Shown: piece after piece, positions 1-32,000 of the stretch | How positions within the stretch are numbered: the stretch's first letter is position 1 | Layout: each line of letters starts with the position of its first letter | NCBI GenBank assembly: GCA_964577555.1 | Contig: CAZNZM010000004.1 | Location: 23,200 to 55,199, forward strand | DNA: 32,000 nt | Origin: an uncultured archaeon | GTDB lineage: Archaea; Iainarchaeota; Iainarchaeia; Iainarchaeales; Iainarchaeaceae | Direction: 5' to 3' | Position numbers and translations under genes: made by a program | The notes under the pieces: generated by a model | Database searches by the model: none | The model's input: only the letters and a program-made list of their open reading frames with translations | What the model was told of the DNA's origin: nothing

Positions 1-2752
<2,752 letters not shown>

Positions 2753-2753
<1 letters not shown>

Positions 2754-3292
2754 CAATCAAAACCCTTTGAACGCCTAATAGCCCTTATCATCGACTCAGT
2801 CCTAGAATCAGATTTATATAAAGGATCAGTTATATAAAAAATTTCCCTAGCCTTAAAAAGATCGGAAATACCTGAAATTGACTCAAAATATTTTTTCCTA
2901 ATGTCAGTATTATAAGAATCAACATCATTGTAAATGTGCCTGCTAATAAAATTAAAATTGTCGTGACCTATTATGCCGGACAAAAAATACAAATTATCAT
3001 CCTTTCTCACTTGCTCGACAAACTTCTCAAGAACCGACTTCTTAGTCAAATCAAGCTGAAGCAACGAAACAACTTCAAGCTTATAACCAAGCTTCCTAAA
3101 ATCAGCCTTCGGTCCATAACCAACAACCAAACCCTGCTTTGCAAGAAAATCAAGAGAAGACTTAACAGTAGCCTTATGATAACCAGTATATTTTTGAATA
3201 GCCCTGATATTAGGCACAACAGCACCAGGCTTCAACAAAGCAGCAAGAATATTCAACCTGACCTCGTCATCCAATTTCATTACAACAGCCAT
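2753..3292 (-). CDS. Winged-helix transcriptional regulator (Lrp/AsnC-like architecture: wHTH plus a small C-terminal domain)
   Basis: LNILAALLKPGAVVPNIRAIQKYTGYHKATVKSSLDFLAKQGLVV looks like a wHTH. The track ORF starts at ATG 3316, but that ATG lies inside a TATA-like palindrome. ATG at 3292 (MAVVMKLDD...) sits ~26 nt downstream of the TATA centre. Alternative starts are 3316 and 3280. Confidence 0.55.
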
Positions 3293-3312
3293 AAAACAAA
3301 AATAAGTATGAT

Positions 3313-3349
3313 ACATTAAAAAGACTTTTTAATGTCCAAAAAAGACATT
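3313..3349. promoter_or_regulatory. Perfect 23-nt palindrome (acattaaaaag a ctttttaatgt) overlapping a second inverted repeat (aatgtc-N7-gacatt): candidate TATA plus operator for the adjacent regulator
   Basis: I checked base by base. 3313-3323 is the reverse complement of 3325-3335. 3331-3336 is the reverse complement of 3344-3349. The half-site ACATT/AATGT occurs three times. Confidence 0.45.
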
Positions 3350-3444
3350 CAAAATTGGCTAATCTATATAAACTTCACAATAAGCAAAACTAATTGTAAC
3401 GAGAAAAAGGGGGAATCCAATCCTAAGAAAAAAACAGAAAAGTT

Positions 3445-3494
3445 TGGAACGGGGTTAAAGCTCACCAAGCTAAAAAAACAACAACCCCGTTCCA
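3445..3494 (-). terminator. 12-bp perfect stem (tggaacggggtt / aaccccgttcca) with a 26-nt loop, followed on the minus strand by AACTTTTCTGTTTTTTTC
   Basis: I verified the inverted repeat 3445-3456 against 3483-3494. It lies 64 nt downstream of the 3558..5333 stop. The loop is large for a terminator, so it could instead be a small structured RNA or a binding site. Confidence 0.35.
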
Positions 3495-3536
3495 TCCAAC
3501 CCAAAAAAAACAACACATAATTGAAACACAAAAAGC

Positions 3537-3544
3537 AAAAAAAA
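3537..3544 (-). terminator. Oligo-T (T8 on minus strand) 14 nt after the stop of 3558..5333
   Basis: There is an A8 run on the + strand, and a second A8 run at 3503-3510. Confidence 0.4.
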
Positions 3545-3557
3545 TTCAAAAATACTT

Positions 3558-5333
3558 TCAAGACTCTTTTAAATTATCATAAACTGAAACCCTGATAGAA
3601 ATCTTAACAGAATTTGACACACCCTTGTCATTAGAAACAGTAAGAAAAACATTGTGGTCACCAACATCATTAACACTAAAAGTTTTGGAAAAAGTTTTGC
3701 CTTCAACAGGCTCAGAATCATCAACCCTCCAAACCCAAGAAACAATTTTATTGCCAAGAGGATCAAAAGAATTGCTCCAAAAATCGACATCAACATCATT
3801 GCTTTCAGAAGTTATTATTACCGGATTTAGCGGAGAAAAACCTATCAAAGCAACAGGCTTCAAAGACAAAGGAGAAACAGAAACAACATCATACGGCTCC
3901 TGTTTTTTATAAACCCAAATCTTAACCTCTCTTTGAGTCCCATCCTTCAACGGCAAAGTCTTATTCACAACATACCTTTCCGCATTATCCTTTTTTGTAC
4001 CAAACTCAAACTTCTTGCCAACAACAGCATCAATCGTTGAAATTATGCTCTCTTTCAACAACGAAATGTCACAACCACCTGAACTACAATCAATAATATT
4101 TCCCTTGCTTACTCCGTCACCGCCTGCAAGCAACGCCATATGCTCCTTTATCTTGTTAATAGTTTCAGGGTTTGAATGCAAACCGGAAGAAGGAAAAGAA
4201 ACACAATTAAGTTTGCCATTACAATCAACACAATCATTCGAAGTAACACAAAGATTGCCGACAGAATCGCAAATAGGCGGAGCTCCATTGCCTTTAGGAT
4301 CGGTAAAAATCGGAACAACTCTATAATCATAATTCTTAAGAACAGAAATAGCGTGATTCACAAAAACAAGAGAACGATTGCCATTACTCAAATTACAAGT
4401 TTTATAATAAACCCTAACGTTACTGCCAGTTTCTTGATAACTATAAGGAGTATCAGACTCAGAACCAGAACTCAATTCATCAGAAGCCGGAAATATAAAA
4501 GTCACGGTTGGAAACTCCGACTCCATCCTTGCCTCTGGAACTTCCTTGGCAACATAAGCCGAAGCAGTAGCCCAATCCTCGTAAAACTCTCCTTTAAGAA
4601 TGTTCATATCTGGACTGCAATTAGACATGCAACAAATACGGGCTGGAAACTTGTCAACACCAACAAAATAAGGGCTTTGTGGGTTTTTAAGCGAATCCAC
4701 AAAATACTTATTATAAATACCAACCCCCAAAGAAGGACAAACATTGCCTGTGTTTGTCACAGGTATTTTATGGTCGGCTTCAATATAAGAACAATCAATA
4801 TCAATACTGGTACAATCAAACGAATTATTAGTATTGGTTTTTAGAATGAAAACTTTCTCTTCAAAAATAAAATCCCCCTTGGTGCGAAAAAAAGACTTTA
4901 TGTCAGGGATTATAACATTCAATTTGTCAATATCGTCACGCATGCTGTCAGAACCATCGACAATGAAATAAAGCCTTATTTTCATTTTAGGCGGAATAAT
5001 CTCCATATAATAATTTTCTTTCCCATAAATAGAGTCAAATATTTTTTCAACAATCTCCTTTCTATTAACATTTTGCCCATAATAATTGAAATCATAAGAC
5101 CATGAATATATCATGTCACCCATCAACTGTGCAACACTCATCTTAATGGTTGGTTCTTCAATCTGCAAAATCTCTCCAAAATCTGCTGAAATACGATGCT
5201 GTTCAAAAGCAATCTTATTGCTTTCAAAAACCTTTACGGCTTGGTCAAGCTGATTGAATTGAATCAAAGCCCAACCAGAAAGAAGCATGACAACAATAAT
5301 TACTATTGCAATAATATCTGAAACCGCAGACAT
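3558..5333 (-). CDS. Helix-anchored vWA + PKD protein (modular pilin-like adhesin candidate)
   Basis: The N-terminus is MSAVSDIIAIVIIVVMLLSGWALIQF, a single hydrophobic helix. A MIDAS-like motif YFIVDGSDSM is the rc of 4941-4970. The C-terminal FWSNSFDPLGNKIVSWVWRVDD...GDHNVFLTVSNDKGVSNSVKISIRV fits the PKD consensus. I count 14 Cys. The ATG at 5333 abuts the upstream stop. Confidence 0.75.
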   Translation of the reverse strand: MSAVSDIIAIVIIVVMLLSGWALIQFNQLDQAVKVFESNKIAFEQHRISADFGEILQIEEPTIKMSVAQLMGDMIYSWSYDFNYYGQNVNRKEIVEKIFDSIYGKENYYMEIIPPKMKIRLYFIVDGSDSMRDDIDKLNVIIPDIKSFFRTKGDFIFEEKVFILKTNTNNSFDCTSIDIDCSYIEADHKIPVTNTGNVCPSLGVGIYNKYFVDSLKNPQSPYFVGVDKFPARICCMSNCSPDMNILKGEFYEDWATASAYVAKEVPEARMESEFPTVTFIFPASDELSSGSESDTPYSYQETGSNVRVYYKTCNLSNGNRSLVFVNHAISVLKNYDYRVVPIFTDPKGNGAPPICDSVGNLCVTSNDCVDCNGKLNCVSFPSSGLHSNPETINKIKEHMALLAGGDGVSKGNIIDCSSGGCDISLLKESIISTIDAVVGKKFEFGTKKDNAERYVVNKTLPLKDGTQREVKIWVYKKQEPYDVVSVSPLSLKPVALIGFSPLNPVIITSESNDVDVDFWSNSFDPLGNKIVSWVWRVDDSEPVEGKTFSKTFSVNDVGDHNVFLTVSNDKGVSNSVKISIRVSVYDNLKES

Positions 5334-5756
5334 TCAAACACCTTTAAAGCAAAAATAAACCCGGCCAAGGCATTTTTGCCCCTTACTATTAATAATATTC
5401 ACGACGTAAGAATATTTCCTTTCACAAGAATCATTATTGCCTATTGCCCAAGACTTTTCACTACAACCAAGAAAATTTTCCATTTTGACAACATAACCGG
5501 AAACAACAGGAGTAGTACAATTAGAATTAATGCCAAACCTATCAAACTTGTTTTCGTCAAAAGTGCCAATGCAACGAAAAACAAAATCCCTTACTTGCCC
5601 GCTTTCCTGAAGAGGCTTTATTGAAGGAGTAAGCTGATTTACCGGAACAATAGAAGAATAACCAATATAAACAAGAAACAAAACAACAAAAACAATTATG
5701 ACAACAAGCATAAAAGTTGAAATCATAGAATAAATGCCTCTACAATCCATTGACAT
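5334..5756 (-). CDS. Small pilin-like exported protein (N-terminal RG + hydrophobic helix, 6 Cys after the helix)
   Basis: The N-terminus is MSMDCRG-IYSMISTFMLVVIIVFVVLFLVYIGY. It has an ATG start and lies in the tightly packed pilin string. Confidence 0.6.
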   Translation of the reverse strand: MSMDCRGIYSMISTFMLVVIIVFVVLFLVYIGYSSIVPVNQLTPSIKPLQESGQVRDFVFRCIGTFDENKFDRFGINSNCTTPVVSGYVVKMENFLGCSEKSWAIGNNDSCERKYSYVVNIINSKGQKCLGRVYFCFKGV

Positions 5757-6168
5757 CTATTCTGCCCCCGTTTTTTCTGTTCACCAAAAGCTCGGTTACA
5801 TAAGCAAGGTTAATGCTCAAATTAGAATCTGTACTGCAAAGCAAGATTCTGCATTGCATTATCTCGCCTGAATCAAAACAAATATTATTATCCCTAACCA
5901 AAAACAAGCCTTTTTCAGTCAAAGGATTATACTTATACTTGAAATTATAAGAAGCACAAGCATCATTAATCAAAGTCTGCATTTTAGTAACATCATTCTG
6001 AACCCGCTCGGCTTCAGGCCTCAAATTCTTGAAATTACCCAAAAGCCACATAGAAGCAAGCAATATAGCAGTTATAACTGCCAACCACAAAACAACATCT
6101 GACACCAAACTAGCCTTTGAATTCAAATTCAAAACATTCAAATCAGGCTTTGCACTCAATTTTAACAC
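5740..6168 (-). CDS. Small pilin-like exported protein (4 Cys after the helix); start codon uncertain and non-ATG
   Basis: ...NSKA-SLVSDVVLWLAVITAILLASMWLL. There is no in-frame ATG before the TM helix. The track start at 6168 is GTG, and TTG at 6126 or 6132 would give a short MN(L)NSKA leader. The SLVSD motif resembles SAVSD of 3558..5333. Confidence 0.55.
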   Translation of the reverse strand: MLKLSAKPDLNVLNLNSKASLVSDVVLWLAVITAILLASMWLLGNFKNLRPEAERVQNDVTKMQTLINDACASYNFKYKYNPLTEKGLFLVRDNNICFDSGEIMQCRILLCSTDSNLSINLAYVTELLVNRKNGGRIDVNGL

Positions 6169-6601
6169 CGCCCTTAACCCTTAAAAAAGAACAAGTAAAA
6201 TCAGTTACTGAAAAAGCTTCCCTGTGAAAAGTAGTGTCAAGGTTCAAATCATAATCCTGCGGAGGACAAGAACATTTTACACAATTACTACTGCCTTGAA
6301 ACTCCATACAAATTTTACTGCCAGAAGACCTGGCAAAAACAACAGAACCGCTTGCAAGAGGAAACTTTTCAGACAACAAAGTGTCAACAGCAGAATTGCA
6401 AACAAATTCGCACTTCTGCCCCATTCTTGCAAGCGAATTTTTTATTTGCTGGAGTTTTTGTTGATCAGAACCGGTAGAAACCAAATTAGCCACTATTAAA
6501 AGCCCAAAAACAGCTGTTATTACGCCAACATAGAGCCAAACAGCCTGATCCACAAAATCTCCCCAAAATGAAAGCAAATATAGACATTCATGAACATTCA
6601 A
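6143..6601 (-). CDS. Small pilin-like exported protein (8 Cys after the helix); start codon uncertain and non-ATG
   Basis: ...DQAVWLYVGVITAVFGLLIVANLV helix. The track start at 6601 is TTG, and an in-frame GTG at 6553 would give M-DQAVW.... There is no ATG before the helix. Confidence 0.55.
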   Translation of the reverse strand: MNVHECLYLLSFWGDFVDQAVWLYVGVITAVFGLLIVANLVSTGSDQQKLQQIKNSLARMGQKCEFVCNSAVDTLLSEKFPLASGSVVFARSSGSKICMEFQGSSNCVKCSCPPQDYDLNLDTTFHREAFSVTDFTCSFLRVKGGVKIECKA

Positions 6602-7157
6602 TGTCTATTGCACCATCGCCATCGCTGTCAAATGCACTGGAAAACCAATGAAACTTTTTATCATCATCAGACAAACCAGCATAACACCCGCCAGGCTTGA
6701 TGAATTGCATCAAAAGCTCGGTGGCTTCCTCTCTTGACTTGCCTTCTCTTTTCCAATAATTGCAAAGAAGATCCTTGCACGAAGACATATTCAAATTGGA
6801 AGAGCCGCAAGAAGTCAAAAGAGAACAATAAACCTTGTCGTCACAAACACCAACCCCTGCCTTGAAGCCAGTATTATTATACGACGGAAGAGCCCCCTGC
6901 TTCAAACGAAAATCAAAAGATTTTATGCAAAACTGCGCCAAACTATCAGCATCTCCAGCAGCACACAACCTTGAACATTCAGTCTTGCCACTGGAAATCT
7001 TGTTTTCAAAAGCGGCTTTATCCTGCTCCTCCTGAATTTTAGTGCCCTGCTCCTTGAACTGCTGAGAAACAAGCTGCAAAACCAGCATTGCAACAGCCAA
7101 AAGAACAAAAAGCACAATGAATATTTGAATTGCCATTTCCATTCCTTTCTGATTCAT
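6588..7157 (-). CDS. Pilin-like exported protein with a class III-like signal (MNQKG-MEMAIQIFIVLFVLLAVAML), 10 Cys and a C-terminal DxDxDG loop
   Basis: It has an ATG start that forms an ATGA overlap with the upstream stop. The C-terminus is FDSDGDGAIDIECS. Confidence 0.65.
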   Translation of the reverse strand: MNQKGMEMAIQIFIVLFVLLAVAMLVLQLVSQQFKEQGTKIQEEQDKAAFENKISSGKTECSRLCAAGDADSLAQFCIKSFDFRLKQGALPSYNNTGFKAGVGVCDDKVYCSLLTSCGSSNLNMSSCKDLLCNYWKREGKSREEATELLMQFIKPGGCYAGLSDDDKKFHWFSSAFDSDGDGAIDIECS

Positions 7158-7564
7158 GTTTTTACCTCCACTTTACCTTTATCAACATTCCAATTTATAA
7201 AAAAAGTTTTTACGCTTGCTTTCTCAACATTGCCAAGCACGTTGACATCGCCAACCAAAGCAACCAAATTCTCAGGAACAATATTATACGGTTCGTTAGA
7301 ATGAACAGTAAAACAAATACCGCTATGCAAATTCACACCATAATTCTTATTATAACACTCTTTTATCAAAGCAACCACTTCCCTGTCCGAAACAGAAGTA
7401 ACATCAATAAGATCAGCTCCTGTTGGCGGCTTTTTATCCCCACCAAAAAAACCCAAAATAGAATTCTTTCCAGCACCTATAAGATCCTGACTGAAATTAA
7501 TTACAAGAGTGCCAACTACCAAAACTATGAACAAGGTTATTATCAATTGAACAGGCATCTCCAT
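7154..7564 (-). CDS. Small pilin-like exported protein (MEMPVQLIITLFIVLVVGTLV..., 2 Cys)
   Basis: The track start at 7576 is GTG immediately after a TGA. ATG at 7564 gives MEMPVQL..., paralogous to the MEMAIQI of the next gene. Confidence 0.6.
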   Translation of the reverse strand: MEMPVQLIITLFIVLVVGTLVINFSQDLIGAGKNSILGFFGGDKKPPTGADLIDVTSVSDREVVALIKECYNKNYGVNLHSGICFTVHSNEPYNIVPENLVALVGDVNVLGNVEKASVKTFFINWNVDKGKVEVKT

Positions 7565-7684
7565 AAAAAAAACCACTCAAAACAAGAATAAAACGATTTC
7601 AAAATATTTAAATTAAACGCTTAAAGAACTTTCCAAAAAAACAAACTTGTCCTATAAACAACAAAAAAATAATGACGATTAGGC

Positions 7685-7692
7685 AAAAAAAA
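7685..7692 (-). terminator. Oligo-T (T8 on minus strand) directly after the stop of 7693..8124
   Basis: An A8 run on the + strand abuts tca (TGA) at 7693-7695. It is followed by the only sizeable gap (116 nt) in locus A, which contains a TATA-like tttaaatatt (~7603-7617). Confidence 0.45.
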
Positions 7693-8124
7693 TCAAGTTA
7701 TTTTCAACGCATGATTCCCGTTTTCATTGCAAGAAATATTTAAAATCCTTGGCAAAACAAGCGGCGGATTGTCAATCAAAATGCGACAATCAGTACAATA
7801 ATTCATTTTTCTAAAAAAATTATTCAATTTAGCTTCGTCGAGCTCCCCAATTTTGTTGCCATCAAAAGACTCGTCAAGAAGAACAACATTGCCGCAATCC
7901 TTATAAACTTCGCCAAACTGGCACTCTTGCCAACAATAATTAAGCTTTGCCGCAAACTTTGGAAAATTAACTTTGGTTAGGCTTGGTCCGTTGGCAGGAG
8001 GAATAAACATGTTCCTTACAGTATCACCAATCTTGTTAAAATCAAATTGAAAAACAAAAGCGGTTATCAAACCAGCAACTATAATAGTGAAAAAAAGAAA
8101 ACCAACAATTTCAATTGTTTCCAT
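7693..8124 (-). CDS. Pilin-like protein beginning directly with METIEIVGFLFFTIIVAGLITAFVF (E at position 5, no leader); 6 Cys; candidate major subunit
   Basis: It has an ATG start and one N-terminal hydrophobic helix. It is the last gene before the T8 tract. Confidence 0.6.
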   Translation of the reverse strand: METIEIVGFLFFTIIVAGLITAFVFQFDFNKIGDTVRNMFIPPANGPSLTKVNFPKFAAKLNYCWQECQFGEVYKDCGNVVLLDESFDGNKIGELDEAKLNNFFRKMNYCTDCRILIDNPPLVLPRILNISCNENGNHALKIT

Positions 8125-8128
8125 AACA

Positions 8129-8206
8129 TCACTTCAACATGCTTGTAACATACAATATAATCGCTCCAAAAGCTATTACTGCAATAATAACTTCAATCAC
8201 AACCAT
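8129..8206 (-). CDS. 25-aa single-helix peptide MVVIEVIIAVIAFGAIILYVTSMLK (pilin alpha1-like, E5), below the track cutoff
   Basis: Hand translated. The ATG is at 8206, 11 nt after the platform gene stop. The TGA at 8129-8131 lies 4 nt before the next ATG. The call is speculative because the ORF is so short. Confidence 0.35.
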   Translation of the reverse strand: MVVIEVIIAVIAFGAIILYVTSMLK

Positions 8207-8217
8207 TATTGTTTGAT

Positions 8218-10086
8218 TCACCTGACAAGCACCCCTTTGAAAATAATTTCAGTGAAAGCATAATAACCGCCAAACAACAAAGCACTATAAATCAAAAAAG
8301 AAATGGCAAGATTCTCGTAAATGGTTTTTGCAATTTTATATTTGTCCGTGCCATCCCTTATATTTGAAAGAAAAAGAGAAAGTATAATAGAAGTTTCAAT
8401 AAAATACGCGCCAACAATTATCTCAAGAATAGTAGGAGGAATTATGTCTTTTATCTTCACAAGCTCAAGATTAATAGGATTACTTCCAACACTTGTCAAT
8501 ACTTCATTAATCTTCTGCTTAATGAATTCAAGAGACATGACAATAGCAGCAGCCATTACAGTAGCAGTGGTTGCCAACAAAGGAGCCAACACCGTGACGG
8601 AAATACTTACAATAGAAACCGTTTCAGCCAAAAGAGTTTGAATATAATCATCCAACTTGTAAGTTGAAAGAGTCTGCTCCCTTATCATCTTGGCTGATTT
8701 GGCCGCGCTTTTCTGGTCAATCTCGGTAAAAATAACTATCCTCTTAATAATTTGAACCATGCGCCTTGAAGGTGCAACAGAAGGCAAAAACTTTTCAACC
8801 AAATCACCAAGAGACTTTTTGGTATTATAAAGAGCCTCTTCCAATGAAGAAATTATTTTAACAGTAGGATGCTGGCCAAAACCATGGCGTTGATAATCAT
8901 TCACAACATCCTTAAGAATACTCTCCATTGACCTGTTCAAAGAAAGATAACTTGCAAACATCTGCAAAAGGTGAGGCAAATCCCTTTCAGTCTCGTTCAT
9001 TTCAAGCCAAAGCCTTTCATTCCTCTTAGCATAAAAAAAGCAAAAAAGTTCAAAACAAAGAAAAAGACCAAAAAGCCCAAGCCAAATTTTTAAAATAGAA
9101 TCAAGAGCATACTCCCTTGCAATGCCTGAAGGAGTCTCAAGATTAATAGTAGTAATATGAAAAGCAGGAATAATCAAAGCAACCAAGCCAAGACCAACAA
9201 ACACTACATACCACCATTTAGGAATCTCTTTGAAACGAGGGCTTGTTGACAAATCAATAGTATTCACTTGAATCCTATTAGTTGCAAAATTCATGGCCAT
9301 GAAAAGCAAAAGAGTTGGAAAAAAAACCACGTAAAGAAAAATAAGCAAAGGCACATTAGCCAATTGAGGCATAAAAATTGTTATCAAAGGAAGCAAAATC
9401 AAAGACATCATTGGAATCATAACGCCGACAGAAATCAGAGTCTTGGTTTGATTTGAAAGTTTTTCAGTGAAACGCTTGCCAGCATCATAATAACTCAAAA
9501 TAACAGTTTCAATAACTTCATTAATAATAGCCTCCCTTTCAGTCTGCTGGGCAATTGCAGCAGTCTGAAGAAGATTAAGACCTTTAACAAACTCCGGATT
9601 AACCTGCAACCAAATTGGAATATAATACTCAAAAGCTTCACCAATAGTTTTATACTCTTTGGCTTCTATCTTCTCACGTATAGTCCTAAACTGCTTTCCA
9701 AGAGTACCGCCAAGACTTTCGGAAACATTCACAACAGCAGCTTCAACACTCGTATTAAGAAGAATATAATTCGACATTTCAAGTAAAGCCTGAAGCATTT
9801 CCTCCCTAAAAGCAACGATCCGCTGAGTATAATTAATGCTCAAAGCCCACAAAAAAGCCCCGGAAGCAATAATCAAAGCGCCAAAACCAAAAAGATAACT
9901 AAGCAACTGAATAGGAGTTGCAACAACAGCCAAAAACATTAAACCAAAAAAATAAATTACAATGCCAGAAGCAACTTCCTGAGAATTATAAGGAAATTCT
10001 ACCAACCTAAGCTTGTCTTCCCAACTCTGAATCCTTGATACAACCGGAAAACGCCTGCCAACCTCGTATACAAAATCAAAATACAT
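8218..10086 (-). CDS. Polytopic membrane platform protein, divergent PilC/ArlJ(FlaJ)/TadC-like with two T2SS-F-like repeats
   Basis: It is 622 aa with multiple TM segments and two helical cytoplasmic segments with T2SS-F-like patterning (…LGKQFRTIREKIEAKEYKTIGEAFEY… and …LPHLLQMFASYLSLNRSMESILKDVV…). It sits directly downstream of the ATPase. Confidence 0.65.
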   Translation of the reverse strand: MYFDFVYEVGRRFPVVSRIQSWEDKLRLVEFPYNSQEVASGIVIYFFGLMFLAVVATPIQLLSYLFGFGALIIASGAFLWALSINYTQRIVAFREEMLQALLEMSNYILLNTSVEAAVVNVSESLGGTLGKQFRTIREKIEAKEYKTIGEAFEYYIPIWLQVNPEFVKGLNLLQTAAIAQQTEREAIINEVIETVILSYYDAGKRFTEKLSNQTKTLISVGVMIPMMSLILLPLITIFMPQLANVPLLIFLYVVFFPTLLLFMAMNFATNRIQVNTIDLSTSPRFKEIPKWWYVVFVGLGLVALIIPAFHITTINLETPSGIAREYALDSILKIWLGLFGLFLCFELFCFFYAKRNERLWLEMNETERDLPHLLQMFASYLSLNRSMESILKDVVNDYQRHGFGQHPTVKIISSLEEALYNTKKSLGDLVEKFLPSVAPSRRMVQIIKRIVIFTEIDQKSAAKSAKMIREQTLSTYKLDDYIQTLLAETVSIVSISVTVLAPLLATTATVMAAAIVMSLEFIKQKINEVLTSVGSNPINLELVKIKDIIPPTILEIIVGAYFIETSIILSLFLSNIRDGTDKYKIAKTIYENLAISFLIYSALLFGGYYAFTEIIFKGVLVR

Positions 10087-10102
10087 TCCATTACTACCCC
10101 TT

Positions 10103-11770
10103 TCAATTTTTAGCCATCTCCATTACCCTTTCAGTAAACTGCTTTTTGAACTCATCCTCATTAGCTTTGCCCTGCAAAGGCTTAATCTTCTCAAAAAGAT
10201 CAACATACAAAGTATTAGCCTTCAAAACAAATTCAGCTTCAAGCTTTTGAGGCACTTCTGACATTATGTCAAAATACTTTTGCTTGGCCCAAGCCCTAAG
10301 CATAATATCAGCCAAAGCCGCATTATAATCCTTATAACCTTGGGTATGCTCAATTATTTCATTTATCACAACCGACTTGCCCTTCATAAAAACATCAGTA
10401 GGCACAAGAGTATCGCGTTTAGGATCATAAACCATCAAATCCTGGAAAACAGGTTCATCTTCCCAATCCTTAAGAACTTCAGTAACGGAAACAACACGCC
10501 TAACCCTATGCAAACCAGTAACAGTCTTTATCTGCTTCACCATTATAATCAAATCAGTAACCTTGAAAGAACCTTTTGGCACGCCAAGATCATTAACAAT
10601 CCTGTCATAAACACCATAAGGATTATCAGCATGAATTGTGCCGGCAACAGTCATGGACATGGCGCCAACCCTCATAGCCTCATACAAAACCTTCGCCTCT
10701 TTAGACCTGACTTCACCAAGAATAAGACAAGAATCACCAAGCCTCAAAGAAGTCCTCAAACCATGATCAAACGGAATTTCAAGACCCTCTTCCATCAAAG
10801 CAGACCTTACCTTAAGAGAAAGCAAATCATAACCAAACCTCTTATAATGATCAACAGGCAACTCCTGAGTATCTTCAATAGTAATAATCCTATACTTCTG
10901 CAAAATCTCAGTAATGGTTGCACCAAGCACAGAAGTCTTTCCAGACCCTCTTGGCCCTGCCACCAAAAAAGTCCTGCCATGAGCAATCACAAAAGACATA
11001 AAACCAGCAAACAAAGAATTCAAAGTATTATTCTTCATAAAAAGAGGCAAAGTCCAAGGACTCTCACGATGCTTCCTAATACTATACCCAATCCCATGAA
11101 CAGAAAACGGCGGAACAACAGCCTCAACCCTTGTCCTCACATTCTCAACATACAATTCGCCATCCAATTGAGGCTGAGCCTTGTTCAAAGGCCTGCCAGA
11201 CTCAATCTTCAAATAAGTAGCAAGATAATTCAAAAAATCAATAGAAGGATAAATGTTAGTCATGCACTCTTCAAACTCGTCATGAATCACAATCATAGGA
11301 GTCTGAAACTCTGGAGGATTAATATTAACCTCCTGAATATGAGGATCGCTCAACAAATAATCAAGAATGCCGTGCTTCTTAATCCAAATATTAAGCAACT
11401 GATCGGAAAAATCACGCCTCTCAAACTTTTCCCTAAGTTCCTTCAACTCCTCATACTTCTTGTCCAAACCAGGAATCTTAATAACATAAGCAATTCTAAG
11501 CTTGTCCTCAACATCAATTATGTCAACAGTAGCATCCTTTATATCATAACTCTTCAAAACCTTGCCTTCAAGAGGCTGTATCAACACATCAACAAAAAAA
11601 GGATAAACAACAAAATTCTTCTCCTGCAAATACTGCTGCTTCGTAAAAAGCTTGTTCTTATAAATCAAAATATCCAAATCAGGAGTTGGCTTGACACACG
11701 CATTGCACTGTGGAAAAGCAATATCATTCAAACCATCACAATTCTCACAATCCCTTATCTTATACTTCAT
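10103..11770 (-). CDS. Type II/IV secretion-family ATPase (ArlI/PilB/VirB11-like), divergent, with an N-terminal CxxC-x10-CxxC zinc ribbon
   Basis: Motifs: Walker A FLVAGPRGSGKTS, IITIEDTQELP, Walker B-like CLILGEVRSKEA, and His-box AGTIHADNP. The track start at 11830 is TTG; ATG at 11770 gives MKYKIRDCENCDGLNDIAFPQCNAC. Confidence 0.85.
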   Translation of the reverse strand: MKYKIRDCENCDGLNDIAFPQCNACVKPTPDLDILIYKNKLFTKQQYLQEKNFVVYPFFVDVLIQPLEGKVLKSYDIKDATVDIIDVEDKLRIAYVIKIPGLDKKYEELKELREKFERRDFSDQLLNIWIKKHGILDYLLSDPHIQEVNINPPEFQTPMIVIHDEFEECMTNIYPSIDFLNYLATYLKIESGRPLNKAQPQLDGELYVENVRTRVEAVVPPFSVHGIGYSIRKHRESPWTLPLFMKNNTLNSLFAGFMSFVIAHGRTFLVAGPRGSGKTSVLGATITEILQKYRIITIEDTQELPVDHYKRFGYDLLSLKVRSALMEEGLEIPFDHGLRTSLRLGDSCLILGEVRSKEAKVLYEAMRVGAMSMTVAGTIHADNPYGVYDRIVNDLGVPKGSFKVTDLIIMVKQIKTVTGLHRVRRVVSVTEVLKDWEDEPVFQDLMVYDPKRDTLVPTDVFMKGKSVVINEIIEHTQGYKDYNAALADIMLRAWAKQKYFDIMSEVPQKLEAEFVLKANTLYVDLFEKIKPLQGKANEDEFKKQFTERVMEMAKN

Positions 11771-12311
11771 GAGCCCCACCAACCACACTCTTATCAAACT
11801 TATAACCCGCACGCTCCATAACAGTTTCAATATTATTTATCCTCTTTCCCAACATGCCAACCATTTCAACAAGATTAAGATAAACATTCTTCACACGATA
11901 AGAAGAAACCGCACCATACATCTTCTCAATATCCGCAATCTTAACCATAATCTCCTTAGAACCGTCAGAAATGCCCGCCAAACCATCAGAATCATTCTCC
12001 ATAGAAATAAGACTACGCTCAATATCATCCAACCTTGTTTTGACAAGATCAAGCTTTGCATTAAAAATAACAAAACGCTCATTCAACCTCTCAACCTTTT
12101 CAATACCTTTTTTAGAAAGAGCCTCAGGATTAGCCTTTTCCAACATTTTAATAATCCGCTCAATTTTCATATAAATAAGATTTATTTGTGTGTCAAGAAA
12201 CCTCAACGCTTCAAGAGTCTCCAAATTAGCATCCTTCAAAACAACAAATTGATCAGTATTAACGTCATACGTCTTCCCAAACTGCTTCTGTTCAAAAACC
12301 TCTCGGGACAT
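11760..12311 (-). CDS. Helical/coiled-coil protein of unknown function, co-oriented with the locus A ATPase
   Basis: It has an ATG start and overlaps the ATPase start by 11 nt. The sequence is heptad-like and rich in E, K, L and I. I recognised no motif. Confidence 0.5.
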   Translation of the reverse strand: MSREVFEQKQFGKTYDVNTDQFVVLKDANLETLEALRFLDTQINLIYMKIERIIKMLEKANPEALSKKGIEKVERLNERFVIFNAKLDLVKTRLDDIERSLISMENDSDGLAGISDGSKEIMVKIADIEKMYGAVSSYRVKNVYLNLVEMVGMLGKRINNIETVMERAGYKFDKSVVGGAHEV

Positions 12312-12320
12312 AAAACCAAA

Positions 12321-12989
12321 TCAGCCCCCGAAAATTTTCTTGAGAGAACCAAAAAAATTATCAAAAAAACCAACTTTAACCTCTTCAGGCTTCTTAGGCT
12401 GAACCTGCTCCTTAGACTCCTCTTGGCTTGAAACAACCTTTTGATCCTGCCCAGAAGTAACCTGAATAGCCAATTGCTCCTCAATATACTTTATCCTCTT
12501 CTCAAGAGTCTCCATCACATTAATAAGAGCCATAAAAGTATCCTTGGTCTCGGAAACAGAAAGACCCTGATAAAGCTCTTCAAGAGAAACAACCTTGTTA
12601 TAAAGACTGTCAAATTGATTCTTGCTTATCTTGGTCTGCAAAATCTCCTTAAGCTCGTCATCCCTTTCCTTCAATTCATTAGTCTTCTGAAGAAAAATAT
12701 TCAACTTTGATTCGGCAGAAGCAAGATTCTGCTCCAAATTATTAAGTTTTTGAATAACATCAGTAGCCTCAGTCAAAGGAACCCCAACAGAAACAGTATT
12801 CTCAAGCTGATCAATCTTAGAACTCAACTCCCCAATACTCGCAAGCAAATAATTCTGCTTCTCTTTCAACTTTGGATCCTTGACATTCGCCGGAAAAATA
12901 GAATTCATTGTTGAAGCAACCTGATTCACAGAATCTTTAAGTTCTTGAGTTTCATTAGCCACAAAAACCACACCCAAAAAACATACCAA
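12321..12989 (-). CDS. Coiled-coil protein of unknown function (first gene of locus A); start uncertain
   Basis: The track start at 12989 is TTG. The TATA-like box at 13010-13017 would put the TSS at ~12987, so GTG at 12962 (M-ANETQELK...) or ATG at 12908 are alternatives. It has long heptad-like stretches and ends GFFDNFFGSLKKIFGG. Confidence 0.5.
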   Translation of the reverse strand: MVCFLGVVFVANETQELKDSVNQVASTMNSIFPANVKDPKLKEKQNYLLASIGELSSKIDQLENTVSVGVPLTEATDVIQKLNNLEQNLASAESKLNIFLQKTNELKERDDELKEILQTKISKNQFDSLYNKVVSLEELYQGLSVSETKDTFMALINVMETLEKRIKYIEEQLAIQVTSGQDQKVVSSQEESKEQVQPKKPEEVKVGFFDNFFGSLKKIFGG

Positions 12990-13009
12990 AAAAATAAAAG
13001 AACAATCAC

Positions 13010-13017
13010 ATATAAAT
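13010..13017 (-). promoter_or_regulatory. TATA box (ATTTATAT on minus strand) for the locus A operon
   Basis: It lies in the 194-nt divergent spacer, ~24 nt upstream of the longest-ORF start. Confidence 0.4.
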
Positions 13018-13150
13018 GGATTACTATAAAACCAATTCTACACAAAATATCGGATTTAGTAATAATTCAAAGCCAACTATTCAGCACAAACCCCAAACAA
13101 CAAATAAATTAATATTTCAACCTATTTTTACAAAAAAAACACTAGTGAAC

Positions 13151-13160
13151 ATTAAAATAG
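13151..13160 (+). promoter_or_regulatory. TATA-like box (attaaaatag) for 13184..15241
   Basis: It is centred ~29 nt upstream of the ATG at 13184. Confidence 0.35.
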
Positions 13161-13183
13161 TAGTATGAATTTTATAAATAAAG

Positions 13184-15241
13184 ATGATTCAAGTTAACAG
13201 CAAAGGAAACGCAATAGCAATAGTGCTTGCAGCAGTAGTAATCACGACAATAGTTGTAGTAACATTACAAAACACTCCTCCAATAAATATAAACAATCAA
13301 CAAAACTCAACAGAAAAACTAATGAGCGAATTTGAAAATTCAATAGAAAAAGGCTTCAAAAATTCAACATACAAAATAATGAAAAACGGATTCTCCACAG
13401 ACGACCCAATATGGTTTTACAACAAACCAACCATGCCAAGCTTAAAAGAATTTGACAAAAACTTCACAGACTTAACCAAAAAAGAAATAGAAGAACTGCT
13501 AAAAGAACTCAAAAACAAGACAGGATACGAATACGACCCAGCAAGCCTAAAAGTAGAACTAAAAACCAACATTGACAAAACAAAAAAACCAATTGAACAA
13601 ATAAAAGCCCTGCCAGAAGACAAACCATTGGATTTGGAAATAAACGTGCTGGCAACAGTAAAAGAAGGAGACCAAGAAAAACAAATACAATACACCAAAA
13701 CAAAAAAAATCCCAGCAAATACTATAAAAACATACAAAAAACTTGCAGAATGGATGGAAACAGACATGAAACACTTTGAAATAGAAACGGCAAGCGCAAT
13801 GGACGAAGCAGGATACTGCCAAGTAGCACTATGCGATTGCACAAGCGACCCAGAACCAAGAGATGAAGAAGGCAATTTGTTGAAAATGATAGACGAGAAA
13901 TTCATCAAAGGAAATTACAACACAGAAAACATAAAACCAAAATACGAAAAAATGCTGCAAACAAAAATAGACAAATTAAACCAAAAACTTACAGGGACAG
14001 GCATAACTTGTACATATGAAATAGAAAAATGGGAAACAAGCACAGACGAATACAGAGAACAACAATGCGTGGAACCAAAATCCGATGAATCATTGCAAAG
14101 GCACTGCAAAGAACCAGGCGGAAGATGGCAAAACATAAGAATAAGCGAAACACTTGACAAAATAACAGTAGAAGAACTATACAATAATGAAACAACCAAA
14201 AGAGAACCTAATCAAAACCCACAACAAAAAGACTATGACACAAAATACATTTACTATGAATGGCAAGAAATGAAAGAAAAAGACACTGTGCCAAAAAGAG
14301 AAAAAACAATGGAAAGCAACAACATAATAGGAGAAAAAAGAGAAACAAACCCAAAAATAGAACTAAAAGACTGCGGAAAAGAAAAAAAACATAAAGACGA
14401 ACTAGTTGCACTAAACCCAAAACTATACGCAAAAGTAGCAATCAAATGCAACGAACCGCAAGAATTGATAGGAACAAGCAAAAAAGAAGAAACAGCAACA
14501 ACAATAATAAAAATTGTCACAGCACTTGAAAAAACCTGCCAACCAAAACCGCTTAAACCAAACCCGCCTCTCTCGGCAGAACCAACAAAATGCCTCGGAG
14601 CAAATTCAGCACCAATAATTGAATGCGAAGAAGACATTGACTGCATACCAGAAGAACTAAGAGATCCAAAAATTACAGGAAGCTCAAAAGGAGGAATCTG
14701 CACAAAATTCTGGTGCGAAAAAGACGCACAAAAAATACAAGAAATCATGGAAAGAAACAACAACCTAACCAAAGAACAATACAATAATATAATAAAAAAC
14801 AATAAAGGAGTTTGCAAACAAGAATACGTTGGAATTGATTTAAAACAATGCCCGGGGATAAACAAATGCAACAAAGCAACATGCTCATACATAGATGAAA
14901 GTGGAAACCTTTATCCAAACGGAAGATGCAAATTAGAACCTGTTTTATGCCAAGGAAACAGCACATCAATAAACACATGCGGAGCACCATTAAAATGCGA
15001 CGAAAGCAAAGGATGCATACCCGACACATCAAACACAAACTCATACCTTAATTGCACTGAAAACAAAGAATTATACAAAGGCAGCTGCATAACACCTTCA
15101 TGCGTATGCGACACAAAAGAATGTACAAGATACAAATGCATATCAACCGCAAAAAACGATTTATGCCCTCCAACTAATGAAGGCATATCACAATACTGCA
15201 ACCCAATAAACGGGCTTTGCGAAAGAACAATATACTCATGA
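13184..15241 (+). CDS. 685-aa pilin-like (class III signal-like N-terminus) secreted protein with a cysteine-rich C-terminal half
   Basis: The N-terminus is MIQVNSKG-NAIAIVLAAVVITTIVVVTLQ. I count 32 Cys, 18 of them in the last ~150 aa (CxxxC and CxC spacings). It is K/E/N/T-rich and is transcribed divergently from locus A. Confidence 0.65.
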   Translation: MIQVNSKGNAIAIVLAAVVITTIVVVTLQNTPPININNQQNSTEKLMSEFENSIEKGFKNSTYKIMKNGFSTDDPIWFYNKPTMPSLKEFDKNFTDLTKKEIEELLKELKNKTGYEYDPASLKVELKTNIDKTKKPIEQIKALPEDKPLDLEINVLATVKEGDQEKQIQYTKTKKIPANTIKTYKKLAEWMETDMKHFEIETASAMDEAGYCQVALCDCTSDPEPRDEEGNLLKMIDEKFIKGNYNTENIKPKYEKMLQTKIDKLNQKLTGTGITCTYEIEKWETSTDEYREQQCVEPKSDESLQRHCKEPGGRWQNIRISETLDKITVEELYNNETTKREPNQNPQQKDYDTKYIYYEWQEMKEKDTVPKREKTMESNNIIGEKRETNPKIELKDCGKEKKHKDELVALNPKLYAKVAIKCNEPQELIGTSKKEETATTIIKIVTALEKTCQPKPLKPNPPLSAEPTKCLGANSAPIIECEEDIDCIPEELRDPKITGSSKGGICTKFWCEKDAQKIQEIMERNNNLTKEQYNNIIKNNKGVCKQEYVGIDLKQCPGINKCNKATCSYIDESGNLYPNGRCKLEPVLCQGNSTSINTCGAPLKCDESKGCIPDTSNTNSYLNCTENKELYKGSCITPSCVCDTKECTRYKCISTAKNDLCPPTNEGISQYCNPINGLCERTIYS

Positions 15242-15256
15242 TTGCCCAAAAACTGC

Positions 15257-15265
15257 AAAAAAAAA
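15257..15265 (-). terminator. Oligo-T (T9 on minus strand) directly after the topA stop codon
   Basis: An A9 run on the + strand abuts cta (TAG) at 15266-15268. Confidence 0.45.
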
Positions 15266-17479
15266 CTACTTTTGCTTTTCGCCAACTTTAACCGCATTAG
15301 ATTTACTTTTTGAAACAACTTCGCTCTTTGATTTTCTGGAAACCTTTTTTCTAACAGACACAGGTTTGTTCACAACCGAATCAACATACTTTTCTGAAGA
15401 ATTATAATCCGAAACAGAAACTTGCAAAGCGCTTTTTGCTTTTTCAGCCTCGACAATTTTAGCCTTCCAATCGGCTTTAGTAACACAATTAGGGTCAAGG
15501 CACATTTCAAAACGCCTCCTAGCCAAAGAAACAGCAACCTTAGGAGAACCACACTTATCACAATTCACATTAAGAGCACTTAACTTGCCTTTTTGAGGCA
15601 ACGGAAAAGCATTAACACATCGAGGATAATTAGAACAACCCACAAAACGCTTTTTTTTCTTGCTCATCAAAACCCTCAAATCGCCGCCACATTTTTGACA
15701 TTTCCCAACAACCGAATCTGCAGCAAAACCTGAAAGTATACCTGCCCTTATACTATCCTTATTCTCAAGCATCCTGTCAAGAATCACATGCAAAAACTTC
15801 CTGGACTCGTCAACAACTTCCTTTTTTGTCCTTTTACCAGCAGCAATTTTATCCATTTCAACTTCAAGCTTCGCAGTCATGTCAGGCTTGACAGCATCAA
15901 CATTATTCTTTTCAAGAGAATCAATAACCGCAAAAGCAACCTTGCTGGGTTCAATAGATTTGGAACCAAAAATATAACGCCGAGAATAAAGTTTTTGAAT
16001 AATAGTATGGCGAGTACTTTTAGTGCCAAGCCCAAGCTCCTCCATGAGCTTTATCAAAGTAGATTGACTATACCTTGCAGGCGGCTGAGTTTCCTTTTCA
16101 ACCAAATCCAAAGAAACCAAATTTACAACATCACCTACTGACAAACGAGGCAAAATAACTTCAGTAAGTTGAGAATAAGGATAATAAGCCTTCCAACCAG
16201 ACACAACAATCTTTTGCCCATTAGCAACAAACGGCTGTCCGGCAACATCAATATCAACAGAAACATTTTCAGTCAAAGCATCATCAGCAACAGTAGCCAT
16301 GAACCTCCTAACAATCAACTCATAAATTTTCCACTGCCTATCACTCAAACTTTCCTTTGGAGCAGCTTGAACAGGATGAATAGGCGGATGATCCTTTGTC
16401 TCCTTGCTACCCCTTGAAGCCACAATATTGCCTTTTGAAAGAATAGACTCTGCATCCTTCTTAAAATCAGGAACCTTAGAAATCTCCTTCAACACACCAA
16501 CCAAGTCAAGAGATGAAGGATAAACAGTATTATCAGTACGAGGATAAGAAGTATAACCTTGCTGATAAAGAAACTCAGCGATCTCCATGGCTTGATTTGC
16601 AGAAAAACCAATAGAAGTGGCTTGCCTGAGAAAATCGGTAGTATTAAAAGGAGTAGGCTTCTTCACAACCCTGCTTGAAGACTTTAAATTCACCACCTTG
16701 CCAAAATCAGGTTTGCCATTAAACAAAGACTCCGCCTCAGCCTTAACCCAAAATTTGCCTTTTTTGTGTTCTGCAACAAACTGCTTAGAATCCTTTTCAA
16801 AAACAGCATGATACTCCCAATACTTTTTCTTATCAAACGCAAGACGCTCCTTCTCCCTATTCACAATAATTGCAAGCACCGGAGTCTGAACCCTTCCAAC
16901 ACTCAAAAAATTCTTGCCAAGCTTGCCCGCAACCAAAGACAAAAACCTTGTCAAAACAGCACCCCAAATCAAATCAATCTCGCGCCTTGAATCAGCAGAA
17001 TCAGCATAATTAAAATTCACATCTGAAAGATTTGAAAAAGCATAAGACAAATCCTTTTTAGTAATCGCAGAAAAGTAAGCCCTTTTCACAACTATGTTTG
17101 GGTTTGAACTCTTAATATAATTCAAAGCCTCTACACCAATACTTTCACCCTCACGATCAGCATCAGTAGCAATAATAACCTCGCTAGCTAATTTACCAGC
17201 TTCCTTCAAAGCATCAATAATGGCTTTCTCCTTTCCAAAATACTCGACTTCAGCATCAACAAGAGTCTTAAGATCAGTGCCAATCCAATAATTATATTTC
17301 TTTGGAAAATCAACATCAACAATATGCCCCCGCAAAGGAATAACCATGCAATCAACACCACCCCAAACAAACCTGAAAACCTGAGCAGAACCAAGCTGAC
17401 TAACACTGACTTTTTTACCAGCAAGTATAGAAGCAATATTGCTCCCAGCAATAGACTTTTCCGCAACTATCAACTTCAT
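15266..17479 (-). CDS. topA: Type IA DNA topoisomerase (TopA/Topo III-like) with two C-terminal zinc ribbons and a K/S-rich tail
   Basis: Toprim N-terminus MKLIVAEKSIAGSNIA. Also DADREGE, the active-site GYTSYPRTDN, CQKCGGDL...CSNYPRC and CDKCGSP...CLDPNC. Confidence 0.92.
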   Translation of the reverse strand: MKLIVAEKSIAGSNIASILAGKKVSVSQLGSAQVFRFVWGGVDCMVIPLRGHIVDVDFPKKYNYWIGTDLKTLVDAEVEYFGKEKAIIDALKEAGKLASEVIIATDADREGESIGVEALNYIKSSNPNIVVKRAYFSAITKKDLSYAFSNLSDVNFNYADSADSRREIDLIWGAVLTRFLSLVAGKLGKNFLSVGRVQTPVLAIIVNREKERLAFDKKKYWEYHAVFEKDSKQFVAEHKKGKFWVKAEAESLFNGKPDFGKVVNLKSSSRVVKKPTPFNTTDFLRQATSIGFSANQAMEIAEFLYQQGYTSYPRTDNTVYPSSLDLVGVLKEISKVPDFKKDAESILSKGNIVASRGSKETKDHPPIHPVQAAPKESLSDRQWKIYELIVRRFMATVADDALTENVSVDIDVAGQPFVANGQKIVVSGWKAYYPYSQLTEVILPRLSVGDVVNLVSLDLVEKETQPPARYSQSTLIKLMEELGLGTKSTRHTIIQKLYSRRYIFGSKSIEPSKVAFAVIDSLEKNNVDAVKPDMTAKLEVEMDKIAAGKRTKKEVVDESRKFLHVILDRMLENKDSIRAGILSGFAADSVVGKCQKCGGDLRVLMSKKKKRFVGCSNYPRCVNAFPLPQKGKLSALNVNCDKCGSPKVAVSLARRRFEMCLDPNCVTKADWKAKIVEAEKAKSALQVSVSDYNSSEKYVDSVVNKPVSVRKKVSRKSKSEVVSKSKSNAVKVGEKQK

Positions 17480-17484
17480 AAAAA

Positions 17485-17955
17485 CTACAACTTTTTTTGC
17501 TGAAGAAAAGAAGGAAGCTGCCTAGAACGCTTAACCTCAGAAATAACCACTAAAGTTTTTATGTCAAGAACACCATCCATATTGCCAAGCATCTCAACAA
17601 ACTTTTCGGCAGAATCAAGGTCAGGCACAACAAGACGAGCAAGAATATTATACTCGCCAAGAACCTGATAAACCTCCATAACATAATCAAGCTCTTTAAG
17701 CCTCTTAATGACATCCTTGTTCTTAGAAAGCTCCGACCTAATCTGAACAAAAATAGGGTTTTCAAAACCAAGAATCTTCAAATTCAAATCAACAGTTATA
17801 ACATTAATAATTCCCCTGCGCTTCAACCTTTCAACCCTCTTCTTTATTGCAACATCAGTAAGATTAACCTCCTTTGCAATAACGCTAAAAGAAGCCCTGC
17901 CATCCTCAAGCAACATACTCAAAATCTTATGATCAATCTTGTCAAGAGTCTCCAA
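17485..17955 (-). CDS. Lrp/AsnC-family transcriptional regulator
   Basis: LDKIDHKILSMLLEDGRASFSVIAKEVNLTDVAIKKRVERLKRRGII plus a RAM-like C-terminal domain. No ATG can include the HTH. The options are TTG at 17955 (METLDKID...) or TTG at 17973 (the track start). The TATA-like aaatataaag at 17991-18000 favours 17955. Confidence 0.88.
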   Translation of the reverse strand: METLDKIDHKILSMLLEDGRASFSVIAKEVNLTDVAIKKRVERLKRRGIINVITVDLNLKILGFENPIFVQIRSELSKNKDVIKRLKELDYVMEVYQVLGEYNILARLVVPDLDSAEKFVEMLGNMDGVLDIKTLVVISEVKRSRQLPSFLQQKKL

Positions 17956-18073
17956 AAAAAAGCACCCAATCAATTATCCAAACACAAAACAAATATAAAG
18001 TTAATTTTTCAAATAAAAACAAAAAAAAATTAATTAAGAAAGAAATTAAGAAACAATAACGCTAATTTTATAC

Positions 18074-19621
18074 ATGGAAGAAAACAAACCAATAAAAGAA
18101 ACAATTCAGAGAATCGCCTTTGAATTAAGAGAAAGCGGAGCAACAGAATGGGAAGTTCTAAAAATAATAAAAGAACTTGAAAACATTACTACATCGGAAA
18201 CACAATACAGAAAACGCGCAGCAGAATTGCTTGAAAAACTCAACCCCGAAGCAGCCAGAACATTCAAATCATTCGAAAAAATGAAAGTATACACTTCGGC
18301 TGAAAAAAGAGAAGCATTTGACAGAGGCAACATAATAAAATCACTACTCAAAGAAACAAGCCTTAGCAGGCACATAGCGGAAAAAATAGGAGCTGAAGTA
18401 GAAGACAAAATAAAAGACATGAAAATAGAACAACTCAACACACAAATAATAAGAGAAATGGTAAGCACAAAACTCCTAGAATACGGACACGAAGTGGGGC
18501 ACAGAGAATACTCAAGAATAGGACTACCAGTCTTTGAAGTAAAGAAAAAACTTGAACAAGGGTTTTTTGAAAACAAAGAAATACTCAAAGAATTTAATTG
18601 GCTTTTCAAAATACCTCTAAAAACAAAACAACTTCACTTCGACTCAATAATAAACATACATTACCCAGAAGATTTTTCAACAAAAATTTTTGCAACAGCA
18701 AAACACCTCAAAGGAGAAAGAGAAGACATACTACTGGCAACCATAGAAGCGGACAAATACATCAGCACACCATTGACAATAACAGCAATAAACTACTCAA
18801 GAGCCGAAAACATAAAAACAGAAAAAAAAGCACAAGAAGAAGCACAAGCGCTAGAAAAAATATTCACGGCAACAGGCAAAAAACGAAACGCACAAATCGC
18901 ATTATTCACAGACTACGAATGGGAAAAATCCGGAACAAAAACCGGAGCAATGCTTCTGGCAAAAGCATTAATGGAAAAAACTGACTCAAAAGCACTTGAA
19001 ACTTCAATCGCAATAGATACAAAATACAAACTAAAACTACTGCCAAAAAGAAAAGAAAACATAAACATACTCAACTATTCAAAAGAAAAAACAACAAAAT
19101 TCGGAAAAATAACAATATGCGGAAACACAAACACAATACTGCAAACAACATCAATCAACACACCAAAAATAATCGAAATTTCAAGCAAAGAAGAATTCTG
19201 GAAAAAACTTGAAGAAATACTGCAAGAAATAAAAGAAATGTGCGAAACAAAAAGAAAAGAACTGGAAAAAAGAAACTACATAGACAAAAAAACATTAGAA
19301 CAAGCCGAAAACGTAATAGCACTTGCAGGACTAAACCAAACAGCAACACAAATAGAACAAAACCATGCAAAAACAATAGAACAAATAATAACAACAGTCC
19401 AAAAACACGGCTTCATAGCATGCTCATCCCCTCCAGAAGACAGTTTGCAACGCTTCGGCATCGAAGAAAAAGAAAACGAATTACAAAAAAAACTACTACA
19501 AATGACACAAAAAACCAGAAAAACATTCGGCCACACTTACATAGCAGAAAACACAAAAGAAGCTGAAACAATACTAAACGACTGCCCAAGCGTCACAATC
19601 CGAAAGACCGATACGGTTTAA
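18074..19621 (+). CDS. ATP-cone domain protein; the remainder is weakly reminiscent of the NrdD N-terminal region but has no glycyl-radical motif
   Basis: The ATP-cone is MKVYTSAEKREAFDRGNIIKSLLKETSLSRHIAEKIGAEVEDKIKDMKIEQLNTQIIREMVSTKLLEYG. DSIINIHYPEDFS loosely recalls the GDIHYHDLDYS of NrdD. I see no RVCGY-type C-terminus. Confidence 0.55.
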   Translation: MEENKPIKETIQRIAFELRESGATEWEVLKIIKELENITTSETQYRKRAAELLEKLNPEAARTFKSFEKMKVYTSAEKREAFDRGNIIKSLLKETSLSRHIAEKIGAEVEDKIKDMKIEQLNTQIIREMVSTKLLEYGHEVGHREYSRIGLPVFEVKKKLEQGFFENKEILKEFNWLFKIPLKTKQLHFDSIINIHYPEDFSTKIFATAKHLKGEREDILLATIEADKYISTPLTITAINYSRAENIKTEKKAQEEAQALEKIFTATGKKRNAQIALFTDYEWEKSGTKTGAMLLAKALMEKTDSKALETSIAIDTKYKLKLLPKRKENINILNYSKEKTTKFGKITICGNTNTILQTTSINTPKIIEISSKEEFWKKLEEILQEIKEMCETKRKELEKRNYIDKKTLEQAENVIALAGLNQTATQIEQNHAKTIEQIITTVQKHGFIACSSPPEDSLQRFGIEEKENELQKKLLQMTQKTRKTFGHTYIAENTKEAETILNDCPSVTIRKTDTV

Positions 19622-20348
19622 TAATCTCGAACTTGGACATATACAATTCAGTCTTAAGAGATTCAAAAAACGGAACAACAACAACCAAAGCAACAACAAG
19701 AGAAACAAAACCACCAACGCCAAAAGCCAAGTCAATCAAAAACTCCAACAACTGCAACAAAGTGACAGCCAAAAAACCTGAAACAAAAGCAATAACAAAT
19801 GCAAAAGGGTTTTTTAGCATAAATTCAAAAGACGACAAAACCGAGGACAACAAACCTTCCTCATCAACCACTATAGCCTGCCCAAGAAAAAGAAAAGGCA
19901 AAGAAACAAAAAAAAGCAACAAATTAACAACCAAAGGCGAAACCCCAAAATCAATAAGAAGAGAAGAAACCACCGCAGCCAAAACAACAAAAATCGCCAA
20001 AAATTGAAAATACTTCAACCCGAATTTCGACACCTTCTCGCTCAAATAATAATGCAACTTAACCTTGTTAAAATCAGCCCTAACAGCAAAAATCATCAAA
20101 CAAACCAAAACAGAATAAAAAAACAAAAACACCAAAGCCAACAAAAGCAAAAAAACAGCATCAACCAACGGTTTTTTCAAAAAACCATAATCAATCATGA
20201 CAGTTCCTGAAGAAACAACCACGTTTGAAAGCCAAGAAAACGGCAATACAAAAAAAAGCAAAAGACTGAAAGAGGCCGCAGTAGTAATATTATTCTTATA
20301 ATCCTCTAACGCTTCAAGAAAAACCATAAAAACCACAAAAAAAATCAT
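19593..20348 (-). CDS. Polytopic membrane protein of unknown function
   Basis: It has an ATG start and about 6 hydrophobic segments. I recognised no catalytic motif. Its 3' end overlaps the convergent 18074..19621 by 29 nt. Confidence 0.5.
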   Translation of the reverse strand: MIFFVVFMVFLEALEDYKNNITTAASFSLLLFFVLPFSWLSNVVVSSGTVMIDYGFLKKPLVDAVFLLLLALVFLFFYSVLVCLMIFAVRADFNKVKLHYYLSEKVSKFGLKYFQFLAIFVVLAAVVSSLLIDFGVSPLVVNLLLFFVSLPFLFLGQAIVVDEEGLLSSVLSSFEFMLKNPFAFVIAFVSGFLAVTLLQLLEFLIDLAFGVGGFVSLVVALVVVVPFFESLKTELYMSKFEIIKPYRSFGL

Positions 20349-20830
20349 TCAAAGCTATTAAAAATGTTACAATAAAACAAACAACCGGCAAAAACCACAA
20401 AAAAAACAAGCACCCAAAAAACTAAAACACAAAAAAATAGCCAAAACAAAACCACAAAAAAAATAATTTGCCAAAAAACATAATGGCAAAAAAAAACAAA
20501 TTCACAAAAAATAACAAAAAATCGTCCCGCAAAAAAGAATCCAAAAAAAATTGGTTTGCAAAAAACAAAATTTCAAACAAAAAATGCCGAGTAAAAAATA
20601 ATTCAAAATAAATAAAAAAACAAAATTAATTTAAAATAAATAATTAAAAAAAATAAAAAAATGTCTAAAAAACAAATTACCTAAAAACACAAATAACAAA
20701 AAAGTTTCACACAAAAAACACACTTAAAATACTTGGCTTGCAAAAAAAAACAAAATTAGAAAACAACTCAAACAAGCAAAAAAAATGCTGAAATTTTAAT
20801 TGGCTCGCTGAATCGCAAAACCAAATAAAA
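20349..20830. other. 482-nt non-coding spacer of extreme composition (sampled 60-mer: A42 C14 T2 G2) with short GC-containing words
   Basis: The track shows no ORF of 60 aa or more. The words are ttggtttgc (20551), ttggcttgc (20733) and ttggctcgc (20800), each followed by A-runs. They are shared with spacer 26987-27337. Confidence 0.6.
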
Positions 20831-22129
20831 CTATTCCCAAGCCAACAAATTAATTTTACCCCTGCGAACAGAACCAGAACTACAATTATTCAAAACAACA
20901 CCAGCCAACCAACCAACACCAGCATCAACAACCTCAACCTCGGCAAATTTTCCCCTCAAATCAAAATCAACAAGAACAGGTTTATAGTTCTGAAGCCTCC
21001 CCAAAAACTTGCCTTTGGAACCAACCTCGCTAAAATAAGCAACTCCTTTACAACCAATCTCAGCCCTGCTCCTTTGATAAGAAATCAACCTGCACAAAGA
21101 AGACATGCGAGAACTACGCTCCTTGACAACTTTGCCAGGCAATTGAGGCATTTCAGCAGCCAAAGTGCCTGGACGAGGAGCAAACTTGGAAACATTAACT
21201 ATATCCGGCATTGTTTCCCTAACAACAGAAACAGTTTCCTCAAATTCAGAATCCGATTCAATTGGAAAGCCGACAATAACATCAGTAGCAATTGTTATGC
21301 CAGGCACATCACGCCTAAGCGAAGAAACCAAACCAACATACTGAGAAGCAGTATAACCCCTTCTCATAACACGCAAAACCCTGTCAGAACCAGACTGCAA
21401 AGGAATATGCAAAAACTTGTAAAGACGATTATCAGAAAACAACGGAACAAGTTTATTATAAATCCTCAACAAATGATGAGGATTCATCATACCAATTCTT
21501 ATCCTAAAATCGCCTTCAACCTCAAGAATTCTTGAAAGCAAATCAGGCAAAGAACAACCAATATCAAGCCCATAAGCACCAGTGTCCTGGCCAGTAAACC
21601 AAAACTCCTTTGAAACAGAAAGAGACTTTTCAAACCGAGCCTTTATTTTATCAGGAGAATAACTCTTAATATTGCCACGCGCAAGCTTTGTGCCACAAAA
21701 AGTGCAAAAATTAGTACAACCACTTTGAATAGGAATTATCGAAACATAAGGATTAGAACTAACAAATTCAACAGAAGGAGAAAAAGGCTCTGAAGCAATA
21801 CCAAGAACCTCAGAAAGCTTCTCAAGATCAGGGCCAATAGAAATTATATTTTTTGAAATACTTTGAACAGCATCAAGATTTATTTTAGGAAGACAACCAA
21901 ATACAACCAATTGGCTACCATTGGCAACTGCAATTTCATTCAAATGCCTTATCCTGGCAAGCATATCAAGCTCAGTCCTGCCTTTAACACCACAAGTATT
22001 AATGACAATAAAATCAGCGTTTTCAGGAGAAGACCCCAAAGAAAAACCATGCGAAAAAGCATGCCCCTTAATCTGTTCAGTCTCCGAAAGATTCATCGAA
22101 CAGCCATAACCTTCAACATATATGCGCAT
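20831..22129 (-). CDS. mtaB: MiaB-family radical SAM methylthiotransferase, archaeal/eukaryotic MtaB (CDKAL1-like) type
   Basis: MRIYVEGYGCSMN (UPF0004 N-domain), the radical SAM motif CTNFCTFCGTK, and a TRAM-like C-terminus (GKFAEVEVVDAG...). The track start at 22168 is TTG; ATG at 22129 gives the canonical N-terminus. Confidence 0.85.
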   Translation of the reverse strand: MRIYVEGYGCSMNLSETEQIKGHAFSHGFSLGSSPENADFIVINTCGVKGRTELDMLARIRHLNEIAVANGSQLVVFGCLPKINLDAVQSISKNIISIGPDLEKLSEVLGIASEPFSPSVEFVSSNPYVSIIPIQSGCTNFCTFCGTKLARGNIKSYSPDKIKARFEKSLSVSKEFWFTGQDTGAYGLDIGCSLPDLLSRILEVEGDFRIRIGMMNPHHLLRIYNKLVPLFSDNRLYKFLHIPLQSGSDRVLRVMRRGYTASQYVGLVSSLRRDVPGITIATDVIVGFPIESDSEFEETVSVVRETMPDIVNVSKFAPRPGTLAAEMPQLPGKVVKERSSRMSSLCRLISYQRSRAEIGCKGVAYFSEVGSKGKFLGRLQNYKPVLVDFDLRGKFAEVEVVDAGVGWLAGVVLNNCSSGSVRRGKINLLAWE

Positions 22130-22136
22130 AAGCGCC

Positions 22137-22646
22137 TCACACTTTTTCCTTTCCTTCAAACCTTTCAATCAACAAAACAGCAAACCAACCTGCCAAACCA
22201 GACAAAACAAAATAAAAAAAAGAAGAACCCAAAAAAGAACGAAAAAAATCAAGATTGGTTTGGACAATATAATCAGACATTTCAATTCCATAAAGACTCG
22301 CATTATTATAATGATACACATAAACTGCAAGATAAAAAGCCAAATAGGAAGCAACTAAAAACAACACCGGAAAAACATAATTTATGAAAACCTTTCCAAA
22401 ACCAAACTCCTTCCTCAAATAAGGAACAAGAAAATAAACGAAAAAAAAACCGACAACAGGCATCAACAACAAAGTATAATCAGACTGCCAAGGAAACCTG
22501 TCAAAAGAAATCAAAGAAAACGGCAAATCAGACTTTAAAGACCTAATAACAAAACCCAAAAAATAAAGCATAGCATAAAACAAAACGAAAATAACCAACG
22601 CCTTAAAATCCCTTGAACCCATAAAAAAACCGCAAAAATTGGGCAT
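22137..22646 (-). CDS. Small polytopic membrane protein of unknown function
   Basis: It has an ATG start and 4-5 hydrophobic segments rich in F, Y and L. I recognised no motif. Confidence 0.45.
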   Translation of the reverse strand: MPNFCGFFMGSRDFKALVIFVLFYAMLYFLGFVIRSLKSDLPFSLISFDRFPWQSDYTLLLMPVVGFFFVYFLVPYLRKEFGFGKVFINYVFPVLFLVASYLAFYLAVYVYHYNNASLYGIEMSDYIVQTNLDFFRSFLGSSFFYFVLSGLAGWFAVLLIERFEGKEKV

Positions 22647-22684
22647 GAATTAATTTAAAACCATTATCATTTCAAAAGCTTTTT
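22647..22684. promoter_or_regulatory. 38-nt divergent intergenic region holding two A/T palindromes (aattaatt, aaaagctttt): back-to-back TATA-like elements
   Basis: aatttaaaa is centred ~29 nt upstream of the rfcS ATG. The whole spacer is too short for 5' UTRs on both sides. Confidence 0.4.
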
Positions 22685-23653
22685 ATGAAAGAAGAACCAA
22701 ACCTGCCATGGATAGAAAAATACAGGCCAACAAAACTGGAAGAAGTAGAAGGACAAAAAGAAATAATAAAAGTACTGCAAAGCTACGTAAAAAACAAAAC
22801 AATGCCAAACCTAATGTTTACAGGCCAAGCAGGAATAGGAAAAACAAGCTGTGCAGTAGCACTAGCAAAAGAATTCTTCGGAGAAAAATTCAACCAAAAT
22901 TTTTTGGAGCTTAACGCAAGCGACGACAGAGGAATTGACGTAGTCAGGGAAACAATAAAAGACTTTGCAAGAACACTCGCATTCGATTCAAACTTCAAAA
23001 TAATATTCCTAGACGAAAGCGACGCCCTCACAATAGACGCACAACAAGCACTCAGAAGAACAATGGAAAGATATGCAAAAACATGCAGATTCATACTCTC
23101 ATGCAACTACTCAAGTAAAATAATAGAACCAATACAATCAAGATGCGTAGTACTGAGATTCAACCAACTCTCGGCAAAAGAAATAGAAGAAAAAATAAAA
23201 AAAATTGCACACGCAGAAAAAATAGAATTAGAAAAAGAAGCAATAAACGCAATAATCTACGTATCCCAAGGAGACATGAGAAAAGCAATAAACGTAATGC
23301 AAGCGGCAGCATCTCTGCACCAAAAAATAACAGAAAAATCAATATACGACGTTGCAGCAAGAGCAAGACCTGAAGAAATAAAAGAAATGATGAAACAAGC
23401 ACTAACAGGAAAATTCCTAGAAGCAAGACAAAACCTTGACAAACTAATGTACGAACACGGAATGAGCGGAGAAGACGTAATAAACCAAATGCACAGAGAA
23501 CTCATAAACATGCCGGAAGAAGAAATCGACGGCAAAACAAAAATAGAACTAATCGACAAAATAGGAGAATACAATTTCAGAATAGTGGAAGGAGCAAACG
23601 ACAGAATACAACTAGAAGCACTTCTTGCACAATTCATGAAACACAAAAAATAA
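22685..23653 (+). CDS. rfcS: Replication factor C small subunit
   Basis: WIEKYRPTKLEEVEGQ, a P-loop GQAGIGKTS (a variant of GPPGxGKT), IIFLDESDALT, and SRC motif EPIQSRCVVLRF. Confidence 0.92.
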   Translation: MKEEPNLPWIEKYRPTKLEEVEGQKEIIKVLQSYVKNKTMPNLMFTGQAGIGKTSCAVALAKEFFGEKFNQNFLELNASDDRGIDVVRETIKDFARTLAFDSNFKIIFLDESDALTIDAQQALRRTMERYAKTCRFILSCNYSSKIIEPIQSRCVVLRFNQLSAKEIEEKIKKIAHAEKIELEKEAINAIIYVSQGDMRKAINVMQAAASLHQKITEKSIYDVAARARPEEIKEMMKQALTGKFLEARQNLDKLMYEHGMSGEDVINQMHRELINMPEEEIDGKTKIELIDKIGEYNFRIVEGANDRIQLEALLAQFMKHKK

Positions 23654-23656
23654 AAT

Positions 23657-24907
23657 TCACTTCAAAAAATCAAAAATACTCCTTTGAGAAATGACTTCCG
23701 AAAGCACAACACTTCTCCTTTTCCAAACATCAAACGGCACAACCAACTTACTTGAAAGATAAGAAATCGCAAGACCAAGATTTGAAAAAGAAATAAAACC
23801 AGACCTCAAAGCATTGCGAACATTCTCCCGAATCTGCCAAACACCTAAAGGAATTTTATAATCATTACCAACTTCCCTAAAAACAACAACACCACACTGC
23901 CTCCTCTTAGACAACAAATACTCACAAACAGCAAGCCTTGCAGCATAATAAGCACCACCAACATTTTCAGCATAAGACTTTCTGCCGGAAAAAAACTCAA
24001 AATCTGAAACAATTTGAGTTTCAGAAGCACCTTCAGTCCAAACCCCGCCCGGCTTCCAAGCCTCAAGCACCTCAAAACACCAAACACGAGGAATAAGCAA
24101 AACAAAAAAATGATTATCCAAATAATGAGACTCAAAAACCATTACTTCGTCAAGAGTGGCAAAATACTTTATGCGCTCATCAATCAAATACTGAGAAATG
24201 CCAGAATCAACAGCAGTAATAGCCCAACGAGTAGGCACAAGCCGACGCTTCTTCTCAACACCCATCAACCCCGCTGAAAGAAGCTTATGCAATTGATTCA
24301 CACCAACCCCTGAATCAAAAAGCTCAAGCAAACCTGAAACAGCACTGGCATCAGTATCATAAACAACCCGCTCAACCTTTCTATTAACCCTGGGATTCTC
24401 TTCAAAAGAAAAACGCTTCAAATCAGCGCTAGGACCCATAGGCGCAACTGAATCAGAAAAAGAAAGAACAGGAAAAGGCTTGTTTTTAAGCTCCAACTCC
24501 ACAGACACCGGTTTGGAAGACATTGCAAGCTCCTGCAAATCCAAAAGCGCATAATCCGGCTTTGAAGCAGAATCCACATCAAAAACAGCATTGCCACGCA
24601 CAAGAGACTGCCTAAAAGAAACTATCTTTGCCTCAGGAAGACCAAACCACTTATCAGTATCATCAAGCAAAGCAGCATCAGAAAAATGCCCAGCAGGAGA
24701 CATAGGCGCAACCACAACCTCAGGATAATTTGAACTGGAAACAAAAAAACCGGGCGGAGAAGAACCAGAAACAGAATTCCCAACAAACTTTGACAAAGAA
24801 TTTTGAAAAGCAGAATACTTTTCAAGAACATAACAATTAGGACCACACCAAAGCCTGCCCTTGCACTTCACACAAACCTCCGGAGAAGGCGAAACACGAA
24901 CATTCAT
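23657..24907 (-). CDS. nreA: Archaeal Nre-family DNA repair protein
   Basis: The N-terminus CVKCKGRLWCGPNCYVLEKY is typical of Nre, and the length and overall pattern fit. The track start at 24928 is TTG; ATG at 24907 gives MNVRVSPSPEVCVKCKG. Confidence 0.75.
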   Translation of the reverse strand: MNVRVSPSPEVCVKCKGRLWCGPNCYVLEKYSAFQNSLSKFVGNSVSGSSPPGFFVSSSNYPEVVVAPMSPAGHFSDAALLDDTDKWFGLPEAKIVSFRQSLVRGNAVFDVDSASKPDYALLDLQELAMSSKPVSVELELKNKPFPVLSFSDSVAPMGPSADLKRFSFEENPRVNRKVERVVYDTDASAVSGLLELFDSGVGVNQLHKLLSAGLMGVEKKRRLVPTRWAITAVDSGISQYLIDERIKYFATLDEVMVFESHYLDNHFFVLLIPRVWCFEVLEAWKPGGVWTEGASETQIVSDFEFFSGRKSYAENVGGAYYAARLAVCEYLLSKRRQCGVVVFREVGNDYKIPLGVWQIRENVRNALRSGFISFSNLGLAISYLSSKLVVPFDVWKRRSVVLSEVISQRSIFDFLK

Positions 24908-25043
24908 AAATAAAAAAAACCGCGACAAAAATAAATAAGGAAATTACAAAACAAAAAAAAGCTACAAACACAAAAAAAACAAGTTAATTTTAAAAAATAA
25001 ATTGAAAAACAAACAAAAAATACCTCAAAAACAAAATCCAACA

Positions 25044-25056
25044 ATTATTTTTATTA
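25044..25056 (+). promoter_or_regulatory. TATA-like box (attatttttatta) for thrS
   Basis: It is centred ~29 nt upstream of the ATG at 25079. Confidence 0.35.
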
Positions 25057-25078
25057 CTTCCCACACACAAAGTAAACA

Positions 25079-26986
25079 ATGGAAAAAATAATACTTGAAT
25101 TCCCAGACGGCACAAAAAAAGAATTCCAAAAAAACACAACAGCACAACAAATAGCTGAAAGCATAGGAACAAAGCTAGCCAAAGAAGCATTATCCGCAAA
25201 AATCAACGAAAAAATAATAGAAATGGACACCCCAATCCAAGAAAGCGGCAAATTCAAAATACTCACCTGGCAAGACGACGAAGGAAAAAAAAGCATGTGG
25301 CACACTGCATCACACGTGCTTGCAGAAGCTGTAACAGAACTTTTTCCAGAAGCAAAACCAACAATAGGGCCTCCAATAGAAGAAGGATTTTACTACGACT
25401 TCCACACCAAAGAACCATTCACTCCAGAAGACTTGAACAAAATTGAAAAAAAAATGCAAGAAATAATAAAAGAAAAAAGAAAAATAGAAAGAGAAGAAAC
25501 GGAAAAAAACGAAGCAATAAAAAAATTCAAAGGAAACAAATTCAAACAAGAACTAATAGAAGAATTCGCACAACAAGGAAAAAAAATCACTATTTACAAA
25601 CAAGGAAAATTCTACGATTTGTGCAAAGGCGGACACGTCACAAACACAGAAAAAATAGGAGAAATAAAACTGCTAAAAACATCATCAGCGTATTGGAAAG
25701 GAGACCAAACAAAAGAAACCTTGCAAAGAATTTACGGCATAGCATTCCCAAAACAAACAATGCTGGAAGAATTCCTAAAAAACAAAGAAGAAGCAGAAAA
25801 AAGAAACCACACTAAAATAGGCAAAGAACTAAAAATTTTTTCAATGCACGAAGAAGCTCCAGGCACAATATTCTTCCACAACGCAGGCACAATAATATGG
25901 AACGAGCTAGTAAACTTTGCAAGAGAAGAACAAAAAAAAAGAGGATACATAGAAGTAATAACCCCAATAATAATGAAAAAAGAACTTTGGCTCAAAAGCG
26001 GACACTGGGACCATTACAAAGAAAACATGTACTTTACAAAAATAGACAACGAAGAATACGCAATCAAACCAATGAATTGCCCAGGCCACACACTAATTTA
26101 CAGCAACAACAGACACTCATACAGAGACCTCCCAATAAGAATGGCAGAATTCGGAATAGTCCACAGACACGAACTCTCAGGAGTACTAAACGGAATGCTA
26201 AGAGTAAGAAAATTCACACAAGACGACACACACATATTCTGCACCCCAGAACAAATAGAACAAGAAGTAAAAACACTACTAGACATGGCTGGACAATACT
26301 ACAAAACATTCGGCTTTGAATACAAAATAGAACTATCAACCAAACCAAAAAAAGCAATGGGTTCAAAAGAAATATGGGAAAAAGCAGAAAACGCACTAAA
26401 AAAAGCGCTACAAGAAGCAGGAAAAGAATTCAAAATAAACGAAGGAGACGGAGCATTCTACGGCCCAAAAATAGACTTCCACATAAAAGACGCAATAGGA
26501 AGAAGCTGGCAACTAGGCACAATACAATTGGACTTCCAAATGCCCGAAAAATTCCAACTAACATACATAGACAAAGAAGGCAAAGAACAAAGACCAGTAA
26601 TGATACACAGAGCAATATTCGGCTCGCTGGAAAGATTCATAGGAATACTAATAGAACACTACGCAGGCGCATTCCCAACATGGCTGGCACCAACACAAGT
26701 AAAAATAATCTCAGTAAGCGAAAAACACAACGCACACGCAGAAAAAATATGGCAAACCATGAAAGAAAAAGGAATAAGAGCCCAACTAGACACGGAAAAC
26801 CAAACAGTAGCATACAAAGTAAGAGAAGCACAAACACAAAAAATACCTTACATAATCACAATCGGCGAAAAAGAAGAAAAAACAAACACAATAGCAGTAA
26901 AAGACAGACAAGGAAAACTAGAATTCGGAATAAAAACAGAAGAATTCATAGAAAAAATACAAAAAACAATCAAAGAAAAAAAATAA
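25079..26986 (+). CDS. thrS: Threonyl-tRNA synthetase, full-length bacterial/eukaryotic-type architecture (TGS + SAD/editing + class II core + anticodon-binding)
   Basis: HTASHVLAEAVTELFPEAKPTIGPPIEEGFYYDF (SAD), HTKIGKELKIF, and MNCPGHTLIY...FGIVHRHELSG...RVRKFTQDDTHIF. Confidence 0.93.
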   Translation: MEKIILEFPDGTKKEFQKNTTAQQIAESIGTKLAKEALSAKINEKIIEMDTPIQESGKFKILTWQDDEGKKSMWHTASHVLAEAVTELFPEAKPTIGPPIEEGFYYDFHTKEPFTPEDLNKIEKKMQEIIKEKRKIEREETEKNEAIKKFKGNKFKQELIEEFAQQGKKITIYKQGKFYDLCKGGHVTNTEKIGEIKLLKTSSAYWKGDQTKETLQRIYGIAFPKQTMLEEFLKNKEEAEKRNHTKIGKELKIFSMHEEAPGTIFFHNAGTIIWNELVNFAREEQKKRGYIEVITPIIMKKELWLKSGHWDHYKENMYFTKIDNEEYAIKPMNCPGHTLIYSNNRHSYRDLPIRMAEFGIVHRHELSGVLNGMLRVRKFTQDDTHIFCTPEQIEQEVKTLLDMAGQYYKTFGFEYKIELSTKPKKAMGSKEIWEKAENALKKALQEAGKEFKINEGDGAFYGPKIDFHIKDAIGRSWQLGTIQLDFQMPEKFQLTYIDKEGKEQRPVMIHRAIFGSLERFIGILIEHYAGAFPTWLAPTQVKIISVSEKHNAHAEKIWQTMKEKGIRAQLDTENQTVAYKVREAQTQKIPYIITIGEKEEKTNTIAVKDRQGKLEFGIKTEEFIEKIQKTIKEKK

Positions 26987-27337
26987 AAAAAAACAGAAAA
27001 AAATTTAACAAAAAAATGTGACACGACAAAAATAAATACACAAACAAATACGCCAAAAAATCTTTAAAAAAAATAACAAAAAAAATTGGCTCACAAAAAA
27101 AACAACAAAAAAAACAAAACAAAAAAACTGGCGTGACAAAACCAAAAACAAAAAAAACATCTAAAAAATAAATCGACTTGAAAACAAGCAAAAAAAATTA
27201 AAAAAAAATAAAAAAAACAACTTGACAAAAAAAATGGCTCACAAAAAAAAACAATTTGACAAAGCAAATAAAAAAAACACCTAAAGAAAGGGCAAGCAAA
27301 ATTTATAATATTCAAAAACAATTTAATATCTGATTTT
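26987..27337. other. 351-nt extremely A-rich non-coding spacer upstream of locus B, sharing GC-words with 20349-20830
   Basis: The words are ttggctcac (27087), ctggcgtgac (27129) and atggctcac (27235). The string aaaaaaaacatctaaaaaataaat resembles aaaaaaatgtctaaaaaacaaat at ~20655. Confidence 0.6.
27301..27310 (+). promoter_or_regulatory. TATA box (atttataata) for the locus B operon
   Basis: It is centred ~32 nt upstream of the ATG at 27338. Confidence 0.4.
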
Positions 27338-29077
27338 ATGCCAAACTACATGGACGAACTATTCGAAAAAATAAAAGCAAAAAACCAGCCAAAACAAGAC
27401 AAAGAACAAAAAAACAAGGAAACACAAGAAACCACGCCAAAACAACCACAAGAAGAGCAAAAAACAAAAATTACAATTGAAATACCATACACCAACACAA
27501 AAAAAGAAAACCAAGAAAAACAAAACCCAAGCATTGAAAACCAAAAAACACAACCAAGCCAAAACACTAACGAACCAAAAAACTACGAAGAAGACGAAGA
27601 AAACACAATATCAGAAACAGAAAAAAAAATGGACAAAGCAGAAAAAGAACTTATAGAATCAAACCAATACGGAAAAATATTCAAAATACAAGGACAAGAA
27701 ATGCTATACTACCATTCGCCAGTGACAAGACCAACAGGCGGAGAAAGAGCAATAATAAACACCATAAAAGAAGCCGCAACAAGAATAATCACAATAGTGC
27801 CATACAAAATAAGAGACCCAGAACAAAGACGAAACGTATACTTCCAAAAAATAATAGAAATACTCAGAGAATCCCCAGAACTAAGAATACCATCAAACAA
27901 AATAGAATTCTACGCAGAAGCAGTAGTCAGAGAAATGATAGGATACGGAATAATAGACACACTCATCAAAGACCCAATGCTGGAAGAAATAATGGTAATA
28001 GCCCCAAAAACACCAGTATTCGTATTCCACAGAAAATACGGCATGATGCTCACAAACATAGAATTCTATTCGGACAACGAAATACAAGACCTCATAAACA
28101 GAATGGCAAGAACAATAGGAAGAAGAGTAGACATTGCAAGCCCGCTACTTGACGCAAGACTCCTAGACGGAAGCCGCGTAAACGCCACAATACCGCCAGC
28201 CTCAGTAGAAGGCTCAACACTCACAATCAGAAAATTCAGACCAGACCCATACACCATAATAGACCTAATAAACTACAACACAATAAATTCAGAAGCAGCA
28301 GCTTTCCTATGGTTGGCAGTAGAAGGAATGAGAGCAAGACCAGCAAACATACTCATATCAGGAGGCACAGGCTCGGGAAAAACAACACTTCTAAACGTAC
28401 TAGCCGCATTCATACCAGACGCAGAAAGAGTAATATCAATTGAAGACACAGCAGAACTAAAACTCCCGCTAAAACACTGGGTAAGACTAGAAGCAAAACC
28501 ACCAGGATTGGAAGGCACAGGAGAAATAACAATGGACATACTAACAAAAAACGCACTCAGAATGAGGCCGGACAGAATAATAGTAGGCGAAATAAGACAC
28601 GCAGAAGCCTTTGCACTATTCACAGCAATGAACACAGGACACGCGGGAAGCATGGGAACAGTACACGCAAACTCGCCACAAGAAACAATAGTAAGAGTAA
28701 CAAACCCGCCAATGAACGTGCCAGAAGTAATGATGGCAGGACTAAACTTCATAATAATAGAACACAGACTACACGACAAAAAACTCGGCACAATAAGAAG
28801 AATAACAGAAATAGCAGAAGTAACAGGATCACTCGAAGGAAAAACCAAAACAGAACCAATATACCGAAGAGAAGCAGCAACAGATTCTTTAATAAGAACA
28901 AAAGCCCCAATACAATTCTTAAAACAAATAGAAGAAGGAACCGGCTTGACACAAGACCGAATAATGAAAGAACTCAAAGCAAGACAAGAATTCCTAGAAA
29001 ACCTTGCAGAAAAGAAAATAACAAGACTAGAAGACGTGTCAGAAGCAACTGCAAAATTCCTGTTGGAAGAGAGATAA
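27338..29077 (+). CDS. Type II/IV secretion-family ATPase (ArlI/TadA/PilB-like) with a ~97-aa low-complexity K/Q/E/N/T N-terminal extension
   Basis: Motifs: Walker A ILISGGTGSGKTTLLN, VISIEDTAELKLP, Walker B RIIVGEIRHAEA, and His-box GTVHANSP. An alternative start is ATG at 27629 (MDKAEKEL...). Confidence 0.9.
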   Translation: MPNYMDELFEKIKAKNQPKQDKEQKNKETQETTPKQPQEEQKTKITIEIPYTNTKKENQEKQNPSIENQKTQPSQNTNEPKNYEEDEENTISETEKKMDKAEKELIESNQYGKIFKIQGQEMLYYHSPVTRPTGGERAIINTIKEAATRIITIVPYKIRDPEQRRNVYFQKIIEILRESPELRIPSNKIEFYAEAVVREMIGYGIIDTLIKDPMLEEIMVIAPKTPVFVFHRKYGMMLTNIEFYSDNEIQDLINRMARTIGRRVDIASPLLDARLLDGSRVNATIPPASVEGSTLTIRKFRPDPYTIIDLINYNTINSEAAAFLWLAVEGMRARPANILISGGTGSGKTTLLNVLAAFIPDAERVISIEDTAELKLPLKHWVRLEAKPPGLEGTGEITMDILTKNALRMRPDRIIVGEIRHAEAFALFTAMNTGHAGSMGTVHANSPQETIVRVTNPPMNVPEVMMAGLNFIIIEHRLHDKKLGTIRRITEIAEVTGSLEGKTKTEPIYRREAATDSLIRTKAPIQFLKQIEEGTGLTQDRIMKELKARQEFLENLAEKKITRLEDVSEATAKFLLEER

Positions 29078-29079
29078 AA

Positions 29080-30219
29080 ATGACAGACCTAAACAACCTC
29101 AGAGAAAAAATAGAAGAAAAAAAAGAAAAAAAAACAGAACAAGAACAACCAAAAACCGAAGACTACGTTGACACAAACCAAGTGGAAAAAATAGTTGACA
29201 GAATGAAAAAAAAATACAAACAAGAAGGCCTAGAATTTGAAAAAGCAAAAGGAGAATTAGGAGAACTAAGAGACATAATAGCAGAAGGAGAACAAGAAAA
29301 ACTAAGCGTACAAAGAGTAGAAGACCTCCAAGAATTCCAAAACCCAACAATACAATCCCTAGGAAAATTCTACCTCACATTCAAAACACTACTAAACCCA
29401 ATATCAAACTTCTTCTACAAAATGCCAATAGCAAGCGACGTAAGATACTACTTATATTCAGCAAACATGAAAATGTCACTAATACAATGGCTCGCACTAT
29501 CAGTATCAGCCGCCACAATAGCAGGATTCTTTACACTAACAATGGCAACAGCACTAGTACTCACAATAGAAGCACCATGGTTCCTACCACTAATATTAAC
29601 ACCGATAGTAGCAGCATTCACGCTAATAGTAGCACTATTAATACCAAAAAGCAACGCACAAAGAAGAGGCATAGAAATAAGCAGAGAACTGCCATTCGTA
29701 TTAAGACACATGGCAACAGAACTAAAAGCAGGCATAGGACTATACAAATCACTCCAAACAATAGCAGCCTCAGACTACGGAGTACTAAGCGAAGAATTCG
29801 GAAGAACAATAACAGAAATAGAAGAAGGAACAGACGTAAAAGACGCATTAAGACACTTTGCACTCAGAACACAATCAAAAGCACTAAAAAACTCACTATT
29901 CCACGTCATAAGAGCAATGAAAACAGGAGGCAGCCTCTCAGAAATAATGAACATAATAGCAGAAGACGTAAGCTTCGAAATGCAAGTAAAAATAAAAGAC
30001 TTCTCAGAAAAACTAAACTTCTTCGGAGTAATATTCATTTTCGGAGCAATAGTAGTACCAGTATTCATAGCAATAATAGGCGCAATAACAAACGCACCAG
30101 TAAGCCCCGGCGGAATAAACATACCGCCAATAATGCTAATGGTATTTTACATAATAATAATGCCATTCCTATTAGGATTTTTGGCAATTTTCCTAAAAAT
30201 AACACAACCACAGACGTGA
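29080..30219 (+). CDS. T2SS-F-domain membrane protein (TadB-like half of a split platform)
   Basis: RELPFVLRHMATELKAGIGLYKSLQTIAASDYGVLSEEFGRTITEIEEGTDVKDAL plus flanking TM segments. It starts 3 nt after the ATPase stop. Confidence 0.8.
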   Translation: MTDLNNLREKIEEKKEKKTEQEQPKTEDYVDTNQVEKIVDRMKKKYKQEGLEFEKAKGELGELRDIIAEGEQEKLSVQRVEDLQEFQNPTIQSLGKFYLTFKTLLNPISNFFYKMPIASDVRYYLYSANMKMSLIQWLALSVSAATIAGFFTLTMATALVLTIEAPWFLPLILTPIVAAFTLIVALLIPKSNAQRRGIEISRELPFVLRHMATELKAGIGLYKSLQTIAASDYGVLSEEFGRTITEIEEGTDVKDALRHFALRTQSKALKNSLFHVIRAMKTGGSLSEIMNIIAEDVSFEMQVKIKDFSEKLNFFGVIFIFGAIVVPVFIAIIGAITNAPVSPGGINIPPIMLMVFYIIIMPFLLGFLAIFLKITQPQT

Positions 30220-30223
30220 AAAC

Positions 30224-31177
30224 ATGGCACTCCAACTAATAGATACAATACCAATAATAAAAGAAATGAGCATAATGAAAAAATACGCAAGATACTTGCA
30301 CACAGCAGACTTCAGAATAGACCCATTACTATGGATAATTTACTGCTTAGTAGCCGCAACAATAATATCAACAATAATGTTCTTCATAGCAACATACTTC
30401 AACCTAGAACAATCAATAGCAATAGGAATACTCGGCTTCATAGTAATACTTGATTTAGGATTAGGATACCCATACCTAAAAGCAGAACAAAAAATAGAAG
30501 AAATAGAAGAAATACTCCCAGACGCGCTAAGACAAATGGCTGACACACTAAAATCAGGCGGCACATACGAACTCGCAATAAAAGAAGTAGCAACATCAGA
30601 TTATGGCCCATTAAAAGTAGAAATGAACGAAGTACTAAGAAAACTCGAAGAAGGAGAAAACTTTGAAAACTCATTCAAAACACTTGCAAAAAACATTGAC
30701 TCAAGACTAGTAAAAAGAACAGTCACAATAATAACAAACTCAATACAAGCAGGAGCAGGACTATCAAACGTATTAGAACAAATAGCAGAAGACGTAAGAG
30801 CATTCTACAGAATAGCAAAAGAAAGAAAAGCATCAACAGCAATGCAAGTAATATTCATGTTCGTGGCAGGAGCACTAATAGCACCAATGATATTCGGATT
30901 CGTATCAACAATATCAAAAATCCTAATAACATCCTCAGGAATGGCGGCAACAGAAGAAGCAAAAGCAGCAGCAACAGAAGCATCAGTAATAATAAACATG
31001 ACAATACAATTATACATATTCATAGAAACATTCTTTTCAGCACTAATGATATCAATAATGCGCGAAGGAAAGATAAGCAAAACAATTATATATTTCCCAA
31101 TACTTGTTTTAATAGCTTATATCGCCTATTTGGCGGCATCAATATTTTTCAGTGGAATATTAGGGGTAAAAACATGA
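30224..31177 (+). CDS. T2SS-F-domain membrane protein (TadC-like half of a split platform)
   Basis: LPDALRQMADTLKSGGTYELAIKEVATSDYGPLKVEMNEVLRKLEEGENFENSF plus TM segments. Confidence 0.8.
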   Translation: MALQLIDTIPIIKEMSIMKKYARYLHTADFRIDPLLWIIYCLVAATIISTIMFFIATYFNLEQSIAIGILGFIVILDLGLGYPYLKAEQKIEEIEEILPDALRQMADTLKSGGTYELAIKEVATSDYGPLKVEMNEVLRKLEEGENFENSFKTLAKNIDSRLVKRTVTIITNSIQAGAGLSNVLEQIAEDVRAFYRIAKERKASTAMQVIFMFVAGALIAPMIFGFVSTISKILITSSGMAATEEAKAAATEASVIINMTIQLYIFIETFFSALMISIMREGKISKTIIYFPILVLIAYIAYLAASIFFSGILGVKT

Positions 31178-31320
31178 TAAAAGAAGAAAAAGCACAAGGT
31201 TCAACAGAAACACTATTAGCATTAGGATTGGCAGTAGTAGCAGCTGTAACAGTGGGATTTTTTATCAAAAACTACGTAACCGAAAAAATAGCCCCGGAAG
31301 TGGAGGAAAAGATTGATTAA
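31174..31320 (+). CDS. 48-aa mini-pilin with a class III signal peptide (MIKEEKA-QGSTETLLALGLAVVAAVTVGFF...), below the track cutoff
   Basis: Hand translated. It forms an ATGA overlap with the preceding stop. It has Q at +1 and E at +5 relative to the predicted KA|Q cleavage site. Confidence 0.7.
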   Translation: MIKEEKAQGSTETLLALGLAVVAAVTVGFFIKNYVTEKIAPEVEEKID

Positions 31321-31392
31321 GGAGTTTGACTAACTTATACGTAACAAAAATTATTCATTTTAAAAAAGAAAAAAATGGAGGATGATAAAAAA

Positions 31393-31461
31393 ATGAACAC
31401 AAAAGGACAAGGAGCACTAGAATACCTACTACTAATCGGAGGAGCAGTAGTAGTAGCAGCA
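31393..31461 (+). repeat. 69-nt 5' pilin cassette repeated at 31932-32000 with one mismatch (g/c at cassette position 14)
   Basis: I compared the two stretches directly, base by base. Confidence 0.9.
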
Positions 31462-31779
31462 ATAGTAGTAATAATACTCCTACAACTAGGAGGCACAAGC
31501 GGAACCGCAACAACCGCAACAACAATGTCATCAACAGCAACACAACTAGCAACATTAGCAAATTCAACACCAAACTGCGGTGACTTAGTTGGAGATTCTG
31601 GAATAAGCTCAGCATACATGTGGAACAGCAAAGACAAAACATGCTGGATATCAAGCGGAACACACCCAAACTGCACAGCAACAAAAACAAGTGCAACGAC
31701 AGAAACCACATGTTGCTCAGCTGGAGCTGGATGTAGTGCAACAGCTAATAGTGGTGCCCAAAGATATACATTAATTTAA
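31393..31779 (+). CDS. Pilin with a class III signal peptide (MNTKG-QGALEYLLLIGGAVVVAAIVVIILL), T/S-rich, 6 Cys
   Basis: It has Q(+1)/E(+5). The track start at 31375 is less likely, for three reasons. The paralog at 31932 starts with the same MNTK. A TATA-like cattttaaaaaag lies ~31 nt upstream of 31393. A ggagg lies 11 nt upstream. Confidence 0.8.
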   Translation: MNTKGQGALEYLLLIGGAVVVAAIVVIILLQLGGTSGTATTATTMSSTATQLATLANSTPNCGDLVGDSGISSAYMWNSKDKTCWISSGTHPNCTATKTSATTETTCCSAGAGCSATANSGAQRYTLI

Positions 31780-31801
31780 ATTTAAAAACACAAAAAAACC
31801 C

Positions 31802-31835
31802 GAACCTCCTCTTGGAGGTTCACCCTTTAATTTTT
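31802..31835 (+). terminator. Hairpin terminator: gaacctcc-tctt-ggaggttc followed by accctttaattttt
   Basis: It has a perfect 8-bp GC-containing stem and a 4-nt loop, with a T-rich tail. It lies 22 nt after the pilin stop. Confidence 0.7.
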
Positions 31836-31931
31836 AACAAAAAAAAACTATTTCTACAAAAGCAAAAACTATTTAAATACAAAAAAAAGAAGTAATTGTA
31901 AAAAATAAGAAAAAAAAGGCGAACAAAAAAA

Positions 31932-32000
31932 ATGAACACAAAAGCACAAGGAGCACTAGAATACCTACTACTAATCGGAGGAGCAGTAGTAGTAGCAGCA
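31932..32000 (+). CDS. Second pilin paralog (MNTKA-QGALEYLLLIGGAVVVAA...), 3' end beyond the window
   Basis: Its 5' end is near-identical to 31393..31461, and it is open at the window edge. Confidence 0.75.
   Translation, partial: MNTKAQGALEYLLLIGGAVVVAA

Follow-up and report, generated by a model that had tools for sequence, protein, structure and literature searches.

A conserved type IV pilus-like gene cluster with two large adhesins in a DPANN archaeon

Analysis of the window, the whole 32,000-nt stretch of archaeal DNA studied here, revealed a real and conserved type IV pilus-like filament cluster with two large adhesins. This cluster, referred to as locus A, spans positions 3558-12989 on the minus strand together with a divergent gene at 13184-15241 on the plus strand, and codes for two helical proteins, a secretion ATPase, a platform protein, a 30-aa peptide, and six small and two large proteins that begin with a pilin-type helix. 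It encodes a type IV filament (TFF) machine, by which this DPANN archaeon most probably assembles a thin, adhesive pilus. The genes and intergenic regions, in order of transcription on the minus strand and then across the divergent region, are as follows.

12321..12989, minus strand: cc1, helical protein whose start is uncertain, about 216-222 aa, with an amphipathic FFDNFFGSLKKIFGG tail at its end
11760..12311, minus strand: cc2, helical protein, 183 aa, with an 11-nt overlap between its stop and the ATPase start
10103..11770, minus strand: secretion ATPase, 555 aa; CxxC..CxxC ribbon, N-terminal domain, RecA-like C-terminal domain and C-terminal helical extension
8218..10086, minus strand: platform protein, 622 aa, at least 8 TM segments; two T2SS-F-like halves (about 5-271 and 267-620)
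8129..8221, minus strand: micro-protein, 30 aa, single conserved helix (MNQTIMVVIEVIIAVIAFGAIILYVTSMLK); 4-nt overlap (GTGA) between its GTG start and the platform stop
7693..8124, minus strand: p1, 143 aa, leaderless, begins METIEI (Glu5)
7565..7692, minus strand: p1-p2 break, the only sizeable intergenic break; T-runs, then a TTTAAATA box about 40-50 nt 5' of the p2 ATG
7154..7564, minus strand: p2, 136 aa, leaderless, begins MEMPVQL; ATG start at 7564 set by orthologues
6588..7157, minus strand: p3, 189 aa, class III signal (MNQKG / MEMAIQIFIVLFVLLAVA), 10 Cys; candidate major pilin
6143..6553, minus strand: p4, 136 aa, leaderless; GTG start giving (M)DQAVWLY; 8 Cys
5740..6168, minus strand: p5, 142 aa, class III signal (..NSKA / SLVSDVVLWLAV)
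5334..5756, minus strand: p6, 140 aa, class III signal (MSMDCRG / IYSMISTF)
3558..5333, minus strand: 'big', 591 aa, modular and pilin-like; leaderless helix (MSAVSDII), probable vWA core (D126-G-S128), C-terminal PKD
12990..13183, between divergent genes: 194-bp AT-rich region separating cc1 from the 685-aa gene; holds TTTATATG
13184..15241, plus strand: div685, 685 aa, class III signal (MIQVNSKG / NAIAIVLAAVV), 32 Cys; second pilin-like adhesin

All minus-strand reading frames called in a first-pass annotation were recovered in place. Their tight packing was confirmed, but not the claim that joints never exceed 12 nt apart from a single 116-nt break: 16 nt separate the ATPase and platform genes and, because the starts of p2 and p4 were revised from orthologues, the p1-p2 break measures 128 nt and the p3-p4 break 34 nt. 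The former may combine a terminator with an internal promoter, and the region between cc1 and the 685-aa gene is a candidate bidirectional promoter region, both as read from the sequence.

The predicted ATPase carries a complete set of catalytic motifs, Walker A, Walker B and His box all being found in the translation, as were the previously noted motifs GPRGSGKTS, LILGEVR and GTIHADNP and the N-terminal ribbon (C8-x2-C11...C22-x2-C25). A CxxC-x(5-30)-CxxC pattern occurs in 56 of 95 ATPase homologues. The protein matched the Pfam family T2SSE (5e-19) and, among PDB sequences, afGspE (1e-24) and FlaI (3e-22), and its AF2 model (pLDDT 89) retrieved FlaI (E 5.5e-31) and afGspE (TM 0.67) as best Foldseek matches. 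An exact public copy exists (P0001), and the family comprises more than 6000 homologues, mostly from DPANN archaea. Identity to the ATPase of locus B, a canonical System-1 locus at 27338-31779 of the same window, is only 28%. Homologues of cc2 lie 5' of the ATPase in two other loci (L004 and L008), and one cc1 homologue occupies the equivalent position in L004. We found no Pfam family for cc2; for cc1, we found no TM segment, and its Pfam matches were sub-threshold and of coiled-coil type only.

The platform protein gave no direct match to Pfam T2SSF. An iterated jackhmmer search seeded with the two locus B proteins that match Pfam T2SSF recruited it along with 63 relatives, A-type platforms first entering in round 2 (E 1e-9 to 1e-28), in agreement with the two T2SS-F-like repeats reported earlier. 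Using hhalign, the locus A platform scored 85% against locus B platform 2 and 99.8% over 537 columns against the platform of Haloterrigena. The lack of a Pfam T2SSF match and the score of 120.6 bits obtained by the ATPase against the NCBIfam FlaI model (cut-off 550) uphold the earlier judgement that the machine is far from ArlI/ArlJ. The adjacent peptide, previously read as 25 aa, is 30 aa long from its GTG, the shorter ATG version being excluded because orthologues begin MN[QKR]T. Homologues with an M-[NSQ]-[QKR]-T N-terminus occupy the same position in L005, L006, L010, L011 and L018, and in L058 a homologue lies inside a longer ORF.

Six small proteins with an N-terminal helix do follow, as first described, although not all fall within 140-190 aa: from their orthologue-supported starts, ATG 7564 and GTG 6553 (the latter preceded by GGGGAG), p2 and p4 are both 136 aa. 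In other loci, p2-family ORFs contain MEMPI/MELPI in 9 of 10 cases, in 8 of them as first residues. The ME start of p1 is its earliest possible start codon, and its orthologues begin ME[TVA][IV]E[IL]. For p6, the public gene call (130 aa) cuts off the signal motif, and the 140-aa form agrees with orthologues. Including 'big' and div685, there are eight families whose only common feature is the N-terminal pilin-type helix; none of 66 pilin-like sequences matched a Pfam pilin family. A signal scan detected a class III signal ([KR]-[GA] followed by a hydrophobic helix) in four of them, namely p3, p5, p6 and div685. The other four, p1, p2, p4 and 'big', lack a leader and start where the others would be cleaved. 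The registers match: p2 begins MEMPVQL and mature p3 MEMAIQI, and 'big' reads SAVSDII where mature p5 reads SLVSDVV. Having half of the putative pilins leaderless is unusual among filament subunits. The ectodomains have mostly even numbers of Cys, constant within each family, a pattern that fits extracellular disulfides. Since its helix is by far the most conserved (mean pairwise identity 77%, compared to 22-50% in the other families), p3 is the candidate major pilin, an assignment drawn from helix conservation only.

Twelve species-level genomes (GTDB species loci, labelled Woesearchaeota or unclassified archaea) carry all eight families, mostly with the peptide. Since this gene set is found again in distant genomes, its arrangement is not due to chance, and the gene order, whose loss in relatives had been proposed as evidence against a filament cluster, is kept. 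The genes move as three blocks: micro-protein and p1; p2, p3 and p4; and p5, p6, 'big' and div685. The divergent gene does belong to the accessory set, as first noted: homologues of div685, which matched no Pfam or NCBIfam family, directly adjoin 'big' in L004, L005, L006, L018 and L058 (counted as 4 other distinct loci). The PKD domain assigned to 'big' was recovered (Pfam PKD_4, 1.6e-6; PDB ColH PKD, 9e-8), and the AF2 model is confident in that part only; the vWA core, significant in no single test, is probable. Among 'big' orthologues the C-terminal module is swapped between PKD, LamG, Big_9 and metalloprotease.

With ATPase, platform and pilin-like proteins all present, the claim of a type IV filament cluster stands, and a working model can be proposed. 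A hexameric ATPase would drive the platform, so that helix-anchored subunits are pulled from the membrane and stacked as a filament. The major subunit would be p3, with its class III signal, most conserved helix and position 3' of the candidate internal promoter. Because they travel as one block, p5, p6, the vWA/PKD 591-aa protein and the Cys-rich 685-aa protein may form a priming or tip complex presenting the adhesins. The leaderless p1, p2 and p4, for which a prepilin peptidase would not be needed, could enter the filament unprocessed or be retained in the membrane, acting there in assembly or as stator-like parts. The 30-aa peptide, whose translation is coupled to that of the platform, may be a platform-bound subunit, and cc1 and cc2 may sit on the ATPase as its cytoplasmic scaffold or regulator. 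A prepilin peptidase for the four signal-bearing proteins would be encoded elsewhere in the genome: as first noted, neither such a gene nor archaellum accessory genes were found in the window, and a crude motif scan of the fetched flanks revealed no peptidase either. The filament may serve for attachment to a host cell, or else to a surface.

Locus A could instead encode a short pseudopilus machine comparable to type II secretion or a competence (DNA-uptake) pilus, its many minor-pilin-like proteins forming a short fibre or piston with which a nutrient-dependent cell would carry substrates such as DNA or proteins through its envelope. The eight distinct pilin-like families, with no tandem-duplicated or clearly dominant major pilin gene, would suit such a machine, and the four leaderless families could remain membrane-anchored. 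Moreover, locus B supplies a canonical pilus with a Pfam Class_IIIsignal pilin, suggesting that the two systems may divide labour, and DNA exchange by way of type IV pili has been proposed for the DPANN archaeon Mia14 (PMC5498576). However, locus A contains no secretion substrate, DNA-binding or DNA-channel gene, two large modular proteins bearing adhesion-type domains form a fixed part of it, and the highly conserved p3 helix suits a polymerising subunit. We thus regard the pseudopilus as unlikely and favour the adhesive pilus. A mobile element or conjugation-type (VirB11/TadA-like) DNA-transfer system is highly improbable: the closest relative found outside DPANN does lie on a haloarchaeal plasmid beside ParA and helicase genes, and the ATPase meets the 'TadA family conjugal transfer-associated ATPase' model, but at 120 bits, far under the cut-off of 373. 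The neighbours of locus A in the window are housekeeping genes (topoisomerase, Lrp/AsnC, NFACT, RFC, ThrRS), no viral family or PHROG match was obtained in its context, and the window holds no VirB4, coupling protein, relaxase or integrase. Among close strains we found no presence/absence polymorphism of the whole block with repeats or att sites at its flanks, and the locus is identical on 3 contigs from 3 samples among the matches listed. A rotary archaellum is already contradicted, for although FlaI is the best structural match of the ATPase and some public annotations name homologues 'FlaI', the FlaI equivalog score is far below its cut-off, afGspE, not itself an archaellum ATPase, matches equally well, ArlJ models miss the locus A platform and match those of locus B, and no locus A protein matched the archaellin, ArlF/G, ArlH, ArlC/D/E or ArlX families.

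Modular pilins and tip adhesins are known from bacteria, for example TadG of Tad pili, PilY1 alongside the minor pilins of type IVa pili and PilB/PilC of Streptococcus sanguinis, and the working proposed for locus A resembles theirs in that minor pilins and a large protein with a vWA-type module would present an adhesin on a type IV filament. A sequence relationship with these systems was undetectable and, unlike theirs, the locus A adhesins bear their own pilin-type helix, one being leaderless. For TadG, the role of a vWA pilus component is cited in PMC4858521. Among archaeal systems, an Epd/System-1 pilus and a bindosome were ruled out, as was the archaellum. System 1 of Methanococcus maripaludis, a non-archaellum adhesion pilus, likewise has an ATPase, a platform and several class III signal proteins, but with two separate platform genes and DUF361/Class_IIIsignal pilins, an organization that fits locus B instead.

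The first-pass annotation could not match locus A to a described type, a view that is overstated in light of its large ATPase family, of DPANN pilus islands pointed out in 2019 and of the 4F-like layout of the closest non-DPANN relative found. Makarova, Wolf & Koonin 2019 (PMC6393860) present these 'dark-matter' islands along similar lines: behind an ATPase and a TadC-like gene come small proteins that bear signals but are otherwise unrecognisable, interpreted as divergent pilins. Two different pilus loci are present in Ca. Mancarchaeum acidiphilum Mia14 (PMC5498576), which lacks an archaellum, encodes its one peptidase elsewhere and has LamG proteins linked to the pilus loci; the window also holds two different pilus loci, and a 'big' orthologue carries LamG. 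A family-by-family description was not found in the available text of either paper. The closest non-DPANN relative found, an ATPase+platform pair on Haloterrigena pHTUR04 (ATPase 36% identical, 209 bits), has the gene layout of Makarova subclade 4F, whose ATPase also occurs in 'nanoarchaea', where pilins could not be identified (PMC4858521). None of the eight locus A families matched a Pfam family of haloarchaeal pilins, cc1 and cc2 show no similarity to the Haloterrigena neighbours, and the 30-aa peptide, the vWA/PKD protein and the Cys-rich 685-aa protein are absent from the published 4F component list as far as available. The 4F systems as described nevertheless share with locus A an ATPase followed by a single large multi-TM TadC-type platform of ~600 aa and several small pilin families (Haloarcula hispanica being the example), a cytoplasmic coiled-coil accessory protein (Makarova, Koonin & Albers 2016, PMC4858521) and a listed adhesin-like protein (Sivabalasarma & Albers 2026 preprint). 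From these likenesses we infer that locus A probably belongs to 4F. Rather than a new kind of machine, it is a divergent relative of a pilus class already catalogued for archaea.

Locus A (window 3558-12989, with a divergent gene beyond it) is the tight minus-strand string of ORFs that the first-pass annotation had described. In transcription order it codes for two helical proteins (cc1 and cc2), a secretion ATPase, a platform protein, a micro-protein, six small pilin-like proteins (p1 to p6) and a 591-aa helix-first protein (hereafter big). Comparison with orthologues led us to correct three starts. The micro-ORF following the platform gene exists but codes for 30 aa, not the 25 aa first proposed, from a GTG start within the platform stop (GTGA). 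The start of p2 is ATG 7564, and that of p4 is GTG 6553, which is preceded by GGGGAG. The loci and the spacing of adjacent genes are as follows.

Pilus loci of the window and gene spacing in locus A
3558-12989, minus strand: locus A, main gene string
13184-15241, plus strand: divergent 685-aa Cys-rich protein (div685) of locus A
27338-31779, plus strand: locus B, second pilus locus, canonical System-1/Epd-like layout; may continue past the window end
cc1 to cc2, minus strand: 9-nt gap
cc2 to ATPase, minus strand: 11-nt overlap
ATPase to platform, minus strand: 16-nt gap
platform to micro-ORF, minus strand: 4-nt overlap
micro-ORF to p1, minus strand: 4-nt gap
p1 to p2, minus strand: 116 nt, or 128 nt with the orthologue-supported ATG
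p2 to p3, minus strand: 4-nt overlap
p3 to p4, minus strand: 34-nt gap once the p4 start is corrected
p6 to big, minus strand: 0 nt

The tight packing and the 116-nt break thus stand, but the limit of 12 nt initially set for all other junctions is exceeded between ATPase and platform (16 nt) and, after start correction, between p3 and p4 (34 nt). In the 128-nt break upstream of p2 there are T-runs and a TTTAAATA box, which would fit the edge of a gene block that has a promoter of its own. Among the contigs shown, three public ones carrying locus A are 100% identical to the window. Public gene calls (L001 and L002, the public copies among the related loci that we numbered) cut p6 (5334-5756) to 130 aa, with loss of its signal motif, and in one public contig four antisense ORFs were called in place of the intact 685-aa gene. 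The apparent loss of this gene was rejected as a gene-calling artefact, the DNA being 100% identical and the ORF intact. Every 1-kb bin of the window (1-32000) shows negative GC skew and positive AT skew irrespective of gene strand, with a monotonic fall in cumulative GC skew. Given these uniform signs, a single replication arm may contain the entire window, or base composition in the genome may be strongly biased independently of strand.

The ATPase (10103-11770) matches Pfam T2SSE (5e-19), and its translation contains Walker A, Walker B and His box motifs. By sequence, its closest solved structures are Archaeoglobus GspE (1e-24) and Sulfolobus FlaI (3e-22), and phmmer comparison with FlaI and afGspE gave about 80-90 bits. 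In Foldseek, its AlphaFold (AF2) model, built with 95 homologues (pLDDT 89), matched FlaI (E = 5.5e-31) and afGspE (TM 0.67), and CpaF less well. The T2SSE match, the motifs and the Foldseek results identify it as the PilB/FlaI/VirB11-family secretion ATPase expected of a member of the type IV filament (TFF) superfamily. A CxxC..CxxC motif occupies residues 8-25 and is present in 56 of the 95 homologues. Since the FlaI equivalog model NF058587 of NCBIfam scores it at about 120 bits versus 286 bits for the locus B ATPase, and the two ATPases share 28% identity (136 bits, BLASTP), its sequence marks it as a divergent member of the family.

The platform protein (8218-10086) gave no match to Pfam T2SSF, only a sub-threshold one to Spore_III_AB, and its profile matched no PDB sequence. 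Jackhmmer searches started from either Pfam-positive T2SSF protein of locus B recruited all 64 platforms of the locus A type, whose first appearance was in the second round (E about 1e-9 to 1e-28), and resolved the window platform as a pair of repeats, at about 5-271 and 267-620. Because of this two-repeat recruitment and of an hhalign match of 85% with locus B platform 2, the two T2SS-F-like repeats proposed from the sequence are confirmed, and a GspF/PilC/TadC/ArlJ-family platform adjoins the ATPase. The 604-aa platform of Haloterrigena turkmenica pHTUR04 (L086) likewise has no Pfam match, yet is homologous to the DPANN platforms over its full length. As both proteins are unmatched and only 4 of 41 DPANN relatives are matched, weakly, by T2SSF, this Pfam model may miss the platform clade.

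When 82 related loci (80 from GTDB species and two from metagenome contigs) were searched iteratively, each downstream gene of locus A proved to define one family. The N-termini of these families are of two types.

N-termini of the pilin-like families of locus A
p3, class III-type signal: KKG, cut, TEKPIEIFVALFVILAVA in most genomes; MNQKG, cut, MEMAIQIF in the window
p5, class III-type signal: [KR]-[GA], cut, ..[IV][IVL]W
p6, class III-type signal: [KR]G, cut, [IVF]Y..[IL][ST][ST]F
div685, class III-type signal: SKG, cut, NAIAIV
p1, no leader: ME[TVA][IV]E[IL]
p2, no leader: ME[ML]P[IV]
p4, no leader: M[ED][QE].[IV]W
big, no leader: MS[AV]..[DN][IV]

The motif [KR]-[GA] followed by a helix is kept in orthologues of p3, p5, p6 and div685, with predicted cleavage sites, so that by predicted signals these four provide the class III signal and hydrophobic helix of TFF subunits. 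No start codon earlier than that of ME is possible for p1 in the window. The leaderless starts share the register of the mature signal-bearing proteins, as seen for p2 (MEMPVQL) with p3 (MEMAIQI) and for big (SAVSDII) with p5 (SLVSDVV). Mean pairwise identity of the helix is 77% in p3 and 22-50% in the other families, and the ectodomains of p1 to p6 have conserved, mostly even Cys counts of 2 to 12. Because hhalign detected no relationship among the globular parts of the eight families (best 11.5%, p4 with p5), we rejected the possibility that they are recent paralogues. Neither p1 to p6 nor their orthologues (66 orthologues searched) matched any Pfam family, and hence none matched an archaeal pilin family. 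The C-terminus of window p3 (6588-7157, minus strand) bears an Asp-rich DSDGDGAID loop with sub-threshold EF-hand matches (E about 0.1), possibly a calcium site on a candidate major pilin; two p3 orthologues have Asp/Gly-rich inserts at other places. The 30-aa peptide keeps its position after the platform in most loci with the full set, and its N-terminus is usually MN[QKR]T, an N-x-T sequon.

No A24-family prepilin peptidase was found in the 32-kb window, as the first-pass annotation had noted, or by motif scan in the fetched flanks. In Micrarchaeon Mia14, the gene for the prepilin peptidase lies apart from those for the pili (PMC5498576). Elsewhere in the window, a 251-aa multi-TM protein (19593-20348, minus strand) matching no Pfam family adjoins a 515-aa protein (18074-19621) whose ATP-cone domain is weak; because the 251-aa protein is without a GxGD motif, it is not an obvious prepilin peptidase.

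Two proteins of locus A have the character of adhesins. The PKD domain of big was confirmed (Pfam 1.6e-6; ColH PKD 9e-8), while the vWA domain proposed with it is only probable. Such a domain would have a Rossmann-like alpha/beta fold and a metal site of the form DxSxS...T...D. Outside the C-terminal PKD, Ig-like and carbohydrate-binding hits, the only PDB profile matches of big are integrin vWA domains (E 0.04-0.8), which align from the first vWA strand; Pfam VWA or VWA_4 is touched by 3 of 24 orthologues (E 0.003-0.009), and D126-G-S128, upstream of the PKD domain, is invariant or nearly so. The AF2 model (4-sequence alignment, pLDDT 44), in which the PKD domain is the one usable part, gives the candidate vWA region alternating strand and helix at low confidence. 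Profile searches of representatives with big were dominated by multi-PKD proteins, and about 24 true orthologues were recovered. These swap their C-terminal module among PKD, LamG, Big_9, Sde0182_C and a metalloprotease, an exchange typical of adhesins. Homologues of div685 adjoin big directly in five loci (L004, L005, L006, L018 and L058), which bears out its inclusion in the accessory set and makes it, on gene neighbourhood, part of the locus A system.

The exact ATPase is already in public databases, its close homologues carry the labels Diapherotrites, Micrarchaeota, Woesearchaeota, Altiarchaeota and Nanoarchaeota, and a relative is encoded in at least 585 GTDB species genomes. In the sub-branch whose ATPases match the query from the N-terminal end, the full accessory set is present in 12 loci, that is, wherever the flank is long enough, with the exception of L017. 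Conservation of gene order in relatives, proposed earlier as a check, was found: the order is that of the window in L005 to L007 and in L010 and L011, the last two having p1 in triplicate, and other loci contain shuffled blocks (micro-ORF and p1; p2, p3 and p4; p5, p6, big and div685). In the broader Woesearchaeota/Pacearchaeota sister branch, examined in L060, L073, L046, L045, L079 and L032, the ATPase is about 760 aa and the platform about 720 aa. In L073 and L046 the motor genes are followed by a series of class III signal proteins from other families, and no class III proteins are adjacent in the other four loci, suggesting that pilins are supplied in trans or that the motor has been repurposed.

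Locus A contains a complete ATPase-plus-platform motor together with conserved proteins having pilin-type N-termini. The main rival to an attachment filament, a short pseudopilus that would serve secretion or the uptake of DNA, we consider unlikely; host attachment would fit both the domain content of the locus and the pili that published images show on ultrasmall cells. An archaellum is contradicted by the ATPase, at 120.6 bits against the NF058587 cut-off of 550, and by Pfam and NCBIfam searches of the locus A proteins and 66 orthologues, which gave no match to ArlJ, archaellins, ArlF/G, ArlH, ArlC/D/E or ArlX. A bindosome (subsystem 4I), which has a BasE-type ATPase and substrate-binding proteins bearing class III signals, was rejected at 90.5 bits for NCBIfam BasE against a cut-off of 1000, and locus A has no binding-protein domains. 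Epd-like System 1, which combines a pair of unfused platform genes with pilins of the Class_IIIsignal family (PF04021), was also rejected, as the platform of locus A is a single fused protein and PF04021 is not matched. In contrast, locus B has both, with a 579-aa ATPase (T2SSE 2.8e-44), separate T2SSF platform genes of 379 and 317 aa, and a 134-aa Class_IIIsignal pilin (KG | QGALEYLL). The window thereby shares the pattern reported for Mia14, two different pilus systems and no archaellum (PMC5498576). A mobile element is likewise contradicted, and was rejected as a reading of locus A.

For the attachment filament, we infer that p3 would polymerise as the major pilin, that the block of p5, p6, big and div685 would form an adhesin-bearing tip, that the leaderless proteins would act without peptidase processing, and that cc1 and cc2 would provide a cytoplasmic scaffold. 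Taken jointly, the full proposal is tentative: a distinct DPANN TFF branch, sister to haloarchaeal subclade 4F and outside current subsystem models, with a fixed set of eight unrelated pilin-like families, half of them peptidase-dependent and half leaderless and "ready-cleaved", a conserved sequon-bearing 30-aa peptide translationally coupled to the platform, and two swappable adhesins, would serve as the host-attachment organelle of episymbiotic Iainarchaeia- and Woesearchaeales-type cells.

A host-attached way of life is assumed for DPANN archaea. Pili-like connections on ultrasmall cells have been seen by cryo-EM (PMC7906910), and the genes behind them are mostly "hypothetical". Locus A offers a cross-lineage parts list (a candidate for the major pilin, a pair of modular adhesins, pilin-like proteins without leaders, and a micro-protein) usable for proteome searches, for host-range prediction from adhesin modules and for TFF detection models. 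The last matter because Pfam T2SSF missed both platforms tested directly, those of the window and of Haloterrigena. The 2016 census (PMC4858521) reports no pilins for this ATPase clade in "nanoarchaea", and locus A would supply the cognate ones.

The closest non-DPANN relative that we found, by tblastn in a plasmid collection, is the Haloterrigena pHTUR04 locus (8715-12980), which codes for DUF7311, an ATPase and a platform, in that order. Its ATPase shares 36% identity (209 bits) with that of locus A, compared with 136 bits for the locus B ATPase and about 80-90 bits for FlaI and afGspE, so that the locus A ATPase may belong to the arCOG01818 / 4F clade. The platforms align over their full length (hhalign 99.8%, E 2e-30). 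This gene order is that of the 4F example of Makarova, Koonin and Albers, the arCOG01814 identity of the Haloterrigena platform being deduced from order only. For 4F, the census describes N-terminal Cys-rich ATPase domains and a cytoplasmic coiled-coil component (PMC4858521). From this gene order and description, locus A is therefore filed as a DPANN relative of 4F, and a candidate member by homology and gene order. It has the extra N-terminal Cys-rich ATPase domain (the CxxC..CxxC motif), and its platform may, through the full-length Haloterrigena match, correspond to the single large TadC (arCOG01814, about 9 TM); no PilA-family major pilin (arCOG02981 or arCOG10216) was seen in the Pfam searches of p1 to p6 and their orthologues. 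The position of cc1 and cc2 is analogous to that of the 4F coiled-coil, Asp-rich component (arCOG07564). The DUF7311 neighbour of the Haloterrigena ATPase starts with a helix, has no leader and is not a coiled coil, and the cc2 profile shows no relationship to the DUF7382 neighbour. DPANN pilus islands with unrecognisable pilins were noted in 2019 (PMC6393860). The first-pass finding is thus real and well described but less novel than claimed, given the catalogued class and this earlier notice. What is new and useful is in the detail, namely pilin-like families that start without a leader, a conserved micro-protein, a candidate for the major pilin, and adhesins of modular build. Locus A reveals no new kind of machine; it is a divergent, lineage-wide variant of a catalogued class of archaeal type IV pili.

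Follow-up and report, generated by a model that had tools for sequence, protein, structure and literature searches.

The locus described here raises the question of what is encoded by the gene that closes a string of pilin-like genes in the 32,000-nucleotide stretch of archaeal DNA that was analysed (the window). In a preliminary description its product was regarded as a modular pilin or tip adhesin candidate. The gene under study (hereafter the target) is located as follows:

3558..5333, minus strand: whole target gene, encoding a pilin-anchored vWA-like and PKD protein of 591 aa (ORF list); stop codon at 3558-3560

The translated product begins MSAVSDIIAIVIIVVMLLSG, and an identical protein (P0001) is present in public collections, where it is labelled "hypothetical protein". 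The N-terminus, the vWA-type fold, the PKD domain and the position in the operon all support the original reading, and we consider, with moderate confidence, that the target encodes a surface protein of modular, pilin-like build, which would be the terminal subunit of a type IV filament system in DPANN archaea.

The genes preceding the target encode an ATPase, a presumed platform and small pilin-like proteins, and the target is the last gene of this operon. Six small pilin-like genes are present (7693-8124 through 5334-5756), so the earlier count of five has to be corrected. The genes are listed below in the order of transcription; a slash marks the putative cleavage point of class III-type signals.

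10103..11830, minus strand: type IV filament assembly ATPase of the FlaI/TadA type (Pfam T2SSE, E 5.6e-19; NCBIfam FlaI and TadA-family models, E about 1e-34)
8218..10086, minus strand: presumed platform (TadC/FlaJ-like), a 622-aa polytopic membrane protein that follows the ATPase and gives weak SpoIIIAB-type matches
7693..8124, minus strand: small pilin-like gene 1, leaderless (METIEIVGFLFF; ORF list, orthologues)
7154..7576, minus strand: small pilin-like gene 2, likely start 7564, leaderless (MEMPVQLIITLF; ORF list, and a Woesearchaeota orthologue that begins MEMPITVIITLF)
6588..7157, minus strand: small pilin-like gene 3, 189 aa, Cys-rich (MNQKG/MEMAIQIFIVLF; ORF list, orthologues)
6143..6601, minus strand: small pilin-like gene 4, likely GTG start at 6553 (GGGGAG lies 5 nt 5' of it), leaderless (MDQAVWLYVGV; orthologues begin MEQAVWLY and MEQPIWLF), 136 aa in the public gene call
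5740..6168, minus strand: small pilin-like gene 5 (…NSKA/SLVSDVVLWLAVITA; ORF list; orthologues KG/SITNE and RKG/DSASN)
5334..5756, minus strand: small pilin-like gene 6 (…DCRG/IYSMISTFMLVVIIVF; ORF list; orthologues VKG/MYSVVSAF, NKG/MYSIVSAF and KRG/VYAVLTSF)

The placement of the target at the end of the pilin string, behind the ATPase and the platform, was recognized correctly at the outset, and the arrangement proved to be conserved in other DPANN phyla. A Woesearchaeota contig (L003) carries the corresponding nine genes in identical order. Platform orthologues (621 and 622 aa) adjoin the ATPase in L003 and in a second locus (L008), where both genes lie within 10 kb of the target homologue, while small pilin-like genes precede the homologue in loci L001, L002, L008 and L010. 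A search for related loci with an alignment of four sequences retrieved just two loci, both from Ca. Iainarchaeum. Within the window, searches with family profiles yielded no prepilin peptidase candidate, and a 251-aa polytopic protein (19593-20348) gave no family match. Scans for promoter and terminator consensus sequences 3' of the target, in which bacterial consensuses were applied, found nothing, a result that is not informative in an archaeon.

The target belongs to a family of about 141 representatives (clusters at 50% identity), which come essentially all from DPANN archaea and span the DPANN phyla. There is no Pfam or NCBIfam model of this family, and its members are named in their sources either "hypothetical protein" or after a C-terminal beta-helix module alone. 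Across the family an unchanging pilin-vWA core is combined with different C-terminal modules: among the best 25 of 39 Pfam families found in relatives, these modules include PKD, Ig, LamG/lectin, papain and C25 protease, and beta-helix domains. The conserved cysteines (described below) and the variable C-terminal modules were counted in favour of a surface location. The combination of the last position in a pilus operon, an architecture of anchor helix, adhesion domain and PKD domain, and membership in an unannotated DPANN-wide family makes the target a good candidate for a pilus-tip protein.

The N-terminal part of the protein comprises two overlapping features:

5259..5333, minus strand: hydrophobic leaderless N-terminus MSAVSDIIAIVIIVVMLLSGWALIQ, residues 1-25 (sole hydrophobic segment, no upstream extension, family pattern)
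5166..5330, minus strand: single continuous long helix, residues 2-56 (AF2 model, pLDDT 90-98)

Residues 1-25, the only hydrophobic segment of the protein, correspond to the N-terminal hydrophobic helix reported initially and are predicted to form a membrane anchor and an alpha1N-like filament-core segment. A prepilin-peptidase cleavage site of the [KR][GA] type and a basic leader are absent from the target, which starts MSAVSD; since an in-frame TGA is located directly 5' of the start codon (…FKGV, stop, MSAVSD), a longer leader is impossible. The majority of family members are similarly leaderless and share the pattern M-[G/A/S]-x-x-[E/D]-[N/D/E]-I ahead of a hydrophobic stretch of about 20 residues; in the alignment, 85 members have E/D in column 5, and N/D/E occupies column 6 in 101. 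The acidic residue of the target is D6 (D5 once Met is removed), and its register relative to the bacterial E5 depends on N-terminal processing. The previously noted likeness of SAVSD to SLVSD in the product of 5740-6168 was borne out, as the latter protein reads …NSKA/SLVSD, with a class III-type site preceding SLVSD. Comparison of the modelled helix with pilin alpha1, recommended as a check, was favourable as to length: residues 2-56 match type IV pilin alpha1 in length (about 50 aa expected).

Could the target be a part of the pilus machinery and not a distal adhesin? It might be a base or anchor in the membrane, or a priming or regulatory factor, whose vWA domain would bind other machinery or envelope (S-layer) components and which might control assembly or mechanosensing in the manner of PilY1. 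We consider this unlikely. A protein lacking a prepilin-peptidase site might never leave the membrane, which fits such a role; however, three further pilin-like proteins of the operon are likewise leaderless (four of the seven, with the target), and, with its conserved acidic residue and a small residue in position 2, the N-terminus resembles that of processed pilins. Bacterial precedents also bear on this alternative. TadG/CpaL, a vWA minor-pilin-like protein of Tad/Flp (type IVc) pili, is predicted to be located at the tip (PMC11870444, PMC12075869), but Makarova et al. cite the hypothesis that TadG is a pilus anchor (PMC4858521), and the influence of CpaL extends beyond adhesion to pilus number and surface sensing (PMC11870444). 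On the other hand, the variable lectin, protease and Ig modules of the family suit outward contact with ligands better than contact with a fixed machinery.

Alternatively, the target might be an ordinary signal-anchored (type II membrane) surface adhesin whose gene just happens to lie among pilus genes and whose helix is a plain anchor. We judge this improbable. The lack of a class III signal in the target is in agreement with it, but canonical class III (prepilin) signals of the form [KR][GA]/Q (e.g. KG/Q, RG/, KA/Q) occur in about 30 distant members of the family. The N-terminal family profile can be aligned with the neighbouring small pilin-like proteins in the register of their helices after cleavage, and the weakness of this match (<=15 bits, helix only) also speaks for a plain anchor; yet an E/D in column 5 or 6 before the hydrophobic core and a G/A/S/T at position 2 (71 of 85 leaderless members) would not be anticipated in a generic one. 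The continuous helix of 55 residues in the model argues in the same direction, as does the genetic linkage, given that the target gene or its homologue abuts or overlaps the preceding pilin-like gene at every locus inspected. The long helix, the acidic column and the KG/Q signals of distant members together uphold the initial description of the N-terminus as pilin-like.

The following features were assigned to the central domain:

3999..4997, minus strand: vWA-type (integrin beta-I-like) Rossmann domain, residues 113-445 (AF2, Foldseek, family profile)
4944..4958, minus strand: MIDAS DxSxS motif, D126-G-S128-D-S130, at the end of b1 (conservation, integrin beta-8 alignment)
4575..4577, minus strand: D253 (in D253-W254), candidate fourth MIDAS ligand, at the start of helix 254-264 (conservation)
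4479..4481, minus strand: D285 (in S-D-E-L), candidate fifth MIDAS ligand, right after b4 (conservation, AF2 strand 276-284)

The vWA assignment made earlier found support in the predicted fold and in the family-wide conservation of MIDAS-type residues, but not in domain profiles: on the target itself there was no match to a Pfam VWA family at E<=1 and none to NCBIfam. In relatives, sub-threshold Pfam matches (VWA_4, VWA, VWA_3, Integrin_beta and TssR_VWA; 15-19 bits, with a cut-off of 27) begin at the same position as the target motif. When AF2 was supplied with 142 homologue sequences, the model reached pLDDT 89.1 and pTM 0.85, whereas with just four close homologues (pLDDT 44) the PKD domain alone was reliable. 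The order of secondary structures in the former model, b1(118-125)-a1(129-152)-b2(156-165)-b3(181-185)…a(254-264)-b4(276-284) followed by a(304-332)-b5(about 337-344)…a(389-404)-b6(414-416)-a(423-438), agrees over residues 118-438 with the Rossmann-like pattern of vWA domains. PKD domains aside, the best PDB matches in Foldseek were integrin beta subunits (E 1.5e-5 to 1e-3, probability 0.97-1.0); the TM-scores of these alignments were low (0.2-0.37) and the rmsd high, because whole multi-domain chains were compared.

Sequence comparisons point to the same domains. With the family profile, 18 of 19 matches among PDB sequences (E 0.4-1.2) fell on the MIDAS strand of integrin I domains, either beta-8 or alpha-L, and the target motif was aligned to DVSASMHNN of integrin beta-8. 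By hhalign, the family and the integrin alphaL I domain (1LFA) were aligned over b1-MIDAS-a1 alone, with 38% probability. When PDB sequences were searched by phmmer or hmmsearch, starting from the protein alone or from a four-sequence profile, only PKD matches and noise were returned.

The DxSxS motif pointed out in YFIVDGSDSM (D126, S128, S130) is indeed conserved in the family: column 126 is D in 122/133 members, 128 is S in 113/131 and 130 is S/T in 121/130. The motif is immediately followed by M-R-D133-D134, and DGSDSMRDD is invariant among the four closest homologues; family-wide, about 79 members have an acidic residue in column 133 and about 101 in column 134, the D133/D134 pair being invariant among close relatives only. 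D253 (D in 119/127) is accompanied by W254 (W in 120/127), and D285 (D in 117/128) by E286 (E in 100/129). The spacing of D253 and D285, 32 residues, matches that in alphaM (T209-D242) and beta3 (E220-D251).

The predicted fold and the conservation within the family support the view that the central domain is of the vWA type and carries a conserved set of MIDAS-type residues, which may bind metal. It is highly improbable that this is another Rossmann-like module (an enzyme or a Sec23-trunk-like scaffold) with a coincidental DxSxS, as might be proposed from the lack of above-threshold vWA profile matches and from the presence of the Sec23 trunk, GH158 and PPAD among the weaker Foldseek matches, given that the Sec23 trunk, too, has a vWA fold, that each of the five MIDAS-type residues, at the expected secondary-structure positions, is kept in some 90% or more of the roughly 130 members, and that nearly all PDB profile matches are vWA domains of integrins, with the alignment at the motif. 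A cytoplasmic vWA regulator resembling ArnB was also considered and was excluded by the N-terminal anchor, the conserved cysteines and the PKD domain.

The remaining parts of the protein comprise two inserts in the vWA domain and the segments that flank it:

4584..4838, minus strand: Cys-rich insert 1 of the vWA domain, residues 166-250 (Cys conservation, position in the AF2 model)
4170..4301, minus strand: Cys-rich insert 2, residues 345-388 (Cys conservation, position in the AF2 model)
4998..5165, minus strand: small alpha/beta connector or head, residues 57-112 (AF2 secondary structure, conservation)
3849..3998, minus strand: beta-hairpin "neck" joining the vWA and PKD domains, residues 446-495 (AF2, conservation)
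3579..3848, minus strand: PKD Ig-like domain, residues 496-585 (Pfam PKD_4, Foldseek, weak PDB sequence matches)

A recount confirmed the 14 cysteines of the target (174, 181, 199, 234, 235, 239, 313, 355, 362, 368, 371, 377, 416 and 421), and the model and Cys conservation place two Cys-rich inserts within the vWA region, which had been described as interrupted by such inserts. Insert 1, a region of lower confidence in the AF2 model, holds strand b3 and C174, C181, C199, C234, C235 and C239 (C174 is kept in 121/125 members and C199 in 116/121). The cysteines of insert 2 are C355, C362, C368, C371 and C377, and C355, C371 and C377 are each kept in >95% of members. The connector, with conserved positions that include E60, L70, D100, G104 and Y108-Y109, is smaller than the canonical beta-sheet head of pilins. 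The neck, composed of strands 453-461 and 467-475 (pLDDT >90), belongs to the core that is conserved in the family (P461, Y475), and G445, at the boundary between the vWA domain and the neck, is kept in 130/130 members. The C-terminal PKD domain that had been proposed was detected both by a profile (Pfam PKD_4 at residues 524-582, 28.5 bits, cut-off 27) and by fold (Foldseek matches to the PKD crystal structures 6aem, 4l9d and 4tn9, with target-normalised TM-scores of 0.80-0.86); PKD chains in the PDB also gave weak sequence matches.

[quoted passage not shown] As in the published description of TadG/CpaL, a pilin-like N-terminal helix module is followed by a MIDAS vWA domain interrupted by an insert, and the gene is located after small pseudopilin genes (TadE/F, CpaJ/K in bacteria) in an operon with a TadA-type ATPase. 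A relationship at the sequence level was undetected in Pfam scans and in tblastn searches of plasmids: the Tad and TadE domains (PF13400, PF07811) are absent from the target at E<=1 and from the family among its best 25 of 39 Pfam families, and TadG-like relatives in plasmids gave no match. Moreover, the archaeal protein is leaderless, unlike CpaL with its predicted leader and G/A-x4-F/E site; the CpaL inserts are two beta-barrels and those of the target Cys-rich loops; and only the latter has a C-terminal PKD domain and integrin beta-I domains as its best structural matches. An archaeal ancestor is assumed for Tad pili (PMC11870444), and KilN tips provide a further functional precedent (PMC12075869).

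PilB, one of the two analogues proposed in the preliminary description, is, together with TadG/CpaL, among the closest bacterial comparisons. [quoted passage not shown] The logic of grafting a module onto a pilin is common to both, and the DPANN family displays it through its variable C-terminal modules. The target lacks two features of PilB, namely the canonical class III signal of bacteria (IPR012902) and a complete beta-sheet pilin head; Pfam and NCBIfam pilin-family profiles gave no match on the target.

The other proposed analogue, PilY1, is less suitable, since the target has no beta-propeller. PilY1/PilC and the DUF2341 "PilY-like" proteins postulated at archaeal loci are also large adhesins encoded with minor pilins, and PilY1 of P. 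aeruginosa has a vWA-like N-terminal domain implicated in mechanosensing (PMC11870444). However, PilY1 is not a pilin and combines a Sec signal with a C-terminal beta-propeller, whereas the target has a pilin-like N-terminus and ends in a PKD domain, with no Pfam match to PilC/PilY1 (Neisseria_PilC) or DUF2341. The tips of sortase pili (RrgA, SpaC, GBS104) likewise contain a MIDAS vWA domain with inserted arms and Ig-like domains (PMC11870444, PMC8179133), but their assembly is unrelated (covalent polymerisation by sortase, LPXTG, Sec signal).

The resemblance to integrin beta-I domains, the best non-PKD structural matches, extends to the motif itself: D-x-S-x-S-M-x-D-D of the target presumably corresponds, with the same spacing, to the integrin beta sequence DLSYSMKDD, in which the MIDAS is followed by two ADMIDAS aspartates; the beta-8 alignment given above agrees with this. 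A disulfide-containing insert after b2/b3, as in the specificity-determining loop, and a fourth acidic ligand placed about 32 residues from a fifth Asp are further shared features. The differences are that Pfam Integrin_beta was not matched on the target (one relative reached E 6e-4, below threshold), that the hybrid/PSI domain context and an alpha-subunit partner are lacking, and that the D133/D134 pair is merely mostly acidic family-wide. The resemblance probably reflects a deep vWA relationship or convergence, and not orthology.

If the target is a modular pilin, its N-terminus would hold it in the membrane in an N-in/C-out orientation, and the FlaI/TadA-type ATPase and the platform would assemble it with the six small pilin-like proteins into a priming complex. 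It would act as an adhesin at the tip, where a divalent cation bound by the MIDAS would complete its coordination through an acidic group on the ligand, which might be a protein or glycan in the envelope of a host cell or belong to some other surface. Added reach or a second contact may come from the PKD module, and exchange of C-terminal modules on the constant pilin-vWA core might retune specificity.

Our literature search found no paper describing an archaeal vWA pilin, in line with the initial statement that no archaeal equivalent had been characterised; tip adhesins have already been postulated in censuses of archaeal type IV filaments, and the published survey of modular pilins covers bacteria only, with archaea nowhere mentioned (PMC8179133). 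The principle of the modular pilin, documented so far only in bacteria, would be extended by this family to archaea. To our knowledge, the attachment of DPANN archaea to hosts and surfaces is largely unexplained and their pilus loci are poorly annotated, and the target family offers a concrete candidate for the tip of a DPANN adhesive pilus. A bolder and rather doubtful possibility is that DPANN archaea share a dedicated pilus for gripping partners, with four of seven subunits leaderless and a tip adhesin that has an integrin-beta-like MIDAS (possibly also an ADMIDAS) and exchangeable C-terminal modules, the family perhaps being ancestral to TadG/CpaL. If this were true, it would give these ultrasmall and frequently host-dependent archaea a device for recognising and gripping partners, and the family could be the archaeal lineage from which the bacterial TadG/CpaL tip protein descends; such a relationship, if shown, would be relevant to the proposal that Tad pili are of archaeal origin. 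It would also mean that "leaderless pilins" enter a filament without prepilin-peptidase cleavage, and pilins that have no cleavable leader raise a mechanistic question in their own right. One family member with a class III signal is located within a string of proteins that carry class III signals as well.

The ORF of 591 codons at 3558..5333 of the window (minus strand; first residues MSAVSDIIAIVIIVVMLLSG) was initially interpreted as encoding a modular pilin or tip adhesin. We found this interpretation supported as a candidate. Computation showed the domain architecture, the membership of an operon, pilin signals at the family level and the conservation of MIDAS-type residues. The architecture of the product (hereafter the target) and its place in the following operon can be assigned with high confidence.

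Genes of the operon, in order of transcription
10103-11830, minus: FlaI/TadA-type ATPase (Pfam T2SSE, 5.6e-19; NCBIfam FlaI and TadA, about 1e-34)
8218-10086, minus: platform candidate, polytopic, 622 aa
7693-8124, minus: small protein METIEIV…, leaderless
7154-7576, minus: small protein, probable start MEMPVQ…, leaderless
6588-7157, minus: small protein MNQKG/MEMAIQ…
6143-6601, minus: small protein, probable start GTG 6553 (MDQAVW…), leaderless; GGGGAG 5 nt upstream
5740-6168, minus: small protein …NSKA/SLVSD…
5334-5756, minus: small protein …DCRG/IYSMIS…
3558-5333, minus: target

Neighbouring genes mostly abut or overlap; the widest gaps (about 90-130 nt) lie on either side of the first small gene. 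The preliminary description placed five small pilin-like genes before the target; by gene order in the window there are six. All nine genes recur in identical order on a Woesearchaeota contig (L003), where each small protein matches its window counterpart at the N-terminus, also in having or lacking a leader. Contigs of Ca. Iainarchaeum/Diapherotrites retain a homologue of the target together with the last three of the small genes, overlapping by 4 nt. On another contig (L008) five small genes precede the homologue, and a T2SSE ATPase and a 622-aa membrane protein are encoded a few genes downstream; L009 and L010 carry similar gene strings. Linkage to a type IV filament system is therefore conserved across DPANN phyla.

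A word-indexed search returned three non-identical relatives of the target (82%, 37% and 34% identity), one of them labelled Ca. Diapherotrites. Exhaustive searching with HMMER, using a profile built from the first 487 residues, identified 141 representatives at 50% clustering (98 with E<=1e-10). By source name the family occurs in several DPANN groups, namely Woesearchaeota, Nanoarchaeota, Aenigmatarchaeota, Ca. Diapherotrites and Ca. Iainarchaeum. A 2.8-kb contig with the label Aquificota also carries one member, which is probably a binning error. Family members are annotated as “hypothetical” or named after a C-terminal beta-helix only. In long members the core is extended by varied modules (PKD, Big, LamG/ConA lectin, papain C1, C25, reprolysin-like, beta-helix), the pattern expected for an exposed, specificity-determining subunit. 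A membrane-retained anchor or regulator, which this diversity of modules fits less well, is an unlikely reading of the target.

Of the operon's seven pilin-like proteins, four (METIEI, MEMPVQ, MDQAVW and MSAVSD) appear to be leaderless and three have [KR][GA]/ leaders, a split that is also seen in the Woesearchaeota orthologues (L003, 3555-7584). Such leaderless pilins are an oddity of this family and operon. At 5325-5345 (minus strand) the TGA that ends gene 5334-5756 is directly followed, in frame, by the ATG of the target; in the relatives L001 and L002 the corresponding pair instead overlaps by 4 nt in different frames.

Since this in-frame TGA adjoins the ATG (…FKGV, stop, MSAVSD), no longer N-terminal leader of the target is possible. 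Its sole hydrophobic segment comprises residues 1-25, and residues 2-56 form an uninterrupted helix in the AlphaFold2 model. The family pattern at the N-terminus is M-[G/A/S]-x-x-[E/D]-[N/D/E]-I followed by about 20 hydrophobic residues, and 71 of the 85 members starting at the pattern Met have A, S, G or T as their second residue. About 30 more distant members carry short basic leaders ending in canonical archaeal class III sites (e.g. MKG/QAFEIMGF, MNKHQKG/QISETLGF, MRKG/MIDKIF, KA/QFSEML), and MAFFT placed the M-[G/A/S] of leaderless members over the K-G of leader-bearing ones. One of the latter, P0108, is encoded among proteins with MRKG/, KRKG/, MSKG/, RRKG/ and NKKG/ leaders. The parallel drawn earlier between SAVSD of the target and SLVSD, which follows KA/ in the 5740-6168 product, is valid because both have D at +5 (S5-D6 of the target), provided that Met1 of the target is removed. 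A profile of family residues 1-115 matched the neighbouring small proteins weakly and over the helix only (at most 15 bits), as is usual among pilins, and this is not strong evidence on its own. Having no basic leader, the target fails the formal class III signal test. This would fit a plain signal-anchored adhesin, but given the leaders of its distant relatives we consider that reading improbable. The N-terminus is pilin-like, though without a formal class III signal, and the initial description of the helix stands; it may be processed by removal of Met or by a cut behind residue 2, or stay unprocessed.

AlphaFold2 was unsuccessful with four sequences (pLDDT 44); with 142 it produced a confident model of the target (pLDDT 89.1, pTM 0.85).

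Elements of the AlphaFold2 model (142 sequences; residues of the target)
57-112: small alpha/beta unit
118-125, 129-152, 156-165, 181-185: b1, a1, b2 and b3, first elements of the Rossmann-type domain
254-264, 276-284, 304-332: helix, b4 and helices, middle of this domain
about 337-344 (342-344 here), 389-404, 414-416, 423-438: b5, helix, b6 and helix, end of this domain
453-475: beta-hairpin
497-582: beta-sandwich

The DxSxS motif noted earlier is present at residues 126-130, within YFIVDGSDSM. The vWA call itself is supported by the fold model and by family conservation, although the target matched no vWA profile in Pfam (E<=1) or NCBIfam. The 142-sequence profile gave 19 weak matches to PDB sequences (E 0.4-1.6), 18 of which were integrin beta-8 or alpha-L I domains (E 0.4-1.2), all over b1-DxSxS-a1. 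The same region was aligned by hhalign between the family and the alphaL I domain, with only 38% probability. Sub-threshold Pfam matches of relatives (VWA_4, VWA, VWA_3, Integrin_beta, TssR_VWA) begin at profile position 2-3, i.e. the DxSxS strand. The strongest argument for the vWA/MIDAS assignment is conservation: D126 (122/133 members), S128 (113/131), S130 as S/T (121/130), D253 (119/127), W254 (120/127), D285 (117/128) and E286 (100/129) lie at the end of b1, a helix start and the end of b4, the MIDAS ligand places of the vWA fold. D253 and D285 are 32 residues apart, as are MIDAS ligands four and five of integrin alphaM and beta3. The motif of the target and its close relatives is DGSxS[ML]xDD, with the last two columns mostly acidic family-wide; DLSYSMKDD of integrin beta subunits has the same spacing, and its two aspartates form the ADMIDAS. 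The fold model, the weak matches and this conservation together led us to accept the central domain as vWA-type and integrin-beta-I-like, with a probably functional MIDAS; that it is something other than vWA, as the lack of a profile match might suggest, is very improbable.

The target contains exactly 14 Cys, as counted previously, most of them in two stretches (166-250 and 345-388) that interrupt the vWA-type fold and correspond to the Cys-rich inserts described before; C174, C199, C313, C355, C371 and C377 are conserved in >95% of family members. The proposed C-terminal PKD domain was correct (Pfam PKD_4, residues 524-582, 28.5 bits, cut-off 27), and PKD chains were matched weakly in a search of PDB sequences.

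The tip-adhesin mechanism is, in our judgement, somewhat favoured as a candidate. The target would be held in the membrane N-in and C-out and would form, with the small pilin-like proteins, a priming complex driven by the ATPase and platform. Its MIDAS cation would coordinate an acidic group of the ligand, while the Cys-rich arms and the PKD domain may aid specificity and reach. The target would work like TadG/CpaL and PilB, and the mechanism is supported by published precedents. In Streptococcus sanguinis, the vWA pilin PilB carries a metal-binding MIDAS between two arms; it has been shown experimentally to be an adhesin and is modelled at the tip (PMC8179133). Caulobacter CpaL, the TadG orthologue, is predicted to combine a pilin module with a MIDAS vWA domain that has an insert, and to lie at the tip alongside CpaJ/K (PMC11870444). 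Myxococcus KilN tip complexes are a further precedent (PMC12075869). No membership was found for TadG, PilY1 or bacterial N-methyl pilin profiles, either in Pfam at E<=1 for the target or among the best 25 of 39 families in Pfam scans of its relatives.

The modular vWA-pilin principle is already known from bacteria, to which the survey of modular pilins is confined (PMC8179133). Two censuses of archaeal type IV filaments (PMC4858521; bioRxiv 10.64898/2026.04.22.720090) list products of archaeal loci that are adhesin-like, “PilY-like” (DUF2341) or Ig-rich. The vWA proteins in both are of the cytoplasmic ArnB/MoxR-associated type only, and neither includes a vWA/MIDAS pilin or the DPANN family of the target. 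A literature search on DPANN with vWA, pilin or adhesin returned nothing relevant, in agreement with the earlier statement that an archaeal equivalent had not been characterised. The target's family consists of integrin-beta-like vWA pilins that are archaeal and mostly leaderless; it is broad and unannotated, and bears directly on the attachment of DPANN archaea to their partners.

Several other features of these loci deserve mention. The operon ATPase (10103-11830, minus) has an N-terminal CxxC…CxxC (CENCDG…CNAC) ahead of the T2SSE domain, suggestive of a zinc ribbon. Directly upstream of it, two small proteins (11760-12311 and 12321-12989, minus) with weak, coiled-coil-type Pfam matches (Snapin/syntaxin-like) may be accessory parts of the operon. 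On L003 the vWA-pilin gene is followed by one for a 939-aa protein without a Pfam match (7586-10405), and a surface protein of >4500 aa with FG-GAP, LamG and toxin-receptor-binding-like domains is encoded nearby (12770-17584); downstream of the target, the window encodes no counterpart of either.

Elsewhere in the window, a 685-aa ORF (13184-15241, plus), divergent from the pilus operon and without a Pfam match, has an N-terminus (MIQVNSKG/NAIAIVLAAVVITTIVVV) resembling a class III signal and an extremely Cys-rich C-terminal third; it may encode a second large pilin-anchored surface protein. For the 251-aa polytopic membrane protein at 19593-20348 (minus), which matched nothing in Pfam or NCBIfam, nothing supported a role as divergent prepilin peptidase. 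In a second type IV filament locus (27338-31177, plus), two T2SSF platform genes lie behind the gene for a T2SSE ATPase (E 2.8e-44), a split platform resembling the “system 1” (Epd-like) layout (bioRxiv 10.64898/2026.04.22.720090). Coding strands of the window are strongly purine-rich (AT skew up to 0.6), with GC skew of the plus strand always negative, and long ORFs of up to 513 aa that lie antisense to real genes, e.g. 10280-11821 and 1151-1885 (both plus), look like composition artefacts rather than genes.

Follow-up and report, generated by a model that had tools for sequence, protein, structure and literature searches.

The window, a stretch of 32,000 nucleotides from a DPANN archaeon of the Iainarchaeota ("Diapherotrites"), carries a type IV filament locus of 12 genes on the minus strand (3558-12989; Table 1). 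The locus is present in 16 of the 215 genomes searched within this phylum, and its gene order is kept in the 15 others. Seven small ORFs lie head to tail at 5334-8221, each with one N-terminal hydrophobic helix; the six, possibly seven, small pilin-like genes proposed in an earlier sequence-only reading are real, and they number seven. A 591-aa protein of the same N-terminal type comes next (3558-5333), and a pilin-type hydrophobic helix opens all eight proteins downstream of the ATPase and the platform protein. We recognised no gene in it that is specific to the archaellum. Its gene content marks the locus as a type IV filament (pilus-like) system.

Table 1. Features of the filament locus and its surroundings, in window coordinates; a slash in a sequence marks the prepilin cleavage site.
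Feature	Position	Strand	Description
up222	12321..12989	-	coiled-coil-like; opens the conserved locus; start position uncertain
up183	11760..12311	-	conserved soluble protein, upstream of the ATPase
Assembly ATPase	10103..11770	-	FlaI/TadA-like; probable ATG start 11770 (MKYKIRDCENC...)
Platform protein	8218..10086	-	622 aa, polytopic, divergent TadC/ArlJ-type; directly after the ATPase
p30 MNQTIMVVIEVIIAVIAFGAIILYVTSMLK	8129..8221	-	30 aa, single helix; GTG start 8221
pMETIE	7693..8124	-	leaderless pilin-like, 143 aa, METIEIV start; 6 invariant Cys
Gap	7577..7692	-	116 nt; T8 and T7 runs directly after the pMETIE stop
pMEMPVQ	7154..7564	-	leaderless pilin-like, 136 aa, M-E-M-P start; 2 conserved Cys
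pMNQKG	6588..7157	-	canonical prepilin MNQKG/MEMAIQIFIVLFVLLAVAMLVLQLV (MEMAIQ start), 189 aa, 10 Cys
pMDQAV	6143..6553	-	leaderless pilin-like, 136 aa, GTG start, M-D-Q-A-V-W; 8 Cys
pNSKA	5740..6126	-	short-leader prepilin, TTG start, MNSKA/SLVSDVVLW; 4 Cys
pCRG	5334..5756	-	canonical prepilin MSMDCRG/IYSMISTF; 6 Cys in mature part
p591	3558..5333	-	leaderless, 591 aa, MSAVSDIIAIV..., 14 Cys; C-terminal PKD domain
Epd/Tad-like type IV filament locus, separate	27338..31779	+	ATPase, two T2SSF platform genes, PF04021 pilin

The first gene, up222, has orthologues at the matching position in 10 related loci (tblastn) and no significant Pfam match, merely weak coiled-coil-type ones; up183 has orthologues at the matching position in 6 related loci, and its Pfam search gave no match. 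The assembly ATPase matches Pfam T2SSE (5.6e-19) as well as the NCBIfam FlaI (8.9e-35) and TadA (1.4e-34) families, both far below the equivalog cut-offs, and is 59-72% identical across related loci. For the platform protein, Pfam returned a weak SpoIIIAB (GspF-like) match (8e-5) and no T2SSF match. Its full-length orthologues (46-73% identity) are confined to locus-bearing genomes.

We judged the N-terminal types of the pilin-like proteins against the orthologous loci in 15 other genomes. A type IV pilin leader is short and hydrophilic; its last residue is Gly, or in archaea Gly, Ala or Ser, and the residue before it is usually Lys or Arg. At the motif level, such a leader is present in three families, MNQKG/, MNSKA/ and ...CRG/, and it is lacking in METIE, MEMP (window copy), MDQAV, p591 and p30. 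Four of the eight pilin-like proteins (METIE, MEMP, MDQAVW and p591) have a leaderless start. The sequence-only reading had suggested that some subunits are made this way, as if already processed, and comparative data strongly support it.

The METIE protein had been singled out as leaderless with Glu at position 5, and both features are borne out. All 16 orthologues examined keep the start (M-[QE]-x-[IVL]-E), a stop directly precedes the ATG in two of them, and the window copy has an in-frame stop three codons upstream. Searching with this family matched 167 cluster representatives. Among the 153 best-scoring, 126 begin M-x-x-x-E, with Glu5 in 126 of 126, and only 3 have Lys or Arg within the first five residues. 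The first eight residues are highly conserved, and in the 126 members the first charged residue after Glu5 falls on average at position 26. Short members have an even Cys count in 112 of 116 cases; the long ones are extended by VWA, CBM96/disaggregatase, Lcl_C or GLUG modules. The same genome encodes at least 10 canonical pilins reading [KR]-[GA]/Q-x-x-x-[ED], that is, with Glu or Asp at +5, so the M-[EQ]-[TA]-[IV]-E start copies the local mature N-terminus. The METIE gene always accompanies the ATPase-platform-p30 module, following the platform and p30 genes.

The MEMP family consists of 12 leader-bearing members (M-x-N-E-K-G/MELP) and 10 leaderless ones whose MEMP or MELP start coincides with the predicted cleavage site of the former; a single change on the tree suffices to explain the split. 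The window copy had also been typed as leaderless, and this stands: its upstream frame could supply MVFF at most (TGA directly before GTG 7576), and in orthologues L035 and L057 a stop lies one codon upstream of the start. In hhalign (96%, E 2e-9), its residues 1-25 align to residues 1-25 of mature MNQKG. Glu5 is lacking in the MEMP, MNQKG and MDQAV families, where position 2 is Glu, Asp or Ser.

All nine MDQAV orthologues start M-E-[QN]-x-[VI]-W without a leader, directly after a stop in L054 and L055. TTG 6601 had been taken as the start of an ORF at 6143-6601; GTG 6553, with GGAG 5 nt upstream and in agreement with the orthologue starts, is most likely the true one. In p591, TGA directly precedes the ATG, and orthologues start M-[SA]-x-x-[SE]-[DNQ]. 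Its (M)SAVSD matches the KA/SLVSD of the neighboring prepilin pNSKA, and both proteins have Asp or Glu at positions 4-6. The MDQAV gene and p591 were missing from the earlier typing. Toward its C-terminus p591 matches Pfam PKD_4 (1.6e-6), and a [VI]DGSxS motif occurs in the window protein and the two orthologues inspected. A vWA adhesin would have a von Willebrand A domain bearing the MIDAS motif DxSxS; Pfam VWA was not detected in p591 or in 7 orthologues, and the sole related match in the PDB was integrin beta-8 (E 0.6). We regard p591 as a candidate adhesin-like protein.

In the window and in many orthologues, the reading frames of the leaderless families are closed by a stop 0-4 codons ahead of the start, which rules out longer leaders. 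Longer conserved leaders, which would have meant mis-called starts, were looked for and do not occur in the METIE, MDQAV and 591-aa families; in MEMP they are present in one clade only, the other members being leaderless. These comparisons indicate that METIE, MEMP, MDQAVW and p591 are translated without a leader and that the initiator Met, or the residue following it after Met removal, occupies position +1 of the mature leader-bearing relatives.

The smallest gene calls for a correction. p30 starts at a GTG that overlaps the platform stop codon (GTGA), and it is found between the platform and METIE genes in 9 other loci (MSKTIETIIELVI, MNTTVETIIELVI, MNRALWLAVEVMI and others). These orthologues are 30-32 aa long, with one of 93 aa, and start M-[NS]-x-[TSA]-x-x-x-x-[IV]-E. 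The sequence-only reading had described a 25-aa ORF opening with MVVIE and thus having Glu5, a start that is wrong: orthologues begin five codons earlier, and ATG 8206 was rejected as the position is E, T or W in them. Because the start is GTG 8221, p30 reads MNQTIMVVIEV and its conserved Glu falls on residue 10 instead of 5. The five extra N-terminal residues hold no [KR][GA] cleavage motif.

The three prepilins had been recognized as leader-bearing from the start, and their orthologues agree. An M-x-x-K-G leader is found in 9 of 9 members of the MNQKG family (the window copy and 8 orthologues), whose first ~30 mature residues are almost invariant. Of all genes in the locus, pMNQKG has the best Shine-Dalgarno sequence (GGAGGT, spacer 6), and it is likely the major pilin. 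In the NSKA family the non-ATG start is conserved, with TTG giving M-x-x-x-[GA] in 7 of 9 members; L055 has a stop immediately ahead of the TTG, and in L034 the stop lies one codon upstream. CRG orthologues read [KRS]-G/[IV]-[YFH]-[SE] in 7 of 7. Throughout the pilin-like families, frames are intact and Cys residues invariant across 20-40% identity, and the Cys number is even in nearly all orthologues of every family.

The window had been noted to contain no prepilin peptidase gene. This is true of the window, but a search of the genome found two Peptidase_A24 genes that clear the Pfam cut-off (C4:56485-57651 and C4:107986-108789), each with the first conserved Asp and G-G-D-V-K. None lies inside the pilin-like locus, and five other locus-bearing genomes have 2-3 A24 peptidases each. 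The first gene, 1.3 kb past the window end, encodes a Peptidase_A24 and Arc_PepC product (Pfam). Judging from their motifs, the MNQKG/, MNSKA/ and CRG/ prepilins must be cut by one of these two enzymes encoded elsewhere. The system as a whole is not peptidase-independent: three families, among them the likely major pilin, keep [KR]-[GA] leaders. The separate Epd/Tad-like locus (Pfam T2SSE 2.8e-44, T2SSF 5e-20 and 5e-19, Class_IIIsignal 4e-7) extends past the window with further pilins and an A24 peptidase.

AF2 models of pMETIE (pLDDT 74) and pMEMPVQ (pLDDT 81) both show an N-terminal helix of 24-29 residues followed by a compact alpha/beta domain. Type IV pilins continue past the cleavage site with an extended helix of ~21 mainly hydrophobic residues, and the modeled helices at 3-26 (METIE) and 5-33 (MEMP) conform to this. 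A low-confidence linker (residues ~35-48) separates helix and domain, and no pilin head is visible. Foldseek comparison of the globular domains with the PDB yielded no pilin or other fold (best E 0.6 and 1.2), and a profile search against PDB sequences had no match. Pfam over the locus found no archaellin (Arch_flagellin) domain, nor, PKD_4 of p591 aside, any other match at E ≤ 1 in the leaderless pilin-like proteins. The flanks of the helix are net negative on both sides, and the positive-inside rule gives no topology signal. Judging from the even Cys counts and from the added modules of long METIE-family members, the C-terminal parts are probably extracellular.

We favor, with a probability of roughly 0.55, the reading that the leaderless proteins are born-mature minor pilins forming a peptidase-independent priming or tip complex. 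They would insert N-in/C-out, like processed pilins, and would be competent for assembly without a peptidase. The complex that they build would display the PKD adhesin-like protein and would be the base on which the major pilin, probably MNQKG, polymerizes once processed. Glu5 of mature type IV pilins is often absent in archaea; it is present in the METIE family, where it may have a charge-pairing role as in bacterial pilins. The genomic setting is also that of pilins, with a filament ATPase and platform nearby and A24 peptidases in the genome. Several points count against minor pilins. The globular domains resemble no PDB fold, a low-confidence linker follows the helix in both models, and the helix flanks give no topology signal. 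The linkage of METIE to the ATPase-platform-p30 module also fits a machine part, ArlF and ArlG illustrate that a helix-bearing archaellin paralogue can be something other than a filament subunit (PMC8667602), and MEMP, MNQKG and MDQAV have Glu or Asp at position 2 rather than 5.

In the strongest competitor, a possible but doubtful one, the assembly machine keeps the leaderless proteins as well as p30 in the membrane as components of its own, and only the three leader-bearing proteins enter the filament. They could be anchors, stators or alignment proteins that arose from pilins as ArlF/ArlG arose from archaellins, or could fill the place of bacterial PilN/PilO/GspL/GspM. The archaellin paralogues ArlF and ArlG, which have an N-terminal helix, act beside the filament (PMC8667602). 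The overlap of p30 with the platform stop, the constant position of METIE after it, and two models of helix, flexible linker and compact domain without a pilin match all suit such a role. The MEMP model has the secondary-structure order beta-alpha-beta-alpha-beta-beta-beta, which we take to recall loosely the alpha-beta-beta repeats of PilO/GspM. A ferredoxin-like periplasmic domain after a transmembrane helix and coiled coil would mark the PilN/PilO/GspL/GspM type, yet Foldseek against the PDB gave no PilN, PilO, GspL or GspM match at E ≤ 10 for either model, and none to ArlF/G. The beta-sandwich and archaellum operon context of ArlF/ArlG are likewise missing, as the models are alpha/beta and Pfam has no archaellin domain. 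Further evidence points away from a machine part: invariant Glu5 in 126 representatives is a pilin assembly signature (PMC4471445) that a plain anchor would not need, the MEMP family also has a class III leader form, and long METIE-family members bear adhesive modules, like modular pilins.

Even counts in Cys-rich, probably extracellular domains and the low-confidence linker would also fit odd Sec-type signals that lack a basic n-region and are removed by type I signal peptidase, releasing soluble disulfide-bonded factors. We find this very unlikely, since the first eight residues show a strong conservation (M1 and E5 in 126 of 126) that disposable signal peptides lack. Some 20 hydrophobic residues precede the first charge (mean position 26), more than in a typical h-region, and the class III motif of the leader-bearing orthologues sits at the N-terminal end of the helix, not after it. 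Hardly credible at all is an artefact of mis-called start codons or of leader loss in decaying genes. Two earlier starts did prove wrong (the 25-aa ORF and ORF 6143-6601), and GTG 7576 could lengthen the MEMP protein; against this, stops lie directly before or within 4 codons of the starts in the window and many orthologues, frames and Cys survive at 20-40% identity, and the METIE-type start is widely common (126 of the 153 best-scoring of 167 representative clusters).

The closest known proteins are archaeal type IV pilins and other class III proteins (PibD, FlaK and EppA substrates; Epd, Aap and Ups; PMC4471445, PMC4858521, PMC13705601). As in those systems, the genes here come after those for a FlaI/TadA-type ATPase and a platform, every product has a ~25-residue N-terminal hydrophobic helix, the METIE family has Glu5, three of eight proteins have canonical [KR]-[GA] leaders, and the genome encodes A24 peptidases. 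Unlike them, four families are leaderless and start at +1, the globular domains match no solved pilin, and the platform lacks a T2SSF Pfam match. ArlF and ArlG are filament-subunit paralogues that share the N-terminal helix. No class III processing is described for either: ArlF is exported at full length, and an unidentified protease cleaves ArlG. Both have an archaellin beta-sandwich domain and shorter helices (PMC8667602). The proteins here are instead predicted to be alpha/beta, without a Pfam archaellin domain; they include a family with invariant Glu5 and one with leader-bearing orthologues. With its big pilin-anchored PKD protein at the end, the set resembles those priming or tip complexes of bacteria that include large adhesins, and the VWA or CBM modules of long METIE-family members are reminiscent of modular pilins such as S. 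sanguinis PilB (PMC8179133). Several low-similarity pilin-like genes beside a well conserved major pilin gene resemble the minor-pilin complexes of bacteria (GspH-K; FimU-PilVWX with PilY1; TadE/F/G), to which we detected no sequence or fold likeness. To our knowledge, bacterial minor pilins are all made with leaders and are all PilD-dependent.

Synthesis as a precursor with a 6-26-residue leader is part of the definition of a type IV pilin, and reviews state that a dedicated peptidase must remove it before assembly (PMC4471445). The locus seems to run against this textbook rule that all such subunits start as precursors. Leader removal is treated as universal and underlies every pilin-finding program; leaderless subunits would escape pilin censuses because FlaFind and SPIII scripts rely on the class III cleavage motif. 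A broader proposition, which strikes us as unlikely, is that leaderless pilins are regular, overlooked filament subunits of DPANN and some other archaea, and that METIE, the only family with invariant Glu5 and always motor-linked, is a true filament subunit polymerized without a peptidase step. One organism, even one family, offers a natural test, with leader-bearing and leaderless versions differing only by the leader. If the leaderless forms were assembled, the leader would be mechanistically dispensable for membrane insertion or polymerization, priming complexes could skip the peptidase checkpoint, and motif-based surveys would under-count pilins in the DPANN archaea, where surface filaments are candidate structures for contacting the host. 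Were they membrane-retained instead, pilin paralogues would have been turned into machine parts a second time, independently of ArlF/ArlG.

The 116-nt gap between pMETIE and pMEMPVQ is a probable terminator plus internal promoter: reading the sequence, we find TTTAAATA 40 nt before the ATG that follows it. The genes flanking the gap form two modules in relatives, where they lie apart or inverted.

By the definition given in reviews, a type IV pilin is made as a precursor that carries a leader of 6-26 residues (PMC4471445), and in both archaeal censuses pilins were found with FlaFind or an SPIII-motif script. Full-text search of the literature did not find "leaderless pilin" as a term; we call leaderless a protein that starts at position +1 of a mature pilin, without a class III leader. 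The filament locus in the window encodes eight pilin-like proteins, named here by N-terminus or length, and the sequence-only reading had taken METIE, MEMP (pMEMPVQ) and a 25-aa ORF starting MVVIE to be made in this form. Our analysis shows that leaderless starts at this locus are real, old and conserved, and that their position is that of the predicted prepilin cleavage site, marked by a slash in the motifs below.

Genes of the type IV filament locus, in window coordinates
Gene	Position	Strand	Product
up222	12321-12989	minus	soluble
up183	11760-12311	minus	soluble
ATPase	10103-11770	minus	FlaI/TadA-like; Pfam T2SSE 5.6e-19; NCBIfam FlaI 8.9e-35
platform	8218-10086	minus	polytopic protein, 622 aa
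p30	8129-8221	minus	one N-terminal hydrophobic helix
pMETIE	7693-8124	minus	one N-terminal hydrophobic helix
pMEMPVQ	7154-7564	minus	one N-terminal hydrophobic helix
pMNQKG	6588-7157	minus	one N-terminal hydrophobic helix
pMDQAV	6143-6553	minus	one N-terminal hydrophobic helix
pNSKA	5740-6126	minus	one N-terminal hydrophobic helix
pCRG	5334-5756	minus	one N-terminal hydrophobic helix
p591	3558-5333	minus	one N-terminal hydrophobic helix and C-terminal PKD domain

The source genome is 979 kb long, with 34% G+C and 95.5% completeness. A METIE-protein profile detected the locus in 16 of the 215 genomes of the phylum, from 11 of 79 genera. Among the first 60 relatives searched, four have full-length platform orthologues (46-73% identity) and a further two have fragments. 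By tblastn of the orthologous regions, gene set and order are conserved, often split into two modules, ATPase-platform-p30-METIE and MEMP-MNQKG-MDQAV-NSKA-CRG-p591; in relatives L035, L054 and L056-L058 the two are separated or inverted. In the window, the modules are parted by a 116-nt gap (7577-7692): T8 and T7 runs follow immediately on the pMETIE stop, and TTTAAATA stands 40 nt 5' of the pMEMPVQ ATG; these elements probably represent an internal terminator and promoter that split the locus into two units. Scans of Pfam, NCBIfam and PHROGs gave no significant family for the small proteins. The ATPase probably starts at ATG 11770, giving MKYKIRDCENCDGLNDIAFPQCNAC, a CxxC-x10-CxxC zinc-ribbon-like N-terminus (window 11700-11770); its longest ORF, started by TTG (to 11830), would overlap the upstream gene.

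To check N-termini, the frame of each orthologue was followed back to the nearest in-frame stop. METIE starts M-[QE]-x-[IVL]-E in 16 of 16 orthologues, with a stop immediately 5' of the ATG in two of them (L051, L054) and, in the window copy and a number of others, three to four codons upstream. The conserved start and the stops upstream bear out the claim that METIE is made without a leader. While a single-sequence word-based protein search returned only two close relatives, profile searches supplied a wider set: a full HMMER search of 1.84 billion representatives (E<=0.001) gave 167 clusters, nearly all with profile position 1 on protein residue 1. Among the best 153 of these, 126 start M-x-x-x-E. 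All 126 have Glu at position 5, and just three carry K or R among residues 1-5; in another eight the acidic residue is at position 6, and the remaining representatives look mostly like truncated or over-extended gene calls. The family has six invariant Cys, and the Cys count is even in 112 of 116 short members. Long members keep the same leaderless M-E-x-V-E start, followed by VWA, CBM96/disaggregatase, Lcl_C or GLUG modules, and by analogy may be leaderless counterparts of modular pilins. Members of 346-1017 aa include L060:1891-4941 (G151:C78), P0128, P0134, P0109, P0127 and P0020. Cleavage after Gly8 (METIEIVG/F) was rejected, as Gly occupies position 8 in only 7 of the 126. Most hits of a genome-wide regular-expression scan for M-x-x-x-[ED] plus a hydrophobic stretch were spurious T-rich antisense ORFs, and the scan was dropped as an enrichment test.

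The MVVIE start proved to be misplaced. At nine other loci (L034-L038, L051, L053, L054 and L058), the platform and METIE genes flank a gene for p30, a protein of 30-32 aa or, in one locus, 93 aa, with the pattern M-[NS]-x-[TSA]-x-x-x-x-[IV]-E-x-x-I-[AG]. Because these orthologues begin five residues earlier, the window copy is assigned to GTG 8221 and reads MNQTIMVVIEV. Glu is at position 10 in nine of ten copies, and the last of the five extra residues is I, V, L, T or S, without a [KR]-[GA] motif; p30 resembles a pilin helix to which a putatively uncleavable five-residue extension has been added. Its GTG overlaps the platform stop as GTGA, an arrangement by which the two genes would be translationally coupled and from which one might speculate that p30 is a partner of the platform. 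The L054 orthologue is extended to 93 aa and has 4 Cys. In L051 (G115:C48, ~8148-8654), the METIE ATG follows the p30 stop without a gap and in frame with it (SALGGN-stop-MQAIEMM). This arrangement is absent from the window and the other loci inspected, which makes a general read-through fusion unlikely; a p30-METIE read-through or frameshift product was rejected, since only in L051 do the genes share a frame with one stop between them, and in the window their frames differ.

For MEMP, a TGA before GTG 7576 means that at most MVFF could precede the start in the window, and a stop lies one codon upstream in L035 and L057, so the window copy is indeed leaderless. Pooling 18 members from the final protein search with those of the loci revealed both forms in one family: 12 bear a leader, M-x-N-E-K-G/M-E-[LM]-P-I-A-V or near variants (MNSKG/, MNLNRKG/, MGLNGKG/), and 10 are leaderless, starting M-E-[ML]-P. 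A single state change suffices on a maximum-likelihood tree built with leaders removed (branch support 75/82; 76% of bootstrap trees), which is unrooted and gives no direction of leader gain versus loss. MEMP has two invariant Cys, and its residues 1-25 align with residues 1-25 of mature MNQKG (hhalign probability 96%, E 2e-9).

Of the other pilin-like proteins, MDQAV and p591 are leaderless, and MNQKG, CRG and NSKA bear leaders. MDQAV starts M-E-[QN]-x-[VI]-W in 9 of 9 orthologues, with a stop immediately before the start in L054 and L055; the window copy starts at GTG 6553, with GGAG 5 nt upstream, and the TTG 6601 start of the sequence-only reading finds no support in the orthologues. In p591, a TGA lies immediately 5' of the window ATG, orthologues start M-[SA]-x-x-[SE]-[DNQ], and (M)SAVSDII corresponds to KA/SLVSDVV of the neighbouring prepilin. 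Its [VI]DGSxS motif is a motif-level hint of a vWA domain, for which Pfam gives no support in any orthologue. Conversely, all nine MNQKG members read M-x-x-K-G/M-[ESD]-M-A-I-Q, with about 30 mature residues almost invariant; pMNQKG also has the best Shine-Dalgarno match (GGAGGT), and it is a candidate major pilin. CRG has the leader motif [KRS]-G/[IV]-[YFH]-[SE]. A TTG start in 7 of 9 NSKA members, immediately preceded by a stop in L055, gives the five-residue leader M-N-A-x-G; the orthologues do not support the longest-ORF start of pNSKA, GTG 6168 (window 5740-6168). At least 10 class III proteins of canonical form, [KR]-[GA]/Q-x-x-x-[ED], are also encoded by the genome, and the METIE start M-[EQ]-[TA]-[IV]-E is the local mature N-terminus with Met replacing Gln. 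As a rule, Met-aminopeptidases leave Met in place before Glu or Gln and remove it before Ser or Ala, so that each leaderless protein would gain the N-terminus of its processed paralogue.

AF2 models place a helix at 3-26 in METIE (11 sequences, pLDDT 74) and at 5-33 in MEMP (21 sequences, pLDDT 81; >90 over ~51-136), followed by low-confidence stretches (36-48 and 35-47) and alpha/beta domains. Foldseek found no usable PDB match for either model (best E 0.6 and 1.2), and the METIE profile matched no PDB sequence at E<=10. Relatedness among seven families, as judged by hhalign, is limited to the N-terminal helices; between their globular domains no relationship was reliable, the best probability being 10%. 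In each family of the locus, nearly every orthologue has an even number of Cys, which, with the invariant Cys of METIE and MEMP and the adhesive modules of long METIE members, is evidence for C-termini that are predicted to be extracellular. By charge counts, both helix flanks are net negative, giving no topology signal by the positive-inside rule.

We put at about 0.55 the probability that the leaderless proteins behave as processed pilins do and make up a priming or tip complex that is independent of the peptidase. They would build this complex with the PKD protein p591, and processed MNQKG would polymerise on it. Such an assembly would be akin to the complexes of minor pilins and adhesins in bacteria, and also to modular pilins (PMC8179133).

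The main rival, which we regard as possible but the less probable, is that the leaderless proteins stay in the membrane as machine parts, like ArlF/ArlG in the archaellum (PMC8667602). The tight linkage of METIE, p30 and platform would suit such a role, as would the linker in the AF2 models, whereas the invariance of Glu5 in METIE speaks against it, Glu5 of bacterial pilins being required for homopolymerisation (PMC4471445). Leader-bearing orthologues and adhesive modules are likewise at odds with a machine part. That Sec-type cleavage, or an artefact, explains the leaderless forms seems very improbable.

The reported lack of a peptidase gene holds for A24 (prepilin peptidase family) within the window, but two A24 genes occur in the genome, each scoring above the Pfam cut-off. 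One, of 388 aa (C4:56485-57651; Peptidase_A24 and Arc_PepC), lies 1.3 kb past the window end, the other encodes 267 aa (C4:107986-108789), and both have the first conserved Asp and G-G-D-V-K. Five other locus-bearing genomes have 2-3 A24 genes apiece, none inside the locus. The 388-aa peptidase belongs to a second, Epd/Tad-like filament locus (window 27338-31779, plus strand, on to G000:C4:54574-58585), part of which reads N in the genome sequence; its genes code for a T2SSE ATPase, two T2SSF platform proteins and several pilins of the PF04021 type (KG/Q-x-x-x-E-Y-L). A third motor set, at G000:C5:64740-69885, comprises a 796-aa ATPase, a 793-aa platform and a 143-aa protein starting MKTSNQSGQAFEPFNLL. 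Nearly all of the 60 relatives searched have this platform type, in contrast to the patchy locus studied here.

Follow-up and report, generated by a model that had tools for sequence, protein, structure and literature searches.

The window (the whole 32,000-nucleotide stretch of DNA analysed here) contains, on its forward strand at 13184..15241, an open reading frame that begins with ATG, ends with the stop codon at 15239-15241 and encodes a pilin-like protein of 685 amino acids with the N-terminus MIQVNSKGNAIAIVLAAVVITTIVVVTLQ. The preliminary description of this protein proved correct in its basic particulars: there are 32 Cys, 18 of them within the last 150 residues; the two motifs that it had picked out, CPGINKCNKATC and CITPSCVCDTKEC, occupy residues 556-567 and 635-647, respectively; and the composition, described as K/E/N/T-rich, includes 12.7% K, 10.8% E, 8.6% T and 7.9% N. 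Compared with 0.8% Cys in the window's cytoplasmic proteins, the enrichment has a binomial P of 7e-15 over the whole protein and 7e-16 over the last 150 residues. Kyte-Doolittle averaging over 19 residues identifies a single candidate membrane helix (means of 1.8-2.9 for segments starting at residues 6-14); the highest mean in the rest of the protein is 0.48. A public protein collection holds an identical sequence (P0001) and an 81%-identical one (P0002). This 81%-identical orthologue, from a syntenic contig, retains all 32 Cys and gives a dN/dS of 0.24, and thus the open reading frame is a real gene. No Pfam or NCBIfam family is matched by its product. The protein has eight N-glycosylation sequons, and the predicted exported proteins of the surrounding cluster are mostly 2.4-5.9% Cys (p140a is lower, 1.4%); these features and the conservation of the Cys residues were counted in favour of an extracytoplasmic location.

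The neighbouring genes, all on the reverse strand, start with cc222 (12321..12989), the first gene of locus A, which encodes a 222-aa coiled-coil protein with only weak coiled-coil-type Pfam matches and whose orthologues precede the ATPase gene in thirteen loci (L003, L005, L006, L007, L011-L013, L015-L017, L019, L021 and L022). The second gene, cc183 (11760..12311), specifies a 183-aa coiled-coil protein and has orthologues in the same position. It is followed by a FlaI/TadA-type secretion ATPase (10103..11830) with an N-terminal CxxC...CxxC extension, which matches Pfam T2SSE at 5.6e-19 and the NCBIfam models FlaI (8.9e-35) and TadA (1.4e-34), both below their curated cut-offs. Directly downstream of the ATPase, here and across loci, lies the gene of a 622-aa polytopic membrane protein (8218..10086), a presumed platform and single-gene FlaJ/TadC analogue, for which Pfam and NCBIfam give only a sub-threshold Spore_III_AB match.

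Six small pilin-like proteins are encoded beyond the presumed platform. The candidate major pilin, p189 (6588..7157), starts MNQKG/MEMAIQIFIVLFVLLAVAMLVLQLV, the slash marking, here and below, the putative processing site; comparison of orthologues shows its [KR]G and MEMAIQ helix to be near-identical in eight loci and divergent in L020, the whole proteins being 35-47% identical. Orthologues of p140b (5334..5756), a small class III-type protein, share [KR]G/[IV]YS at the N-terminus, and most of those of p142 (5740..6168) have [KRH][GA][ST] before the helix. The remaining three are leaderless: p152 (6143..6601), with orthologues starting ME(Q/N)xVW, p140a (7154..7576), starting MEMPVQ, and p143 (7693..8124), starting M(E/Q)TIE, in each case running into the helix. 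PKD591 (3558..5333), a large partner protein, combines an N-terminal hydrophobic helix with a C-terminal PKD domain (Pfam PKD_4, 1.6e-6) and a conserved DxSxS (vWA/MIDAS-like) motif, which does not occur in the 685-aa protein. Elsewhere in the window, at 31375-31779, there is a canonical Epd-like pilin (KG/QGALEYLLL). Three related loci (L007, L009 and L013) carry an extra gene for a Cys-rich, C-terminally anchored protein, with no counterpart in the window.

Approximately 21 relatives of the 685-aa protein were revealed by exhaustive HMMER searching, unlike word-index homology searches, which recovered only the protein itself, the 81% orthologue and one relative; the divergent family alignment contains no conserved stretch of 7-10 columns. 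Searching GTDB genomes with the single protein likewise yielded no related loci, and these were found by anchoring on the ATPase alignment. The protein is the founding member of a previously undescribed family, for which neither Pfam nor NCBIfam has a model.

Members of the family occur in 16 loci, mostly of Candidatus Iainarchaeum metagenome-assembled genomes. The orthologous ATPase is present in 11 of these, with 57-73% identity in related loci and 98% in the close orthologous locus L003, and 10 of the 11 also encode the platform; in the exception, L006, the short contig stops within the ATPase gene. A PKD591-family member accompanies the family in 15 of the 16 loci (in 12, directly beside the member or separated from it by a single gene), and small pilin-like genes are found as well. 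In the other five loci, the PKD591 partner gene stands beside the member or one gene away, and one of them (L027) has small pilin genes too. The most divergent members have no ATPase within 8-10 kb; six of the 12 GTDB loci fetched via the ATPase are without a member, and all six end <4 kb downstream of the ATPase. The link to type IV filament genes drawn in the preliminary description therefore holds: the family sits within the same type IV filament cluster in 11 of 16 loci, and in the remaining five it adjoins genes of this cluster that encode pilin-like proteins or the partner.

A spacer of 194 nt (12990-13183) separates the gene from the divergent cc222, as previously stated, provided that the TTG at 12989 is the start codon of cc222; in the JGI gene call this gene begins 12 nt further in, giving 206 nt. 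A block at 13144..13183 (forward strand), with TATA-like TTAAAATA (13152-13159) and TTTATAAATA (13171-13180), is conserved between the window and L003, unlike the flanking spacer, and from the archaeal TATA consensus and its spacing it is the putative promoter of the gene. A second block, 12990..13030 (reverse strand), with a TATA-like element at 13010-13017, precedes the divergently transcribed locus A operon, is also conserved in L003 and may have the corresponding function. The proposal that the common spacer co-regulates the two transcription units is not supported: the promoter-like blocks are separate, about 140 nt apart with no conservation between them, and the divergent arrangement is missing from most other loci.

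By published definitions, Gly or Ala is the last residue of a class III leader and some 20-21 hydrophobic residues come next (PMC8179133; PMC4858521), and known archaeal processing sites are of the KG/Q or RA/L type, PibD being lax at +1 (PMC4371748). The predicted leader, MIQVNSKG (residues 1-8; 13184..13207, forward strand), is short and hydrophilic and ends in K-G, the putative site for a prepilin peptidase falling between G8 and N9. Directly after this site, residues 9-28, NAIAIVLAAVVITTIVVVTL (13208..13267, forward strand), comprise N9 and 19 uncharged, mostly hydrophobic residues, resembling an alpha1-N helix. The L003 orthologue has a GTG start and hence the shorter leader MNSKG. Among the N-termini of 25 family members, position -2 is K, R or H in every case, -1 is Gly in 24 and Ala in one, +1 is Asn in 23, and Ala occupies +4 and +9 in 19; the uncharged run after the putative site is 19-20 residues long in most. 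This motif is kept despite an overall identity of about 20%, and G8 belongs to only about nine near-invariant alignment columns. The same [KR]G placement is found in p189 (KG/MEMAIQ) and p140b ([KR]G/IYS). The class III (prepilin-type) layout assigned in the preliminary description is thus upheld across 25 divergent members, with an unusual Asn at +1; we know of no characterised archaeal site with this residue.

The curated pilin and class III models of Pfam and NCBIfam do not match the protein, and 22 family members gave a single marginal match (PRK10557, E=0.045). No A24 prepilin peptidase gene was found in the window or the 27 fetched loci, and a search for GxGD in the multi-TM open reading frames of the window and all loci returned one irrelevant match. 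Two membrane proteins encoded near the gene (251 and 169 aa) were considered as a peptidase or cluster members and rejected, having no Pfam match and no homologues in other clusters.

HMMER matches, which align to query residues 4-310 and further, and the family alignments delimit a conserved core of residues 1-456 (13184..14551, forward strand) with about eight conserved Cys and the invariant residues W77, W190, L265, C276, C308 and C422. It is followed by a Pro-rich linker, QPKPLKPNPPLSAEPTK (residues 453-469; 14540..14590, forward strand), at the position of which relatives have low-complexity, Gly-, Asn/Gly-, Asp/Asn- or Pro-rich sequence, and by a variable, disulfide-rich C-terminal module with 23 Cys (residues 470-685; 14591..15238, forward strand). 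The tails of relatives usually contain 10-13% Cys and differ in length and sequence; some are Pro-rich, and one has a Hint domain. Evolution is faster in the tail than in the core (dN/dS 0.39-0.56 versus 0.11-0.15), with all tail Cys kept; for comparison, the values for the ATPase and p189 are 0.027 and 0.019, the latter the lowest in the cluster.

Full-length AF2 prediction from a two-sequence alignment was uninformative (pLDDT 35). The core was modelled with pLDDT 80 and pTM 0.77, and shows two helices, at residues 10-29 and 43-67, joined by a Pro-Pro linker (30-40) modelled with low confidence. Canonical pilins have a continuous alpha1 helix of about 50 residues packed on a beta-sheet, and no such continuous helix is seen in the model. 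Foldseek searches of PDB and BFVD with the core model gave no match to a pilin or to a different fold (the best E-value in PDB was 0.19, and TM-scores stayed <0.15), and the core profile found nothing meaningful among PDB sequences. HHalign comparison of the core with the six small pilin-like families and PKD591 gave weak similarity confined to the N-terminal helix, with p189 the best partner (P=1e-3, probability 20%), and a shared pilin module is therefore unsupported. The proposal of a modular pilin is accordingly sustained in its core, linker and tail construction but not in any recognisable globular pilin module behind the helix.

The EGF- or knottin-like modules suspected earlier in the tail found no support: the tail matches no Pfam family even at E<=1, has no relative among PDB sequences at E<=10 and contains no internal repeats by self-BLAST. 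No known functional domain was detected in the protein by Pfam, NCBIfam or Foldseek, and neither it nor its 22 relatives have DUF2341, vWA or PilY1 C-terminal domains in Pfam or NCBIfam; EGF, knottin and PilY1 identities were rejected for want of a matching model. The nearest counterpart is the Dictyostelium-type Cys-rich repeat Dicty_CTDC (PF00526): the tails of two relatives contain CxDxNxCTxDxC-type repeats, P0011 scoring 42.1 bits (cut-off 27 bits) and P0005 matching weakly. The tail of the 685-aa protein resembles these in Cys density and short C-x4-6-C spacings, but does not match Dicty_CTDC at E<=1 and shows no internal repeat by self-BLAST.

Bacteria possess modular or large minor pilins, such as PilB and PilC of S. 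sanguinis, CofB of enterotoxigenic Escherichia coli and GspK of the type II secretion system (PMC8179133). As in these, a class III-type N-terminus is found on a protein several-fold larger than the major pilin, with one copy per cluster alongside an assembly ATPase, a platform and several small pilins, and with a bulky C-terminal module attached through a linker, for which a tip location and ligand binding would be the counterpart functions. In contrast to the bacterial proteins, it belongs to an archaeal (DPANN) host, shows neither sequence nor detectable fold similarity to them, and lacks a recognisable pilin module and Glu5, with a Pro-Pro break after the helix; its conserved 450-aa core has no fold match, and its variable part is not a vWA or lectin domain but a disulfide-rich tail.

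Archaeal type IV pilus loci recurrently encode large signal-peptide-bearing proteins described as minor pilins or adhesins, and Cys-rich components (PMC4858521; bioRxiv 10.64898/2026.04.22.720090). The cluster described here resembles such loci (Makarova et al. 2016, PMC4858521; system 2 of bioRxiv 10.64898/2026.04.22.720090) in its single-gene platform and ATPase with an N-terminal extension, in combining SPIII-type pilins with pilin-like proteins that have no SPIII motif, and in its large adhesin-like proteins and exported components with multiple conserved cysteines. However, the published accounts present the large proteins of those loci as PilY-like (DUF2341), Ig-fold-rich or S-layer-like, none of which the 685-aa protein matches, and Iainarchaeota/Diapherotrites are absent from the main text of both studies. 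With the EppA-dependent Epd pilins of Methanococcus (KG/Q...E5; PMC4371748) the protein shares K-G at -2/-1 and an amide residue at +1, but it has Asn at +1 where they have Gln, lacks the Glu at +5, and is a 685-aa product of a single-platform, not a split-platform (system 1), locus.

Based on these results, we hold with moderate confidence that the protein is a large minor or tip pilin-like subunit, or a pilus-presented adhesin, of an Iainarchaeota-specific type IV filament (TFF) system. In favour of this reading are the N-terminal motif, the gene linkage, the signs of an extracytoplasmic location, the modular build with its fast-evolving tail and the published archaeal loci; against it stand the failure to find a peptidase gene, the Asn at +1, the lack of matches to curated pilin models and to known folds, the broken helix of the model, the weak HHalign similarity and the distance of the ATPase from the most divergent members. 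The basic leader would hold the N-terminus in the cytoplasm while the 20-residue hydrophobic tract enters the membrane and the remainder is exported. A class III (A24-family) signal peptidase would then cleave after Gly8, and the mature protein, starting at Asn9, may dock through its hydrophobic helix with p189 as the major and p140b and p142 as minor pilins, assembly being powered by the FlaI-like ATPase with the 622-aa platform protein. The 75-kDa ectodomain appears too bulky for the filament body and would thus be placed at the tip or base, probably together with PKD591. There the disulfide-stabilised 450-aa core would provide structure and docking, and the flexible Pro-rich linker would present the fast-evolving C-terminal module, which may bind a surface or host ligand.

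The same helix could instead serve as an uncleaved signal anchor, making the protein a type II membrane protein that acts as a surface-anchored adhesin or an envelope-spanning pilus accessory (for example, a stator-, collar- or S-layer-interacting part, like FlaF/FlaG of the archaellum) and not as a filament subunit. We consider this rather unlikely, although several observations agree with it: a single helix at the N-terminus is flanked on its cytoplasmic side by a positive residue; the conserved Pro-containing, low-confidence linker after it and the discontinuous helix 43-67 give the appearance of an anchor and stalk; the helices of p143, p140a, p152 and PKD591 are leaderless, so cleavage is not needed by every helix of this cluster; and no peptidase gene was found nearby. 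Signal anchoring, however, hardly accounts for the near-invariant Gly at -1 and Asn at +1 at such low overall identity, nor does it fit the equivalent [KR]G of the candidate major pilin p189 or the hypervariable distal module behind the helix, an arrangement typical of exposed adhesins.

Class III processing would not by itself place the protein in a filament, as archaeal class III signals also occur on non-pilins such as the substrate-binding proteins of the bindosome (PMC4371748; PMC4858521). A surface protein modelled on the sugar-binding proteins of Sulfolobus, for which the type IV filament machinery is used in near-membrane assembly only, would agree with the sub-threshold match of the ATPase to BasE (1.2e-25), but the ATPase scores higher against FlaI and TadA and the protein has no solute-binding domain in Pfam or NCBIfam, making this reading improbable. 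An ordinary Sec-secreted, soluble Cys-rich product with a removed type I signal peptide, to which the semi-conserved L/M-Q-[ANS]-[TSV]-P after the helix in the closest relatives might point, is very improbable on rule-based judgement: the uncharged tract of 19-20 residues is long for a Sec h-region (7-15 residues), L-Q-N before Pro leaves no small residue at -1 for a small-x-small site, and the family conserves no AxA-like site, its conservation peaking at the N-terminal helix boundary.

The genomes of DPANN archaea, among them the Iainarchaeota, are tiny, and these archaea are believed to rely on contact with cells of other kinds or with surfaces; to our knowledge, hardly any of the molecules making this contact have been identified. 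The present analysis defines a conserved 12-gene pilus cluster, all exported parts of which are unannotated, and within which the 685-aa protein and its vWA/PKD partner are the likely contact-making parts. The protein also introduces a new family with a confidently modelled fold and no PDB match, and its variant class III site, KG/N, might be useful in adapting pilin predictors to DPANN genomes. More tentatively, and with some doubt, the filament subunit favoured here may be a host- or substrate-recognition subunit at the tip, acting with the vWA/PKD partner and combining a core of novel fold and the KG/N site with a rapidly diversifying, disulfide-knotted module. The fast-evolving Cys-rich tail is a candidate determinant of host or surface specificity, and, if the recognition role is real, the module would decide which partner cell or surface is bound, with Pro-rich or Hint-containing tails having been swapped in in some lineages.

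The open reading frame at 13184..15241 (+) encodes 685 amino acids with a single hydrophobic segment, at the N-terminus, and 32 cysteines, 18 of them in the final 150 residues. Its cysteine enrichment has a P of about 1e-14 to 1e-15 against the 0.8% cysteine of the cytoplasmic proteins in the window, and the N-terminus, both cysteine motifs and the K/E/T/N-rich composition given in the preliminary description are all found in the sequence. An 81%-identical orthologue, P0002, is encoded on L003, a metagenome contig fully syntenic with the window. Because this orthologue retains all 32 cysteines and the dN/dS between the two is 0.24 (Nei-Gojobori), the open reading frame is a real gene under constraint. 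The start codon of P0002 is a GTG four codons 3' of the ATG in the window, giving a leader of MNSKG as compared with MIQVNSKG.

The flanking genes (topoisomerase I, Lrp/AsnC regulator, RFC, NreA, ThrRS and NFACT) are archaeal. Upstream and divergent lies locus A, a minus-strand T4F cluster encoding two coiled-coil proteins, a FlaI/TadA-type ATPase (10103-11830 (-); Pfam T2SSE 5.6e-19), a 622-aa polytopic protein that would be the platform, six proteins of 140-190 aa with N-terminal hydrophobic helices, and a 591-aa PKD-domain protein (PKD591, 3558-5333 (-)). The nearest ATPases in GTDB genomes show 57-72% identity to that of locus A, and the MAGs that carry them are nearly all named Candidatus Iainarchaeum archaeon (phylum Iainarchaeota, DPANN/Nanobdellati group). 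At its N-terminus the locus A ATPase is extended by a CxxC...CxxC segment (DCENCDG...PQCNAC), which does not vary among the five orthologues aligned and resembles a zinc ribbon. The gene at 18074-19621 (+), kept beside the Lrp/AsnC gene in L003, encodes a 515-aa K/E-rich protein with a borderline ATP-cone match (26.5 bits versus a 25.8-bit cut-off).

Members of the Cys-rich protein family were located in 16 distinct loci (the window, L003-L007, L009, L013-L016, L020, L021, L024, L026 and L027), and their expected linkage to T4F genes is clearly borne out: the orthologous ATPase is present in 11 of the 16, accompanied by the platform in 10 of those 11, the remaining locus (L006) being a short contig that ends within the ATPase gene. 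On longer contigs the gene set is essentially complete, with variation in the order and orientation of the genes. Twelve Iainarchaeota loci were fetched via the ATPase; six have a member 2.9-7.8 kb downstream of it, and the other six, which lack one, each extend less than 4 kb past the ATPase in the downstream direction. The five loci with no ATPase on the available DNA are those of the most divergent members; in these a PKD591-family gene adjoins the member or lies one gene off, and L027 additionally carries homologues of the small pilin-like proteins p152, p142 and p140b. A PKD591-family gene occurs in 15 of the 16 loci, adjacent or one gene off in 12, and no other neighbour of the family is so constant.

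The 194-nt spacer shared with locus A (12990-13183) had been taken as a sign of co-regulation. This argument finds no support, since neither the spacer nor the divergent arrangement is conserved among the loci; in most of them the family gene is co-directional and lies inside the cluster or at its end. What ties it functionally to locus A is the conserved co-occurrence of the genes rather than the spacer. Each side of the spacer has a promoter-like block common to the window and L003, with conserved TATA-like elements at 13010-17 on the locus A side and at 13152-59 (TTAAAATA) and 13171-80 (TTTATAAATA) on the other; about 90 nt between the blocks are missing from L003, and the block spacing suggests near-leaderless transcripts.

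Searches of Pfam, NCBIfam and PDB sequences gave no match to the protein, and word-indexed searches recovered, besides the protein itself, no more than its orthologue and one relative. When 1.84 billion cluster representatives were scanned exhaustively with HMMER, 21 proteins emerged at E<=1e-3, 11 of them at E<=1e-10; the family alignment divides into core, linker and tail. The conserved core comprises the first ~456 residues, with W77, W190, L265, C276, C308 and C422 invariant. In an AlphaFold2 model built from a 19-sequence core alignment (pLDDT 80, pTM 0.77), a helix at 10-29 is followed by a low-confidence Pro-Pro linker (30-40), a helix at 43-67 and a body of mixed alpha/beta structure, in which long beta-hairpins span 275-296 and 403-450. 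The core has no existing family model and no Foldseek match in PDB or BFVD; of the modular pilin proposed in the preliminary description, the pilin-type N-terminus thus has good support and a pilin-type globular module does not. The 121-aa fragment P0016 was excluded from the core alignment because its C-terminus (...EIGRASCRERV) seems to be an artefact of a contig end or of assembly, not genuine sequence.

The linker after the core is of low complexity, Pro-rich here and Gly-, Asn/Gly- or Asp/Asn-rich in relatives. The tails differ wholly in length and sequence among members, and alignment to the window protein extends through the tail only for P0003 and P0006. In most members the tail has 10-13% cysteine over 200-440 aa; it is Pro-rich in two members and contains a Hint/intein-like domain in one. 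The latter is the divergent P0019 (L024 8421-10847; GCA_002505525.1, DAVJ01000079.1), which has this domain (Pfam Intein_splicing 1.2e-7, Hint 4e-6) at its end in place of a purely Cys-rich tail, a hint that its C-terminal part may be autoprocessed. EGF- or knottin-like modules in the tail of the window protein find no support, Pfam being silent there at E<=1, and self-BLAST detected no internal repeats; Dicty_CTDC repeats occur in the relatives P0011 (over threshold) and P0005 (weak).

Between the window and L003, dN/dS is 0.027 for the ATPase, 0.051 for the platform, 0.019 for the small pilin-like protein p189 (the lowest of the cluster) and 0.17 for PKD591. In the Cys-rich protein it rises from 0.11-0.15 in the core to 0.39 in residues 457-555 and 0.56 in residues 556-685, and every cysteine in these fast-evolving regions is retained in P0002. 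Within the system, the exposed parts that evolve fast are the two large proteins, above all the tail of the Cys-rich one.

The exported proteins of locus A fall into two groups, with a [KR]G-type motif or leaderless. In p189 (6588-7157 (-)) the motif [KR]G|MEMAIQ (KG|MEMAIQIFIVLFVLLAVAMLVLQLV in the window) precedes the helix; this N-terminus is near-identical in eight loci (L020 diverges), the whole proteins being only 35-47% identical. Because of this near-identity and the lowest dN/dS of the cluster, p189 is probably the major pilin. The motif of p140b is [KR]G|[IV]YS, and that of p142 is similar. The leaderless proteins p143, p140a and p152, encoded within 5334-8124 (-), and PKD591 have a hydrophobic helix from their first residues (ME.../MSAVS...), which resemble the mature end of p189, and they may be pilin-like proteins without need of a peptidase. 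Such a mixture agrees with a 2026 survey of archaeal 'system 2' TFF loci (bioRxiv 10.64898/2026.04.22.720090). Residues ~124-134 of PKD591 contain a conserved [IVLM]xD(G/T/S)SxS[ML]xxD motif, which reads DGSDS in the window and occurs in 10 of the 11 orthologues covering this stretch. It looks like a vWA MIDAS site, although Pfam does not detect it. In three loci (L007 9237-10004, L009 3362-4108 and L013 18788-19444) an extra gene between the homologues of PKD591 and the Cys-rich protein encodes a product of 220-255 aa that combines a Sec-like signal with a Cys-rich segment (CNxxGxC...CPxDC...DGxC...CDPDC) and has a TM anchor at its C-terminus; the window has no counterpart.

A class III signal has a leader with Gly or Ala as its last residue and, after it, some 20-21 hydrophobic residues (PMC8179133; PMC4858521); in archaea the processing sites follow a KG|Q or RA|L pattern, with PibD permissive at +1 (PMC4371748). 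The class III layout proposed for the Cys-rich protein is matched throughout the family. Counted from the putative site G8|N9, position -2 is K/R/H in all 25 members, -1 is G in 24 (A in the other), +1 is N in 23, and +4 and +9 are each A in 19, with an uncharged stretch of 19-20 residues downstream. This conservation clusters at the N-terminal edge of the helix and is striking at about 20% family identity. A second T4F locus, with a split platform (27338-31779 (+)), encodes a 579-aa ATPase and two half-size FlaJ/TadC-like platform proteins (379 and 317 aa), after which come two small pilins whose class III signals are canonical, MIKEEKAQGSTETLLALGLAVV (about 31175-31317 (+)) and MEDDKKMNTKGQGALEYLLLIGG (31375-31779 (+)). 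These pilins are Epd-like (KG|QGALEYLLL); the organism therefore makes class III substrates, and the locus resembles the Epd/'system 1' type.

On balance we favour, with some reserve, a minor pilin-like subunit of large size or an adhesin displayed on the pilus, a reading built on three inferences. The class III-processed helix would dock the protein into the filament, the conserved core would be disulfide-stabilised, and the linker would present a variable binding module, which would probably act together with the vWA-like/PKD partner at the tip, a location suggested on steric grounds by analogy with modular pilins (PMC8179133). The main alternative, which we consider possible but doubtful, is that the N-terminus of the protein remains an uncleaved anchor, making it a membrane-tethered adhesin or machine accessory; this is supported by the break after the N-terminal helix at the Pro-Pro linker, by the occurrence of helix proteins without a leader in this cluster and by the failure to find a peptidase gene nearby. 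Use of the class III signal outside a filament, as in bindosomes, seems unlikely. Plain Sec secretion is highly improbable: type I cleavage is disfavoured, on a rule-based judgement, because no small-x-small site after the helix is conserved across the family and the uncharged stretch is longer than would be expected of a Sec h-region.

Archaeal T4P loci are already known to encode Cys-rich exported components and large proteins, termed 'minor pilin or adhesin', that bear signal peptides (PMC4858521; bioRxiv 10.64898/2026.04.22.720090), and bacterial modular pilins are well established (PMC8179133). No description of the present family was found in the literature searched. What is new is the family itself, with its unmatched core and KG|N site; new too are its build of core, linker and hypervariable tail, its tight pairing with PKD591-family genes and the delineation of the Iainarchaeota cluster.
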